This document shows positions 1-62,859 of a DNA stretch of 62,859 nucleotides, one piece after another. The notes below the pieces were generated by a model. That model did not search any database, was not told the origin of the DNA, and worked only from the letters and a program-made list of their open reading frames with translations. The position numbers and the translations under genes are program-made. Source of the stretch: an uncultured Saprospiraceae bacterium (GTDB taxonomy: Bacteria; Bacteroidota; Bacteroidia; Chitinophagales; Saprospiraceae); assembly GCA_964533785.1 (NCBI GenBank), contig CAZHNG010000001.1:29770-92628 (forward strand), written 5' to 3'. How positions within the stretch are numbered: the stretch's first letter is position 1; the number at the start of each line of letters is the position of its first letter.

Positions 1-151
1 TAGCTGTACTGCCGGATAAACTTGAGGTCAAAGGCTTTTACTCACCGCAAAGGCCACGAAGAAACGCTAAGAAAAGGGAACTTTGCGCTCTTCGCGTTCT
101 TAGCGGTGATTGAATTGCCCCCCAAGTTTAGAGGTCAATACATCTAGCGTC
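1..151 (+). repeat. Structured intergenic repeat, family A, copy 1 (unit about 151 bp)
   Basis: The unit tagctgtactgccggataaacttgaggtcaaaggcttttactcaccgcaaaggcc...caagtttagaggtcaatacatctagcgtc repeats immediately at 152. It has internal inverted segments: taaacttgagg/ccccaagttta, tcaccgc/gcggtga, cgaaga/tcttcg, gcaaag/ctttgc. Confidence 0.85.
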
Positions 152-298
152 TAGCTGTACTGCCGGATAAACTTGAGGTCAAAGGCTTTTACTCACCGCA
201 AAGGCCGCGAAGAAACGCTAAGAAAAGGGAACTTTGCGTTCTTCGCGGTGATTGAATTACCCCAAAATTAGAGGTCAATACATCTAGCGTCTAGCGTC
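152..298 (+). repeat. Family A repeat, copy 2 (tandem, with a small internal deletion)
   Basis: Near-identical to 1-151. It lacks about 9 nt around ctttgcg..ttcttcgcggtga and ends in a duplicated ctagcgt heptad. Confidence 0.85.
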
Positions 299-301
299 AA
301 A

Positions 302-994
302 CTACATAATCCCATACTTCTCAAAAGCCTCACAAGCGCTCATCCCATCTTCAATAGCCTTTTTCACCAGCTTTTCACCGGCCGCTTTTTCAAAAGCCTG
401 ATTGATCACCTCTTCTTCCGCCTCCTGGGGAATGATGCATACCCCGTCCAGGTCACCAAAAACAATGTCTCCGGGATTGATTTTTACATTGTTCATAATG
501 ACCGGCGTCCTAAAATCGATGACCTTGCCCCGCGGTCCCTGATCCTGGGCGTACCTTCCGTAAGAAAAAGTAGGAAAGTTAAGATCCAGAATACCGGGAG
601 TATCCCTGGAATAGCCATCTACTACCGCACCAACCGCCCCCAATTTCATAGCTCTCGTGCTCATCAATTCTCCCCAAAGCGCATAATTGGGCGAAGCGCC
701 CGTGCATACGTAAACTTCGTTAGGTTTGAGGTCGTCCAAAGCTTCCAGCATCAACCCAAAAGGTTTATTCAAGATCTGGTTGTTCGCTGAAAAGGAAATC
801 TCGCCAAACGTATCGGCCTCTAATACTGGCATGGCCCGCCCGATCACGACCATATCCTCCCGTAGTGGATGGATTTTAGGGCTCAGGAATTGATTCAAAA
901 GGCCCAGTTTATCCATAATATCGCCAACTACTGCAGAAAATAAGATCTGCTTCATGCTGGCGAACAACTGCTCATCATCGTTTTTATGATACAT
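302..994 (-). CDS. RraA family protein / putative 4-hydroxy-4-methyl-2-oxoglutarate-type aldolase
   Basis: The ORF carries an RraA-like core (GELMSTRAMKLGAVGAVVDGYSRD, GDIVFGDLDGVCIIP). The ORF-track start at 1030 is a TTG; the first ATG (MYHKND) is at 994. Confidence 0.7.
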   Translation of the reverse strand: MYHKNDDEQLFASMKQILFSAVVGDIMDKLGLLNQFLSPKIHPLREDMVVIGRAMPVLEADTFGEISFSANNQILNKPFGLMLEALDDLKPNEVYVCTGASPNYALWGELMSTRAMKLGAVGAVVDGYSRDTPGILDLNFPTFSYGRYAQDQGPRGKVIDFRTPVIMNNVKINPGDIVFGDLDGVCIIPQEAEEEVINQAFEKAAGEKLVKKAIEDGMSACEAFEKYGIM

Positions 995-1215
995 GATATC
1001 ATTTTTGTTAAAAAAAAATAATGGATTCAAAAAATCAGGTTGTTTGTATATTAAAAGAGGGGAATAATTGACACCTTAAAATTTTGACAATCAACTATAT
1101 ACCTAAAATTTTTCAATATGAATTTAAATAAATTAGTTGAGATTTCAGTAACTGTTGATTAAACATTATTCACTTGAATTACTAAATTGGTATTCTAGAA
1201 AATTTTTCCTGTTTT

Positions 1216-3105
1216 ATGATCAGACCATTTTTAGCCTTTTTATTTATCGGTACGCTTATTTTTTCCTGCACAGATCCTAGTGAATCCACCACTTCTTTTG
1301 ATGTCATTGTAATCGGAGGAGGAACGGGAGGTGTAACCGCAGGTATACAATCAGCCAGACTAGGCGCTAAAACACTTATCCTAGAACCAACTCCCTGGCT
1401 GGGAGGCATGTTAACCTCAGCGGGAGTAAGCGCTACCGATGGCAACCACCAAATGCCCTCCGGATTGTGGGGCGAATTCCGTCAACAAATCTGGGATCAT
1501 TACGGCGGCCCGGATTCCGTCGCTACGGGATGGGTTAGTAATACCCAATTCGAACCCGCTGTAGGTGCCGCCATATTCCAGTCGATGGTAGAAAAGGAAG
1601 ACAACCTGGAGGTAAGATTCAAAGCAACGGTTGAAGCTATTCGCAAAAAAGAAGGACTTTGGATAGTTGAAATCGGGGAAGGCGACCTTATTGAAACGTC
1701 TATTTTGATTGACGGCACTGACCTGGGCGATGTAGCTGCCATGACCGGCGTTGATTTTGATCTCGGTATGGATGCCCGTGCTGCAACCAATGAGGTCATG
1801 GCACCAGCCGAAGCCAATGATATTGTACAAGACCTAACCTACGTCGCTATCCTTAAAGATTACGGGCCTTCGGCGGATAAGACCATTCCCAGGCCGGCGA
1901 GTTATGATTCTACCCAATTTCTCTGCGCCTGCCAACAGTTTTGTGAAGGGGAAGAGACTCATCCTTGTCCGACCATGCTATCATACGCAAAGCTTCCCAA
2001 CGATAAATACATGATCAACTGGCCCATTCACGGTAATGATTATTACGCCAACGTCGTGCCTCTATCCAAAGCAGAAAGAGCAACCGTTTTCGAGGAAGCC
2101 AAAAACCATACGTTGAATTTCATTTACTTCATCCAGAAAGACTTGGGCTACAAAAACCTGGGGCTGGCCGATGATGAATATCCGACTTCCGATCAATTAC
2201 CTTTTATCCCTTACCACCGGGAAGGGAGACGCATCAAAGGGAAAGTCAGATTAAACGTTAACCATATATTAGCCCCTTTTGAACAGGAAATCCCCTTGTA
2301 CCGTACCGGGATCGCAGTCGGCGATTATCCCATTGATCATCATCATGATAAAAACCCTGCCGCTCCTGAAATTGACTTTCCACCGGTCCCTTCGTTTAAC
2401 ATTCCAATGGGCGCTTTAATCCCCGCTGAAGTTGATCATTTTCTGATAGCTGATAAAGCCATTTCGGTCACCAATATCGTCAACGGTTCCAGCAGGTTGC
2501 AACCGGTGGTGATGCAGATCGGTCAAGCGGCGGGCGCCATTGCCGGACTATGCATACGGGAGAACATTTCCCCGCACGAGATTTCGCCACGAGTCGTACA
2601 AAACTATTTGGTGCAACAAAACGGTTATTTGATGCCTTATATGGATGTCAAACCTTCAGATCCGCATTTTCAATCCATCCAGCGCATTGGAGCAACCGGG
2701 ATTTTAAAGGGCAAAGGCATACCTTTTAAATGGGCTAACCAAACCTGGTTTTACCCGGATACAACGGTAAACCTCGTAACATTACTGGCTGCCTTAAAAA
2801 ACTTTGAACCAAAGTTGCAAATTGATCTGGTTCCCGAGACACCGCAAGAACAACTAAGCCTATCACAAACTATTGTCATTATATATCGTTTAGCGGATCA
2901 TTTTCAATTGCAGGATGCTCAGTACCAAAATCTAACCGCTCTTTCCGATTTTATTCAAAAAAATTGGTCCACGTGGGAATTGCCGGGATCTTTCGTACCT
3001 TCCGCTCAAATCAGCAAGCGCATACTGGCCGTGCTATTGGATCAAGCGGTAAACCCTTTTCAACTAAAGCCAGTCGCAATTGATGGAAATTGGCAGAAAA
3101 AATGA
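1216..3105 (+). CDS. FAD-dependent oxidoreductase, lipoprotein (FAD_oxidored-type)
   Basis: N-terminal signal with lipobox-like FSC, then the dinucleotide-binding motif DVIVIGGGTGGVTAG. 629 aa, uninterrupted. Confidence 0.8.
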   Translation: MIRPFLAFLFIGTLIFSCTDPSESTTSFDVIVIGGGTGGVTAGIQSARLGAKTLILEPTPWLGGMLTSAGVSATDGNHQMPSGLWGEFRQQIWDHYGGPDSVATGWVSNTQFEPAVGAAIFQSMVEKEDNLEVRFKATVEAIRKKEGLWIVEIGEGDLIETSILIDGTDLGDVAAMTGVDFDLGMDARAATNEVMAPAEANDIVQDLTYVAILKDYGPSADKTIPRPASYDSTQFLCACQQFCEGEETHPCPTMLSYAKLPNDKYMINWPIHGNDYYANVVPLSKAERATVFEEAKNHTLNFIYFIQKDLGYKNLGLADDEYPTSDQLPFIPYHREGRRIKGKVRLNVNHILAPFEQEIPLYRTGIAVGDYPIDHHHDKNPAAPEIDFPPVPSFNIPMGALIPAEVDHFLIADKAISVTNIVNGSSRLQPVVMQIGQAAGAIAGLCIRENISPHEISPRVVQNYLVQQNGYLMPYMDVKPSDPHFQSIQRIGATGILKGKGIPFKWANQTWFYPDTTVNLVTLLAALKNFEPKLQIDLVPETPQEQLSLSQTIVIIYRLADHFQLQDAQYQNLTALSDFIQKNWSTWELPGSFVPSAQISKRILAVLLDQAVNPFQLKPVAIDGNWQKK

Positions 3106-3127
3106 TCACTAATGGTAAAACAACAAT

Positions 3128-4996
3128 ATGAACCTTCATCCCATCGACATTGGTATCGTGCTTGCCTATTTGGTATTGACCATCTTTTTAGGATTTTGGA
3201 TATCCCAAAAGGCATCGCGCAACCTGCAATCCTACTTTTTAGGTAACAATGAAATCAAATGGTACTACTTGGGATTGTCCAACGCTTCCGGGATGTTCGA
3301 CATTAGTGGGGTCATGTGGACCGTAACCATACTTTTCGTTTACGGACTCAAAAGTGCCTGGATTCCCTGGTTGTGGCCGGTATGGAACCAGGTGTTTGTG
3401 ATGGTTTTCCTGGCCATTTGGTTGAGAAGATCCAATGTGATGACGGGAGCCCAATGGATCACTACTCGATTTGGGGATGGCCTCGGTGGAAAATTATCGC
3501 ACATCATCGTTACGGTATTTGCCGTTGTTAGTGTGTTGGGGTTTATTGCATATTTTTTTATCGGCATTGGTAAGTTTGCCGTTGTATTTTTTCCCTGGGA
3601 TCTGTCGATCCCAACCCTGGGAATCACTTCCGAACAATCTTATGCATTCCTCATCATTGCCATTACTACGGTATACGTCATTAAAGGGGGTATGTACAGT
3701 GTAGTCCTTACTGAAGTTGTGCAGTTTGTTATCATGACCATTTCTTGCGTAGTAATTGGTTACATTGCCTGGAATCAAGTAACAGCAGCACAGATCGCGG
3801 AAGCCGTACCTCCCGGTTGGGATCAATTATTCTTTGGCTGGACCCTGGATCTGGACTGGACCGGTTACCTCGATAGTGTCAATCAGAAAATTGAAGCTGA
3901 TGGCTTTGAGCTGATCGGCTACCTGGTGATGATGATGATCTTCAAAGGCATTTTTGCCAGCCTTGCCGGCCCGGTTCCAAGTTATGATATGCAAAGGGTA
4001 CTGGCGACCGAGACACCTGCTGAAGCAGCCAAGATGAGCGGCTTAACCATACTTGTCCTATTCTTTCCCCGGTATTTAATGATCGCGGGCTTTGCCGTAT
4101 TATCGTTGGTTTACCTGGGCCCGGAATTACAGGCCATGGGTGCGGATGTCGATTTTGAGACTATCCTTCCCATAGCTATCGAGCGCTTTGTACCCATTGG
4201 CTTCAAAGGGCTGCTATTAGCAGGTTTATTAGCAGCTTTTATGGGGACTTTTGCGGCGTTCATCAATGCCGCCCCAGCTTACCTGGTCAATGATCTGTAT
4301 AAGAAATATTTTAATCCTGCTGCAAGTGACAAGACCTACGTGAAATACAGTTACATCAGCTCTCTGGCCCTAGTCATCGTCGGTGTGATCGGCGGCTTTT
4401 TTGCCGCCTCTATAAATTCGTTGACTTTATGGATCACTTCCGCACTTTACGGCGGCTATGCGGCGGCGAATGTTTTGAAATGGATTTGGTGGCGATTCAA
4501 TGGATTTGGCTATTTTTTCGGCATGTTGGGCGGCTTGATCGCGTCAACTTTTGTACCCTTCTTGTTTCCGTACACTGCGGCCATCTACTTGTTCCCGATC
4601 ATACTATTCATCTCTTTTGCCGGCTGTATCGCCGGTACCTATTTGACCCAACCGGATAACGAAGAGGTACTAAAAGCCTTTTACGAACAAACGAAACCCT
4701 GGGGCTTTTGGAAACCCATCATTCAAAAGATACAAAGGGAAAAACCGGGGTTTGTAGCCAATCAGGAATTCAAACGGGACGTATTCAATGTGATGGTTGG
4801 AATTGCCTGGCAAATGACCTTGATCGTTATGCCCATTTATTTGATCATTAAGGATATGCAGGGATTTGGCATTGCTGCCCTGGTATTTGTCGTCACTTCG
4901 TTGCTATTGAAACGGTTTTGGTATGATTTACTGGAGACAGATGCCAGACGCCAGATATCAGAAGCTAGGCACTCTAACGTTTCACCAAAAAGTTAA
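3128..4996 (+). CDS. Sodium:solute symporter (SSF) family transporter
   Basis: 622 aa polytopic membrane protein with SSF-like N-terminus and helices. It starts 22 nt after the preceding gene. Confidence 0.8.
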   Translation: MNLHPIDIGIVLAYLVLTIFLGFWISQKASRNLQSYFLGNNEIKWYYLGLSNASGMFDISGVMWTVTILFVYGLKSAWIPWLWPVWNQVFVMVFLAIWLRRSNVMTGAQWITTRFGDGLGGKLSHIIVTVFAVVSVLGFIAYFFIGIGKFAVVFFPWDLSIPTLGITSEQSYAFLIIAITTVYVIKGGMYSVVLTEVVQFVIMTISCVVIGYIAWNQVTAAQIAEAVPPGWDQLFFGWTLDLDWTGYLDSVNQKIEADGFELIGYLVMMMIFKGIFASLAGPVPSYDMQRVLATETPAEAAKMSGLTILVLFFPRYLMIAGFAVLSLVYLGPELQAMGADVDFETILPIAIERFVPIGFKGLLLAGLLAAFMGTFAAFINAAPAYLVNDLYKKYFNPAASDKTYVKYSYISSLALVIVGVIGGFFAASINSLTLWITSALYGGYAAANVLKWIWWRFNGFGYFFGMLGGLIASTFVPFLFPYTAAIYLFPIILFISFAGCIAGTYLTQPDNEEVLKAFYEQTKPWGFWKPIIQKIQREKPGFVANQEFKRDVFNVMVGIAWQMTLIVMPIYLIIKDMQGFGIAALVFVVTSLLLKRFWYDLLETDARRQISEARHSNVSPKS

Positions 4997-5002
4997 ATCT
5001 TC

Positions 5003-5050
5003 TCTCAGCACTCCTTGGCGTCCTTTGCAGTGAGCTAATAATAGACTTGT
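5003..5050 (-). repeat. Partial family A-related repeat fragment plus shared 15-mer
   Basis: The reverse complement gctcactgcaaaggacgccaaggagtgct resembles the ctcaccgcaaaggccacgaagaaacgct core of family A. The 15-mer aataatagacttgtc is identical to 62622-62636. Confidence 0.5.
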
Positions 5051-5081
5051 CAATTACATTATTCGCTAATCATAAAATAAA

Positions 5082-6026
5082 ATGATACTACCAATTACCG
5101 CTACTTTTCTCGATGAGATCAGTCACGATATTCCCCACCAAAATTGGGGTAAGAAAGAGTGGGATACCGATTTTCAATACATGCAGCAACTGGGGATCGA
5201 TTGCGTTGTACTCATTCGCTGTGGGTATAAAAAATGGATAACCTATCCCTCCCAAGTACTGCAAAAAGAAGAACAGACTTATTTGCCCCCCTTTGATTTA
5301 GTGGACCTTTTCCTAAAGCTTGCCGATAAATACGGTATGGCTTTTTACTTTGGGTTATACGATTCCGGAAAATATTGGTGGGAGCAGGGAGACTACCAGA
5401 AGGAGATCGATATAAATTTAAAGATCATTGATGAAGTATGGGCCCAATACGGCTCTTATCCTGCATTTAAAGGCTGGTATCTTTGCCAGGAGGTCAGCCG
5501 TAAGACGGGTAAGATCATAGATTTATACGCCAGGCTGGGACAACATTGTAAAGCAGTTTCCAATGGTTTACCTACCTTCATCTCCCCTTATATTGACGGG
5601 AAAAAAGCACTGCTTTCCAATCAAGTTGCGCTAAACAAAACAGACGCCGTAAGCGTAGAACAACACGAAAAAGAATGGAATGAAATTCTGGATGGTATCA
5701 AATCATCCGTAGACATTCTGGCTTTTCAGGATGGTCACGTGGATTATGATCAGTTAGCGGAATATTTTAGTATCAATAAAAAATTAGCCGATCGCCACGG
5801 TATGCAATGCTGGACGAATGCAGAGTCCTTCGATCGCGATATGCCGATCAAATTTTTACCGATAAAATGGGAGAAGCTGCGCTTAAAATTAAAAGCGGCT
5901 CACGAAGCGGGTCTGGAGAAAGCCATTACTTTCGAATTCTCTCATTTTATGAGTCCGCAGTCAGCTTATGTGCAGGCGCATCATTTGTTCAATCGGTATA
6001 TGGAAACGATAAGTGGAATATCCTGA
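5082..6026 (+). CDS. DUF4434-like protein (glycoside-hydrolase-like TIM barrel)
   Basis: 314 aa. The N-terminus PITATFLDEISHDIPHQNWG matches my memory of DUF4434 proteins that neighbour AGE epimerases. Confidence 0.6.
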   Translation: MILPITATFLDEISHDIPHQNWGKKEWDTDFQYMQQLGIDCVVLIRCGYKKWITYPSQVLQKEEQTYLPPFDLVDLFLKLADKYGMAFYFGLYDSGKYWWEQGDYQKEIDINLKIIDEVWAQYGSYPAFKGWYLCQEVSRKTGKIIDLYARLGQHCKAVSNGLPTFISPYIDGKKALLSNQVALNKTDAVSVEQHEKEWNEILDGIKSSVDILAFQDGHVDYDQLAEYFSINKKLADRHGMQCWTNAESFDRDMPIKFLPIKWEKLRLKLKAAHEAGLEKAITFEFSHFMSPQSAYVQAHHLFNRYMETISGIS

Positions 6027-6030
6027 ATTT

Positions 6031-6125
6031 TAGATACCAGATGCCACCTGCCGGCCATACTGGCTCAGTAGGCGGGGATATCAGATGCAAGATGTATTGT
6101 CCCTTTAACTTAGGGGTAGTTTTAC
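6031..6125. repeat. Mosaic repeat: heptads, family B GC-rich core, and an inverted partial family A end
   Basis: ataccagatgcc heptads. The core ccacctgccggcc...taggcgggga is shared with 15247-15301. agatgtattgtccctttaacttagggg matches the reverse complement of the family A 3' end. Confidence 0.6.
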
Positions 6126-6153
6126 TCGATTTAATGTTTAATAACCTTTAGCT

Positions 6154-6229
6154 GTGGTTATGTGGTTATACAAAATACTCCCCCAATTGATCCCCACATA
6201 ACTTTATAACTTTATAACCTTATAACCAC
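6154..6229. repeat. Inverted repeat with tandem ATAAC(T/C)TT octamers
   Basis: gtggttatgtggttata (6154-6170) faces cacataactttataactttataaccttataaccac (6195-6229). Confidence 0.7.
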
Positions 6230-6428
6230 CTAAAACTTAAATAGAACCGCCCCACGTTTAAAAGCCAATACAGTCAGACATTATAGATTGGCCAGAAAGT
6301 CTCGATTTGGTAATTCCCAACAATCTAACAAAGCTTAAAACATTGAATATCAAAAACATAAAATATTTACCCATAACTCAATACTTTTAATTAAAAATAA
6401 CAAAGTAATATTAATTAACCTCAGTATT

Positions 6429-7598
6429 ATGCCATTTCAATCCTACGCTACTCAATATAAAACGGCTCTATTGGAAAATGTCCTCCCTTTCTGGCTCAAA
6501 AACTCGAAGGATGAGGAGAACGGTGGCTACTTCACCTGTTTATTAAGAGATGGCCAAGTGTTTGACAGAGATAAGTTCATCTGGTTACAGGCCCGCCAAG
6601 TTTGGACCTTTGCCATGTTGTTCAACCGTTTGGAGGCCAGACCAGAATGGCTTGAATTTGCATTACACGGTGCCCGTTTTCTGCAAAAACACGGTAGAGA
6701 TAAGCAAGGAAACTGGTATTTTTCCCTCGATCAAAAAGGACAACCTTTGATTCAGCCCTACAATATTTTCTCGGATTGCTTCGCCACGATGGCATTTGGA
6801 CAATTGTACCTGGCCACACAAGAGAAAACCTTCGCCCAAATTGCTGTTGATACCTTTCACAACATTCTCAGACGGCAAAATAACCCTAAGGGCCAATACA
6901 ATAAATTGGTACCCGGTACCAGGGCTTTGAAGAACTTTGCCCTCCCCATGATTTTGTGCAATCTTTGTTTAGAAATCGAACCACTTTTGGATTCATCCTT
7001 AGTCGAAAAGACGATTCATAACTGTATTCAGGAGGTAATGGAAGTGTTCTACGATGCTTCAACCGGACTTACCTTGGAAAATGTTACCCCAGGCGGGCAG
7101 TTTTCCGATTCTTTTGAAGGTCGGTTGCTCAATCCGGGACATGCGATAGAAGCCATGTGGTTCATCATGGATCTGGGTATTCGCAATAAGGACCAGGCTT
7201 TAGTAGATCTTGCCACCCAAAGGATGCTCAACATGTTGGAATTTGGCTGGGATGAAAAACACGGCGGCATCTTTTACTTTATGGACCTGAAAGGCCACCC
7301 TACTCAACAACTAGAATGGGATCAAAAGTTGTGGTGGGTTCACTTGGAAACTTTACTGGCGCTGTTGAAAGGTTATTCATTGACAAAAAGTCAAGCCTGT
7401 TGGGATTGGTTCGAAAAAGTACACCACTATGCCTGGTCTGCCTTTCACGATCCGGAATACGGCGAATGGTTTGGCTATTGCAACCGTCAGGGTGAAGTAT
7501 TACTACCACTGAAAGGTGGGAAGTGGAAAGGGTGCTTTCACGTTCCGCGTGCTTTTTTTAATTGTTGGCAAATATTAGAATCTCTCCCCCAACCTTAA
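6429..7598 (+). CDS. AGE family epimerase/isomerase (N-acylglucosamine 2-epimerase-like)
   Basis: 389 aa with (alpha/alpha)6-barrel AGE hallmarks (LPFWLKNSKDEENGGYF, NPGHAIEAMWF, WWVHLE, KGCFHVPR). Confidence 0.85.
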   Translation: MPFQSYATQYKTALLENVLPFWLKNSKDEENGGYFTCLLRDGQVFDRDKFIWLQARQVWTFAMLFNRLEARPEWLEFALHGARFLQKHGRDKQGNWYFSLDQKGQPLIQPYNIFSDCFATMAFGQLYLATQEKTFAQIAVDTFHNILRRQNNPKGQYNKLVPGTRALKNFALPMILCNLCLEIEPLLDSSLVEKTIHNCIQEVMEVFYDASTGLTLENVTPGGQFSDSFEGRLLNPGHAIEAMWFIMDLGIRNKDQALVDLATQRMLNMLEFGWDEKHGGIFYFMDLKGHPTQQLEWDQKLWWVHLETLLALLKGYSLTKSQACWDWFEKVHHYAWSAFHDPEYGEWFGYCNRQGEVLLPLKGGKWKGCFHVPRAFFNCWQILESLPQP

Positions 7599-7616
7599 TC
7601 TCAACCTTCTCCTTTC

Positions 7617-8369
7617 CTAATAAGTAGCTCTTCCCCCGGAAAGATCAAAAACAAAGCCCGTAGAAAAACTACATTCCTTTGAAACGATCCAGGTGCTGAG
7701 TGCCGCCACTTCTTCGACGGTTCCCAGGCGGTTCATTGGGATTTTAGCAGTCATATAGGCTAATTGTTCCGGGTCAGTATCAGCATTCATTGCCGTTTTA
7801 ATAACCGCCGGTGCAATGCCATTGACCGTGATGCCCGATTCCGCGTACTCCTTTCCTACCCCTTTTACCAGGCCAATTACACCTGCCTTGGTAGCCGAAT
7901 ACCCCACCATCCCCGGATTGCCCTCTTTGCCGGCAATGGAGGCGATCAAGAGAATGCGGCCATAATTCGATTTCTCCATGATCTTAATGGCGTATTTGGT
8001 CATCAGAAAAGTCCCTTTTAAATTAACCGCATAGATCTGATCAAAGGCATCGGTAGCGTATTCAGTGATCTTGGTACTTGTCGGTCCCACAATACCGGCC
8101 GAATTGACCATGATATCAACTTTCCCAACGGCGGCTTCTACTGCCTCAAAACTTCGCTGTACCATTTCCTCTGAGGAAATGTCCATTACATGACCGAAAG
8201 CCTGCCATCCTTTGCTTTTCAATTCACTGACCGTTTTTTCAAGCAATGATTTATTGATGTCAAATAAAACGACCGTTCCTCCTTCGGAGGCGATCCTTTT
8301 GGCAATGCCTTTTCCGAGTCCATCGGCAGCTCCGGAGATAACTGCTACTTGATTTTCAAATCGCTTCAT
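7617..8369 (-). CDS. SDR family oxidoreductase
   Basis: VISGAADGLGKGIA Rossmann motif, NSAG, and the catalytic YSATK motif. 250 aa. Confidence 0.9.
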   Translation of the reverse strand: MKRFENQVAVISGAADGLGKGIAKRIASEGGTVVLFDINKSLLEKTVSELKSKGWQAFGHVMDISSEEMVQRSFEAVEAAVGKVDIMVNSAGIVGPTSTKITEYATDAFDQIYAVNLKGTFLMTKYAIKIMEKSNYGRILLIASIAGKEGNPGMVGYSATKAGVIGLVKGVGKEYAESGITVNGIAPAVIKTAMNADTDPEQLAYMTAKIPMNRLGTVEEVAALSTWIVSKECSFSTGFVFDLSGGRATY

Positions 8370-8624
8370 GGTTTTAAATTTTTCTTCTTTTGTTGTTATT
8401 CGACCCGAAGTCTGGTGATTTTCCAGATCAGATCATATGGTAAAGGTTTATTCATTCGACTTGATTTTATTATTTAAAGGTAGGAGGCATCTTGAAGGTA
8501 AGCGCATTAACTTTTAATGTCCATTGCTCGTCAAAATCTCTGACTTTTATCGCCTACTGAGTCAGAGACTCGCAAGTTTCGCCGCATCGAGACAGAACCT
8601 TTTAGGAGTATGTGGGGTAGTAAC

Positions 8625-8921
8625 TTATCCCCCCGCTATTGCACCGATGACCAGAAAAGGTTCTTCTCCATTGAGAATGGCCGGCGGTAAGGGAGCATCA
8701 GGAGATTCGAAGGTCCAATCCATAGCGCAAACAAAAAAGCGGAGAAAGGGTCTGCGTTCTTTGGTCACCTGGTCACGGATAGTGCCTTTGAGTACCGGAT
8801 ATTCCGCTTCCAGTGCATCCAGTACTGCACGCTGGGTGATCGGCTCTTGCACCTCTAATTCAACTTCGGGGCCAATCCCGGCCAAATTACGTAAATGATG
8901 AGGAAGTACGACTCGTATCAT
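8625..8921 (-). CDS. MoaD/ThiS family ubiquitin-like beta-grasp protein with C-terminal GG
   Basis: 98 aa ending ...VIGAIAGG-stop. The start overlaps the stop of the upstream BNR gene by 4 nt (ATGA). Confidence 0.75.
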
Positions 8922-10022
8922 AATATCGTTTGAACTTCAACGGATAATACTTTAGGAAGGTCAAGCGCAATGGGCATCCAACTATCGCCTGCATTAGCGG
9001 AGACGTAGACCTGCCCCCCTGTAGTACCAAAATAAACACCACAGGGATCGAGTTGATCTACCGCCATTGCGTCCCGTAATACATTGACATAGCAATGGCT
9101 TTGTGGTAATCCCTCTGTCAATGCTTCCCAGTTATTACCACCGGAACGACTGCGATAAACCTGCAATTTGCCTTCGGGTGGGTAGTGCTCCGAATCGCTT
9201 TTTATGGGTAAGACGTATATCGTATCCGGCTCATGCGCATGCACATCAATAACGAAGCCAAAATCACTGGGCAAATTATCACTGACTTCGTACCAGTTAT
9301 CGCCCGCATCGTCACTACGCATCACATCCCAGTGTTTTTGCATAAAAAGCACATTTGGCCGCGACGGATGCATAGCCAGACGGTGCACACAATGGCCTAC
9401 TTCGGCTTCGGGTTCGGGGATATAGTCTGACTTTAGCCCGCGATTAATCGGCTTCCAGCTTTTACCCCCATCATCCGTTCGAAATGCCCCCGCCGCTGAA
9501 ATAGCGATAAAGATCCGGTCAGGATTTTCGGGATCGAGTACAATAGTATGCAGACACAAACCACCCGCTCCCGGTTGCCAGAAAGCCCCCGTTCCGTGTT
9601 TACGCAATCCGGATAACTCCTGCCAACTTTCCCCGCCATTGGTCGAACGAAATAGGGCGGCATCTTCTACCCCTGCGTATACAGTATCCGGGTCGGTTAA
9701 AGAGGGTTCAAAATGCCAAACCCGCTTGAATTCCCAAGGGTGCGGAGTACCATCGTACCATTGGTGCGTACCCGCCTCTCCCTCGTATTCAAACTTGTTG
9801 TCCACCGTTTTCCAGCTTTTACCGCCATCGTCAGAGCGGTGCACTACTTGTCCGAACCAGCCGAGCGTATAATCGATTGGGATCTACGGGAGAGCCTTTC
9901 AAATGATAAATTTCCCAGCCGCCGAAGAAGGGGCCGTCGATTTTCCAATTTTTACGGTTCTCATCCGAGTGAAGAACAAATGCACCTTTTTTGGTACCGA
10001 CTAACAGGCGTATGGCAGTCAT
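8918..10022 (-). pseudogene. BNR/Asp-box beta-propeller (sialidase-like) gene with an apparent frameshift
   Basis: The N-terminal piece [26 protein letters not shown]...NRLYA (ATG at 10022) stops at 9831. The reading continues in another frame as [17 protein letters not shown]... to 8918. The frame switch must lie within 9834-9883. Asp-box motifs SxDxGxxW are present. Confidence 0.7.
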
Positions 10023-10107
10023 ATTAACTTTTTTGGGTTGATTAGTAAAAGAGCTTATTTGATTCCACCCTTCAATATACAAAATGTTTAAAAAACATGC
10101 AAGTTGA

Positions 10108-12843
10108 TTACTCCTCCCCACCTTTCACTAACCTGATACCTAAAGTTTTTGACTCGTTAAAATCTGGATCAAAAGGGTCGGCAAAACTATGGGCATCGTA
10201 GCCATAAACCTTTAATCGACCATCCTCCATATAGTATTCCGCCACATTGCCCGCCAGATCGAAAAGGTATTGTTTGCCCATTTCTTGCGGCGGGAAGCTA
10301 CCCACTTCCTTAATTAAGGAGACCTTTTCATTCATCAATTTTTGTTTGAGCTGGATGGCATCATCCCGGCTTAGATCATAGCCGGCCCAATAATTCAGTG
10401 TATTTCCCTTGTCGGCGGCTTTATGCGCCTTTTTATGCAATTTCCCGGCTTCTTTCTTATTGGGAAGCCGGTATTTTTCTCCCGTATGCTCACTTATCCA
10501 TCGCAGGTATGCCGTAATTTGTTCTTTGCTGAGGTTAGTAACCGGATGATTAGCCTCGATACTAGGATATTCAAAGTCCTCATCAAAAGCGCCGTATTGG
10601 GCTTTGGTCAACTCAAAGCGGGCGATCGTAAGGGTATCATCAGGTATATTTATGACCTCGGGTAAAAGCCGGCCTTTGTTCATTACCCCGTATAGACCGC
10701 CACTTTTTGCTGCTTTGGCTTTGTTGAAAGCCATCGCAAGCGGGCTTTTTTCTTTAAATGCTTCGTTCTCTTCTTTATAAGTTTTGAACAGATAAGTATC
10801 GAACCAGCGGATCTCCTCTTTCATTTTGCGGAGCTGGTGGGTTATTTTTTGTAATCCGTGAGGCTGATCGGGGAACCACAAGAACTTCACAGGCGCTTTT
10901 CCTACTTGCTGCAGCCCACGGTAATACTCCCAGCCCTGATCCCGTGGAACAGCACGGTCGTTACTCCCGTGGAAGATGATGGTAGGCGTTTTAATTTTTT
11001 CAATTTCGAAGATAGGGGAATTATTGATGTACCATTCATTGTAGTGCTTGCCATTGGTATCGTCCCAGGGAGCGCCGCCAAAGTAATACTGATCGAAGGT
11101 AACTCCAAAGCGGCAAGTCCCGTAATCGGAGGTCCAGTTAACGTCGCCCGCGCCGGGAGCAGCGGCTTTGAACATATCCGGATACTTCAGGGTCATCCAG
11201 GTGGTTAATATGGCCCCGTTCGACCAGCCCATGATCCCCAGCTTATCCATATCAATTAACCCCTGGCTGTTAAGATGCTGGATGCCGTTCATCAGGTCTA
11301 TCTCCTCCAGTGAATAGTATTGTCCTTTCTTAATGGATTCGGCAAAAGCCTGACCGTGAGCTCCGGAACCATGATAGTTAGGTTTTAATACAAAAGCTCC
11401 CTTGTCCGTATAAATTTGGGGATAAGTCGACCATCTTTCCGACCAACTGTCCTGATCGACGCCCGTCGGCCCTCCGTGAATCGATAAGACTAGCGGATAT
11501 TTTTTCCCTTCCTCATAGTCTTTAGGGTAATAAAGAATGCCATTTACCTGCTCGTCGTTCGCTCCCTGCCAATAAACCACTTCCGCACGAGCGACAGGTT
11601 TATCCTTGAGTTTTTTATTCAATGCGATCAATTCGGTTTGATTGGCTAAGGTTAAGGTTTGCTCGGCATTATTTTTCAGGTCCGCAACGTAATACTGCGG
11701 CAGTTTTGCAGCGGTGGAATGGTTAAAAAGCAATTTCTGACCGTTGTCGCTTACCGCCATCAGGCTGACGTGTTCTTGCATTTCACCTAAATCCAGCTGC
11801 TGCACCTTCCATCCATCGTTTGCTTTATGATAAACCTGCACTTTTCTCAGCGGACCGTTAGCCAGTGAGGCGATAACATGGGAACCCGCCAGTAAGTATC
11901 CCCCACTGAGGCCGTTTTCCCAGTCCAAAGGCACTTTCACGTATTCTTTAGTGGCCAGGTCCAAATAATATAACTCACTTTTGCCGGCACCGTTCCACTT
12001 GGGATCAGAAGTTGTTACTCCCGTAAAATAAAACCCTTTGCTATCGGGTGTAAACTGAAAAGAGGACGGTTGATGAATATCTTCCAAAATGGTAGTCGTA
12101 TTACCCGTTGCCATATCCTGCAAAAAACAGACCGGTTTGGGTTGTCCATCAGCAGGGTAATGCGGACTCATTGTTTTGCGAGCCACCAGGTACTTGCCGT
12201 CGCGCGAAACATCGTAAGCTGACACCCTTTGTTCATTATCGGTAAGCCGTTTTATCTTTTTGTCTTTTACATCAAAGGCGTACAGCCGGTAAGGTTTCCA
12301 ATGCTCTACGTCTTCAATGACCTGGGTATTGTCCTTCTTTTCTTCTTTGTCCAGCTCGAACTGTGTTTTTCCTTCGTTGCTGATAAAGACCAGATTCTGC
12401 TCATCCAGCCATTTCGGAGAGCTGATACCGTTTTTAAATTCATGCATTTCTTCGGATTCACCACCGTAGATACTGAGTCGCCACAATTTTTTGCCTTTAT
12501 CTTTCGAAGACAGGTAATAGATATATTCACCATCCGGAGAAAAGTGCGCATTCTTTTCCGAAGAATTACCGTGCGTCAGTTGAACGGTGAGTGGTTTTCC
12601 GTCCTTGATCACGTCCAAACGGGTTAAAAATAGCTTTTGGACAAATTTGTCTTCCTTTTTTTGTCCGATGCGTTTGGACCAGACGACCATTTTGCCATCC
12701 GGAGAAAAGCTGGGAGAGGAGACGTATTCGGTATTAATGATTTCCTCTGGCGTCCAGTGCTTTGGGTTTTCCTGAGCAAGGATTAGGTTACTGTGGATAC
12801 CAAAGCACATCAGAGAGAGCAGTAGTATAAGTTGATTTTTCAT
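10108..12843 (-). CDS. Secreted S9 (prolyl oligopeptidase family) serine peptidase with a C-terminal FGE/SUMF1-like domain
   Basis: Signal peptide [24 protein letters not shown] from the ATG at 12843 (the ORF-track start at 12918 is a TTG). Propeller region, then GWSNG nucleophile elbow. The C-terminus has [34 protein letters not shown] and GNVAEYY, resembling FGE-sulfatase domain motifs. Confidence 0.8.
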
Positions 12844-13025
12844 GATATTGTTGAATTTGTTAGGCGTACCTGTTCGTCTGGGTTGGGAACAGGTTGTTTT
12901 GATGGAATTATTCGCCAATTTAGGTAGTTAATTTTGGTCTGGCAAGGGCTGAGGGGAAATTGCCTGCTTTAGGGCTGATTTAAAATGGAAGGTGTTATTT
13001 TAAATAGACTTGTTCGGCGGGATCA

Positions 13026-13403
13026 TCATTTTGAAACAATAATATCCGGATTTACTTCCAGTAATTCGTCTACTAAAGAATCTCTATCTTTTATAGTGAC
13101 CTTAGCTTTAAGAGTAGAGTTGTAAAAAACAATCATCGTATCATCGTCTTTCAATTTAATTTCATCTATGTTTAGAATATAGTATTCTGTACTTTGAATT
13201 CCACCAGAGTATTTCACTAAATTTTTTCCCATAACTTTATAAAAAGAATTCTCCAATACGAAAGGGATAAAGAACAATGGGAATATGGTTATTGCTGCAA
13301 TGATCCAGTATAACAAAAACCCTTCAAATAGAAATAAAACGCATAATACAACTACTAGAAATATATTAAAATTCTTATGGGAGGCTATGTATTTTTTTTT
13401 CAT
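13026..13403 (-). CDS. Small membrane protein, two TM helices plus a beta-rich (possibly bacterial PH-like) tail
   Basis: ATG at 13403 (MKKKYIASHKNF). Two hydrophobic helices are followed by KVMGKNLVKYSGGIQSTEYYILNIDEIKL. AT-rich. I recognise no family with certainty. Confidence 0.5.
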   Translation of the reverse strand: MKKKYIASHKNFNIFLVVVLCVLFLFEGFLLYWIIAAITIFPLFFIPFVLENSFYKVMGKNLVKYSGGIQSTEYYILNIDEIKLKDDDTMIVFYNSTLKAKVTIKDRDSLVDELLEVNPDIIVSK

Positions 13404-13574
13404 TTTCAAAACCTTCAGCAATTTCTAGTTTGAGAATTCAATTGTTAGTGACTTAAGTTTCGCAGGAGATTAAACCACTGAAAAAGAGTAAAAAACACAT
13501 TGAAATAATTTTAATAAAAAAGCGTAATTCCTTATATTACAACTACTTAGACCCTAAAGGTAATTACGCTAAAA

Positions 13575-13754
13575 ATGAAATTATTCAAAAATAACAATGC
13601 CGTCAGCTATTTGCAAGTATTCTTGGAAAATGATAAAAAATCAGGAGATTTTCTGAATAGCTACTTGAAGATGTTGCTGCATGGAAGCCTAAGGAAGATT
13701 CTGGGCCAAATTGGAATAGATGCTGAAGAAAATGCTGGAAATATTGAAACTTAG
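13575..13754 (+). CDS. Possible small ORF (59 aa), hypothetical
   Basis: My own translation gives MKLFKNNNAVSYLQVFLENDKKSGDFLNSYLKMLLHGSLRKILGQIGIDAEENAGNIET. It falls below the ORF-track cutoff. A 9-bp inverted repeat agcgtaatt/aattacgct sits just upstream (13521-13570). Confidence 0.25.
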   Translation: MKLFKNNNAVSYLQVFLENDKKSGDFLNSYLKMLLHGSLRKILGQIGIDAEENAGNIET

Positions 13755-13966
13755 CTCTGAAAAAATCTTCTTATTTTGAGCGAAGAAAAATGAAGAGCCT
13801 GAAAACGGTGGTTTCTGTAGAAATTAAATCAAAACCCAATTAACTACATACATTGCAGCTTCAGAGAGTTTTGACTCTGAGCTATGAGTTGACCGCAAAT
13901 AAGAGGAACGCTATTGTTTTTTAGTAAGTAAGGAAAAGGGGGTTGCTCAAATAATCCTCGAGGGAA

Positions 13967-14197
13967 ATGAATAAACAAGAACGGTTAGAGAAGATTAATA
14001 ATTATATGTCAAAAGGGTTCTTGAGAGAAGCATTAATGGAATTCCAGGGAACTTTTCTTGAAAATGAAACTATACATGTGCACGGAATTCTAACTGAGCT
14101 AGAACTAAAGAATATTCAGAGAATTCTTCATCCCGGAGAATATGGAGTTGAGCGAAACAGGATTTCAGTAGAGGTCATGACTCTGATACAACATTAA
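13967..14197 (+). CDS. Hypothetical 76-aa helical protein with an effector-associated-like adaptor pattern
   Basis: KGFLREALMEF...GILTELELKNIQRILHPGEYGVERNRISVEVMTLI follows the pattern: G-x-hydrophobic-x-x-A-hydrophobic, a spacer, a helix, then G-x-I/hydrophobic-x-x-E, then N-x-I-x-x-x-hydrophobic-x-L-I. Confidence 0.5.
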   Translation: MNKQERLEKINNYMSKGFLREALMEFQGTFLENETIHVHGILTELELKNIQRILHPGEYGVERNRISVEVMTLIQH

Positions 14198-14303
14198 AAA
14201 TCTGGTAAATTGCGATCAAATGCTTCTGCCAAAAGCGCGAATTCCAGATACTCAGAAGAACTCATTGGTTATTCTTCTTTTTGTTATGATTATACTGTAA
14301 TGT

Positions 14304-15026
14304 ATGGATATTGAAAGAATAAAATTTCAACTAGCAAAAGGCAATCTTAAGTCTGCTATTACAGATTTATTGAGCATTGCTGATAAGTATTTATTAACAT
14401 TTAACGATGAAATTCTACTGATATCCTCGAGGTATTATACAATTGAACGAGAGAAAGTTAGAAACGTAATTTCAAAGGAAAATTATTTTTTAGAATTGAA
14501 TTCAATTTCGAATGACATACTCCTAGTACTCGGATATTTGGAGGAACTTGATGAAGTCAAATTAAAGAATATTTCAAGGCAAAGTATTAAAGAAGAGCTT
14601 GATAAATTATTGGAAGATTATGAAGATTGCCGTAAAATTAAGAGCACTGCTACTAGGTTAAGGATGAAAAACAATCTTAGTCACTTGATTTCACAAAAAA
14701 TCATTCAATACCCAAAAATAGTTAATGAATACGTAAACAATCCAACAGATGGGTTCATTTGTGGCGTTTGTAAGAAAATTCAACGTGTACCTGATTTTGA
14801 GGACTTAGATATTCTGGAAAAAATAGCACCAGAGACCAACAGTAAATTTGTAAAAGGAAACATAGCAAGTGCGATTACTGAATTAATATATTTCAGTAAG
14901 GTAAGAATAGGGGATGATGTAAGGATATCTAAAATACTAAACTTGCTAAAAGTTGGTTCTGATAAAACTGTGCAAAAAAATATTGAAAGAGCAGAGGCTG
15001 CTCTTGAGTATTTATTGAATAAGTAA
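14304..15026 (+). CDS. Hypothetical protein, N-terminal effector-associated-like helical module plus an uncharacterised helical C-terminal region
   Basis: The first 80 aa or so read LAKGNLKSAITDLLSIADKY...DEILLISSRYYTIEREKVRNVISKENYFLELNSISNDILLVLGYL. This is the module commonly seen at N-termini of NACHT/CHAT/TIR conflict proteins. The remaining 160 aa or so has no family I can name. Confidence 0.55.
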   Translation: MDIERIKFQLAKGNLKSAITDLLSIADKYLLTFNDEILLISSRYYTIEREKVRNVISKENYFLELNSISNDILLVLGYLEELDEVKLKNISRQSIKEELDKLLEDYEDCRKIKSTATRLRMKNNLSHLISQKIIQYPKIVNEYVNNPTDGFICGVCKKIQRVPDFEDLDILEKIAPETNSKFVKGNIASAITELIYFSKVRIGDDVRISKILNLLKVGSDKTVQKNIERAEAALEYLLNK

Positions 15027-15221
15027 AACTCAAATTTATTTATCTCACCAATAAATTCATATAAAGGAACCTTGATACGGAGTAAATAGAAAAATCAGAA
15101 ATGTCTGATAAATCCTATGTGACAATACATCTAAGAGACCAGGCCCAATTCTAGTCCAAAAAAACAGGCGGTTTGTTGAAACAGTTTAAGTAGGCATTTT
15201 TTGTACTTTAAATAAGTGAGA

Positions 15222-15358
15222 AGCCAGATTTGAGACGCTACCTGCCCACCCTGCCGGCCGCTAGCACCGCCACGTTGGGCCCGGGTCTGGGCAGGCGGGG
15301 ACTCTTGACCGTGTGTGATTGCTACCGATTGCTATCGGGAGTGAGTTTGGGGGGGGTT
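15222..15358. repeat. GC-rich mosaic element (family B core) in an AT-rich spacer
   Basis: ccagat / gacgcta heptads, then ccaccctgccggcc...gcaggcgggga (shared with 6044-6078). 8-bp stem cctgccca (15241-15248) / tgggcagg (15288-15295). Direct gattgcta x2 with hairpin ccgat-tgct-atcgg. Confidence 0.55.
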
Positions 15359-15646
15359 AAAACAAAACTTATTATTGTCCATCCACTTACTTGAAAAGCC
15401 TATAGAAACTTCCGCAATCTACTGCTCTGTTTATATTATTATTTCACCAAATTAGATCACCTATTCCAATGTTGATCCTTTGGTCAAGTTTGTTTAGCCT
15501 TATATTGCACAAAGCATTGCAAAGCAAAACAGGCTAAGCTCCGTCAAGCCTAACCTGTAAAGTTTTGAATTTCATTTCTTAACGACTGCTAAAAGATTTT
15601 AAACTATGTAAGTTATTTTAAGCCAGTCATTTAGCTTTTTAATTTG

Positions 15647-15956
15647 TGATCCCGGCAGGACTCGAACCTGCAACCTGCTGATTAGCTTACCATCTACAGC
15701 TTTCGCTGCTTCCGATATTATCGGAATTTGTGGTCTGGACTATCTCTTCACCATTTCAGGTGTGCCACGTATAGTCTCTACGGATCCCTTTTCAGGTTTC
15801 CTCGGGATTGCCTTATCCGCAAGAGGCGAACTTAGGTTTCCCCGATATAGTGGCATCCACTTTACAGGTTTTGTTTCCCTGTAAAGGCTCCTAATTTTAG
15901 TTCTCTTTTGAACTATGCTTAAAGTCAGCTGCTCTATCCAGTTGAGCTACGAGACC
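15647..15956 (-). tRNA. tRNA-Arg (anticodon UCU) interrupted in the anticodon loop by a group I intron
   Basis: 5' exon (15956-15922): GGTCTCGTAGCTCAACTGGATAGAGCAGCTGACTT. 3' exon (15685-15647): CTAATCAGCAGGTTGCAGGTTCGAGTCCTGCCGGGATCA. Joined, they form a 74-nt cloverleaf with anticodon loop CTTCTAA. The D and T arms resemble bacterial tRNA-Arg(UCU). No CCA is encoded. Confidence 0.85.
15686..15921 (-). ncRNA. Group I intron (IC3-like), 236 nt, no ORF
   Basis: The core strings parallel the Azoarcus tRNA-Ile and cyanobacterial tRNA-Leu intron cores: AAGTGGATGCC, GGGGAAACCTAAG, TAAGGCAATCCCGAGG, CCGTAGAGACTATACGTGGCACACCTGAAATGG. The 5' exon ends in U and the intron ends in G. Candidate guide sequence GAG lies in TTAGGAGCC. 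Confidence 0.8.
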
Positions 15957-16051
15957 ATTTTTCTTAGCGACTGCAAATTTATTACTTTTATACCTTACAA
16001 GCAACTTTTCACCAAAGTCATTGTTCAACTTTCGTCTGAAAAAAATAGCAC

Positions 16052-16726
16052 ATGAGTAACGTCCGTATTGAAGAAAGCTGGAAAACCGTTTTAAGAGACG
16101 AATTTCACCAACCCTATTTCCAGAGCCTTGCCACCTTTCTAAAGAACGAAAAAACAGCCGGTAAGGTGATCTACCCTCCTGGGTCTTTGATCTTTAATGC
16201 CTTTGATTCTACGCCTTTTGAGGAGGTGAAAGTGGTTATTCTTGGGCAGGATCCATATCACAATCCAGGTGAAGCGATGGGGCTTTCTTTTTCCGTTCCA
16301 AAGAGCAAAAGAATTCCACCCTCTCTCGTGAATATTTACAAAGAATTGAAGGCGGACCTGGGTATTCCTATCCCTAAACACGGTGATCTTACCAAGTGGG
16401 CGGAACAAGGCGTTTTCCTACTGAATGCTATGTTGACGGTTGAACACAAAAAAGCGGGCGCTCACCGGAAAATCGGCTGGCAAGACTTTACGAATGCTGT
16501 GATCAAAAAGCTTTCTGATGAAAGAGAAAACCTTGTTTTTTTGCTGTGGGGGAATTTTGCCCGTAAGAAAAAAGCCCTTATCGACAATTCCCGCCATTTG
16601 GTACTGGAAGCAGCCCACCCTTCTCCGTTGGCCGGTAATGCTTTCAGCGGTTGCCATCATTTTTCCAAGGCCAATGAGTATTTAGTGCAATATGGAATAG
16701 AGCCCATCGACTGGAGTATCGATTAA
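16052..16726 (+). CDS. ung: Uracil-DNA glycosylase
   Basis: Family 1 UDG motifs GQDPYH and HPSPLA. 224 aa. Confidence 0.95.
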   Translation: MSNVRIEESWKTVLRDEFHQPYFQSLATFLKNEKTAGKVIYPPGSLIFNAFDSTPFEEVKVVILGQDPYHNPGEAMGLSFSVPKSKRIPPSLVNIYKELKADLGIPIPKHGDLTKWAEQGVFLLNAMLTVEHKKAGAHRKIGWQDFTNAVIKKLSDERENLVFLLWGNFARKKKALIDNSRHLVLEAAHPSPLAGNAFSGCHHFSKANEYLVQYGIEPIDWSID

Positions 16727-16917
16727 ATACGACACAACATTGTTATTCAGCATAAAAAAGCTCATTATCATTAATAAATCAAGATTTTCAAGTATATTTG
16801 TGTAATCATACCACCTGCTAGAGATCCTTTTTTTCCTTCACCATAGCATCCATAGGATCTATAAGTATACAAACTCGTAATACCAACAACATTTTATTGT
16901 CTTAACTACTTTAAGTG

Positions 16918-17334
16918 ATGAGAAAGCTATTTCTTAGAATTGGCAGTTTATTTGCCTTGGTTTCGGTTGCCTTAGGAGCTTTCGGCTCCCATGGTCTTGC
17001 TGAGATCTTAACCTTAGATCAATTGAGAATATTCGAGATTGGCGTTCGTTATCAATTCTTTCACGCTATTGCCATCTTTGCTTTGGGGTCTTTGTTGTAT
17101 TACCGCAAAACGAAGCTCATGGTATTTGCAGGATGGATATTTACAGCAGGTATCATTTTATTCTCAGGGTCCTTATACGTTCTCTCCGTGCAAGAGCTAC
17201 TTAACGCACCAAAGGAAGTGGTCGGTCCTATAACCCCAATTGGCGGTACTTTACTCATTTCGGGGTGGGCTTTGCTTTTCATTTCGACCTTTCAAGAAAA
17301 TGAGAAGCTTTACAAAAAGAAGAGAACCGAATAA
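16918..17334 (+). CDS. DUF423 (YgdD/TMEM256-like) membrane protein
   Basis: Small four-helix membrane protein with GAFGSHGL and the typical DUF423 layout. ATG at 16918; the ORF track begins at a GTG at 16915. Confidence 0.75.
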   Translation: MRKLFLRIGSLFALVSVALGAFGSHGLAEILTLDQLRIFEIGVRYQFFHAIAIFALGSLLYYRKTKLMVFAGWIFTAGIILFSGSLYVLSVQELLNAPKEVVGPITPIGGTLLISGWALLFISTFQENEKLYKKKRTE

Positions 17335-17469
17335 GAGCTTGTTTTGGTTTTATGAGCCAGTATTTATTTCTTAAAAAATGCTGGTGATGTGTTGAAACTG
17401 AAAGACAGGTGCTACATTCTATACTAAAATTGCTTTTGCTGGTATTTAATCAGAGTGAACACCCTATGT

Positions 17470-17745
17470 CTAAACGATATCTTCATTGATTGGCTCCATC
17501 TTTTCTTTTGCATTTACCCGGTTTCGCCACCAAACGAAGCCGATGATGCCAATAATAAGATAAGGTGTAGCCAGCATATACAGTATTCCGTTGTTTAAAC
17601 CACGCCCGGCAGTACCGCCGTTTTCGAGGTTACTTTCGGCGGCCATTCTACACATTGGACATTGAGCATAAATGTCTGCCGACAGCAGCATAAACACAAG
17701 AACCATTAATACCGTCAATGCAATTTTTATATTTGATCTTCTCAT
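17470..17745 (-). CDS. Small secreted/membrane protein with a CPMC motif
   Basis: Signal-like N-terminus ending AQ, then CPMCRMAAESNLENGG, then one C-terminal TM helix. It is the last gene of the oxidase block. Confidence 0.55.
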   Translation of the reverse strand: MRRSNIKIALTVLMVLVFMLLSADIYAQCPMCRMAAESNLENGGTAGRGLNNGILYMLATPYLIIGIIGFVWWRNRVNAKEKMEPINEDIV

Positions 17746-17793
17746 AATGACTATTTTTTTCCTTATTAAAAATAAAAAGTTTTAATCATTTTC

Positions 17794-18372
17794 TCAACCG
17801 TAATACGGCATTAGGAGAAAATAACAGATCGGGCCTGTAACAGCTACGTATAACCACAATGGGAACACCCATTTAGCCATCCTACGGTGCTTTTCAATCT
17901 GATTCGTGTATGCCCGGATAAAAGTAAACAGGATAAAAGGCAAAGAAGCTGCCGCCAGAACAATATGGCTGATCAGTAAAACTAAGTATATCGTTCTTGA
18001 AGAGCCCACTTCCAACCGCTCGGTTTCAGACAATATACCATCATGGTTAATATCACCGTAGATAGTGGCAGGATTGGTAAAATGATATACTACGTAGGCT
18101 AAAAGAAAAAGTACCGAAAAAATCAATGCGGAGAACATCATCCGTTGATGCGCCTGAATTTTCTTTTGCTTGATAAAAACAAATCCAATGATCAATGCTA
18201 TTGCCGTAAGCGCATTAAGTGCGGAGTAAAAAGGGGGCAAAAAGCTAAAATCCCATCCTGCCGGCAGATCCAGCTTTACGCTGCGCATTAACCCTACCAG
18301 GAATAAAACAATTGCAGTTACTACCCAGGTAGCAATGTTCAATTGTTTTGCTAGTTTTAGACTCTTTTCCAT
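17794..18372 (-). CDS. DUF420 (CtaM-like) membrane protein
   Basis: 192 aa multi-helix membrane protein. Its position next to the SCO-like and cox genes fits DUF420/CtaM family context. Confidence 0.7.
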   Translation of the reverse strand: MEKSLKLAKQLNIATWVVTAIVLFLVGLMRSVKLDLPAGWDFSFLPPFYSALNALTAIALIIGFVFIKQKKIQAHQRMMFSALIFSVLFLLAYVVYHFTNPATIYGDINHDGILSETERLEVGSSRTIYLVLLISHIVLAAASLPFILFTFIRAYTNQIEKHRRMAKWVFPLWLYVAVTGPICYFLLMPYYG

Positions 18373-18374
18373 AG

Positions 18375-19010
18375 TTATTTTTCAGTCTCTCTTTTTACAA
18401 CGGGGTCTTCCGTTCCCTTTCTTGGTGTTAATACAGACACGTGTTCCACCAGGCGTTTCATATCTTCTGGAGAATTGACATAACAATTCCTTACATTCAA
18501 CGTAGGATCAACAACAACGAAATCCATTTGTTGCCCGGTACAATGGTAAGATTTCACCTTGATATTCTGCAATTGAGCTTCGCCCACTTGCAGAAAGGTG
18601 CAGTAAGGATTATTTTGCAAATATTTTTCGTGGTATTGCTCAATATTCGTACGATCATTGGTATTTATGAGAAAATGCACCTTATCGGTTTTCCCGAATT
18701 GATCCACCAGTTTATTCAAGTTCTCTCCGATCTCTACAGCGTAGGGGCTATCAAGCCGGTCCAAAAAACTCGTTACTACTACACTACCTTTCAAGTCCGC
18801 CAGTGCAAAACTTTCTTTCTCAAACGGCACAAAAGCATATCCACCAACTACCCCCAGATCACTCAGGTCATTGAGAATTTCCAACCGGTAATTGTAACCT
18901 TTTTGTAAATAGTACCAGGATCCCAGCGGTAAACCAACCAGAATTAAGGATAAGGCCACTAATTGGAAGATAAACCTGCGTGGATTCCTGCCTTGTTTTT
19001 CATTACTCAT
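18375..19010 (-). CDS. SCO1/SenC-like thioredoxin-fold protein lacking an evident CxxxC copper site
   Basis: N-terminal TM anchor and SCO-like length and context. Where CxxxC is expected, the sequence reads VVVTSFLDRLDSPYAV. Confidence 0.55.
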   Translation of the reverse strand: MSNEKQGRNPRRFIFQLVALSLILVGLPLGSWYYLQKGYNYRLEILNDLSDLGVVGGYAFVPFEKESFALADLKGSVVVTSFLDRLDSPYAVEIGENLNKLVDQFGKTDKVHFLINTNDRTNIEQYHEKYLQNNPYCTFLQVGEAQLQNIKVKSYHCTGQQMDFVVVDPTLNVRNCYVNSPEDMKRLVEHVSVLTPRKGTEDPVVKRETEK

Positions 19011-19132
19011 TGTAAAACAATATTATTATAGAAGATGCCATTTTCTTCTCCACTATAAATTGATTTATAAAACAAAAGGCCAAGAAATTTGGTTCCTGGC
19101 CTTTTGTAATGGTAGTATCATCTTTTTTGACC

Positions 19133-19561
19133 TTAGCTGTTTTGAATGTCCTCACCTATTCTGTATACCTCATTCATTCCGGTGGCATTCTGCTCTTCAA
19201 CTGGTATTTCATTTTTTTGTTTGATCAAGGCTCTTCTTGCTTTCCAAGAATCTCCTTCCTGGAAAAAGGCGATAATGGCCCAAATAAGTAAAACCGTTGG
19301 TAATAATACGCTAAGGGCCAATCCTTTCACCTCGTAGCGCATGTGCATAAACTCATAAATGATGAAATAGGCTTTATAAAGAGAAAGAGCAATCAAAACA
19401 ACTCCTACAATGTAGGCTACAGCAGTGATTTCATCGACTCCGCCAATAATATATCCTTTACCAAAAAGAGAAAATAGTACCTCAACGATGGTTACAACTG
19501 CAAGCAGGCCGAGGCCAAAAAATACTTTTTTCTTTGATTCTTCGTATGAAAGATGTGCCAT
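19133..19561 (-). CDS. Cytochrome c oxidase subunit IV-like small membrane protein
   Basis: 142 aa, three hydrophobic helices, immediately downstream of the subunit III genes. Confidence 0.65.
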   Translation of the reverse strand: MAHLSYEESKKKVFFGLGLLAVVTIVEVLFSLFGKGYIIGGVDEITAVAYIVGVVLIALSLYKAYFIIYEFMHMRYEVKGLALSVLLPTVLLIWAIIAFFQEGDSWKARRALIKQKNEIPVEEQNATGMNEVYRIGEDIQNS

Positions 19562-19661
19562 GATTTTTATTTTTTAGACGCTAGATTTTAGCCCCTAGAG
19601 GGTATGGGGATGATAGATAATAGTGTAAAATACAAAACTATTGAATTAGGTTTTACACTAT

Positions 19662-20606
19662 CTATAATAAATAGAATACCAGGAATACGAATACCCAAAC
19701 CAAGTCTACGAAGTGCCAGTAAAGCCCTATTTTTTCTACCATTTCGTAGCCATTACGACGAGCAACGTAGACACCACTGGCTGCGTTGATCATGATAATG
19801 AATAAGAATACAACGCCGGAAAATACGTGAAAACCGTGAAAACCTGTAATAAAGAAGAAAAGTGCACCGAAGGCTTTAGGACCAAAATCAGTCCTTGCTA
19901 CTGCTGCCTCACCGGTTTCCTCGTCGACGTATTGATAACGTCTGAAGATCCATCCTTCTTCAGTGGTACTATGATCACCTTCCTGAGCGACAGTCTCGGC
20001 AGCAGCTTCTTCTCCACCGTGCCCTTCTCCGTGTCCGCCGGCTTTATGGATTAAGTAAGTATCTCCTGCTTTAAAGCTTTCTCTGGTCTCTCCGGATTCG
20101 TAGGGATGTCCATGTTCATCATCAAGATATTCCCCATCTACCACGTGTGTACCAAAAGGGTTTGTCGTAACCGTCATGTGCTCCGTACCGATCAAATTAG
20201 TCCATTCCCATGCCTGGCAGCCCAAGAAGCCGGCTCCACCAAGGATAGTTAATAACATCCAGAAAACAACGCCGTTTTTATTCTCACGATGTCCTTCCTG
20301 TACCGCTCTTACCATCGTAACCGAACTAATGATCAAAAGGAAAGACATAATGGTAACAAATATCAACGGTGCCCCGTGAACACCAAAAGGAGCCGTTGAA
20401 AACACCACATCCGGTACCGGCCAGGTGAAGCTACTAAAGCGCAAAGCACCATATGCGATTAAGAAACCGGCAAAAGTAAATGCGTCTGACAGCAGGAAGT
20501 ACCACATCATCAACTTACCATAACTGGCTTTGAACGGGGACTTTGCTCCTGACCATGCATTGTCATCGATAACGTCTTGTTCTATTACAGGATCTGTTGA
20601 TACCAT
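19662..20606 (-). CDS. ctaE: Heme-copper oxidase subunit III with a large His/Glu/Gly-rich loop insertion
   Basis: Subunit III signatures (WYFLLSDAFTFAGF, FFITGFHGFHVFSGV, YWHFVDLVWVFVF). An acidic, His-rich insert of about 90 aa lies between helices. Confidence 0.85.
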   Translation of the reverse strand: MVSTDPVIEQDVIDDNAWSGAKSPFKASYGKLMMWYFLLSDAFTFAGFLIAYGALRFSSFTWPVPDVVFSTAPFGVHGAPLIFVTIMSFLLIISSVTMVRAVQEGHRENKNGVVFWMLLTILGGAGFLGCQAWEWTNLIGTEHMTVTTNPFGTHVVDGEYLDDEHGHPYESGETRESFKAGDTYLIHKAGGHGEGHGGEEAAAETVAQEGDHSTTEEGWIFRRYQYVDEETGEAAVARTDFGPKAFGALFFFITGFHGFHVFSGVVFLFIIMINAASGVYVARRNGYEMVEKIGLYWHFVDLVWVFVFLVFYLL

Positions 20607-20653
20607 TCGTTTGTTATTTTATTTGCTGTTTACAGTTCCAAAATTAATATAAC

Positions 20654-21232
20654 CTATGATTGTATCACAAAAAATACGATTAAATATATCCAGAGAAAAT
20701 CAACGAAATGCCAGTAAGTAAGCGTAAGCTCAAATCTTCTTTTCCGGACATCCGTTACTTTAAATTTTAGCGCAAAAGCGTGGATCATAGCTACTATTAA
20801 CCCGACTATACCGCCTAGTACATGGGCAGCGTGGACCCAGGAGATCGCATAAACAAAATCCCCCGAAGGATTTGTCCGCAAAGGAATACCCATCTCCTTC
20901 AGTGCCGTCCATCCCTGGTATTGCATAATCAGGAAGGCGATCCCCAACGCGAAGCCGGCAAAAAGAAATAACTTATACCGTAGTTCCAGCCCTTTTTTAA
21001 AATTAACATAAGAAGTGTGGAGCGCAACACTACTCAGCAATATTGCGATAGTACTCATAAAGAAAACATCCGGAATTGGAAATTCATACCAATTACCCGC
21101 CGCTCTTCTTACAATATAAGCACTGGTAAGCCCTGAAAATAACATGAGCATACTCGCGCATGCTACCCACATCGCAAATTTTTGAGGATGTATTTTGCTC
21201 CTGTTGTAAGAATTTGCCACTGTCGTCGCCAT
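20654..21232 (-). CDS. Cytochrome c oxidase subunit III family protein (short form)
   Basis: 192 aa ending in TLTYWHFVDFLWIYLIVFF, typical of the subunit III fold. Confidence 0.8.
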   Translation of the reverse strand: MATTVANSYNRSKIHPQKFAMWVACASMLMLFSGLTSAYIVRRAAGNWYEFPIPDVFFMSTIAILLSSVALHTSYVNFKKGLELRYKLFLFAGFALGIAFLIMQYQGWTALKEMGIPLRTNPSGDFVYAISWVHAAHVLGGIVGLIVAMIHAFALKFKVTDVRKRRFELTLTYWHFVDFLWIYLIVFFVIQS

Positions 21233-21277
21233 TTTTATTATTTAACGGTTAGTAAAATCCGTTGGCTTTTCTGTCTG

Positions 21278-22228
21278 TTAAAGTAGTTTATCAACCCATA
21301 ATATTATGAGCACCAAAGGTATATAAAAGAAGGAAGTAAACATCAGCCGTAAAGCAGTTGCTCTGTTGAATTGCACATAAAACTTCCAGCTCTGCAAGGC
21401 GTATATCGTAGAAACCACAAAGACCAGTACAGTCGCCCCTATGCTTGTAATGCCAACAATATAAGGGATCCAGCTCGTGACCATTAAGAATAAAGCATAA
21501 AGTAAAGACTGTGTGCCTATCACTCTGCTGGGAGAATCATTCTTACTGGGCAAAAACTTATAACCTGCTTTGAGATAGTCTTTATGTCCCAACCAGCCGA
21601 TTGACCAGAAATGAGGGAACTGCCAAAGAAACTGGATCGTGAATAACAATAACTCTAAAACGGTCAATTCCCCTTGGGCAGCAACACTCCCGATCAATAC
21701 CGGCATAGCTCCCGCAATCGCTCCAACTGTAACAGCTGCTGGTGTCACCCGCTTTAAAGGCGTGTACAAAAAGGCATAAATAACAAGTGCCAACATACCA
21801 AAAAAAGCAGTCCAGGGATTAAATAACGCCAGAAGGGTGATCCCGATCATACTCATAAAACCTGCTGCTACCACGCCTTCGGAAATAGACATCCTTCCCG
21901 CCGCTAGTGGACGATCAGCTGTGCGCTGCATAAGCTTATCATAATCTTTCTCTAAAACCTGGTTGAGTGCATTGGAAGCACCCGTTACCAAAAAACCGCC
22001 GATCGCAAGCGTCAAAACGTCCAGCCACGCAACTAACGAAGGTGAAGCGATTAAAAAAGCAAGAACAGATGAGAATACAACCGTTAAGTTGAGCCTCAGC
22101 TTAACCAACTGCTTGTAGTCGCTTACTTTTACTGCAAAGACACTTTGCTTTGCTTCAATGCTCGTATTCGTATTCAATGCCTTCTTGTATTTGTAAGCAA
22201 GTGCGTAAGCACCGTTTGGTGTACGCAC
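21278..22228 (-). CDS. ctaB: Protoheme IX farnesyltransferase (heme O synthase)
   Basis: UbiA-family motifs NQVLEKDYDKLMQRTADRPL. The ORF start is a GTG, so the true start is uncertain. Confidence 0.9.
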   Translation of the reverse strand: MRTPNGAYALAYKYKKALNTNTSIEAKQSVFAVKVSDYKQLVKLRLNLTVVFSSVLAFLIASPSLVAWLDVLTLAIGGFLVTGASNALNQVLEKDYDKLMQRTADRPLAAGRMSISEGVVAAGFMSMIGITLLALFNPWTAFFGMLALVIYAFLYTPLKRVTPAAVTVGAIAGAMPVLIGSVAAQGELTVLELLLFTIQFLWQFPHFWSIGWLGHKDYLKAGYKFLPSKNDSPSRVIGTQSLLYALFLMVTSWIPYIVGITSIGATVLVFVVSTIYALQSWKFYVQFNRATALRLMFTSFFYIPLVLIILWVDKLL

Positions 22229-22285
22229 CTGATTACATTTTTATAATGAAATACTTTTCAATTTGTTATAATAATTGAACAAACC

Positions 22286-24136
22286 TTAGTGCCCCGGACT
22301 CTCATCATCCCCTACTGGTTTCACCTGAGGAATAAACTCTTTACCATCTTTTCCGTAGTCATAAGCCCAGCGTTGTACTGATGGTAGATTACCTTCCCAG
22401 TTTCCGTGTCCGGCGTTAATTGGAGTCGTCCATTCCAGGGTATTAGCTCCCCAAGGATTACGCACCGTCATTTTTTTGCCGTACCAAATGCTGTAGAAGA
22501 AATTAATAACGAATAATATCTGCAAAGCAAATACAATCGCCGCGGCAATCGTAATAAACTGGTTCATGCCGTCGAAGTGACCGAATGTTGTAAAGCTGTC
22601 AAAACGGTAGTAGCGTCTTGGTACTCCAGCCATCCCAAGGTAGTGCATAGGCCAGAAAATAGCATAAGCACCAACAAGCGTTCCCCAGAAGTGTATCTTC
22701 CCGAGTGTCTCATTCATAAATCTACCGTACATTTTCGGGAACCAGTGATAAATACCCGCGAACATTCCGAAGAATGCGGCAATACCCATCACGATGTGGA
22801 AGTGAGCAACCACAAAGTAAGTATCATGCATTTGTATATCAATGGCTGAGTTACCTAAGAAAATACCCGTCAAACCACCGGAAATAAACATCGATACAAA
22901 CCCAATACCAAACAAGCTTGCGGAGTTAAACCGGATACTACCTCCGTATAGGGTTGCAATCCAATTAAACACTTTCACCGCTGAAGGAACAGCGATAATC
23001 AATGTGAAAATCACAAAGAAGTTAGAAATGAATGGATTTACACCCGACATGAACATATGGTGTGCCCACACGATGAAAGACAAGAAAGCAATTGCCAGAA
23101 TGGAATAAACCATCGCTTTATATCCAAAGATAGGCTTACGTGAATGTACGGATAATACTTCTGATACGATCCCCATCGCCGGCAGGATAATGATATATAC
23201 CTCCGGGTGTCCGAGGAACCAGAATAAGTGTTGATAAAGTATCGGACTACCACCCACGTGATCCAATGCCTGACCACCAATAAAAATTTCACTCAGATAG
23301 AAACTTGTTCCTAAGCTGCGGTCAAACATAACTAATAGGAGCCCCGAAACTAATACCGGAAATGACAGAAGACCGATTATAGCCGTAATGAAAAAAGACC
23401 AGATAGTTAGGGGCAGTCGCCACATACTCATACCCTTAGTCCGCAGGTTCAATACTGTTGTGATGTAATTAATACCTCCCAACAGTACCGAGACAACAAA
23501 CAAGACCAAACTTACCACCCACAAAGTCATACCGGCAGCCGAACCTGATGAAGCCTGCGGTAGCGCACTCAGCGGAGGATAGGCCGTCCATCCACCACTA
23601 AACGGTCCCGTACTTAGGAAGAGAGAAATGAACATTACAATGCCTGCCAGGAAAAAGAACCAATAGGATAGCATATTCAGAAAAGGAGATGCCATATCCC
23701 TTGCACCAACCTGAAGAGGAATCAACAAATTACTGAAAGTACCACTCAATCCTGCTGTTAATACGAAGAACACCAAAATAGTACCATGCATTGTGACTAA
23801 TGCATAGTAAAATTGTGGGTCCAATGTACCTACACCATCGTTTATGGTAATCCACTTACCTAGTAATGGTTTTATCCATGCCATATCGCCGTCAGGGAAA
23901 CCAAGCTGTAATCTAAAAATGATAGACATTGCTGCCCCAATGATCGCCCAAAACATCCCGGTAATTAGAAATTGCTTCGCAATGATCTTGTGATCCTGAC
24001 TGAAGATATAAGTATTAATAAAGTTAGATTGATACTTATCACCATGGTGATGATCATGAAAATGGTCATCAAAACCATGCTGTTCTATCAGAACATCTTC
24101 TTCTGTTTTAGTCTGTGGTGTTTTTATATCAGCCAT
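22286..24136 (-). CDS. ctaD: Cytochrome c oxidase subunit I
   Basis: Canonical motifs WFLGHPEVYIIILP, HHMF and VAHFHIVM. 616 aa. Confidence 0.95.
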   Translation of the reverse strand: MADIKTPQTKTEEDVLIEQHGFDDHFHDHHHGDKYQSNFINTYIFSQDHKIIAKQFLITGMFWAIIGAAMSIIFRLQLGFPDGDMAWIKPLLGKWITINDGVGTLDPQFYYALVTMHGTILVFFVLTAGLSGTFSNLLIPLQVGARDMASPFLNMLSYWFFFLAGIVMFISLFLSTGPFSGGWTAYPPLSALPQASSGSAAGMTLWVVSLVLFVVSVLLGGINYITTVLNLRTKGMSMWRLPLTIWSFFITAIIGLLSFPVLVSGLLLVMFDRSLGTSFYLSEIFIGGQALDHVGGSPILYQHLFWFLGHPEVYIIILPAMGIVSEVLSVHSRKPIFGYKAMVYSILAIAFLSFIVWAHHMFMSGVNPFISNFFVIFTLIIAVPSAVKVFNWIATLYGGSIRFNSASLFGIGFVSMFISGGLTGIFLGNSAIDIQMHDTYFVVAHFHIVMGIAAFFGMFAGIYHWFPKMYGRFMNETLGKIHFWGTLVGAYAIFWPMHYLGMAGVPRRYYRFDSFTTFGHFDGMNQFITIAAAIVFALQILFVINFFYSIWYGKKMTVRNPWGANTLEWTTPINAGHGNWEGNLPSVQRWAYDYGKDGKEFIPQVKPVGDDESPGH

Positions 24137-24176
24137 TAGTCATTATATTTATCAACACTCCCAACTGGGAAAATAA

Positions 24177-25670
24177 TTATTTCGTTAAAATTCTAAATTC
24201 TGTTCTACGGTTCATAGCCCTTCCTTCTTCTGTTTCATTAGTATCAACTGGTCGCGCTGAACCGTATCCTACGTACCTCAACCTTGATTCGTCAATACCT
24301 TTATCTGCCAGGTACTGGTAAACGGCTGCTGCGCGTTTTTGAGATAATTCAACATTGGATGATGCATCACCGCTATTGTCCGTATGTCCTGCTAATTCAA
24401 CAGTCATACTGGAATTTGTTGTCATTAAATCGTAAAGATTGTCTAATTCGTAGCGAGACAAATCGGTCAGGTTAGCAGAACCCGTTTCAAAGAACACATA
24501 GTTGAAGCGCAATGAGGTATCTTGCGGACTATCCATCTGCAGAACTCCTTGCACGGCCTCGTTGAACTCTTCCTTACGCTCTTCAACCTCAAAATCCAGT
24601 ATTTCATCTTTAAGAGGATCGTAATCTTTGCCCCTCACATTCGAAAGATAGTAAGAACTTTGACTACTCAACCAATCTTCGTACTCGTCTTCCTCGACAA
24701 TGCGAACTAACTTCTTCATACTGTAGTGCCCTCTACCACATAGCTCAGCACAAGCTAACTCAAAATTGAAGGTTTCCCACAATTGTAAATCGGGCTGTTC
24801 CGGATCAGGCTGCTGGTATTCAGGATACTTTCTTAACTCTTGGCGGTATTCTTCCGTTGTTTTGGAAGGAGTGAAAACAAAATAAGTTGGTAACCCGGGA
24901 ATGGCATCCATTTTCACCCTGAAGTGTGGTAAATAGAAGTTATGAAGTACATCTTTCGCCGTGATACGAACCCGAACCTTTTTTCCTTTGGGTAGTACAA
25001 TTTCGTTGACGTGGATGTCGTCTATGTTCTTTTTATCTTCCCAATTTTGTCCGAGTGGATTGGTCGCAGGATCGATCAAACGAAAATCTTTTTCCCCGAT
25101 TAATCCATCAGGACCAGGATAACGTAACTCCCAAGCAAACTGGTACCCTGTTGCTTCAATTTCAATGTGCTCTTCTCCTGGTTTAATATCCGCCATTACC
25201 TCGTTCCAGGCATCTAGACCACCTATGACCAGGTAAGTCATAACAATGGCAGGGATACCCGTCCAAATGTATTCTACTAGATTATTGTGCGGTAGAAAAA
25301 CAGCCTTACTACCGCGCTTAGCCCGGTACTTATAGGCAAAATAGAAAAGTGCGATTTGGGTCAGGACGAACACAAAACCAGTACACAATAAAGTAATGTG
25401 AAATAAGCTGTCCAGGCTTCCTCCGTGCTCTGATGCAGCAGCGTGAGGGCCATATCCCAGCATGTAGTTTTTATAGTAGTAACCTGAGGCGAAAACGCCA
25501 ATCAAAAAGAGAACCATAAAGACCATGGAAAAAAGACCTGCACGATTATTAGCAATTTCTTGCATTTCTTCTTCACCTCTGATCTTACTGGCAAGCTCAG
25601 TTACTTTACCAATCTGTACTGCAACTATGGCAATCAGTATCAGACTTAATGTTATGAGTAATGCAGTCAT
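24177..25670 (-). CDS. ctaC: Cytochrome c oxidase subunit II fused to a C-terminal OmpA-like peptidoglycan-binding domain
   Basis: CuA ligands DVLHNF and CAELCGRGHYSM. The last 110 aa or so are OmpA_C-like: FETGSANLT...ELAGHTDNSGD...NVELSQKRAAAV..GYGSARPV...GRAMNRRTEFRI. No CxxCH motif. Confidence 0.85.
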   Translation of the reverse strand: MTALLITLSLILIAIVAVQIGKVTELASKIRGEEEMQEIANNRAGLFSMVFMVLFLIGVFASGYYYKNYMLGYGPHAAASEHGGSLDSLFHITLLCTGFVFVLTQIALFYFAYKYRAKRGSKAVFLPHNNLVEYIWTGIPAIVMTYLVIGGLDAWNEVMADIKPGEEHIEIEATGYQFAWELRYPGPDGLIGEKDFRLIDPATNPLGQNWEDKKNIDDIHVNEIVLPKGKKVRVRITAKDVLHNFYLPHFRVKMDAIPGLPTYFVFTPSKTTEEYRQELRKYPEYQQPDPEQPDLQLWETFNFELACAELCGRGHYSMKKLVRIVEEDEYEDWLSSQSSYYLSNVRGKDYDPLKDEILDFEVEERKEEFNEAVQGVLQMDSPQDTSLRFNYVFFETGSANLTDLSRYELDNLYDLMTTNSSMTVELAGHTDNSGDASSNVELSQKRAAAVYQYLADKGIDESRLRYVGYGSARPVDTNETEEGRAMNRRTEFRILTK

Positions 25671-25778
25671 TATTTATTTCTTGTTTCTATTATTTTTTAA
25701 TCTAAAATCCCTACAAAATTAAGGATCAATGTTTATTTCAGCTATACCACAAGGGCCTTCGACTTATTTAGAATCATT

Positions 25779-27065
25779 CTAATTAAAGGGCCAAACGCTG
25801 TGGTGTAAACTTTCCTTTAAGTATGGATCACGCTCTGCCAACAACGGAGCTTTGCTCATGCGCCAAAATACAAAGTACATGAAGAAAGCAAGAAAGCCAA
25901 GCATTGTTCCAATCTCCAATAATCCGGGAACGGAAAAACCAGCGACAAAACCTACCGCATGGCTAGCTGCCTCAGCAGCTCCGTGATCACCAGCGGCATG
26001 CTCCATGTGGCTCATGACTTCATGAGTAGTGTGGTAAACCCCCGGTTTGATCATCTGGAAAAAGTCCCACCAGTGACCAAAAAATACGACAATAGAAGCA
26101 AAAACCATCGTTCCGTATTTTCGCTTCGTATCATTACGCATTAGAATAAAGAAAGGGGCCGCAAAGTTCAATACTAAATTCGTATAGAACAGAACCGGAT
26201 AATTATCTATCCTGGTTTGAAAGTAAACGGTTTCCTCCCCTACATTTCCGTACCAGATCAACATATACTGTGAGAACCACAAATAGGTCCAGAAAATACT
26301 GATCGCAAACAGGTACTTTCCGAGGTCATGAAGGTGATTAGCCGTAACAACTTCTAAATAACCGAGTGACTTCAAATAAATAACCGTAATGATCGTCAAG
26401 GCCATAGCGGCTACAAACCAGCTTGCCCCCGTATACCAAGCGTAAAGCGTACTATACCAATGAGAATCGATGGACATTATCCACTGCCAGATCAAAGCAG
26501 CGCTCGCAAAACCTGCAATGGGTAAGAAAGCAGCCGCCCAAACCCGCATGGTATGGTGAAGACGGTAATCGTCGGTACCTTCGACATCCTCTTTGAGAGA
26601 TAATTGTCTTAATCTTATAGCAAACAAGATCCACACTCCCATTATGATTATCGTACCGAAGGTGTACCAACTTTTGTTTAAAAATGCAGACTTGTGCTGG
26701 AGAATCGGATCCTCCGCAACTGTCGCTGCATCGTTCCAGTGATACAAATGATGGCCGTGTGTCCAAAGACCAGCTGCCAAGACTAACAAAAGTAGGGCTC
26801 CTGGTATTAAAAACAAAGAATAAGCCTCCCACACCCGCTTCACTACCGTATGCCATCCTGACCATGCTGTTATAAAAGCAGATAGGATAAATAAAGAAAT
26901 AAAAGCTATTCCGGTAAAGAACACCGTATTGTGTAAATAATTGGACCAAAACCGGGAGTGGAGCGCATCATCTGTAAAGAAAGTAACTCCTAAGCATAAC
27001 AATCCCAGGATCATGAAAGCTAAGAGGACTGTCTTTTGTCTGGCTGTAAAGCTAAACTGGTTCAT
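25779..27065 (-). CDS. actF: Alternative complex III subunit ActF (quinol:cytochrome c oxidoreductase membrane subunit)
   Basis: Polytopic NrfD-like membrane protein positioned after ActE. ATG at 27065. Confidence 0.8.
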   Translation of the reverse strand: MNQFSFTARQKTVLLAFMILGLLCLGVTFFTDDALHSRFWSNYLHNTVFFTGIAFISLFILSAFITAWSGWHTVVKRVWEAYSLFLIPGALLLLVLAAGLWTHGHHLYHWNDAATVAEDPILQHKSAFLNKSWYTFGTIIIMGVWILFAIRLRQLSLKEDVEGTDDYRLHHTMRVWAAAFLPIAGFASAALIWQWIMSIDSHWYSTLYAWYTGASWFVAAMALTIITVIYLKSLGYLEVVTANHLHDLGKYLFAISIFWTYLWFSQYMLIWYGNVGEETVYFQTRIDNYPVLFYTNLVLNFAAPFFILMRNDTKRKYGTMVFASIVVFFGHWWDFFQMIKPGVYHTTHEVMSHMEHAAGDHGAAEAASHAVGFVAGFSVPGLLEIGTMLGFLAFFMYFVFWRMSKAPLLAERDPYLKESLHHSVWPFN

Positions 27066-27167
27066 CAAATATTGCTATTTATGAGATGGTGACAACACTC
27101 TAAAAAGTGCTGTCGAATTTATGTTTTTATTCTACGATCCAATGTAACCCGGATCACAAAAGAAAAA

Positions 27168-28055
27168 TTAGTGTTGAGATCCGGATCCATGATCATCCGA
27201 CTGATGATCACCTTCCGTAGTATTTTCGTGGGGAACTTCTTCAACGACGTTCTGCACAGCGGCGGTTTGCTTGATCATCGCCATAGGCGTACCGAAAGAT
27301 TCATTTAAAGTATTCACATTAGCATCGTACTCCGTTCCTGTTTCGTCGGCCTGCAATGCTCTGATGTAGTGGATCACATTCCATCTTTCTTCGTAGGATA
27401 ATTTATCTTTGTAAGCACCCATAACGTTCTTACCGTACATAATGGCGTGGTAATAACGTCCGTTTGAAGCGGTCAGCAAATCACCGATCAAGAAATTGGC
27501 AGGTTGTGCCGGATAAGCTGCGTTAGGATTGTCTTCACTTACGATATAACCGACACCATCCCCTTTCTCTCCGTGACAAATACCGCAAAAGATATCGTAC
27601 AGTTCCTTACCCTTGGCTAAGCCTTCTTCTGTAATGGGGAAAGGATTGTCGATCAATTCTTCCGTAGCACGAGTTCTTTCTTCCTCAGTATCTTCATAAT
27701 GATAAGGTACACTACCGTTTACGGGAACAGCAATTTCATTAACCGAACGCTCTCCACGTAAGGTAGCCATCATGGTTTCCGCCTGATTGGGATCAGTATG
27801 TCTTACACCAGCGTAACCCCGGGGGACAGTACCATGTACCGGTTCACCAGGAATGGATAAAGTTTTCAGATCAACTTTGCTATCCTCATCCCAGGTGTTC
27901 AAACCATATTTCGTGTACACGTTAGCCTCGTAGGCTATCGAATGAGCCATATCCGGCATATATTCACTTCCGGTGAAATTTCCTTCCGCCGGTGAACACG
28001 CATACAATGATAAAGCGAATAGAACCGCAACCAAATACTGCTTAATCTTTATCAT
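27168..28055 (-). CDS. actE: ACIII monoheme cytochrome c lipoprotein ActE
   Basis: Lipobox LYAC, single CGICHG heme site, His-rich C-terminal tail. Confidence 0.8.
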   Translation of the reverse strand: MIKIKQYLVAVLFALSLYACSPAEGNFTGSEYMPDMAHSIAYEANVYTKYGLNTWDEDSKVDLKTLSIPGEPVHGTVPRGYAGVRHTDPNQAETMMATLRGERSVNEIAVPVNGSVPYHYEDTEEERTRATEELIDNPFPITEEGLAKGKELYDIFCGICHGEKGDGVGYIVSEDNPNAAYPAQPANFLIGDLLTASNGRYYHAIMYGKNVMGAYKDKLSYEERWNVIHYIRALQADETGTEYDANVNTLNESFGTPMAMIKQTAAVQNVVEEVPHENTTEGDHQSDDHGSGSQH

Positions 28056-28114
28056 GAAAATCTTTTATTTTAAAATCAAATCCCAAATTCTATTTTCGGG
28101 AATCAAAAAATATT

Positions 28115-28645
28115 CTAAATAGCTTTGACATTAGTTTCTACAGCTCCGGTAGTCGTAAGAAAATCTTTCAGACTGTCTTTATCCTCCTCTGCAGAATCTG
28201 AAACATCAAACGCCATACAAAACTTATCATCAGTAATTCTTTCGTCCAAAGTGGGATTTTTCACCCCCGGCCACAGCCCATTGACGGTATAAAAAGTAAC
28301 CACCATCCCTACGGATGCGAATAATACGGTTACCTCGAAAGTAATGGGTATAAACGCGGGTACCGACCAGTAAGGTTTCCCCCCAAAAATGATTGGCCAG
28401 TCCCGGGTAAATACCCAGGTCATGAATAAAAATGCAGTCAGCGTACCGATCATTCCGTAGACAAAGCCTGCAATATGCAACCTACTTTCAGACAATTCCA
28501 TCGCCTCCTCCAACCCGTGAACGGGAAAAGGAGTGTAAACTTCATCGATCTCAAGGTGATCCGCTTTGGCCTTTTTAATTGCACGAAGTAATACTTCTTC
28601 ATCTTCATACAATCCGTAGAGCACTGTTTTATTATATTTTCTCAT
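28115..28645 (-). CDS. actD: ACIII membrane subunit ActD (DUF3341)
   Basis: 176 aa with two TM helices, in the canonical position between ActC and ActE. Confidence 0.8.
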   Translation of the reverse strand: MRKYNKTVLYGLYEDEEVLLRAIKKAKADHLEIDEVYTPFPVHGLEEAMELSESRLHIAGFVYGMIGTLTAFLFMTWVFTRDWPIIFGGKPYWSVPAFIPITFEVTVLFASVGMVVTFYTVNGLWPGVKNPTLDERITDDKFCMAFDVSDSAEEDKDSLKDFLTTTGAVETNVKAI

Positions 28646-28673
28646 AATCCGAGAGCTAATGTTACATTATTAA

Positions 28674-30128
28674 TTAATGATCGCTACCTTCTTTTTCAAT
28701 GATCCTGGCAGCTTCCTCCGCAGTCTCCATACCATTTTCTTCATGGTGGTGATGCTGAGCATCAGGGCCGACATATTGATCACCTGCTGTTTTCAGAATA
28801 CTTTTAATTTCAGCAACGGCCACAACCGGAGCTACTCTGGTAAATATCAAATAAAGCAATGAGAAGAAACCGATCGTTCCGACAAAAATACCGATCTCCA
28901 CCCAGGTGGGGGTATAGTAACTCCAACTTGATGGTAAGTAATCCCTTGCCAGGGTCGTTGCAATAATTACGAATCTTTCAAACCACATTCCAATGTTCAC
29001 AAAAATGGAAAGTAAGAATGTAATGAACAGGTTTCTACGGAATTTTCTGAACCAGAAAATCTGTGGTGAAATAACATTACAGGTCATCATACCCACGTAC
29101 GACCACCAGTATGGTCCGAGTACCCTATTGTAAAAAGCATATTGTTCATACAAATAACCAGAATACCAGGCGATAAATAATTCCGTCAAATAGGCGACCC
29201 CTACGATCGTTCCGGTCAGTAATATGACTTTATTCATACTATCGATGTGCTCGATAGTTATATATTCTTCGAGTTTTAAGATCTTTCGGGTTATCAGCAT
29301 CAGGGTTAATACCATGGCAAAACCGGAGAAGATCGCTCCCGCAACAAAATAGGGTGGGAAAATGGTAGTGTGCCATCCCGGGATTACTGATGTGGCGAAG
29401 TCAAAAGATACAATAGTGTGTACTGAAAGTACCAGTGGCGTAGCAAGACCTGCCAATACCAGGGATAAACTTTCCCATCTTTGCCAGTGCTTTGCGGAAC
29501 CGGTCCAGCCGAAAGAAACAACATTGTAGATTCTTTTGCGGATACCTTTCGCCCGGTCTCTGATAGTCGCAAAATCAGGCACTAAACCAGTATACCAGAA
29601 CAAAAGAGACACAGTAAAGTAAGTCGAGATAGCGAATACATCCCACAAAAGCGGAGAGTTAAAATTCACCCAAAGCGGACCTCTTGTGTTGGGATAAGGG
29701 AAAATAAAAAAGGCCAGCCAGATTCGTCCCATGTGAATCAACGGGAATAAACCTGCACACATTACGGCGAAAATGGTCATCGCCTCAGCAGCACGGTTAA
29801 CCCCTGTACGCCATTTCTGTCTGAATAACAAGAGAATGGCGGAGATTAAGGTACCCGCGTGACCAATACCAATCCACCAAACGAAGTTGGTGATATCCCA
29901 GGCCCAGCCAATAGTCTTGTTCGCTCCCCATGTTCCAATACCAAACCAAATAGTCCATGCTATGCAGAAAAATAACAATCCGGTCAAACCTGCCGCCGAC
30001 ATAAAAGCTATGATCCACGCAAAAGAAGGCGCTTTTTCAGTAGGCGAACAAATATCTTCCGTGATATCGTGATATGTCTTATTCCCTTTTACGAGTGGAG
30101 GTCTAATTGACGAAATCGGTGCACTCAT
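28674..30128 (-). CDS. actC: ACIII quinol-interacting NrfD/PsrC-family subunit ActC
   Basis: 484 aa polytopic NrfD-like protein following ActB. Confidence 0.85.
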   Translation of the reverse strand: MSAPISSIRPPLVKGNKTYHDITEDICSPTEKAPSFAWIIAFMSAAGLTGLLFFCIAWTIWFGIGTWGANKTIGWAWDITNFVWWIGIGHAGTLISAILLLFRQKWRTGVNRAAEAMTIFAVMCAGLFPLIHMGRIWLAFFIFPYPNTRGPLWVNFNSPLLWDVFAISTYFTVSLLFWYTGLVPDFATIRDRAKGIRKRIYNVVSFGWTGSAKHWQRWESLSLVLAGLATPLVLSVHTIVSFDFATSVIPGWHTTIFPPYFVAGAIFSGFAMVLTLMLITRKILKLEEYITIEHIDSMNKVILLTGTIVGVAYLTELFIAWYSGYLYEQYAFYNRVLGPYWWSYVGMMTCNVISPQIFWFRKFRRNLFITFLLSIFVNIGMWFERFVIIATTLARDYLPSSWSYYTPTWVEIGIFVGTIGFFSLLYLIFTRVAPVVAVAEIKSILKTAGDQYVGPDAQHHHHEENGMETAEEAARIIEKEGSDH

Positions 30129-30159
30129 ATATTGTAATTTATACTATTATATTTTTCAA

Positions 30160-33100
30160 TTAAACTAATTCTTCGTCTCTGTTATTCACCTTAGCCGCGT
30201 AATAAACAGATGGACGTGTGTTGATCTCTTCTAATACCAGATAGTTCAGAGGATTCTTCATTCTTTCAGCCAGTTCCTCATTCTGGTTATTGCCATCGCC
30301 AAAGACGATTGCACCGGTAGGACAAGCAGTTTGACATGCCGTTTTCACATCGGCGTCACGTAAAGCTCTTTGTTCACTTTTCGCTATTAGCTTACCTTCC
30401 TGAATTCGCTGTACGCAGAAGCTGCATTTTTCAATAACCCCTCTTGATCTTACCGTTACGTCAGGATTTAAGACCATCCGGGTCAGGTTGTCAGCCCCGA
30501 AAGGCAATTCTTCTCCATTTACAGTATACTCATTAGCAGGGAAGATATCCGCTGTCGTATAGTCTAACCAGTTGAACCTTCTAACTTTGTAGGGACAGTT
30601 GTTGGCACAGTAACGTGTACCAATACAACGGTTATAGGTCATTTGATTTAAACCTTCGGAGCTGTGATTGGTAGCTGCAACCGGGCAGACGTTTTCGCAG
30701 GGTGCGTTATCACAGTGCTGACACATCATCGGCTGATAAACCACATTGGGATTTTCATAGTCTCCATAGTAGTAGCGATCAATCCTCAACCAGGTCATCT
30801 CATGGTGCCTTGCGACTTCCGTTCTACCAACGACCGGCACATTATTTTCTGCTACACAAGCCACCTGGCAAGCTCCGCAACCGATACATGCATTCAAGTC
30901 TACATGCATGTTCCAGTGGTGGCCTTGCTCGTATATGTACTCCTTATATTCTTCGTAGGGATAAATCGTATGGGAGTTTAGCTTTTCTGCTTCTGCCCGC
31001 TTTTCCTCAATATGGTGTACCAATTCATCGAGGTCTTCTACTTTCCCTTGATAAATGATGGAGCGATCTACCAAACCACCCTGGAAACCATCGTCATTAA
31101 ATGGATCAGAAAGTGGGTTGATGACTTTTTCATCCACATTAATGGTTTCCCCCTTCTTATTTTCACCTTCTACTCCCATCGTATGATGGTACTGAACGCT
31201 TGGCAGCAATTCAGTATCTCCAGTTTTCCGGACATTCGCGACGGAAGCATAATACTGAGTGTTCCCATTATCGTCGATGCTCAACCAGGGATAAACATTT
31301 ACACCAATGTCTGATCCCATTTCTTGCCCCCGAAGACCAGTGTGTTTCCTACCGTAACCGATAGCGAGTGCTAACGTATCTTGTAATAAACCAAATTGAC
31401 GTACTACGGTACATTTTTCTGCAATCCCGTTGACGTCAAGATTTACCTGGTCTGCCTCACCGTATATTTCACGGTTATTCAAATCCTGAAAAGCCTGGAA
31501 TTTATTTCCACCGTCCCAGCTGATCGGTATGGCGAGGTAGTTACCCCAAACACAACGGTTGATCGGATCCGGCATTTCCTGCAACCAGGGATTATTGGCG
31601 TATTGTCCGCCTCCCATGTTTACCGTCTCGTAGAATACGATCTCCATGCCGGTGTTGGACGGGTTGCGTACCTTTTTAGCCGCGATTTGGACGTTACCGG
31701 CAAATTCTACCGTCATGGGTTCCTGCTCGATAACAAATACTCCGTCGTGCAACGCTGAGTCCCAGAAAGACTGGAAAGTAACAAATTCATTTTGCGCGGG
31801 AAAAGCAAAGGTTTCCCAATTAGCTTTTAGGTATTCGAAATATGGCTGATCACTTCCTGTATCCAGGTTTTCGCTACCCGCCCAACGCAGTAAGGTTTCT
31901 TCAGTTTGACGAGTATTAAAAAGCGGCGCAATGGTAGGCTGAATCAAACTATACTCACCGCGCTTGGGTTCTACATCTCCCCAGCTTTCAAGGAAATGAT
32001 GGGTAGGTGCTGCGTAATCACACAAGAGTGTGGTCTCATTAGGTACCGTTGAAAAAGAAATCTTCATCGGTACTTTGCCCATCGCATCGGCAAATTGATC
32101 AGCACCCGGAATATCATAAGCCGGATTAGCACCATCCATAACGAAGAGATAATCTACTCTTCCGGCATTCATTTCAGTGATCAGATCCTGAACCTCTTTA
32201 TCGGTTCCCTTGCGTTGGTGAGAAGCATGTGAAAAGTCGAGGGTTTCTCCGTAATTGCCCAATAAATTATTGATCGCATTGACGATGGTTTGCTCACCGA
32301 TATTATTGGAGCCGGAGACCACGAGTGATTTTCCGGAGTTCTCCGCAAGTTCACGAGCTACTTTACGAATTTTATCTACTTTACTCTGATCTTCCAGTTT
32401 TGGTCCGCCGCTGATCTGCTCTCCTCCTAGTACCCGAGCCACTTCATTGTACAGAACAATGACCGCTGCTCCTTGCTCGGAAGGCTTTACCAAAATGCGG
32501 TTATCGGCATTAGATCCCGTAAGACTCATGTGGGTTTCGATCTGAACATGACGGGACAGTTTTGCTTCTTTAGGATTCTTGATTTTCCGGTTGGTTGCGT
32601 ACTGAGCTGCAAATTCTACCGGCGAGATCCAGGTACCAAGGAAGTCAGCATCCAAAGAAACGATCACTTCCGCTTTATCAAAACGGTAGCCGGGAATCGC
32701 TTTCACCCCAAAACATTCTTCGTTCGCCTGCAACATCGCAGCACTGGATACGGGATCATAGGTAATGACCTGTGTATTGGGATATTTGGCGATAAACTCT
32801 TCCAATACCTTATTGAAAGTCGGGCTCATGTTAGTATTGGTAACAATGCGAATTTGTGCATCGACACCCAATTTCCCAGTGACGGCATTATCTAATCCTT
32901 CCCATCCCAGACCTTCATCACGTGATCTGGGCATGTCAATATCACCATCCTCAATTTTGGCAGGCCCCGTAATTCTGCTGGTATCATATAAACTCAATAC
33001 ACTGGCCTGAGCACGGGCACTAGTTCCCCCTTTGGTAACCGAGGACAAACTGTTACCTTCGATTTTAATAGGCCTTCCTTCTCTTGTTTTTACAAGAATA

Positions 33101-33423
33101 GAACAGTAATCACCACCTTGTACAAAAGAAGAGGCATAGTAAGTAGCGACCCCAGGAACGATCTGATCCGGTTTAACCACATAAGGTATAGCCCTTTTCA
33201 GTGGGATCTCACAGCTTGACGCTACGGTAGCAGCTCCCAAACCGAATCCCAAATACTTGAGAAAATCTCTCCGGGAACTTTCTACACCCAGTGTTTTTTC
33301 GTTTGTTAATTGTTTATGCAGCGGCTCAGCATTCAGTTCTTGTTCTCTAAGCTCTTGGTAGGCAGGATCGTTGTTCAGTTGTTCAACTCCTACCCAAACA
33401 CCTTTTTTCTGCTTTATATTCAT
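30160..33423 (-). CDS. actB: ACIII ActB: Tat-exported molybdopterin-oxidoreductase-like domain fused to a 4Fe-4S ferredoxin domain
   Basis: Twin-arginine signal SRRDFLKYLGFGLGAA. C-terminal cluster motifs CIGCGACQVAC, CQHCDNAPC, CIGTRYCANNCP. 1087 aa. Confidence 0.9.
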   Translation of the reverse strand: MNIKQKKGVWVGVEQLNNDPAYQELREQELNAEPLHKQLTNEKTLGVESSRRDFLKYLGFGLGAATVASSCEIPLKRAIPYVVKPDQIVPGVATYYASSFVQGGDYCSILVKTREGRPIKIEGNSLSSVTKGGTSARAQASVLSLYDTSRITGPAKIEDGDIDMPRSRDEGLGWEGLDNAVTGKLGVDAQIRIVTNTNMSPTFNKVLEEFIAKYPNTQVITYDPVSSAAMLQANEECFGVKAIPGYRFDKAEVIVSLDADFLGTWISPVEFAAQYATNRKIKNPKEAKLSRHVQIETHMSLTGSNADNRILVKPSEQGAAVIVLYNEVARVLGGEQISGGPKLEDQSKVDKIRKVARELAENSGKSLVVSGSNNIGEQTIVNAINNLLGNYGETLDFSHASHQRKGTDKEVQDLITEMNAGRVDYLFVMDGANPAYDIPGADQFADAMGKVPMKISFSTVPNETTLLCDYAAPTHHFLESWGDVEPKRGEYSLIQPTIAPLFNTRQTEETLLRWAGSENLDTGSDQPYFEYLKANWETFAFPAQNEFVTFQSFWDSALHDGVFVIEQEPMTVEFAGNVQIAAKKVRNPSNTGMEIVFYETVNMGGGQYANNPWLQEMPDPINRCVWGNYLAIPISWDGGNKFQAFQDLNNREIYGEADQVNLDVNGIAEKCTVVRQFGLLQDTLALAIGYGRKHTGLRGQEMGSDIGVNVYPWLSIDDNGNTQYYASVANVRKTGDTELLPSVQYHHTMGVEGENKKGETINVDEKVINPLSDPFNDDGFQGGLVDRSIIYQGKVEDLDELVHHIEEKRAEAEKLNSHTIYPYEEYKEYIYEQGHHWNMHVDLNACIGCGACQVACVAENNVPVVGRTEVARHHEMTWLRIDRYYYGDYENPNVVYQPMMCQHCDNAPCENVCPVAATNHSSEGLNQMTYNRCIGTRYCANNCPYKVRRFNWLDYTTADIFPANEYTVNGEELPFGADNLTRMVLNPDVTVRSRGVIEKCSFCVQRIQEGKLIAKSEQRALRDADVKTACQTACPTGAIVFGDGNNQNEELAERMKNPLNYLVLEEINTRPSVYYAAKVNNRDEELV

Positions 33424-33517
33424 TGATACTATAGTATTTATGGATATATTATATTTCGGGTACGAAGGTATAAAATTTATAAAACCTTCAAATCCCTTTT
33501 ATTTCTTCAATTTATTC

Positions 33518-34909
33518 CTAATAATGGCACTTCTGACATTCAAGACCGCCTATATCTTCCACAGTTACTTTGTCACGTTCACCATTACTTAGTTCTTCAT
33601 GGTATCTTTCGTAAGCCTGATAGTATTCGTTATCACTGAATTGTACCTCCGTTTGACGGTGACAATTCACGCACCAACCCATCGATAGGGGTGAATACTG
33701 CTGTACAACTTCCATTTCTTCTACGGGACCGTGACAAGTCTGGCATTCTAATTGCCCGACAGTAACGTGCTGCGCATGATTAAAATAAGCGTGATCTGGT
33801 AGATTGTGAATTCTAACCCACTCGATCGGTCCCTGGATCTTAGGCTTGGTTTCATTAGTCAAAGAAGTTTGGATACCTTCCCACTGATCTTCCATCAGTT
33901 CTTCGCCTTTCTGATCTAATTGACCATTTTCCTGGATATAATTATCAGCGATCCAGCTCTTGAAGATCTTTTCAATATCCGATTCACTTAGATCTTCATA
34001 ATTCTCGATATATTCATCCGTATTCGGATTATAACCGATAGAAGCATAAATCTTAGAGATTTCTGCCGTACCGTACTGAGATCCTACTTTGATCGCGCTG
34101 TGGCAATTCATACAGGTATTAGCTGCCGGTATAACAGAGTGTTTACTGCGGCGAGCACCATCGTGACAATATTGGCAATCGATTTGATTCAGACCGGCAT
34201 GTGTAACGTGAGAGAATTTAATCGGTTGCTCTGGCTGATAGCCTTGCTGACGTCCTAGCGAAATGGCGTTGTTTACCGTAGTGTATCCGCCTAGCACCAC
34301 CAACGCAAAAATGACAAAACCGATCACCCCTCTACTGGTCAATATCTCGACTAAAGTTTTACGGCGTGCCGGAGCAGTGCCCTCTTTTACCTGTGCCATG
34401 TAGTTAAGATTGGCAACGATGCGTGCCAAAACAATGGCTAAAAGAGCCAGGATAACAGTAAGAATGATAAAATATGGCGTATTGTCTCTTTCTTCGACTA
34501 TCTGAGCCACTTGACCTTGCCCATTAGGGTCTGGTTTAGGATATTCTCCGATGTATACACCGTCTATATAGGCCAAAATATTGGCAATTTCCTGATCAGT
34601 TAAATTGAGGAAACTGTTCATGACGGTAGGCTTCCACTCATCCCATAATTCGACCGCCCGGGGATGACCCTCGGCGATCATGGCCTGAGAATTCCTGATC
34701 CAGCGATACAGGTCTTCCTCGCTTTCCCAACGCTCTTGAACACCACCAAGTGCAGGCCCTGTTAGATTACTCTTCATATCTTTGGCGTGACAGGCACCAC
34801 AGTAGTTGCGGAATAATACTTTACCCGCATCCAAATCAGCTTCTTGAGCCGATGCCAAGGAAACTGAAAGGAAAAAGAAAAAGCAGCTAGCAAAAATTCT
34901 GCGTATCAT
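33518..34909 (-). CDS. actA: ACIII multiheme cytochrome ActA with an extra N-terminal monoheme cytochrome c domain
   Basis: Six CxxCH sites: CGACH in the N-terminal domain, then two TM helices, then CQYCH, CMNCH, CQTCH, CVNCH, CQKCH. Confidence 0.85.
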   Translation of the reverse strand: MIRRIFASCFFFFLSVSLASAQEADLDAGKVLFRNYCGACHAKDMKSNLTGPALGGVQERWESEEDLYRWIRNSQAMIAEGHPRAVELWDEWKPTVMNSFLNLTDQEIANILAYIDGVYIGEYPKPDPNGQGQVAQIVEERDNTPYFIILTVILALLAIVLARIVANLNYMAQVKEGTAPARRKTLVEILTSRGVIGFVIFALVVLGGYTTVNNAISLGRQQGYQPEQPIKFSHVTHAGLNQIDCQYCHDGARRSKHSVIPAANTCMNCHSAIKVGSQYGTAEISKIYASIGYNPNTDEYIENYEDLSESDIEKIFKSWIADNYIQENGQLDQKGEELMEDQWEGIQTSLTNETKPKIQGPIEWVRIHNLPDHAYFNHAQHVTVGQLECQTCHGPVEEMEVVQQYSPLSMGWCVNCHRQTEVQFSDNEYYQAYERYHEELSNGERDKVTVEDIGGLECQKCHY

Positions 34910-34967
34910 TGATTGAACTTTTTTTTACTTGAACTACATTAAATAATTGCAATTCTTACAATTGCTG

Positions 34968-34998
34968 CAAATATAGTTCACCGTTTATTCTCTGACAA
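34968..34998 (-). promoter_or_regulatory. Candidate Bacteroidota sigmaA-type promoter for the ACIII-oxidase block
   Basis: The minus strand reads TTG-N20-TATATTTG (TTG at 34998-34996, TAnnTTTG at 34975-34968), about 60 nt upstream of the actA ATG. A perfect palindrome aattgcaatt lies at 34946-34955. Confidence 0.4.
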
Positions 34999-35095
34999 TA
35001 TTAAGACAATGCATAAAGTTATTTAGATTCCTTCTAAATAGGGCGCATAACCCATTCTGCACGAACTTATAAATAACAACTTTGTCTAATCTATA

Positions 35096-35890
35096 TTAGA
35101 CTGATACTTTTGCTTTGATCGGAGGATGAGGGTTATATCCTTCTATAACGAAATCCTCATACTTAAAATCAAAAATATTCTTTCTTTCGGGATTCAATTT
35201 TAAAGTTGGTAACGTTCTTGGGGTACGACTCAACTGTAACCTTGCTTGCTCAACGTGATTTTTATACAGATGCACATCGCCGAAAGTATGTATAAAATCA
35301 CCAACTTCCAGGTCACATACCTGTGCGATCATGTGCGTCAGCATTGCATAAGAGGCCATATTAAAAGGTACCCCCAGAAAAACATCAGCAGAACGCTGAT
35401 ACAGCTGACAAGACAGTTTCCCGTTGACAACGTAAAACTGAAATAGAGCGTGGCAAGGAGTAAGTGCCATTTCTTCTAATTCACCAACATTCCAGGCATT
35501 CACCATAATCCTTCTGGAATTCGGGTTACGCTTTATCGTTTCTATTGCATTTGTGATCTGATTTACGGTTGTACCATCTTTCCTCTCCCATCTTACCCAT
35601 TGTTTTCCGTAGATAGGCCCCAGATCGCCGTTTTCATCCGCCCATTCATTCCAAATGCGCACGCCGTTTTCCTGCAGGTATTTCACATTGGTGTCCCCGT
35701 TCAAGAACCACAAGAGCTCATAAATAATGGATTTCGTATGCAATTTCTTGGTAGTGAGCAAGGGAAATCCTTTCGACAGATCAAACCGCAATTGGTAACC
35801 AAATACGCTGTAGGTTCCGGTTCCCGTACGATCATCCTTTTCAACACCGTTATCCAGGATAAACTGGAGAAGATCTAAATACTGCCGCAT
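35096..35890 (-). CDS. thyA: Thymidylate synthase
   Basis: MRQYLDLL..., [22 protein letters not shown] at 35890; the ORF-track start is a TTG at 35908. Confidence 0.95.
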
Positions 35891-36221
35891 GAAAAAATTT
35901 TCGGGCAAAGATATAAGATCGAGTTGATTTTTCAGGCTTTTATTTGAAAAGCCTCCCTTCTACCCTCTTCGAATGTGGAAAACCCAATCCAAATTATGGA
36001 AAACCTAAAGGAAAGGTTATTTTTTTGCCGTAATTCAATACTCGAGTTCTTGAAGTTCGAAGGTAGCTATAAACCGCTCTAAAATCTTGTAATTTTTTAT
36101 ACGCAGTGTTTTAATCATCAATTTGTAAAATTTGTATTTTCAAATTTAAGCAATCTATTTCATTTCAACCTTCTAAATGAAGCTTTGTTATGCAACTAAA
36201 TTAAGAAAATATCACCAAAAC

Positions 36222-38054
36222 ATGGCATACCGAAGTCTTGCTCACTGTGTCCGGGACTTAGAAAAACACGGACGGCTACTACGCATAAAATCCGAAGTAG
36301 ATCCCGACCTTGAAATGGCGGAAATCCACCGCCGTATCTTCGAAGCCAAAGGACCAGCCATTCTTTTTGAAAACGTCAAAGGCAGCCCTTTCCGGGCTTT
36401 ATCCAACCTGTACGGCACTTTCGAACGAACGGAATTTCTTTTTCGCCATACGATCAAACAGGTACAAAAGGTCATAGAACTCAAGGCTGATCCCGCCCAT
36501 TTTTTCAAAAACCCTCTGCGGTATTGGAACGCACCAATAACAGCTATCAAAGCCTTGCCTGCCAGAAGTCTATTCAATGCTCCTATTCTTTACGGCCAAA
36601 CCACCATCGATCAACTTCCCCTGGTGAAATCCTGGCCAATGGACGGCGGTGCTTTCGTGACCCTGCCGCAAGTCTTTACCTTGCCTCCCGAAAGTCAGAA
36701 GATCATGCAATCCAACATTGGCATGTACCGCATTCAACTGACGGGCAACGAATATGTATTGAACAAAGAAGTCGGTATGCACTACCAGATCCACCGGGGT
36801 ATTGGCGTGCACCACACCCAATATAATAATAGCGATGAGCCTTTCCGTTGCTCTATTTTCATCGGTGGGCTGCCTTCCCATGCTTTTGCGGCCATTATGC
36901 CTATGCCGGAGGGTTTATCGGAGCTTACCTTTGCGGGAATGCTGGGCGGGCGTCGTTTTCGTTACACTAAAAAAGGCGGATATTACCTTTCTTCCGATGC
37001 CGATTTTGTGATCACCGGTATTATCCGCAAGCAGGAGAAAAAACCGGAAGGCCCCTTCGGTGATCACCTCGGCTACTACAGCCTGGAACACGACTTTCCA
37101 GTGATGGAAGTTGACAAAGTATACCACCGCCAAGATGCCATCTGGCACTTTAGCGTAGTGGGCAGGCCGCCGCAAGAAGACTCCAGCTTTGGTTACCTCA
37201 TCCACCAATTGGTCAAACTGCTGACTCCCCAGGAGTTTCCGGGTATTCGCCAGATCAATGCGGTCGATGCAGCCGGCGTACATCCGCTATTATTGGCCAT
37301 TGGCAGCGAACGCTATATGCCTTTCCGCGATCAACAGGCACCGGAAGAAATATTGACGCAAGCCAACCGGATCATCGGTTCGGGGCAAACTTCACTGGCT
37401 AAATTCCTGGTTATCGCCAATGAAAGCGATAATCCACAGCTTTCTACCCATGATATTCCCGGCTTTTTCCAACACGTACTGGAGCGCATTGATCTGACGA
37501 GAGACCTCCATTTTCAAACCAAAACGACTATCGATACCCTCGACTATTCGGGCACGGGATGGAACGCCGGATCCAAGGTCATTATCGCAGCAGCAGGGCC
37601 GCCGATCCGCCAATTGACCACTACCCTACCCCGGGACTTTACATTGCCGGACGGTTTTTCCGATCCCGTATTTGTCATGCCTGGTGTTTTGGCGGTCAGG
37701 GGGCCCAAGTTTTCGGGTAATGAATCCTACCAGGATGCAAAGACTTTGAGTGTTTGGCTCGAACGATATGACTTGGAAAGTATCCCTTTAGTTCTGCTTG
37801 TAGATGAGAGTCAATTTACCGCTGCTCACATCAATAATTTTGTTTGGGTGACCTTCACGCGGGCCAATCCTTCACATGATCTTCACGGAGTGAAGCCGTT
37901 CGTAGAGCATAAGCATTGGGGATGCCGCAGCGCTTTGATCATCGACGCGCGGATAAAGCCGCACCATGCTCCTGTACTGGAGACCAATCCGGAGACCGTA
38001 AAAAAAGTGGATCGACTGTTCGCTAAAGGTGGAGAATTATACGGAGCGGTTTAG
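36222..38054 (+). CDS. UbiD family decarboxylase (menaquinone-biosynthesis-type)
   Basis: MAYRSLAHCVRDLEKHGRLLRIKSEVDP and an overall UbiD-like sequence. ATG at 36222 is preferred over the upstream start at 36177. Confidence 0.8.
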   Translation: MAYRSLAHCVRDLEKHGRLLRIKSEVDPDLEMAEIHRRIFEAKGPAILFENVKGSPFRALSNLYGTFERTEFLFRHTIKQVQKVIELKADPAHFFKNPLRYWNAPITAIKALPARSLFNAPILYGQTTIDQLPLVKSWPMDGGAFVTLPQVFTLPPESQKIMQSNIGMYRIQLTGNEYVLNKEVGMHYQIHRGIGVHHTQYNNSDEPFRCSIFIGGLPSHAFAAIMPMPEGLSELTFAGMLGGRRFRYTKKGGYYLSSDADFVITGIIRKQEKKPEGPFGDHLGYYSLEHDFPVMEVDKVYHRQDAIWHFSVVGRPPQEDSSFGYLIHQLVKLLTPQEFPGIRQINAVDAAGVHPLLLAIGSERYMPFRDQQAPEEILTQANRIIGSGQTSLAKFLVIANESDNPQLSTHDIPGFFQHVLERIDLTRDLHFQTKTTIDTLDYSGTGWNAGSKVIIAAAGPPIRQLTTTLPRDFTLPDGFSDPVFVMPGVLAVRGPKFSGNESYQDAKTLSVWLERYDLESIPLVLLVDESQFTAAHINNFVWVTFTRANPSHDLHGVKPFVEHKHWGCRSALIIDARIKPHHAPVLETNPETVKKVDRLFAKGGELYGAV

Positions 38055-39056
38055 ATGTGGTAACAGCATCCTGATTTGGTAAGAGTCCCTGGCTACTTTG
38101 ATACGGCTGAAGAAATACGTCATCACAGATTCAAAATAATATTACCTCTGAGGTATTTAGGATTACTTTGTCATCTTAAAACGAAGGAAATTTTTGAGTC
38201 GATCTCTTTAGTAAGAGATTAGATAAGAGATATTGTGCTTTATACATTGGATATTTAAAGGGAGGCTTAAATGGATATTGCTGTATTCTAATTGCGGATT
38301 TAAAAGGAGAGCATTTAATCAAAGGCGAAATTGAATTGTGGATGGCGTAATCAAAAATTTGAGATAAAAAGAACGCTGATACGAATAGTTTGTGACCAAC
38401 CTAATCCAACGAAAATGATAAATAATGCTCTTATAAAAGACGGTTAATAGTCAGAAAACTGGCTAAGCTACCTCAGAAACTTGTAAATACCTGATCATTA
38501 GGTTAAATTAGTGTTGTAAAAAAGTAGGAAAATGCCCATTTCTATTGTCGGAAGAGGAACTTTAAGAGGCAGCAAAAGGAGATCAACTTCCTCACTTCAA
38601 TTCCGGTACTTTTCATAAGGATGACAAAAAATTACGTGATCACCATTATTGGAAGAAAAAATGATTCAAGTAACTCATAACAATGTTGTCGATATTAATG
38701 GGATGGTTTCTTCAATTGATCTATCTGAAAAAGAAATAATCTCATTAAATGAATTTGAAAAAATCGGCTTTGTGGCAAGAGTCATATTATGCTTTTTCAG
38801 TTTTGTCCTGTAGTTAGCTATTTTCAAAAAATCAATAAACTTTTCATCCCCTTTTGTATTTACAAATTAGACTTGTTCGACCAGTGTAATCAAATTGAAA
38901 AAAAGAGGAATTTTTTTTAGATTTTTTCAAATTTTGAGGCCGCATAGCATCGCTACACAACGAGGAATTTGAGAGAATATAAATAAAAAGGGTCTTTTAT
39001 GCTTTTGAGGGCACCTGCCGAACAAATCTATTAATTCTATCACAAAAATTCAATCG

Positions 39057-39881
39057 ATGAAATTACGCCTTTTAATTCTTGCTTTGGCATTCGGTTTTAC
39101 GATCAATGCAATGGCACAAAAAAAAGTAAATTTAAAATTTCAACCTCCGGCCGGTACTTCCATTGATTATTCTTTGAACATGAATATGGAAACGACAACA
39201 ATGGGAATGACCATGCCCATGGAAATGGCCATGAAAATGGAAACCAATGTGGACCAATCATCCGCAGAAGAAGTAGCGGTGGTGTCCAAGATCGCAGCCG
39301 TAAAAATGGCAATGGACGTTATGGGACAGAAAATGGGGTATGATTCGAGCATGCCAGATTCGACCAACGCAGAAAGTCAACAATTGGCAGCCGTTTTGGG
39401 TAATATGATCGGCAAGTCATTCACTTCTTTTTTTACCCCCAATGGAAAAGTCAGTAAAGTGGAAGGTATGGATGATTTGGTGCCCGCCGGCAGCAATATG
39501 GATCTGTCTCAAACTACCCAGCAGTCATTTGCATTCTTTCCGGATTATCCGGTAGCCGTTGGTGATTCCTGGCAAAGTCAGGATACCAGTGCAAACAACG
39601 GTATTTCCATGCTACTGAAGCACAATTGGAAACTCGCTGCTCTTGAAAACGGCAAAGCCACCATTAACGTAGAAACAGATATCGAGGCTCTCGGCAACAA
39701 TGTTGTACAGATATCAAAATTAGAAGGTAAACAGAATGGTTCGCTAATCGTTGAAGCGGATACCGGCATTACCTTAAAAACCGACATGGTTCAGGATATT
39801 AAAATGGAAATGAACGCCGGTGGTCAAACCTCTGAAGTAGCGGTTAAATCGAAAATTGTGATGACGGGGGATAAGAAGTAA
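39057..39881 (+). CDS. Secreted hypothetical protein with a Met-rich segment
   Basis: Signal peptide MKLRLLILALAFGFTINAMAQ. Segment NMNMETTTMGMTMPMEMAMKMETN. 274 aa. Confidence 0.6.
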   Translation: MKLRLLILALAFGFTINAMAQKKVNLKFQPPAGTSIDYSLNMNMETTTMGMTMPMEMAMKMETNVDQSSAEEVAVVSKIAAVKMAMDVMGQKMGYDSSMPDSTNAESQQLAAVLGNMIGKSFTSFFTPNGKVSKVEGMDDLVPAGSNMDLSQTTQQSFAFFPDYPVAVGDSWQSQDTSANNGISMLLKHNWKLAALENGKATINVETDIEALGNNVVQISKLEGKQNGSLIVEADTGITLKTDMVQDIKMEMNAGGQTSEVAVKSKIVMTGDKK

Positions 39882-39891
39882 GACTAAGGCT

Positions 39892-39936
39892 AAGGTTGAG
39901 GCCGGGCATCAGCACCAATTGTTTTTCCTCAACCTT
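39892..39936. terminator. Hairpin between convergent genes (candidate bidirectional terminator)
   Basis: Perfect 10-bp stem aaggttgagg (39892-39901) / cctcaacctt (39927-39936) with a 25-nt loop. It is flanked by AACCTTA-like heptads. Confidence 0.4.
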
Positions 39937-39951
39937 AACCTTGCTTCCTGT

Positions 39952-42849
39952 TTATTCTACCTCCAACTCCGTCTCACTATCCTCTCCATCTTTAGTAACA
40001 GTTACGGTATATTTTCCCTTGTACAAATAAACCTTACCATTATCCGCCTGCTCAATAGCAATTGGCTTTTCGTCTTTCTTGCGCTTCTCATTTAATGCCT
40101 TATTGTACTCCTCCAAAGCAGTGGATTGAATGGCTAGATCATAGGCGAGATAGTTGAGCCCTTCCACCAATTCCTTTTCAAAAGATTGCAGCAAAAGATC
40201 CTTGTGTCTTATCTCTATTTTTGCTTTTCCCGCTGCATTGGAATAAACGGGTATTTTTATTTCCGGAGTGTTTACTTCCGACCAACTGGCCCGGCTGTTT
40301 CCCCAGCTCGACCGGTATCTGAGCGAAGCAGGCTGAAAAGCGTGAATAGTTTCCGCCAACAAGGGGGCTTTAAGCTGTTGTAATTCTTCAGCATTACCCT
40401 TATAGATCGAACGACCATGTGTACCAACGAGTATATCCCCTGTACTAGGATGAATGACTACATCGTGAACGGGGACTGCGGGAAGCCCGTTATTCATTAA
40501 CATAAGCGTTTTTCCACCATCCAATGAAACATACAGGCCATGATCGGTTCCAATGTATAAAAGGTTTTCATTTTCGGGGTCTTCCTTTATCACATTTACC
40601 GGTTCTGCCGGTAGATCCCCCGCGATGGGTTGCCAAGTGTTACCGTGGTTCTCCGATACAAAAACGTAGGGATTAAAATCATCATCACGGTAACCATTTA
40701 AGACAACGTACACTTTCTCTTTTTGATGAGCGGAGGCGATAATGCGGCTCACCCACTTTCCTTGCGGCAGCCCCTTGCTGATGTTTTGCCAGGTCACCCC
40801 GCCGTCTTTAGAAACGTGAACCAAACCATCATCAGAACCAACGTATAGCAATCCAAACTGCAATGGAGACTCGTGGATCGTCGTCAAAGTAGAAAAAGCA
40901 ACATCTCCTTTTCTACCTCCCGTAGTAAGGTCACCGGATATTTCTGCAAAATTATCGCCCTGATCGAAGGATCGATGTACTTTGTTGGATCCCATGTACA
41001 GGATATCCTGATTATGAACGGAAAGGTGAATGGGCGTTTGCCAGTTCCAACGCAGAGGACGCTCACCAAGCTCGTGCTTGGGGGTAATATATGTTCGCTT
41101 ACCGCTGGCTTTGTTGATCCTGAAATAATTGCCAAATTGAAACCCGGTATAAACGGTTTGATTATCGCGCGTATCGGTCGCTACCTGCATACCATCGCCC
41201 CCCATTAACCGTTTCCAGGGATAATCCCCTGATCCGTGCCAGCTGGTGCTGCCCGCCTCGTAGGGATTCGGACCTTCCCAAACGCCATTATCCTGCAGCC
41301 CCCCGTAAATATGATAGGGTTCGGCATGATCAACCGCAATGTAGTAAAACTGCCCAACGGCAGGAGTATTGCATTTGTTCCAATGCTCACCGTCATCGTA
41401 GGAGATATTGATCCCGCCATCGTTCCCCAGGATGAGGTGGCCCGGGCGTTCCGGATTGATCCAAAGCGCATGATGGTCTGCGTGGACATTATCACCATTG
41501 ATGGACTTGAACGTTTTTCCGCCGTCATCAGAGCGGATGACCGGTACTCCAAGACAATAGATCTTGTCAGGATCATGGGGAGAAACCCTGATCTGTCCAA
41601 AATAATATCCGTAAGAATTGTATACGGCATCAATATAGTCTACATTTGTTTTAGACCAGCTTTTCCCACCATCTTCCGAACGGTATACTTCCAAACCAAT
41701 GACGGGCGTATCAAATAACAGGGAGTTGGCGTCTTCCACGTATTCAACCAGGGCCAAAGGTGTTATTTCCTCTTGCTCAACCATTTCAATTACTTTATCG
41801 ACGTCGTATTCCCTGGGAAAACCATTGTTAGATAAGTACTCCTTGACCAGGTATTTTTCGAGGTCAAGAAAAGCTGCTTTTGACATGCCGCGCAGCTCAT
41901 TTTTGGTCAGTACATCTTCTTCCGGTTCTTCTTCTGGTCGGCGGAAGTAGTTATCCAAGGAGGCATATAAGATCGTTTTACCATTTGCTTTGTGAATATC
42001 CAGGCCGATCCGGCCAACACCTTCACCCGTTGGAAACCCACCGTCATAGGTGGTTAGTAACGCCCATTCTTCACCACCATCGCTACTTTTGTAGATCCCG
42101 GAACCTTTGCCCGATTCTACGAAATTCCAGGCTTTTCGCTCACGATGCCAGGTTGCGGCGTATAGTTCCCCGGGATTCTCGGGATCGATGATCAAATCAA
42201 CAGCTCCGGAATTTTCGTCAACGAAGAGGGTTTGCCGCCAGGTCTTACCACCATCGGTTGTTTTGTAGATGCCTCTCTCCCGGTTGGGGGTATATAAATG
42301 ACCAAGGACAGCTACCCATGCCGTGTTCGGGTCAGAAGGATGCAATACGATACGACCGATGTGATGACTTTCCTCCAAACCCAGATGCTGCCAGGTTTTG
42401 CCGCCGTCGGTACTTTTGAACATCCCCGTTCCTGCGTAGGAGGAACGGCTGGAGTTCACCTCACCACTCCCCAGCCAAATGGTATTGTTTGACCAATCGA
42501 CCGCAATATCACCGATTGTCATGACCATTTCGTGCTCGAATAATGGTGTAAAAGACATCCCGTTGTTAGTGGTTTTCCATAACCCTCCCGAAGCGTAGGC
42601 GACGTAAAAATGGGTCGGATCATCAGGGGAAACCTCAACATCAGCTACCCGGCCGCTGAACACTGTCGGCCCTACGGATTCGAAACGGATTGCATTAACG
42701 ATCGAGCCGGCTTCAAGCGCTTTTCTTTGTTGAAAACTTTCGATGCGTTGTTCGGCAGGGGTGGAGGTATTAGTGGTTTGTGCATTGACGGGGTGATTGT
42801 AAATCATCACGAAGGCCAATGCACCAAGTATTATATCTCGGAATTTCAT
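39952..42849 (-). CDS. Secreted sortilin/VPS10-like BNR (Asp-box) repeat protein
   Basis: Signal peptide plus many Asp-boxes (STDGGKTW, TTDGGKTW, SSDGGEEW, SEDGGKSW, SDDGGKTF, SKDGGVTW, SENHGNTW). 965 aa. Confidence 0.8.
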   Translation of the reverse strand: MKFRDIILGALAFVMIYNHPVNAQTTNTSTPAEQRIESFQQRKALEAGSIVNAIRFESVGPTVFSGRVADVEVSPDDPTHFYVAYASGGLWKTTNNGMSFTPLFEHEMVMTIGDIAVDWSNNTIWLGSGEVNSSRSSYAGTGMFKSTDGGKTWQHLGLEESHHIGRIVLHPSDPNTAWVAVLGHLYTPNRERGIYKTTDGGKTWRQTLFVDENSGAVDLIIDPENPGELYAATWHRERKAWNFVESGKGSGIYKSSDGGEEWALLTTYDGGFPTGEGVGRIGLDIHKANGKTILYASLDNYFRRPEEEPEEDVLTKNELRGMSKAAFLDLEKYLVKEYLSNNGFPREYDVDKVIEMVEQEEITPLALVEYVEDANSLLFDTPVIGLEVYRSEDGGKSWSKTNVDYIDAVYNSYGYYFGQIRVSPHDPDKIYCLGVPVIRSDDGGKTFKSINGDNVHADHHALWINPERPGHLILGNDGGINISYDDGEHWNKCNTPAVGQFYYIAVDHAEPYHIYGGLQDNGVWEGPNPYEAGSTSWHGSGDYPWKRLMGGDGMQVATDTRDNQTVYTGFQFGNYFRINKASGKRTYITPKHELGERPLRWNWQTPIHLSVHNQDILYMGSNKVHRSFDQGDNFAEISGDLTTGGRKGDVAFSTLTTIHESPLQFGLLYVGSDDGLVHVSKDGGVTWQNISKGLPQGKWVSRIIASAHQKEKVYVVLNGYRDDDFNPYVFVSENHGNTWQPIAGDLPAEPVNVIKEDPENENLLYIGTDHGLYVSLDGGKTLMLMNNGLPAVPVHDVVIHPSTGDILVGTHGRSIYKGNAEELQQLKAPLLAETIHAFQPASLRYRSSWGNSRASWSEVNTPEIKIPVYSNAAGKAKIEIRHKDLLLQSFEKELVEGLNYLAYDLAIQSTALEEYNKALNEKRKKDEKPIAIEQADNGKVYLYKGKYTVTVTKDGEDSETELEVE

Positions 42850-42953
42850 AGTAATGGTACCATTTTATTTTTGACAATAATTGCCCAAAATAAAAATAAG
42901 CAACAGGTTCACCAACCTAAGTGATGATAAAACAATAAATCCAGCACTAAATG

Positions 42954-43091
42954 AGATACCAGATACCAGATGTATTGACCTCTGTACTTGGGGCAACTTC
43001 AATCACCACTATGAATGCGAAGTTCTTCTTAGCGTTTCTTCAGCGGTGGGTAAAAAACTTTGGCCCTAAGTTTACACGGCAATATGGCTAG
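42954..43091 (-). repeat. Family A repeat, inverted copy with internal deletion, preceded by ACCAGAT heptads
   Basis: gataccagataccagatgtattgacctct..acttgggg..caatcacc..ttcttagcgtttcttc..gcggtgggtaaaa..ctaagttta aligns to the reverse complement of unit 1-151. Confidence 0.8.
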
Positions 43092-43207
43092 TGCCTCGGG
43101 CACCAGATGCAAGACTGTGTGAGCTAATAGCAATCGTCAGAACGATAATGCATCAACTATTCTTGTCCATCTGCTCACTTAAAATGTTATGTCAACAGTC
43201 CAATGAA

Positions 43208-44752
43208 TTATGCGACTATCCTATTAGTGGCCCAATCTTCTACCTTCTTCTTTTCGGAGCTAAAATTGATCCCTATTTCAATTATCGTTTTTCCAGTACT
43301 TTTAAATTTGTCAGAATACCCCCTTTGCCGAATTTGTTCCAGAGCTTTTTCTGCTGATTGATCTAATTTGAATTCGAGCATAAAGACGTTCTTGTCGGTA
43401 ACCACAATAGCATCGCACCTTCCACGACTTGTGTTCACTTCGCTTTCGATATACTGACCTAGATAGGTGAAGAAAATATGAATTAAATAATGATAATATG
43501 TTTCTGACTTGTGTTTAAAGAGTTGATAAGGTATAGTAGCGAATAAAGTATTAATGAGATCAACGACAGATTCGATATCATTGTTAAGTAAAGCACGACT
43601 TAATTGTACAACCGCTGGGGTAGAAGTTGTATAATCACTTTCACGATAAGCTCCAAGCAGATGCTGCAAAAGAGACTCCTTAACCTCTCTGTTGGGATAC
43701 CCAAGTGTCCAGATCCTTGTAGCTCGATCAATTCTTTTTACGGTGAGGTAGCCGGTCTGAAAAAGTAAGGCGTGCGTGCTGATGTTCTCAATTTCAAAAC
43801 TATTAAAAGCAGTAGGACCTAGATCTAAATGTTCAATATCGTAGACTCCCCTTTTCTTTAATAAACTTACTAAAAAAGTAGGAGTTCCGGATTCGAACCA
43901 GAAATTTTCAAAATCACTGGCACTGAAAAACTGTAAAACAGAAAAAGGATTGTAAAGGTAATTCCGGCCATCCCAACTGTAGCCATTGTACCAATCTTTT
44001 ATCTCTGAGAGTAATTCAGCAGGTGATAACTTCAAAATATCTTTGCTATAATCAATATGCGCAAAAAAATAGGTTTCCAGTTCTTGCTGGGTATAACCGC
44101 AAAGAGTGGTATAATTACGATGCAAAGAAATATCCTGCAAATGGTTCAGTACCGAGAATATGCTGGTACGGCTAAATTTTGCTACGCCGGTTAATAGCAT
44201 AAACCTGATATAATCATCTGCGCTTTTAATAATAGAATAAAAATTTTTTAAAATTTCTCTGTTTTCTTTAGCTCGCGGCATATCTGTTAAAAAATCATTG
44301 ATGGGCTTGTCATATTCATCAATCAAAATCACCACCTTGCCATGTGCACTGAGTTTCTTAATTAATTCAGCGAATTGAAGCGCAATAGTGGTATTTTCTA
44401 ACTGGATGTCTTTTTCTTCTGCAATGTTATTTAATCCATATTTAATTGCTTTCTCTAATCCTAATGTATGATAATCCCATTTACTAAAATCAATTCTTAA
44501 CACCGGATTATGCTTATCCCAATCCCATCTCGTTTCTATCCAAAGCTCTCGAAATAATTCCACGCTGCCGGAAAACAATGCTTCAAGCGTGCTTATGAGT
44601 AAAGATTTTCCGAAACGGCGTGGTCGAGACAAAAAGAAATATTTTCCCGATTCAACAAGATCGTAAATCAAAGGCGTTTTATCAATATAGAGATAATTCC
44701 CTTTTCTTAACTCACGGAAGGATTGTATCCCAATAGGTAATTTTTTCATCAT
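43208..44752 (-). CDS. AAA-ATPase-like domain protein with a C-terminal PD-(D/E)XK nuclease-family domain
   Basis: The N-terminus LPIGIQSFRELRKGNYLYIDKTPLIYDL...FLSRPRRFGKSLLISTL is the hallmark of the AAA-ATPase_like (PF09820) family. The C-terminal region (RGRCDAIVVTDKNVFMLEFK) resembles the PDDEXK_9 core. Confidence 0.85.
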   Translation of the reverse strand: MMKKLPIGIQSFRELRKGNYLYIDKTPLIYDLVESGKYFFLSRPRRFGKSLLISTLEALFSGSVELFRELWIETRWDWDKHNPVLRIDFSKWDYHTLGLEKAIKYGLNNIAEEKDIQLENTTIALQFAELIKKLSAHGKVVILIDEYDKPINDFLTDMPRAKENREILKNFYSIIKSADDYIRFMLLTGVAKFSRTSIFSVLNHLQDISLHRNYTTLCGYTQQELETYFFAHIDYSKDILKLSPAELLSEIKDWYNGYSWDGRNYLYNPFSVLQFFSASDFENFWFESGTPTFLVSLLKKRGVYDIEHLDLGPTAFNSFEIENISTHALLFQTGYLTVKRIDRATRIWTLGYPNREVKESLLQHLLGAYRESDYTTSTPAVVQLSRALLNNDIESVVDLINTLFATIPYQLFKHKSETYYHYLIHIFFTYLGQYIESEVNTSRGRCDAIVVTDKNVFMLEFKLDQSAEKALEQIRQRGYSDKFKSTGKTIIEIGINFSSEKKKVEDWATNRIVA

Positions 44753-44803
44753 TACAAATATACCACCTATTTATACAAGAGGACAAAAAAAGTTAAAAGC
44801 CAT

Positions 44804-46756
44804 CTACCTGCGGACAGCGATAGTCATATTATGATCATACTTCCCCATCATAATGGGTGATTGCCGCTTTCCCGTATAGGCACGCACATTGAAATAAACG
44901 AAATCATAGAGTTCCTCAATGGTGACCACCTTATCATTGTTTCCGTCCGCTTCTCCTTTCAGGCCGCGAATGAGGAAATGACTGAACACTCCTTGCCTTA
45001 ATCCGCTGGATTCCAGCGAAGTTTCGTCCGATTTAGAAGACATTAGTAAAGCCGAGCCACTTTCCGCCTGGGCAAGAGTGGTGTAATAAGTTCTTAACGC
45101 ATCGGGAATTTTATCCCCCCGCATGGCTAACAAACTACCCGAGTGGCAGGCATCCGCAATACACAGTTTATATTTAGCTTCGCTTTGCGCAAATATGTCG
45201 TTGATCTCCTCGTGATATAATTTTTGGTTATACCCGTCGAAATCGATAGGAAGGAAGGATCCTTTCAATCCGTGCCCGGAAAAATAAAGGATGACCAGAT
45301 CATTTTCTTTGGCCCGGGCAAATACGTTTCTCATAGTCCCTAAAACATTTTCTTTGGTGGCAGCCTCATCAACAAGGATTTTGACGTGTTCATCATCAAG
45401 TGCGCCACCTTCAGGGCTTTTAAAAAATGCGTACATGCGATAAGCATCATCATCTGTGTAACGGAGTACCGGCATGTGATCATAATCTGCGACGCCAACG
45501 ATCACTGCCCAAACCTCAACCTCAGGATTCAGGGTAAAGGTCTTTAAATGACTGGGGGACTCCTTACTCTCCTTTTCATATTTCTGCTCACTGACAAAAG
45601 TTCCTTCCGACCAATACCCCCTCACTTTGGTACCATTAACTAAGGTAAGCGTGCCGTAACCATCAAAACTCCCTCCAACCATTTGGCCTTCGTAAACCTC
45701 TCCATTCAGATAAGTTACTTTACCTTGTCCATCGGGCAAGCCGTTGGAAAAACTGCCTACGTACACCGTACCATCCCTGAAATGATAAGTACCTTGCCCC
45801 TTCTGACAATCACCTGAAATGCAACCCAATTGTACCTGATCCAATTTCTTTTTATCTCCCTGGTACTCTCCGTTGACCCATTGCCCCTCAATAATCTGGC
45901 CATTAGAAAAATACATTCTTCCCTTGCCGTGCCGTACACCCTGCGAAAAAGCTCCTACGTATTTATCACCGTTCGGATGGTAAAATGTTCCGCTCACATC
46001 AGGCTTCCCGTGCCGGAAAAAGCCATCGTACTTACTGCCGTCCGGGTAGGCGTATATTCCCTGACCATTGGTGCATTCACCGGAAATACACCCGGATTGA
46101 ATATCCGAATCGTCGACGGTGTGACCTTGAGTAATCACAAAATCTTCAACAAAATTCCCGTATTCATCTACGGGCTGGCCTCTCTTCCAAAAACCAGTAC
46201 GTTTCATCCCATCAGAGAAAGTCTTGGTTCCGCGTCCATCCGGATAACGTTTTTTCCACTGCCCCTGGTAGCTGCTGCCATCAGCGTAATGACAAACACC
46301 ATAGCCGTGAACTTCCCCGCCTTGAAAATCACCAATGTAAATGGCACCGCTAGGATAAATATAAATGCCCTTCCCATTGCGGCAATCACCCGAAATGCAA
46401 CCAATTTGTTTGTCTTCCGCTCCTTTATCCACCAGGTCATTTTTCACAACCGGCTTTGTTAAGCGGCCATTCTCCCAAAACCCTTCCCGGCGGCTACCAT
46501 CAGGTAAGGTTTCCATACCTTCCCCGTTGGGCTCGTCATTTTTCCATTGACCCTGGTAACGGGTGCCGTCAGCATAGTATAGACTACCTATCCCACTTCT
46601 TTCGCCATCTAAAAATTGCCCAACGTACTTTGACCCGCTTTTATATTGATAGGTCCCGCTTCCTGTGAAACAATTTCCAGAAATACATTGAGAAAAAACA
46701 CTGATTGGCAGCAAGGAAAAACAAAAAACTATCGGAATAATCAAGTGGTTGTTCAT
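44804..46756 (-). CDS. Secreted protein with four CISGxC-MORN repeat modules and a C-terminal caspase-like (C14) domain
   Basis: Signal peptide from the ATG at 46756. Four modules of about 95 aa begin CISG(N/D/E)C and carry MORN repeats (YxGxWxxGxxxGxG). The caspase dyad context is LYFSGHG and IADACHSG. Confidence 0.8.
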   Translation of the reverse strand: MNNHLIIPIVFCFSLLPISVFSQCISGNCFTGSGTYQYKSGSKYVGQFLDGERSGIGSLYYADGTRYQGQWKNDEPNGEGMETLPDGSRREGFWENGRLTKPVVKNDLVDKGAEDKQIGCISGDCRNGKGIYIYPSGAIYIGDFQGGEVHGYGVCHYADGSSYQGQWKKRYPDGRGTKTFSDGMKRTGFWKRGQPVDEYGNFVEDFVITQGHTVDDSDIQSGCISGECTNGQGIYAYPDGSKYDGFFRHGKPDVSGTFYHPNGDKYVGAFSQGVRHGKGRMYFSNGQIIEGQWVNGEYQGDKKKLDQVQLGCISGDCQKGQGTYHFRDGTVYVGSFSNGLPDGQGKVTYLNGEVYEGQMVGGSFDGYGTLTLVNGTKVRGYWSEGTFVSEQKYEKESKESPSHLKTFTLNPEVEVWAVIVGVADYDHMPVLRYTDDDAYRMYAFFKSPEGGALDDEHVKILVDEAATKENVLGTMRNVFARAKENDLVILYFSGHGLKGSFLPIDFDGYNQKLYHEEINDIFAQSEAKYKLCIADACHSGSLLAMRGDKIPDALRTYYTTLAQAESGSALLMSSKSDETSLESSGLRQGVFSHFLIRGLKGEADGNNDKVVTIEELYDFVYFNVRAYTGKRQSPIMMGKYDHNMTIAVRR

Positions 46757-47307
46757 GAACAATGTTTTTGGGTAATTGCAATCCGTTTAAAAACATGAGT
46801 CATCCCATTTTTAGTATAAAACACAATCATTCCATTGATTACCCAAAGCATTACGAGTTGTCAACTACAGATTTATGAACTCGACACTCATCCTCCAAAA
46901 CAAGGTTGTATACTAAAAAACTGAAAACGAGCTGCAAATAAATATTGCATGTCATTCGGAATGACTAAGTAAGTAGCTTTAGATTACAGATAGTTCACAG
47001 ACAATCTCTTACAGTCTGGCATCTGAAGTCTTACTTAATGTCATATAAAAATTAAAGATATGAATATATCTCTAATTTTTAAATATCAAAAATGTTAAGG
47101 AGTTGCAACAATTTCCCAGACGAGTTTAAACAAGTGTTACCTGTTGAAAAACAAAGCATTTGACCTATAAGACTTGAGGAACACTCCAGCCTTTAGCCTA
47201 CACTTTTACAAGGGATTACCTAGGTTGACACCCGAAACAAATCTGCACATTTGATCGTTGAATTGCTCAGAATTTTCTAATTTGGAGGCCTAAAAACCGA
47301 TAGTCCC

Positions 47308-50300
47308 ATGAAAGTAAAACTACACGCATGTGTTTACATGACGCTTTATTTGCTCTCCAATTTCTTTCCATTAAACACGAATGACTTATCAAATCAAAAT
47401 GTAGAATCCTCCGTCTTATTTTGGTTGACGGATGGAACGGCCTTGTGCGATGAAGAATTTTGCGTTTCGGTCCGAACCCGGGATTTCAATCAGATCGTCA
47501 ATTTTGGGTTTTCGCTGAACTGGAACCCGGAACGGCTCCTTTATACCCAATCGAATTTAATTGCTGATACATTATTACAAGGGGCCAATTTCAATGAAAC
47601 CCAGGTAAATATGGGGAATTTGGGGTTTTCCTGGCAATCCCCTGTCCAAGATGGTCAAGGGCTTAGCTTCAACAGAGACGAGGAAATCATTAATGTTTGC
47701 TTCCAGGATATGGTCATTGCTACCACTACCGTTCCCATTGATTTCGCGGATCAACCCATAGCTCGAACCATACAATCGGCGGAAGATGACGGCCTGGCCT
47801 TCGAATCATCTGATAAAAGAATACAGCTAGAGTGTGACGAAGGCTGTAAAGCGGCCTTTTCATTTTCCGTATTGGACAGTTGTGGTTCCGTACAGTTTTT
47901 CAATGAATCAGCAGGTGCCGGATTAAGTTACAACTGGAATTTTGGCGACGGCACCGTTTCTCAACTGGAAAACCCTGCCCATACTTATAATTCGATCAGA
48001 CCGGAAGGTTTCCAGGTACGATTGGAAATTACCAGCGAAAGTGACTGTTCAGACAACACAACGCAAACGGTAATAGTCATGGGACAAGACGATAGCCCTG
48101 CTGAAATAGTTTGTCCTCAGGATACCGCCGTGGATTGCACAGTAGCCCTGATTCCGGAGAATACGGGAGAGTTGATCGTAACGGACAATTGTGGTATTAA
48201 TGATATCCAAATTACGATCAACGATGAGGTTACCACCGAAGCAACCTGCTCCCGGGTAATCAAACGCACCTGGGTAGTTGTCGATAAATCAGACAATATC
48301 AGTTCCTGTCAGCAGATCATTTCAGTGATCGATCAATCAGGCCCGGAAATCAGCGATTGTCCACCGGGGATTTCTGTGACTAATGATCCTGGAGATTGTG
48401 GTGCCGTGATCAGTATTGTACCTCCAACGGCCACCGATGCTTGTAACGCCGTCCTCAGCCTGACCAATGATTATACGAATAACAATAGTGCCAGTGATTT
48501 CTATCCGGTTGGGACGACTGTGGTCACCTGGTCTGCTATTGACGATTGCGGTAATGTTACTGCTAATTGTAGTCATAGTATTACCGTTAGTGATAATGAA
48601 GCCCCAACGATCGAATGCATGACTACGGATACCACCATTACGGCTACGCCGGGAGCTTTTGGAGCGATCGTCGAATTTGAAGAACCATCCTTTACAGATA
48701 ATTGCAGTGCCAATACTATGAGCAGCCACCAATCCGGCGATTTTTTTCCTTGCGGAGAGACCATTGTGACCTTCAATGCTGTAGACGAAGCCGGTAACAC
48801 CTCAGAAAGCTGTATATTTATTATTAATGTAGTTTGTGATAATGATATTGAATTTTCGCCCGTTACTTGCGGTATGGCCGTCACTACCAGGTACTCGGGT
48901 GACCGGTCAGACAATGAACCTTCTGATCCGGTTATCGAAGTTGTGGATATCCGATCCAGAGACTTTGCCCCTGTTAATCAAGATGTTTCCGATCAATTCA
49001 ATATTACTTCCGACCCACGCTGGACGGCCTTCAACCTAGGAGAAGTATTTGGTCTGGCCATCGACGACAATGACTTCATTTACGCCAGTTCCACCAGCAT
49101 CTACCCCGTCAATTACTTTGGCGCCAACCAGGAAAATACGGGTGGTGAGATCTACCGCATTAACCCGTTAACGGGAGAAGTGGTCTTGTTCCAAAGACTT
49201 CCTAACTCTGGTCAAGGCCTGGGTAACCTATGCTTTGCCAATCACAATGGTGGCCGTTATCTATTTGTCACCAACTGGGAAAACGGTTTCGTTTATCAAA
49301 TCGACCTCGATGACTGGAATGGCAACCCTGATGTCAGAAGCAACTACGAAGCTTTTGATATTTTCCAAATGGACGTCGATTCTTTAGGCTACGCACCATT
49401 AGGGCAACTGACCTGGGGTATTGCCTACAATCCATTTGACGAACGGCTTTATTTTGGCAGGTGGATGCAAAACGGCGGTAGATTACCTGCTCCCAATAAT
49501 TGTAGATCCTGCGATAATGAAAATCAAACGGAAGGACTAGGTCCAAATACCATACATTCTGTCCCGCTTGATGAAAACGGCAGTCTGGTTTTAAATGATT
49601 TAAGAACGGACATCACCCTCGAACGGGTATTTCAATTAACGGATCTGGACACCTTAATTTCTAATCCCGTTTCTGATATTGCCTTTTCTACCACTGGCAA
49701 AATGCTGATTACCGAAAGAACAATGTGCTGTCCAGATGAAATCAGCGGAGGGAGGGCCAGGGTACTCGAGTATGAACAACAGGATAATGCCTGGACTATC
49801 GTACCCGACAAGACCATATACATAGGTACTGCCGGCAGTAATAATGCCAATAATTCTTCCGGAGGCATCGATTATGGTTACGCCGGTTTTAACAGTAATA
49901 ATCCCGACCTGCTTCCTGCTTGTGATGACCTTATCTGGGTTACTGCAGACATCAACCTTTATAATACTTTTGGAATTGCCGGTATCCCAGGTGTGGGTAA
50001 TAATAGTACCATGCCTGCTACGTATTATATCAACTTATCGGACAGCGGCAGTGATGCTGAACAACGAATGATGGGAGATATAGAAATTTTGAAATGTGGC
50101 TGCCCTATTCCTTCGGTTGCAGAATTTTGCGACTCTGTTCAGGTCGAATTTTCGGGATACGGCCAGCCTGATTCTTGTTGCTGGTCCGTTGATTTGATCA
50201 ATAATTGGGATGAACCTAACATCACAAGAGTTGAGGCCGAAATTCTAACCCCCGGCTTGATTTTCAATGAAATTGAGACGCAGCAAGGTTTTGTTGTTAA

Positions 50301-53300
50301 CATAGCCAACGGCCGCCCTAATCAAATGGCCAGTATCAGATTTCAAGGCGGCGTGATTCCCAATGGGGAATTTCGTGATGTGGTTAATTTCTGTTTTGCC
50401 GGAGAGACAGACGCAGTGGAGCAGGAAGTCATTTTCCGCTGGTACGAACAGATACCGGGGATGGAAGAGCAATTGGTATGTACCAACCGTTTAATTTCCA
50501 ATTGTAGCGGGCCATTCCCTGATAGCCTATGCCTTACCGTCCTTTCGGATAGTGTTTATTGCGATACGCTGGATTATTTCGCTTATGAATTCCAGATCCG
50601 TAACGAGCTGGATCGCTCTATCACTTCCCTTTATCTGTATCCGGATTCAATGGATTCTAATTTTTCTTTTGAGCCCAGCACCATTAATTTAGTGGACCCA
50701 TTGCCCCCTAACCAAACTTCGGAACTTATTTCCGTCCGGATTCTTTCCGATACTTCGGTTACCGATACTACGCAATTTGCTTTCAGCATCACGGCCTTTG
50801 ACAATGACAGCGATTATTATTGTAATGACCTGGATTCGCTTGAATTGATGCTGGTTCCCTGTTGTCTTTCTTGTAAAAGCAGTTACGTGGAGATCGATGA
50901 AATGCAAAGTGACGATGTTTCTTGTTGTTACACTCTTGATGTCTTTAATGAATGTCCGGATAGTGAATACCAAAAACTGGAGTTAGAATTGCTTACACCG
51001 GGTGCTGCTTTCGGCTCCTACTATACCGGTGGCGATCAATTATCAGAATGGAGTAATCCTGTTGCGACAAACCGCAGAGTACAATGGCAATACAATACGG
51101 GGTCTATTCCTACGGGTGAATTGGATAACCTCATCAATTTCTGCCTGGATTCCGTTGGGATAAATGCTCTTGACTCCGTAGCTCTAACGGTAAAATGGCT
51201 TGACGCACGAGATAGTCTGATTTGCGTAGACAGCCTCCGGATCGATTGTCTGATCCCGGATAATGATTGTGCAGCAATCATGGTTGACACGCTTGTGCAT
51301 TTGGGCGATGGTAATTTTGCTTACGCTGTTTCGTTTTCCAATATTGCTTCCCCATCACATCCAGCCAACCTAATCGATATTTTCAATATTTCACCGGATA
51401 CGGTTTGTATTTCTCCCATCGACGCCGATAGCATCTGTGCGCCACTCACCCTCCCCTGCTCAACGGATAGCGGCGCCAGTTGCAGTCAATCTTTCCTGAT
51501 CACCAACGCTGCTTCCGGAGGCACTATAACCTTCCAACTCGGCCTGTCTGACACTACTACCATGGGGGATGATGCCTTGTGGCGCTGTTTCGAATCGGAT
51601 ACCTTTTCTATTGATCTACCGCATGTGCCCGTCATGGATTGTCCGGGAGATATTACCTTATTCTGTTGCGGGGCTTTTGATGTGCCCATGCCAATGGTTT
51701 TAGATACTACCGGTAATGCCCAGGTACAATGTATCCGCAGCGACGACAGAGATCTGACAGCGCCATTCACCAAAGGCACTACCGACATTACCTGCATTGC
51801 GACTAATGATTTTGGACAAACTGATACTTGTGTTTATTCCGTAGTAGTCATTGATACCCTGGCGCCGATCGTAGAATGTCCAATGATAGATACTTTATTT
51901 ACTGATGAAACTTGTTTTGGGGTTAATCTGCCCGATTATACTTCAGCAGTTAATATCATTGACAGTTGTTTAACCGGTATTACCGTTATTCAATCACCCG
52001 ACCCGGGTACTTTATTGGACCCCGGGTTGTACGAAATACAAATCTCAGTAGTGGATGCCTGCCTGAATCTAGGTACCTGTACCATCGATCTTGCCGTCAT
52101 TTGTGATGTTGATCCCCCTTGCGACAGCTTGTTGGTTGACTATACCAGGGATACTGTTGTTCCCGATAGCTGTTGTTATGAAATTGCATTAACCGATATC
52201 GACGATGGTTTCTACCCGGCAGTAAGGATATATACCGATGTACCCACGACCATCACCAGCCTCGACCCATTGAACCGCTGGCGGATCACCAACAGTACCG
52301 ATACAGATACCTTTAACTTGATTCCCCGGGTTTCTCCGATAAACGATAACGATCTGGGGCCTATCGCCAGAATATGTACCGATAACTTTATTACTGAACC
52401 ACATCCCGTTTATTTGGACTGGATGAGCCAGGGCATTGATGGTGAACTTTTCCCGATTTGCACGGATACCTTATTATTTGATTGTGATACGACAAAATGT
52501 TGCCAGGACGAAATGATCTTTTTAGATCGTGCCGAAATGGTAACGGTCGATTATACTTTAGAGGAGTGCTACGCACAAGTCAGTTGGTCCGGTCTGGGAG
52601 AATGTGATCGCATCATCTGGGATTGGGGAGATGGCACTACTAGCGAATTCATCACACTGGATAGCACCCTGCAGCATACTTTTGCAACGGAAGGGCCACA
52701 TAATATCTGTTATACTATCGAAGAAACAACGCGTAGTGGAAATACCTGCTGGTCAAGCCCTACTTTCTGTCTACCGGAAATGGCGGCTTGCGATTCGCTC
52801 CTCCGTACCTGCGAACCCTGTGATGAGAACTCCATCACAGGGCCAAATCTCATCGAAAATGGAAATTTCGAACAAGATAACCTCAGCGGGTTTGAATCCG
52901 ATTACACTTTTGTTTTAAGCGGCGAAATACTGATGGGGCAGTACGGTATCCGGAATAGTTTTACGCTGGACAACCCGCAATGGGCCGGTATTGATCATAC
53001 GACAGGTCAGGGTTCAAGAAGATTCTTGGTGGTGAACGGTGCACAGAATATCAATGCTGCCATTTGGCGGGATACTGTTGCGGTTAATCCGGATCGCCAA
53101 CATACGTTTTGTGCTTATGTCAATAATATACTCTTACCTGAATTAGATCTTAACGACCCCGAAATCGTTGTACGGGTGAACGGCACACCCATAATTGCGG
53201 AAGCTGTGATTTCAGAGAATCCGGATTTATGGATACTCATCACCGGCAGTTGGTTTTCCGGGCCAAATGACCAAAGAGCGGTTATCGAAATTTTCAATCA

Positions 53301-55992
53301 AAACACCAATGGTGCAGGTTCGGGTTTTGCTATTGACGACATTTCCTTCTACGAATGTACCGTAGATACCTGTCGGGCTGATTTTGAGTTTGAACTGGCT
53401 TTCGATAACGGTAATAATAATTGTGGAACCGTTAACTTTACCAACAATTCTACTGCACTCACCAACCTAACCTACGCCTGGGACTTTGGTGATGGTAATA
53501 CCAGTACTGCCGAAGGCCCCTCTCATCAATACACTTCACCAGGTACCTATACGGCCTGCCTGACTATAACCAGCGAACGCAACTGTACAAATACCTATTG
53601 TCAGGAGATCATCATTAACTACAGCGATACGCCGCCTTCAATCACCTGCCCGGATAATGTTGTCATTTCTGCTTCAACCGAAAACTGTGAGGCCGTGTAC
53701 ATTCCCGTTGAACCAACTATTGGTATCAGCTTGTGTTCAGAAGGGGTTGAAGTGGAATGTGTCCGTGATGATGGTTTGGCACTAACCGATCCATATCCGG
53801 TCGGTAATACCGTCATTACTTGTACGGTAACGGATAATTTTGGCACCAGTAGTTGTTCTTATATCATTACGGTAACCGATGAAAATTGCCCCGCCACTTG
53901 CTGTATCAATGAGACCAATTTTGACAACCGCGTTCAGGATGGTTTCACCTTTGTTACTGAGAATTGTGAACTAACGGTGACGCCCAACAACCTCAACGAT
54001 TGCCACCGTGTAGTATGGGATTGGGGAGACGACAGCAGAGTGACCAGAACAATGGGAAATATGCCGGTTATTCACGAATACGAAAGCAGCGGTTCTTTTG
54101 AAGTCTGTATGCAAGTGGTGGAAGTAGACGATAACGGCAACAGTTGTTTCACTTCATTGGAAAATTGTATGTTCATTGATGTTGCCTGTGATACGACTTG
54201 TACTTGCGGAATGTTTGAAGGTTTTGTATTTGGTCAGGATAGTACCACTATCATCCAATTTACCTGTGGTGCAATGCCTCAGGAACTTCCGTGCCCCAAA
54301 CAAGGACAGAACTTTAATTTAAGTGGTCAATTTGAATGCATGGGCAGGTGCGAAGCCAGCTCGGTTAACGTCCAATTGATTCACGAAAATCAAGTGAGAG
54401 AGATCGGCGACATCGGGTTGGAGAATGGCAACATCAATGCCGCCATTGACGAGGAGTTTTTCAAAGTACCGGGAGACTATATTTTACGATTAACAGCACA
54501 ATGCGGAGATGAATCCTGTAGTTGTGATTTCAATTTCTTCATTCCGGAAGATTGCGATTGCCGGTGCGATGATTTTCAGCAATTGGTTTTAAGGCAGGGG
54601 GAATCTATTTTCCTTCCTGATTGTGGCGATGAACCATTAGGGCTAAATTGCCCCGCCGAAGACATCAACTTAAGAGGACTGTTTGCATGCCAGGGAACAT
54701 CCTGCGATCAACCGGGGGCGATCGAATGGATGTTGCAACAACCCAATGGCACCTTAATCGCCAATACCGTTACTGCTGGTAATTTTGAGATAGACTTTTC
54801 CGCAGGACTTTTGCAGGAACCCGGTTTATACCAACTTACTTTAAATAGTGAATGTGGTATTAACGGTTGTTCTTGCACGATTAGTTGGGAACAGCCGGAC
54901 TGTGACCCTTGTGCCTGCCCAGTCGAAACTTTCGATCTGCAGTATCAGCAGGATTGTAACCGGGTCACTTTTGATTTCAGTAACGTGGAAACCTGCGATT
55001 CCGTCAAAATAGATTTCGGTAACGGAATGGGCGAGATTGTCACGGGCGGGCAAGTTATTCATCATTGGTATTTAGAAGAAGATACTTTTCAAGTGTGTTA
55101 TTTTGTAAAAAGAGCCGGTGAAAATGGAATAGAAGCTTGTACGGATAGCGAATGTTTCAGGGTTGACATCAACTGCCTGAATCCTTTATCTGCAAATACC
55201 GCACAGTTGGTAAACGGCGATTTCACTGAAAGAATGGCAGGGTTTGCCAGTTCCTGGACTGCCGGCACTGACGAAGGACCACGGCATAATCGTCAAGATG
55301 GTTGTGAAGATCCAGGTTATTTATTCTTCCAAAACAACCTGGAAACAGCACTATTAAATACTGCCACCCAAATGGATGTGTCGTTATTCAAGGATGAACG
55401 CTATGAAATCACTTTATGCGCTTCCCCCAACCGTGTTTATCCGCTTGACAATTTCACCCGGTTACCCAAGTTACAGTTAGTAGCTTCAAAAACTGCATTG
55501 ACCAGTCCTGACCTGATGGATTGCTCGAGCTGTGAAGTTATTGGAACAGTACCTGACCTTACCAGTAGAAATGAATGGACAAAAATCAGATTGGACGATT
55601 GGATACCTGCTGATGATTACAGCGTGGTTACTTTAATGCTTAATTCAAGTGATGACACGGGATTAGCACAAAACTACCGGATCAACCTAGATAATATCCA
55701 TATCAATAATTTGACGACCAGCAGCCAATCGATCGCTCTATTGGAAAAAGTCCGCATTTATCCTAACCCAACCAATGATTTACTGAACATTGATCTGGGC
55801 AAACAAATTGATCAACCTTATCGACTGAGTCTTTTCAATACACTAGGTAAAAGGGTAATGGCATCAACAATTGGCGTTGGTACCGACCTACAACAAGTAG
55901 CGGTAGGAAAACTACCTAAAGGGGTTTATTTACTGGAATTGTTAAGCGAAGACCGGAAGAAGTTTTACCGGGAGAAGGTAGTGGTGCAGTAG
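47308..55992 (+). CDS. Giant (2894 aa) T9SS-sorted surface protein with HYR, PKD and CBM-like domains and novel Cys-rich modules
   Basis: PKD signatures (NWNFGDGTVSQLENPAHTY, WDFGDGNTSTAEGPSHQYTSPGTY). HYR-like modules (..CP..ISV..DPGDCGAVIS...PTATDAC...YPVGTTVVTWSAIDDCGN). C-terminal Por-secretion tail (RIYPNPTNDLLNIDL...GVYLLELL). Confidence 0.85.
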   Translation: MKVKLHACVYMTLYLLSNFFPLNTNDLSNQNVESSVLFWLTDGTALCDEEFCVSVRTRDFNQIVNFGFSLNWNPERLLYTQSNLIADTLLQGANFNETQVNMGNLGFSWQSPVQDGQGLSFNRDEEIINVCFQDMVIATTTVPIDFADQPIARTIQSAEDDGLAFESSDKRIQLECDEGCKAAFSFSVLDSCGSVQFFNESAGAGLSYNWNFGDGTVSQLENPAHTYNSIRPEGFQVRLEITSESDCSDNTTQTVIVMGQDDSPAEIVCPQDTAVDCTVALIPENTGELIVTDNCGINDIQITINDEVTTEATCSRVIKRTWVVVDKSDNISSCQQIISVIDQSGPEISDCPPGISVTNDPGDCGAVISIVPPTATDACNAVLSLTNDYTNNNSASDFYPVGTTVVTWSAIDDCGNVTANCSHSITVSDNEAPTIECMTTDTTITATPGAFGAIVEFEEPSFTDNCSANTMSSHQSGDFFPCGETIVTFNAVDEAGNTSESCIFIINVVCDNDIEFSPVTCGMAVTTRYSGDRSDNEPSDPVIEVVDIRSRDFAPVNQDVSDQFNITSDPRWTAFNLGEVFGLAIDDNDFIYASSTSIYPVNYFGANQENTGGEIYRINPLTGEVVLFQRLPNSGQGLGNLCFANHNGGRYLFVTNWENGFVYQIDLDDWNGNPDVRSNYEAFDIFQMDVDSLGYAPLGQLTWGIAYNPFDERLYFGRWMQNGGRLPAPNNCRSCDNENQTEGLGPNTIHSVPLDENGSLVLNDLRTDITLERVFQLTDLDTLISNPVSDIAFSTTGKMLITERTMCCPDEISGGRARVLEYEQQDNAWTIVPDKTIYIGTAGSNNANNSSGGIDYGYAGFNSNNPDLLPACDDLIWVTADINLYNTFGIAGIPGVGNNSTMPATYYINLSDSGSDAEQRMMGDIEILKCGCPIPSVAEFCDSVQVEFSGYGQPDSCCWSVDLINNWDEPNITRVEAEILTPGLIFNEIETQQGFVVNIANGRPNQMASIRFQGGVIPNGEFRDVVNFCFAGETDAVEQEVIFRWYEQIPGMEEQLVCTNRLISNCSGPFPDSLCLTVLSDSVYCDTLDYFAYEFQIRNELDRSITSLYLYPDSMDSNFSFEPSTINLVDPLPPNQTSELISVRILSDTSVTDTTQFAFSITAFDNDSDYYCNDLDSLELMLVPCCLSCKSSYVEIDEMQSDDVSCCYTLDVFNECPDSEYQKLELELLTPGAAFGSYYTGGDQLSEWSNPVATNRRVQWQYNTGSIPTGELDNLINFCLDSVGINALDSVALTVKWLDARDSLICVDSLRIDCLIPDNDCAAIMVDTLVHLGDGNFAYAVSFSNIASPSHPANLIDIFNISPDTVCISPIDADSICAPLTLPCSTDSGASCSQSFLITNAASGGTITFQLGLSDTTTMGDDALWRCFESDTFSIDLPHVPVMDCPGDITLFCCGAFDVPMPMVLDTTGNAQVQCIRSDDRDLTAPFTKGTTDITCIATNDFGQTDTCVYSVVVIDTLAPIVECPMIDTLFTDETCFGVNLPDYTSAVNIIDSCLTGITVIQSPDPGTLLDPGLYEIQISVVDACLNLGTCTIDLAVICDVDPPCDSLLVDYTRDTVVPDSCCYEIALTDIDDGFYPAVRIYTDVPTTITSLDPLNRWRITNSTDTDTFNLIPRVSPINDNDLGPIARICTDNFITEPHPVYLDWMSQGIDGELFPICTDTLLFDCDTTKCCQDEMIFLDRAEMVTVDYTLEECYAQVSWSGLGECDRIIWDWGDGTTSEFITLDSTLQHTFATEGPHNICYTIEETTRSGNTCWSSPTFCLPEMAACDSLLRTCEPCDENSITGPNLIENGNFEQDNLSGFESDYTFVLSGEILMGQYGIRNSFTLDNPQWAGIDHTTGQGSRRFLVVNGAQNINAAIWRDTVAVNPDRQHTFCAYVNNILLPELDLNDPEIVVRVNGTPIIAEAVISENPDLWILITGSWFSGPNDQRAVIEIFNQNTNGAGSGFAIDDISFYECTVDTCRADFEFELAFDNGNNNCGTVNFTNNSTALTNLTYAWDFGDGNTSTAEGPSHQYTSPGTYTACLTITSERNCTNTYCQEIIINYSDTPPSITCPDNVVISASTENCEAVYIPVEPTIGISLCSEGVEVECVRDDGLALTDPYPVGNTVITCTVTDNFGTSSCSYIITVTDENCPATCCINETNFDNRVQDGFTFVTENCELTVTPNNLNDCHRVVWDWGDDSRVTRTMGNMPVIHEYESSGSFEVCMQVVEVDDNGNSCFTSLENCMFIDVACDTTCTCGMFEGFVFGQDSTTIIQFTCGAMPQELPCPKQGQNFNLSGQFECMGRCEASSVNVQLIHENQVREIGDIGLENGNINAAIDEEFFKVPGDYILRLTAQCGDESCSCDFNFFIPEDCDCRCDDFQQLVLRQGESIFLPDCGDEPLGLNCPAEDINLRGLFACQGTSCDQPGAIEWMLQQPNGTLIANTVTAGNFEIDFSAGLLQEPGLYQLTLNSECGINGCSCTISWEQPDCDPCACPVETFDLQYQQDCNRVTFDFSNVETCDSVKIDFGNGMGEIVTGGQVIHHWYLEEDTFQVCYFVKRAGENGIEACTDSECFRVDINCLNPLSANTAQLVNGDFTERMAGFASSWTAGTDEGPRHNRQDGCEDPGYLFFQNNLETALLNTATQMDVSLFKDERYEITLCASPNRVYPLDNFTRLPKLQLVASKTALTSPDLMDCSSCEVIGTVPDLTSRNEWTKIRLDDWIPADDYSVVTLMLNSSDDTGLAQNYRINLDNIHINNLTTSSQSIALLEKVRIYPNPTNDLLNIDLGKQIDQPYRLSLFNTLGKRVMASTIGVGTDLQQVAVGKLPKGVYLLELLSEDRKKFYREKVVVQ

Positions 55993-56211
55993 AGATATGC
56001 GGAATTGAAGGTACAAATTACCAGGGTACATACATAAGTTTAATGTGATTTGAGAATCAATTATTTAACAGGAGTTAGATTTATGACCAAACGGAGTATG
56101 GTGATTTTTGTGCATCGAGACATCTCTCGCAAACACGAGTTCTGCCTGCGAGAAGATGTCTTGATGCTGAAAACATTATTCTCTGACTTACTAAAAATCG
56201 CCCTAGTGCTT

Positions 56212-58473
56212 CTAAACAAATACATATCCATTTTTATTCAGCGGTAATGCCCGTACTCTTTCACCGGTAGCGGCGAATAGAGCGTTAACCAATGCCGGAG
56301 CTGCCGGAGGAGTTCCCGGCTCTCCTACCCCACCCGGATAAGCATCGACCTCCATGATATGGACGTCAACAAGTGGAGAAACATTCATCCGGACCATTTC
56401 ATATTGTGGGAAATTATACTGATCGACGGCACCGTCACTCCAGGTTATTTCGCCGTATAGTGCCGCAGAAAGACCAAAGATGATTCCACCTTGCATTTGA
56501 CCTTTGACTGTATCGGGATTGATATAGGTCCCACAATCAACAGCACAGTAGTAACGATCAATAGAAAATTCCTTTTCACCTAGTTTAGATATTTCTGCCA
56601 CCTGACCTACGATGGAGCCGAAGCTTTTATGCAGTGCAATACCACGGTATTTTCCTTCCGGTAATGGCTGCTCCCAGTTACTCATTTCCGCTACCTTTTC
56701 CAATACGGCTTTGAAGCGGGGATGTTGATCAAGTTTTGTTCTTCTAAACTCAAAAGGATCTTTTCCCGCAGCATGCGCACATTCATCCATAAAACACTCG
56801 GTAAAGAAAGCGTTCTGCGAACTACCGACACTACGCCAAAAGCCTACCTGGACTGGAAGATCAAGATTGCCAAATGCTACTCTGCGATTCACCATGTGAT
56901 AAGGCAATTCCCGTGCGCCTTCAGTGGTAGCTTCGTCATCTTTTGGACTAACAGCCATTGAGGGCACGATCCTGCCTAAAGAACTATTACTTACAGATTG
57001 GATAGCGATCATATTATCCCAGGCTTCAATATTACCGTCATTTGTTAAGACCGCTTTGAAACGGCTGGCAGCAACCGGCCGGTACATATCGTTGCGCATA
57101 TCTTCTTCACGGGTAAATACCGTTTGAACAGGCGTTCCTTTCATTGCTTTAGCTACGGCAGTCGCAATTTTGATAAAGTCCGGTTCTGCACGACGGCCAA
57201 ACCCACCTCCCAGATAGGTGATATTAACCGTGACGTTGGATTTATCTACCCCAGCTACCTGACCGGCAAAATCTCTGGCCACTGAGGCAGCCTGGTGCCC
57301 TACCCATAGTTCTACCTTATCCTCTTCCACCAAAGCCGTACAATTCAAAGGCTCCATAGTAGCATGCGCCAGATAAGGTACATCATACCTGGCTTCAATG
57401 ATATTGCCTGCTTCATTGAATGCTTTATCGACATCTCCTTCTTGTTCAGGTGTCGCAATGGGTGACTCCTGTAGGACCTTATCGATTTGCTGGCCGATGG
57501 AAACAGAGGATAGCGAGGCATTTCCACCTTCCTCTACCAAGTCGAGAGAAAGTGCAGCGTTTTTAGCCCGCCAGGTATTATCGGCAATCACCGCAGCGCC
57601 AAAATCAGTGAGCACTACTTTTTTAACCCCCTTTTTACTTTCTATAGATGCCTGGTTATTAATAGCAGTAATTTTTGCCCCTATCCTGGAAGGATGGACG
57701 AAGGCAGCATACAACATATTGTCAAAACGAACGTCCAGTCCAAACTCGGCGGCGCCCGTTACTTTTTCTGGAATATCCAATCTACGGACGGGCTTGCCTA
57801 TTTTCGTCCATGCAGATTTTGGCTTTAATTCAGGTAATTGTGGTAATTTTATTTCTGATGCTGCTTGTGCTAAACTACCATAAGATAATTTCTCTTTATT
57901 CGTCGTATTAATAATGAAGCCATCCTCTGCCCGACATTGCCCCGGGTCAATCCCCCATTGTTCAGCCGCCGCCATTTTTAACATTTCCCTCGAGGTAGCT
58001 CCGGCGTAGCGGAAGTTATTATAAGCATCCGGCACAGAAGTACTACCTCCGGTACCTACGATCGTTAGATATGCAACCATTTTTTGCCCCAGCGAATACC
58101 CCTTATAGGCATTAGGTTCTTTCTGCGTAAGCATAAAAGTGTTCGCGTAGGGAGATTCTGGTTGCGGATGAATAACTTTGATCCTCGACATATCTACTTC
58201 CAGTTCTTCAGCCACCATCATAGGTAGTGCAGTATAGACGCCTTGTCCCATTTCCACCCTGGGTATAGCCAAAGTTATGGTGTTGTCAGGAGCGATACGG
58301 ATCCAGGCATTCATGGAGGTTCCTTCGCCCATTCCCTTGCCGGAATATTTTTTGATTTGCTTATTCACGTGAGCCATTCCTGCTACACCTACTACCAAGC
58401 CGGTACCCACTACTCCGCCGGTAATGATAAATGCGCGGCGAGTCCATTTATTTTTCTTTGATTTATTAGTCAT
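56212..58473 (-). CDS. Molybdopterin-binding subunit of an aldehyde oxidase/xanthine dehydrogenase-family enzyme (IorB-like), Tat-exported
   Basis: Twin-arginine signal KWTRRAFIITGGVVG. 753 aa, IorB-like layout, paired with a 2Fe-2S subunit upstream. Confidence 0.85.
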   Translation of the reverse strand: MTNKSKKNKWTRRAFIITGGVVGTGLVVGVAGMAHVNKQIKKYSGKGMGEGTSMNAWIRIAPDNTITLAIPRVEMGQGVYTALPMMVAEELEVDMSRIKVIHPQPESPYANTFMLTQKEPNAYKGYSLGQKMVAYLTIVGTGGSTSVPDAYNNFRYAGATSREMLKMAAAEQWGIDPGQCRAEDGFIINTTNKEKLSYGSLAQAASEIKLPQLPELKPKSAWTKIGKPVRRLDIPEKVTGAAEFGLDVRFDNMLYAAFVHPSRIGAKITAINNQASIESKKGVKKVVLTDFGAAVIADNTWRAKNAALSLDLVEEGGNASLSSVSIGQQIDKVLQESPIATPEQEGDVDKAFNEAGNIIEARYDVPYLAHATMEPLNCTALVEEDKVELWVGHQAASVARDFAGQVAGVDKSNVTVNITYLGGGFGRRAEPDFIKIATAVAKAMKGTPVQTVFTREEDMRNDMYRPVAASRFKAVLTNDGNIEAWDNMIAIQSVSNSSLGRIVPSMAVSPKDDEATTEGARELPYHMVNRRVAFGNLDLPVQVGFWRSVGSSQNAFFTECFMDECAHAAGKDPFEFRRTKLDQHPRFKAVLEKVAEMSNWEQPLPEGKYRGIALHKSFGSIVGQVAEISKLGEKEFSIDRYYCAVDCGTYINPDTVKGQMQGGIIFGLSAALYGEITWSDGAVDQYNFPQYEMVRMNVSPLVDVHIMEVDAYPGGVGEPGTPPAAPALVNALFAATGERVRALPLNKNGYVFV

Positions 58474-58646
58474 TTTTATTGATTTACTGTTTTAAGACGC
58501 CAGATGCTAGATTGTTAAGGGTATGAAATAAATAGACCTGAGTGTGAAATAGAAGCAACCGTGATTTTAGGTGCTGGTGATAAGTTGGAATTACGATTAT
58601 TCGCAATTCCGTTCGGTGATCTTCTAGTTAGAGTATTTGCATGACA

Positions 58647-59120
58647 CTAGTTTAATAAAGTACTTTCTTCTTTGATCATTTTTGCAGCCGTGTGAATAGC
58701 CGCCCGTATGCGTTCATAAGTTCCGCAGCGACAGATATTGGTAATAGAAGTATCGATATCTTCATCCGTAGGTTCAGGTGTTTTGGTCAATAAAGATTCC
58801 GCCGCCATGATCATCCCTGATTGGCAATATCCACATTGAGGTACCTGGTGTTCGATCCAGGCTTTTTGAACAGCGGAAAGCACGCCTTCTACGGCAACTC
58901 CTTCGATGGTAGTAATTTCCTTACCCTCTACTGCTGATACCGGTAAGGTGCAGGTGCGGGCAGCTTCACCGTTGATCAAAACGGTACAGGCACCGCAAGA
59001 AGATACTCCACAACCATATTTAGTTCCGGTCATATTGAGTTCGTCCCTTAATACCCATAATAAGGGCATACTTTTCTCAACCTCTACCTGGAAAGTTTTA
59101 CCGTTAATTCTTAATTCCAT
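58647..59120 (-). CDS. (2Fe-2S)-binding small subunit (IorA-like)
   Basis: Cysteine motifs GCGVSSCGACTV and CGYCQSGMIM..., NICRCGTY. 157 aa. Confidence 0.9.
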   Translation of the reverse strand: MELRINGKTFQVEVEKSMPLLWVLRDELNMTGTKYGCGVSSCGACTVLINGEAARTCTLPVSAVEGKEITTIEGVAVEGVLSAVQKAWIEHQVPQCGYCQSGMIMAAESLLTKTPEPTDEDIDTSITNICRCGTYERIRAAIHTAAKMIKEESTLLN

Positions 59121-59505
59121 TGCGTTAATTTTGGCTTTAGAAATGTTTTTGCAATACGCTCAATATCAATAAAAATTGCGATACATTATAATGAACCCCT
59201 AAAGGCCAGACAAGTTTTATTTTCCGATCGATAAAAGATAAAACTTGATCTTCAAAGACTTACATAGGTTTTGCCGGAAAAACCAACAGTTTCTCATGTG
59301 GAACGTACGTGGGTTGCCACCAAAACACAAAAGCTCAAAATCCTCACAAAAAAGAGTAGTGCAATTTTGTGTTTTAAGCCGATAGCTATCAGCTTTGTGG
59401 CGATTTTTTCTACGTGTAAGTTCTACATGAGAAATTACTGGAAAAACCTCCTGACCTTTATTCTTATCTGTACTTCTAATATCTTTGAACAAAGATGTAA
59501 ATGAA

Positions 59506-61290
59506 ATGAAGCAACAATTCCCCAAATGGTTTAAATGGGTGCTTTTTTTTACTTTTCTGGTACAAATAAAAGGCACTTCACAGAATAGTATCAATCAAAT
59601 TTATGATATCCAACTACCCTACCATAGTTTGGGTTGGACAGATGAGGAAGCTGCCAAGTATGTGTTAAACCGCTTAGCATTTGGCCCCACCCAGGGACAG
59701 ATCAAAGAGGTAGTTCAACAGGGTGTAGAACAATGGATATTACAACAATTCAATGGGGTCAAAGAGCCCCGGTTCGAATCCAGGCTAAAAAAGGAGTTCC
59801 CTGCCCTTAATCTGTCGATAAAGGAGATTAACGCGACCTACCCCTCCCCTGCCGTGCGTTTCATCATCGCAGGTATTCGTAATCACTTAACCAGGTATAG
59901 GGACGGCAAATTAATTGATTCCCTGAAGGTTAACGAAATGCTAGGTACAGCGGTCAGGCAGGCGGTCAATGTTAAAAGAACCGACGATAGAGATTTTCCC
60001 GGTTATGCTATCTACGAAAAACTAACCCGTAAGTATGACTTCAAAGATTTTAACAGCCTCATGTACCAGTTGATGGCGCAAAAAATGATGAGAGCAATTG
60101 ACAGTGAGAATCAGTTGAAGGAAGTGTTGGTCGATTTTTGGTTTAACCATTTTAATGTTTCTATCACGCGAATTAATGATGTAGGGCCGCAAGTGTTAGC
60201 TTACGAACGCGATGCCATCCGGCCTTATGTATTGGGAAATTTTGCAGATTTGCTAAAAGCTACCGCTAGGCATCCGGCTATGCTGATTTACCTGGATAAT
60301 AATCGTTCAAACGCTGATGAAGGCGTTACTACGCTAGTAAAATACCGGGAGTCTCGTTTTTCAAAAAAGATGGCGGAAGGGGATTTAAAAGCTTTCGCTC
60401 AGACACCGGGTGTTAATGAAAATTATGCCCGGGAATTACTCGAACTGCATACCTTAGGTGTGGATGGCGGCTACACCCAGGAAGACGTTGAAGAAGTTGC
60501 CAGGGTATTTACCGGATGGAAAGCTTCGCCGTTTATGTTCCCTTACGCTAAGGCGGTCTTGAAACTAGCAGAATGGGCAGTAAAAGGCAAAAAATACGTC
60601 GTTTTAGAAGATGGCTTTTACTTCGATCCGCAACGACACGATGCCACCCCAAAAAATGTACTGGACCATCAATTTGATGGTAAGAAAGGCGTAGAAGAAG
60701 GGGAAAAAGTATTAGAGTTATTAGTCCGGCATCCTTCCACTGCTGGACATATTTCTCGGAAACTCGCCCAATATTTCGTTGCTGATACTCCTCCACCTAC
60801 CTTAGTTGAAAAAATGGCTATTGCTTTCCAGGCAAGTGATGGCAATATCAAAATGGTGCTCAAAACTATGTTAGAAGCACCGGAGTTTTGGATCAAAAAT
60901 GACGGTAATAAACTGAAATCGCCTTTTGAATTCATCGCCAGCAGTGTTCGGGCTATTGATGCTGACATCCAAGATCCTATTGAGTTATCGCGCTGGTGTA
61001 CCCGGATGGGGCAACCACTCTACGCCTACCAGGCACCAACGGGTTATCCGGATGAAACTGCCTTCTGGACTAACGGCACCGGCATGCTCAAAAGAATGGA
61101 TTTTGCCCTACAACTTGCCAATAATCAAATTAAAGGTATTTCCTACGATCCGTCGTCCATTCATGCGAAGATCCATTTCCTGTTGCTCAAGGATGCTACG
61201 GAAACTTTTGAATATCTGGAAAAAACTGCGGAGACTCCCGAGGAAAAAATCGGGTACTTGTTGGGGTCGCCATTGTTTCAATTTCAATGA
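59506..61290 (+). CDS. DUF1800 domain protein
   Basis: About 594 aa from the ATG at 59506 (the ORF-track start at 59485 is a TTG). Regions such as FWFNHFNV, YLDNNRSN and NENYARELLELHTLGVDGGYTQEDV match my memory of DUF1800. It is paired with a DUF1501 gene. Confidence 0.75.
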   Translation: MKQQFPKWFKWVLFFTFLVQIKGTSQNSINQIYDIQLPYHSLGWTDEEAAKYVLNRLAFGPTQGQIKEVVQQGVEQWILQQFNGVKEPRFESRLKKEFPALNLSIKEINATYPSPAVRFIIAGIRNHLTRYRDGKLIDSLKVNEMLGTAVRQAVNVKRTDDRDFPGYAIYEKLTRKYDFKDFNSLMYQLMAQKMMRAIDSENQLKEVLVDFWFNHFNVSITRINDVGPQVLAYERDAIRPYVLGNFADLLKATARHPAMLIYLDNNRSNADEGVTTLVKYRESRFSKKMAEGDLKAFAQTPGVNENYARELLELHTLGVDGGYTQEDVEEVARVFTGWKASPFMFPYAKAVLKLAEWAVKGKKYVVLEDGFYFDPQRHDATPKNVLDHQFDGKKGVEEGEKVLELLVRHPSTAGHISRKLAQYFVADTPPPTLVEKMAIAFQASDGNIKMVLKTMLEAPEFWIKNDGNKLKSPFEFIASSVRAIDADIQDPIELSRWCTRMGQPLYAYQAPTGYPDETAFWTNGTGMLKRMDFALQLANNQIKGISYDPSSIHAKIHFLLLKDATETFEYLEKTAETPEEKIGYLLGSPLFQFQ

Positions 61291-61350
61291 TTAAATATTA
61301 CTCCACCCAGTTTTCATCAGGCAACTTTCTTTTTACAAAAACCAAGTAAC

Positions 61351-62625
61351 ATGTGTGAACCAGTTCTAAAAAAGCAATGGAAGCGTCGCGCCTTTTTAAA
61401 AGGCAGCAGTTTGGCAGCTTTTTCTTTTTCGTTAGGAGGAATTCCCGCTTTTTTGCCAGAAGTAGCCAGGAACATTCAGGCTAAACAACCTTTTATACGC
61501 CGAAAAACGCTGGTATGTATTTTCCAGCGTGGCGCCATGGACGGGATAATGGCCGTACAACCAATCGATGATCCGTTTTTGGCCAAGTTACGCCCCGACC
61601 TCACCCATTCAGCCGCAAAAAGTGCGGGTGATAATCAACTCCTCGTACTCAATGACCAGTTCGGATTACACCCCAGCCTAAGTGCACTTTATCCTCTTTT
61701 TCAGGAAAAAAGACTGGCAATCGTTCACGGGGTAGGATCTCCAGAAGTCAACCGTTCTCATTTTGATGCGCAAGACTTCATGGAAAGCGGCACACCAGGT
61801 ATAAAAGGTACCACTACGGGCTGGCTTAACCGCGCCATTGGATTAATGGGACACGAAGCCACCCCATTCCGTGCCGTTTCGATTACACCCGCAATGCCAC
61901 GAAGCCTATACGGAAAAAATGGTGCCTTGGCAGTTGAGGATCTGTCTGATCTTTCTTTAAAGTCAGATCAATCCGGAAAAGCCGTTAATACTTTCAGCCA
62001 TCTTTACGAACAATCAGAGGATATTTTATTAAAGAAAGCAAGCCGAACAAGTCTGGAAGCCCTACGGTTATTGGAAGAAAAAAATATTCAACAATATAAA
62101 CCAGCACCAAGGGTTGAATATCCCAATTCCACGCTAGGACACAGTCTTCGTCAAATCGCACAGTTGATTAAAGCCGGTTTAGGGTTGGAAGTCGCATTTG
62201 CCGAATCCAATGGCTGGGATACCCACTCCCGGCAGGGTGGTAAGTTTGGAACATTTAATGTGCAGGCTTTGAATCTTGGGAAAGCTATTGCTGCTTTTTG
62301 GGAAGACCTGGGTACTTTTCAGGATGATGTCGTAGTGATGACTATGACCGAATTTGGCAGAACCGTTCACCAGAATGGTTCATTCGGAACGGATCATGGA
62401 CGGGGTTCTTGTCAATTTATTTTGGGAAATGCAATTGCCGGAGGCGAAATCTACGGAGAAGTGCCGGTCCTTGCTCCCGAAAACCTTGAAGATGGCAGGG
62501 ATCTGCCGGTTACTACTGATTTTCGTTCCGTTTTTATGGGAACGGTGCAGGGACATTTGGGAATTAGCCAGCAAAAGGTTGTTTTTCCGGGATGGGATGG
62601 GGAAGCTTTGGAGGTTTTTAAATAA
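61351..62625 (+). CDS. DUF1501 domain protein (sulfatase/phosphatase-superfamily-like), Tat signal
   Basis: KRRAFLKGSSLAAFSF twin-arginine signal. C-terminal TEFGRT...NG..GTDHG motif typical of DUF1501. Confidence 0.75.
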   Translation: MCEPVLKKQWKRRAFLKGSSLAAFSFSLGGIPAFLPEVARNIQAKQPFIRRKTLVCIFQRGAMDGIMAVQPIDDPFLAKLRPDLTHSAAKSAGDNQLLVLNDQFGLHPSLSALYPLFQEKRLAIVHGVGSPEVNRSHFDAQDFMESGTPGIKGTTTGWLNRAIGLMGHEATPFRAVSITPAMPRSLYGKNGALAVEDLSDLSLKSDQSGKAVNTFSHLYEQSEDILLKKASRTSLEALRLLEEKNIQQYKPAPRVEYPNSTLGHSLRQIAQLIKAGLGLEVAFAESNGWDTHSRQGGKFGTFNVQALNLGKAIAAFWEDLGTFQDDVVVMTMTEFGRTVHQNGSFGTDHGRGSCQFILGNAIAGGEIYGEVPVLAPENLEDGRDLPVTTDFRSVFMGTVQGHLGISQQKVVFPGWDGEALEVFK

Positions 62626-62634
62626 TAGACTTGT

Positions 62635-62765
62635 CTAGATGTACTGCCGGGTAAACTTGGGATCAAAGGCTTTTACTCACCGCTGAAGAACCGCTAAGAA
62701 AAGAGAACTTAGCCTTCTTTGTGGTGATTGAAGTTGCCCCAAGTTTAGAGATCAATACAGCCAGT
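62635..62765 (+). repeat. Family A repeat, forward copy at the window end
   Basis: tagatgtactgccgggtaaacttgggatcaaaggcttttactcaccgc...gattgaagttgccccaagtttagagatcaatacag aligns along the whole unit 1-151. Confidence 0.85.
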
Positions 62766-62859
62766 AGTTCCCGCCAGAAGTTAATGTCATTTTTGGGTTG
62801 GGTATTTTTCGAAAGGCAACGAGGAAGTGGGATAAAGGGACCCACATCCGAGTTTGAAA

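Follow-up and report, generated by a model that had tools for sequence, protein, structure and literature searches.

A split tRNA-Arg(UCU) gene

The locus raises the question of whether a tRNA gene, the two halves of which lie 236 nt apart, is a working gene interrupted by a group I intron, and how such an intron relates to those of other bacterial tRNA genes. It is part of the window, the whole stretch of 62,859 nt from an uncultured Saprospiraceae bacterium that was analysed here. To our knowledge, bacterial tRNA group I introns are known only from the genes for tRNA-Leu(UAA), tRNA-fMet, tRNA-Arg(CCU) and tRNA-Ile(CAU) of cyanobacteria and proteobacteria, and a literature search found no report of a group I intron in a tRNA-Arg(UCU) gene or in a tRNA gene of the Bacteroidota. 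As judged from the sequence and its relatives, the window very probably carries a functional chromosomal tRNA-Arg(UCU) gene with a compact, ORF-less group I ribozyme of the tRNA-Leu(UAA) type between U34 and C35.

The gene occupies positions 15956-15647 of the minus strand, to which all coordinates given below refer, and is split in the anticodon loop by a 236-nt insert. The 5' exon (15922-15956, 35 nt, GGTCTCGTAGCTCAACTGGATAGAGCAGCTGACTT) comprises the acceptor 5' strand, the D arm, the 5' strand of the anticodon stem and C32 U33 U34. It is followed by the intron, which lacks an ORF (15686-15921, 236 nt, TAAGCATAG...GATGGTAAG), and by the 3' exon (15647-15685, 39 nt, CTAATCAGC...CGGGATCA), which contains C35 U36 A37 A38, the 3' strand of the anticodon stem, the variable loop, the T arm, the acceptor 3' strand and the discriminator A; CCA is absent from its encoded end. 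ARAGORN calls the 74 nt of the joined exons as tRNA-Arg(tct), with a canonical cloverleaf, the anticodon UCU and a short variable loop. With introns allowed, it recognizes the genomic sequence as tRNA-Arg(tct) as well and places an intron of 236 nt between U34 and C35 ('gactt-Intron-ctaat'). A sequence-only reading of the locus had proposed the same two halves, joined to a 74-nt tRNA-Arg(UCU), and had suggested that the joined exons be scored as a tRNA; the coordinates match, and ARAGORN agrees on both points. The loop CUUCUAA, the A in the D loop (A20) and the GCAGG/CCTGC T stem, all of which it had pointed out, are found in the sequence. Both identity elements for ArgRS, A20 and C35, are present, the latter as the first base of the 3' exon, and A20 is unchanged in 42/42 aligned sequences. 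The host gene thus has the features of a bacterial tRNA-Arg, and its product is predicted to be charged with arginine. The predicted junction of the ligated exons reads GACUU/CUAAUC (...GCUGACUU/CUAAUCAGC...), and an intronless form of the gene would read ...GAGCAACTGACTTCTAATCAGTAGGTC... across the site.

A promoter-type box, TAAATTTG (15974-15981), ends 17 nt before the tRNA 5' end and matches TAnnTTTG, the -7 promoter consensus of the Bacteroidota; its function as a promoter is putative. TAnnTTT[G/A] occurs within 60 nt upstream in 13/19 split genes. On the other side of the gene, some 90 nt past the tRNA 3' end, a pattern scan found a hairpin with a 13-bp stem followed by TTTGCTTTGC (15529-15558), which may serve as a terminator.

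Secondary structure of the intron

The window copy has the hallmarks of a group I intron, namely a P1 in which a U.G pair marks the 5' splice site, a terminal G (omega-G), a P10 helix and a P3-P8 core with a P3/P7 pseudoknot; all its helices are fully paired. The minimum free energy (MFE) fold of the pre-tRNA recovers most of the helices and has a z-score of -5.24 relative to shuffled sequences. With 44% G+C, the intron contains P1, P2 and P3-P9 but no P5abc, which, together with 65% identity to a tRNA-Leu(UAA) intron, is consistent with the label IC3 as a matter of resemblance. The three core strings quoted for this class in the sequence-only reading occur in the insert.

The exon strand of P1, CUU (15922-15924), ends with U34 (15922), the U of the 5' splice site. 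It pairs with GAG (15890-15888) of the internal guide sequence UUAG-GAG (15888-15894), as read from the sequence, so that U34 stands opposite G15890; the three pairs, C-G, U-A and U.G, do not change in any of the 42 sequences. The U in front of the insert, the G at its end and the GAG guide had been noted before; all three are there, and the U and the GAG are invariant in 42/42 sequences. The other part of the guide, UUAG (15894-15891), forms a P10 of 4 bp with CUAA (15685-15682) of the 3' exon in the window copy. In the 42-sequence alignment, the G-C pair of P10 is invariant and 77.6% of all P10 cells pair, the rest of the helix being partly conserved. The loop of P1 contains an additional hairpin, P1a (15898-15915, UAGUUC/GAACUA with the loop AAAAGA), which is recovered by the MFE fold. 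It was already recognized in the sequence-only reading and is a real feature: hairpins of unrelated sequence are found at this place in 17/18 genome relatives, the exception being L137, and P1a is missing from several metagenome members.

P2 (15860-15886) is a 9-bp stem, CUUUACAGG/CCUGUAAAG, with the loop GAAACAAAA; the stem is recovered by the MFE fold and shows compensatory changes in 9/9 pairs. In P3, UGCCAC (15850-15855) pairs with GUGGCA (15763-15768), and 5/6 pairs have compensatory changes. P4-P5 (15802-15845) was delineated by the Rfam alignment and the MFE fold and consists of P4 (UCGGGG/UCCCGA) around P5 (CC/GG), a receptor-like internal loop (CCUAAG...UAAGG) and P5a (UUCGC/GCGGA). 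Compensatory changes were seen in 2/6 pairs of P4, among the sequences that had been found with a search pattern free of P4. P6 (15782-15801) is minimal in the window copy, GG-AAA-CCU [GAAA] AGG-GAU-CC, with compensatory changes in 2/2 pairs. The 5' strand of P7, GACUA(U) (15771-15776), pairs with (A)UAGUC (15743-15738) of the 3' strand AUAGUC (15738-15743) and forms the pseudoknot with P3. Five pairs of P7 are supported and 2/6 have compensatory changes, and the sixth pair is unsupported. From the Rfam consensus AGACUA, P7 is presumed to be the guanosine-binding helix, with G15776-C15738 as the binding pair. In P8 (15749-15762, CACC/GGUG, loop UGAAAU), 100% of the cells pair and 2/4 pairs have compensatory changes.

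The P9 domain (15689-15734) is formed by the stem ACC(A)/(U)GGU around P9a (15726-15710, UUCCGAU/AUCGGAA), in place of which genome relatives have hairpins of unrelated sequence, and P9b (15709-15696, GCAGC-GAAA-GCUGU). Compensatory changes occur in 3/5 pairs of P9b and 1/4 pairs of P9, the fourth of which is unsupported, and the GAAA loop of P9b is invariant in the 19 sequences where the search pattern left the loop free. The extended 3' domain of the sequence-only reading is therefore present as P9, P9a and P9b-GAAA; however, it is nothing special, being built almost base for base as in the tRNA-Leu(UAA) intron. The last intron nucleotide, omega-G (15686), is invariant in 42/42 sequences and was not forced by the search pattern in the 19 sequences of the genome set.

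Relatives at the same site

Searches recovered 41 further distinct copies of the intron at the identical site, so that 42 sequences including the window could be aligned. For the split gene, 18 complete genome copies were found along with 31 distinct copies from metagenomes. The family as a whole was traced to 20 species genomes of the Bacteroidota, 45 contigs from metagenomes and 2 putatively viral contigs (L189 and L190), counts which rest on three narrow exact-match scans. The window intron is 74-81% identical to the 18 same-site genome copies. By sequence, it can be assigned to a widespread family of tRNA-Arg(UCU) introns for which no description was found in the literature. Other exon types, GGTCCGG..., GCGCCCG... 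and GATTCCG..., also occur in this family.

For the genome set, i.e., 18 relatives and the window, the search pattern partly fixed P4, P5 and the start of P6; for the metagenomes, it fixed P9b, omega-G and the start of the 3' exon. Endonuclease inserts were cut out before alignment. In the 19-sequence alignment, 96.2% of the cells pair, and double changes were found in 19 pairs compared to 10.7 in shuffled alignments and 2-6 when the partners were slid. The 42-sequence alignment gave 95.6% pairing cells versus 27.6-40.9% with slid partners, and double changes in 38/72 pairs versus 22.7 (shuffled) and 12-15 (slid). The stems of the tRNA itself also vary in a coordinated way in the 42 sequences, with double changes in 6/7 pairs of the acceptor stem, 2/5 of the anticodon stem and 4/5 of the T stem. 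Pairs of the acceptor and anticodon stems covary between the two exons and hence across the intron. Since the split gene recurs in genomes and metagenomes with invariant as well as covarying elements, it is no chance event. No uninterrupted tRNA-Arg(UCU) junction was seen in the family loci searched, which are short, so that this finding has no bearing on whole genomes.

P4, P5 and the greater part of P7 hardly vary within the family and carry little evidential weight when taken alone.

Similarity to known tRNA introns

The closest parallel is the tRNA-Leu(UAA) intron, represented here by a copy on the Bradyrhizobium plasmid NZ_CP094524.1 (L143). Insertion after the wobble base, as in tRNA-Leu(UAA) introns, had been part of the sequence-only reading, and L143 indeed interrupts its gene at the same point after U34 (ARAGORN 'gactt-Intron-aaaat'). 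Its 5' exon also ends with GACUU, hence the same CUU/GAG target of P1, its 3' domain is almost the same (AUAGUCCAGACCACAAA...GC(N)GYGAAAR(N)(N)GUAG..GGUAAG), and it shares 65% identity with the window intron over about 190 aligned nt. Both introns are compact (204 nt for L143 and 236 nt for the window) and remain below the gathering score of RF00028 (45 and 39.7 bits, respectively). They differ in the host gene, Leu(UAA) versus Arg(UCU), and in the 3' exon, which offers AAAA instead of CUAA as the P10 partner; moreover, the window intron has an extra P1a and a longer P2 and P5a, and its P6 reads GGAAACC...GGGAUCC, whereas that of the Leu intron reads GCCAAGCC. In contrast to the classical Leu intron, the Arg(UCU) family often carries a homing endonuclease gene. 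The window intron is thus a relative, but not a member, of the tRNA-Leu(UAA) introns: the site matches, the host gene differs.

The intron in the tRNA-fMet gene of Synechocystis PCC 6803 reportedly encodes the PD-(D/E)XK enzyme I-Ssp6803I. It is likewise a mobile group I intron of an anticodon loop, and its endonuclease falls into the same Pfam family, PF11645, as those of the window's relatives; however, it contains an endonuclease gene, which the window copy does not. A relative of this intron type from a Patescibacteria MAG (L139) agrees exactly with the search pattern in the P4 strings and the P6 start (GGGGAAACCUAAR...GGCAAUCCCGAGG). It is inserted after U33 of a CAU anticodon loop, whereas the window intron follows U34 of UCU; it is only 58% identical to the window intron, and its 3' domain is different and simpler. 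Introns of the tRNA-Arg(CCU) genes of Agrobacterium and other alpha-proteobacteria and of tRNA-Ile(CAU) of Azoarcus have reportedly been described as well. These are also small IC3 group I introns of bacterial anticodon loops, one of them in an arginine tRNA, but they differ from the window intron by isoacceptor (CCU) and phylum and in a site said to lie 3' of the anticodon and not after the wobble base.

Within the Saprospiraceae, tmRNA genes have been described to contain group I introns at subsite 8 of the T-loop, the detection of which needed a dedicated model (PMC11915505). Going by that description, these introns share the family Saprospiraceae and a tRNA-like host RNA with the window intron and differ in the host gene and in the loop that is interrupted (T versus anticodon).

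Detection by standard annotation tools

The assumption that standard finders may miss this gene turned out to be justified. In default mode, ARAGORN reports 0 tRNAs in the window, and Rfam at its gathering thresholds finds no family there; apart from the split tRNA-Arg(UCU), no tRNA was found in the 63-kb window by ARAGORN in either default or intron mode. According to its own authors, tRNAscan-SE is not designed for genes split by such introns. As default tools miss the split gene, the tRNA sets of these genomes may look incomplete.

With RF00028 (Intron_gpI), the insert aligns end to end over model positions 1-253 with 39.7 bits and an E-value of 1.5e-8, which is below the curated gathering score of 50 bits. 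Absence of an RF00028 hit had been named beforehand as grounds for giving up the intron, and a default run indeed gives none; the full-length match stands nevertheless. This rule is too strict, because the tRNA-Leu(UAA) intron L143 itself reaches 45 bits and other Arg(UCU) introns at the same site, which are 65-67% identical to the window intron, pass the threshold with 51 (L181), 61.9 (L188) and 74.1 bits (L189). Among the 19 Bacteroidota genome loci scanned, 0/19 reached 50 bits.

Proposed splicing pathway and alternative explanations

The pathway proposed for splicing follows a mechanism that is already known. A precursor of some 310 nt would be transcribed, probably from the TAAATTTG element, and the intron would adopt the P1-P9 fold, in which the GAAA loop of P9b probably docks onto the CCUAAG/UAAGG motif in P5. 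C32 U33 U34 would be paired with the guide GAG, the U34.G pair setting the 5' splice site, which would be attacked by a free guanosine bound in P7. The guide UUAG could then hold CUAA of the 3' exon in P10 while G15686 moves into the G site, and attack of the 5' exon on the 3' splice site would yield the ligated 74-nt tRNA and the freed intron. The anticodon stem formed between the exons is compatible with P1 and P10 and, by analogy to the tRNA-Leu intron of Anabaena, probably aids folding. RNase P, 3' trimming and CCA addition would complete the tRNA, which is expected to read AGA.

Such a pathway presupposes that the intron is active. The split gene could instead be a relic, i.e., a tRNA pseudogene with an intron that no longer splices, while an intact tRNA-Arg(UCU) gene elsewhere in the genome does the work. 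The visible part of the genome is limited to 63 kb that hold no other tRNA, the intron stays below the Rfam gathering score, and it has no endonuclease, so that homing does not maintain it. A relic is nonetheless very unlikely, as each helix of the window copy is fully paired and compensatory changes over 42 copies preserve the helices of intron and tRNA, including the stems with one strand on either side of the intron. Moreover, none of the 42 sequences departs from P1, the U.G pair or A20, omega-G is unchanged in the 19 sequences in which it was free to vary, a promoter-type box is kept upstream, and the split gene of some metagenome contigs lies within a tRNA cluster, Ser(GCU)-Pro(UGG)-Arg(UCU). 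That the insert might not be a group I intron at all, but some other insertion, such as a repeat element or an intron of group II or of archaeal type, or else two tRNA-like halves that came to lie together by chance, is in our view almost inconceivable. It is true that no family reaches its Rfam gathering threshold in the window; however, the insert aligns to RF00028 positions 1-253 with an E-value of 1.5e-8, same-site homologs score up to 74 bits, the U before the insert, its last G and the guide pairings obey the group I rules in 42/42 sequences, and ARAGORN rebuilds a canonical tRNA. The insert also lacks transposase or reverse transcriptase ORFs and terminal repeats. An archaeal-type bulge-helix-bulge intron was rejected, as the motif is missing and the host is a bacterium, and so was an IStron or transposon, there being neither an IS ORF nor repeats.

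A group I intron could also depend on a host protein, such as a chaperone or maturase-like factor, for efficient splicing, as some organellar introns do. With 44% G+C, the window intron is fairly A+U-rich; it is also small, and its P1 contains just three exon base pairs, all of which would fit such a need. However, self-splicing in vitro is known for related small introns in the tRNA genes of Anabaena (Leu), Azoarcus (Ile), Agrobacterium (Arg-CCU) and Synechocystis (fMet). Furthermore, the window intron encodes no protein, and its tetraloop and receptor-like motif, which are presumed to be stabilizing, are conserved. Dependence on a host factor therefore appears unlikely, though less so than a relic, and the ORF-less ribozyme between U34 and C35 would be expected to splice by itself.

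Homing endonucleases and spread of the family

Many relatives contain an ORF for a homing endonuclease of the I-Ssp6803I type (PD-(D/E)XK) in the loop of P6; in L138 and L165, for example, it comprises 138 aa. These ORFs match PF11645 with E-values of 1e-33 to 1e-36 as well as the PDB entry 2OST of I-Ssp6803I; in an NCBIfam scan of the relatives' endonuclease, no family matched. No endonuclease ORF is present in the window intron, which has GAAA as its P6 loop, and when the endonuclease of the relatives served as a tblastn query, nothing was found in the window, not even a remnant. The window copy has thus either lost the PD-(D/E)XK gene of P6 or never had it, and without an endonuclease gene it would be immobile at the DNA level and inherited vertically. 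One pair of introns is identical except for the presence or absence of the PF11645 ORF. A different enzyme is encoded by L184, which carries an HNH_2 ORF in antisense orientation in P5; the antisense ORF of L179 had no Pfam hit, and its HNH-like motif was recognized by eye only. The relatives can be regarded as snapshots of a cycle of endonuclease gain, decay and loss. The I-Ssp6803I-type family appears to have been retargeted from tRNA-fMet to tRNA-Arg. Homologs of I-Ssp6803I have been described as generally cyanobacterial (PMC3384342).

It is tempting to speculate, and we consider it possible rather than probable, that these introns represent an old, undescribed lineage in which a ribozyme of the tRNA-Leu(UAA) type moved to tRNA-Arg(UCU) and became fixed there in a large part of the class Saprospiria and in other bacteria, whose sole tRNA-Arg(UCU) gene it would occupy. 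The lineage may be carried by phages and would be kept moving by the repeated gain and loss of two unrelated endonucleases, a PD-(D/E)XK enzyme in P6 and an HNH enzyme in P5. A move from Leu to Arg would be possible because both 5' exons end with GACUU, so that the same guide fits. AGA decoding would then depend on a guanosine-requiring ribozyme; AGA is the most used arginine codon in the long ORFs of the window (22.7% of the Arg codons). The tRNA for this codon is invisible to default ARAGORN and curated Rfam. Arg(UCU) is a new host tRNA and the Bacteroidota are a new phylum for bacterial tRNA group I introns, and, as experimental material, the family provides a collection of small, richly covarying natural ribozymes.

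When the intron was compared with phages by blastn, a single metagenomic phage record, which carries no annotation, aligned to 40% of the query. A broad P4-P6 pattern gave at least 120 matches on viral contigs, which included phage introns of many kinds, and was discarded as too unspecific. A uracil-DNA glycosylase gene next to the split gene in the window is also linked to it in 7 relatives, with 72-83% amino-acid identity between the proteins.

Structure of the split tRNA gene

On the minus strand, a tRNA-Arg(UCU) gene is divided into a 5' exon (GGTCTCGTAGCTCAACTGGATAGAGCAGCTGACTT, 15956-15922) and a 3' exon (CTAATCAGCAGGTTGCAGGTTCGAGTCCTGCCGGGATCA, 15685-15647) by an insert of 236 nt (15921-15686), and the two separated tRNA halves that had been proposed from the sequence alone were thus recovered, at coordinates that were re-extracted and checked. 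The joined exons are scored by ARAGORN as a canonical tRNA-Arg(tct), as predicted, and when introns are allowed, the program reports from the genomic sequence a tRNA-Arg(tct) with a 236-nt intron ('gactt-Intron-ctaat'), which places the insertion between U34 and C35. The intron of a plasmid-borne tRNA-Leu(UAA) gene from Bradyrhizobium (L143) occupies the same loop position, in agreement with the proposed insertion after the wobble base, as in tRNA-Leu(UAA) introns. None of the alternative splits of the anticodon loop gives a 7-nt loop together with an insert that is preceded by U and ends in G. CCA is not encoded in the split gene. It had been noted that standard finders may miss or mis-call this gene, and ARAGORN in default mode detects no tRNA in the whole 62.9-kb window; tRNAscan-SE 2.0 is, according to its own paper, not designed for the detection of group I introns (PMC8450103).

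All helices of the intron lie on the minus strand. P1 is formed by the exon bases CUU (15924-15922) and the guide GAG (15890-15888), with the wobble pair U34.G at the splice site, and P10 by the guide UUAG (15894-15891), located directly 5' of GAG, and the 3' exon bases CUAA (15685-15682). These are followed by P2 (15886-15860, 9 bp), P3 (UGCCAC, 15855-15850, with GUGGCA, 15768-15763) and a P4-P5a span (15845-15802), which comprises P4 (UCGGGG/UCCCGA) as well as P5 and P5a with the internal loop CCUAAG...UAAGG. P6 is minimal and capped by GAAA (15801-15782), and P7 (GACUA(U), 15776-15771, with (A)UAGUC, 15743-15738) forms a pseudoknot by crossing P3. P8 (CACC/GGUG, 15762-15749) and a three-way P9 domain (15734-15689), consisting of P9a and a GAAA-capped P9b, precede omega-G, the last intron nucleotide (15686). 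The U before the insert, the final G and the GAG guide able to pair with CUU, all listed in the sequence-only reading, are therefore present, and the extra hairpin described in the P1 loop corresponds to P1a (UAGUUC/GAACUA, 15915-15898), which is recovered in the minimum free energy fold. This fold of the 310-nt precursor has a z-score of -5.24 against 100 shuffles and contains the acceptor, D and T stems together with P1a, P2, P4, P5, P5a, P6, P8, P9, P9a and P9b. Splicing would presumably proceed by the standard group I mechanism.

At Rfam curated thresholds, no family is reported for the window. With E-value reporting, the group I intron family RF00028 aligns to 15931-15720 (minus strand; search range 15400-16200) over the full length of the model (1-253; E 1.5e-8), but the score of 39.7 bits lies below the gathering score of 50, so that the proposed RF00028 match stands for the whole-model alignment and fails at the threshold. 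The tRNA-Leu(UAA) intron of L143 likewise remains below the threshold (45 bits), and none of the 19 scanned Bacteroidota genome loci reaches 50 bits. Other contigs have Arg(UCU) introns at precisely the site of the window intron; their identity to it is 65-67%, and they score 74.1 (L189), 61.9 (L188) and 51 bits (L181). This calibration shows that the low score of the window reflects the poor fit of RF00028 to compact tRNA introns and is not counter-evidence. The whole-length alignment, the P1-P10 anatomy and the covariation in 42 sequences support the insert as a group I intron, and the interpretation as a split tRNA-Arg(UCU) with an anticodon-loop group I intron is supported.

Relatives of the intron

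An exact search pattern made up of the P4/P5 strands and the P6 start yielded 21 loci in a collection of species-representative genomes, none of which is the window itself. Twenty of them are metagenome-assembled genomes of the phylum Bacteroidota named Saprospiraceae, Lewinellaceae, Lewinella, Phaeodactylibacter, Haliscomenobacter or Chitinophagales, and in all 20 a common 5' exon is followed by the intron. Both exons are on the contig in 18 of the 20, where the intron invariably follows U34, ends in G and measures 228-299 nt without or 654-678 nt with an open reading frame (ORF). The window intron is 74-81% identical to the Bacteroidota copies. The remaining locus, in the Patescibacteria genome DASVCZ010000077.1 (L139, about 1000-1240, minus strand), carries a 202-nt intron (RF00028, 64.2 bits) after U33 of a tRNA whose anticodon is CAU and whose acceptor end has a C1-A72 mismatch; both features identify this host tRNA as initiator-like. 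Its P4 strings and P6 start match the window intron exactly.

A second pattern combined the 3' half of P9b with omega-G and the beginning of the 3' exon; it retrieved 45 metagenome contigs. Both exons were resolved in 38 of them (31 distinct), and all are tRNA-Arg(UCU). These copies comprise several exon types, for example with the acceptors GGTCCGG, GCGCCCG and GATTCCG, and the Arg(UCU) intron family is thus broader than Saprospiria. On some contigs (L145 and L171; L154, L176 and L186) the split gene lies within a tRNA cluster, with the order Ser(GCU)-Pro(UGG)-Arg(UCU) in some and Pro(UGG)-Arg(UCU) in others, and this context suggests that it fills an ordinary chromosomal tRNA slot.

The same pattern matched two IMG/VR contigs, both classed as viral and both with an intron-containing tRNA-Arg(UCU): IMGVR_UViG_3300047299_000161 (L189, 38 kb, region 5772-6240) and IMGVR_UViG_3300043399_001092 (L190, 79 kb). 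The viral assignment of these contigs rests on the IMG/VR class and PHROG matches; the neighbours in L189 match phage families of thymidylate synthase, RNA ligase and endonuclease. In L189, the tRNA-Arg(tct) with its 203-nt intron adjoins an intact tRNA-Leu(taa). A core pattern of P4/P5 strands of tRNA-type group I introns, GAAACCTAAR..GGCAAYSCYGAG, was found at at least 120 IMG/VR loci (L001-L120), which indicates that phage genomes very commonly contain introns of this core type. According to a review from 2014, all known phage introns reside in protein genes (PMC3984707).

Covariation

Endonuclease inserts were cut out ahead of alignment. Among 19 genome-set sequences, 96.2% of the cells pair, and 19 pairs are changed on both sides, compared to 10.7 in column shuffles and 2-6 with slid partners. 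In the alignment of 42 distinct sequences, which includes the window, 95.6% of the cells pair (shuffles 84.8%, slid 28-41%) and 38 of 72 pairs are changed on both sides (shuffles 22.7, slid 12-15). In this larger alignment, such changes affect 9/9 pairs of P2, 5/6 of P3, 2/6 of P4, 2/2 of P6, 2/6 of P7, 2/4 of P8, 3/5 of P9b and 1/4 of P9; two pairs are not supported, the sixth of P7 and the fourth of P9. The T stem shows both-side changes in 4/5 pairs, and the acceptor (6/7) and anticodon (2/5) stems covary across the intron, which argues for selection on the spliced tRNA. The three P1 pairs C-G, U-A and U.G are invariant in 42/42 sequences. P4 and P5 were fixed by the genome pattern and free in the metagenome set, where P4 covaries; P9b, omega-G and the 3' exon start were fixed by the metagenome pattern and free in the genome set, where omega-G and the GAAA loop are invariant. 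P1a and P9a could not be aligned and were folded one by one in the window and 18 genome relatives, where they form hairpins of unrelated sequence with the sole exception of P1a in L137; several metagenome members lack P1a.

Homing endonucleases

Six genome loci and many metagenome contigs carry an ORF in the P6 loop, mostly of 138 aa and starting with M(F/Y)xHHTKNKGDLG. The reading frame terminates at the UAG within CCGUAGAGACUA and thus extends into J6/7. The product matches PF11645 (PDDEXK_5; E 1e-33 to 1e-36) and the structure 2OST (E 2e-4). This structure is I-Ssp6803I, a homing endonuclease that belongs to the tRNA-fMet intron of Synechocystis; the tRNA-fMet intron is linked to the Arg(UCU) family through this endonuclease. 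According to a review, homologs of I-Ssp6803I are generally cyanobacterial (PMC3384342). The ORF is intact in 13 distinct metagenome copies and truncated or frameshifted in several others. Two metagenome contigs, Ga0209097_10061716 (L155) and Ga0116158_10019613 (L165), are identical in their exons and in the first 103 and last 104 intron bases and differ solely in the P6 loop (22 nt versus 431 nt, the latter with an intact 138-aa PD-(D/E)XK ORF), and represent a clear-cut polymorphism in which the homing endonuclease gene is present in one copy and absent from the other. Introns of intermediate length or with broken ORFs (L166, L146, L147/L162, L156, L158/L167, L161, L170 and L186 from metagenomes, L124 from a genome) appear to contain decaying remnants of the P6 endonuclease gene and so to represent stages of a cycle of gain, decay and loss. 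The window intron contains neither an ORF nor a remnant and represents the endonuclease-free state. A divergent subgroup of Arg(UCU) introns (L184, L179, L190) possesses a long P5-loop insert with an antisense ORF, which encodes 174 aa with a match to HNH_2 in L184 (E 1e-9) and 124 aa with the motif CxxC..HH..CANCH, recognised by eye and without a Pfam match, in L179. This would be a second, unrelated endonuclease type within the family.

Comparison with known introns

The nearest known kind is the tRNA-Leu(UAA) intron, which has the same insertion point and an almost identical P7'-P9-omega-G domain. The Bradyrhizobium sp. ISRA443 plasmid NZ_CP094524.1 (about 6503-6792; L143 424-713) carries a tRNA-Leu(UAA) with a 204-nt group I intron, whose last five 5' exon bases, GACUU, are the same as in the window; the P1 target is therefore common to both introns, which suggests that reverse splicing or illegitimate homing may have moved an intron from tRNA-Leu(UAA) to tRNA-Arg(UCU). 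The PLSDB gene table lists no feature at this plasmid site. Split tRNA-Leu(UAA) genes are found on the conjugative Bradyrhizobium plasmids NZ_CP094524.1, CP094621.1, NZ_CP094522.1 and NZ_CP094520.1. The proteobacterial tRNA-Arg(CCU) and tRNA-Ile(CAU) introns are presumably relatives as well. In the literature searched, which includes few of the subscription journals, no group I intron is described for tRNA-Arg(UCU) or for any tRNA of Bacteroidota, an absence that is not proof. Anticodon-loop group I introns are already known; what is new is the host tRNA and the phylum, with a large family around it. A survey of tmRNA genes found a group I intron site that is specific to Saprospiraceae (PMC11915505).

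Genomic context and expression

A uracil-DNA glycosylase gene (16052-16726) adjoins the tRNA and lies close to the split gene, no more than a few kb away, in seven Bacteroidota relatives (72-83% amino acid identity). The window further encodes a cytochrome oxidase cluster, UbiD and a giant protein with a type IX secretion system (T9SS) tail, and its other genes thus fit better to a Bacteroidota chromosome than to a mobile element. A same-strand respiratory block (17794-34909, minus strand) contains cytochrome c oxidase subunits I, III and IV, DUF420 and a 1087-aa 4Fe-4S protein, which places the split tRNA in a core chromosomal context. The giant ORF (47308-55992, plus strand; 2894 aa) combines HYR and PKD domains with a C-terminal T9SS sorting domain (Por_Secre_tail), which is a hallmark of Bacteroidota. 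About 620 bp beyond the 3' end of the tRNA, a 240-aa ORF (14304-15026, plus strand) matches Effector-associated domain 11 (EAD11) at its N-terminus (E 1.4e-11), and a neighboring 131-aa ORF (13026-13421, minus strand) has no Pfam match; effector-associated domains typically occur in proteins of the conflict or defence type.

The Bacteroidota -7 promoter consensus is TAnnTTTG. A matching promoter-type box, TAAATTTG (15981-15974, minus strand), ends 17 nt upstream of the tRNA start, and 13 of 19 genes have a similar box no further than 60 nt upstream. A terminator-like hairpin with a 13-bp stem lies about 90 nt downstream of the tRNA. AGA is the top arginine codon in the long ORFs of the window (136/599, 22.7%).
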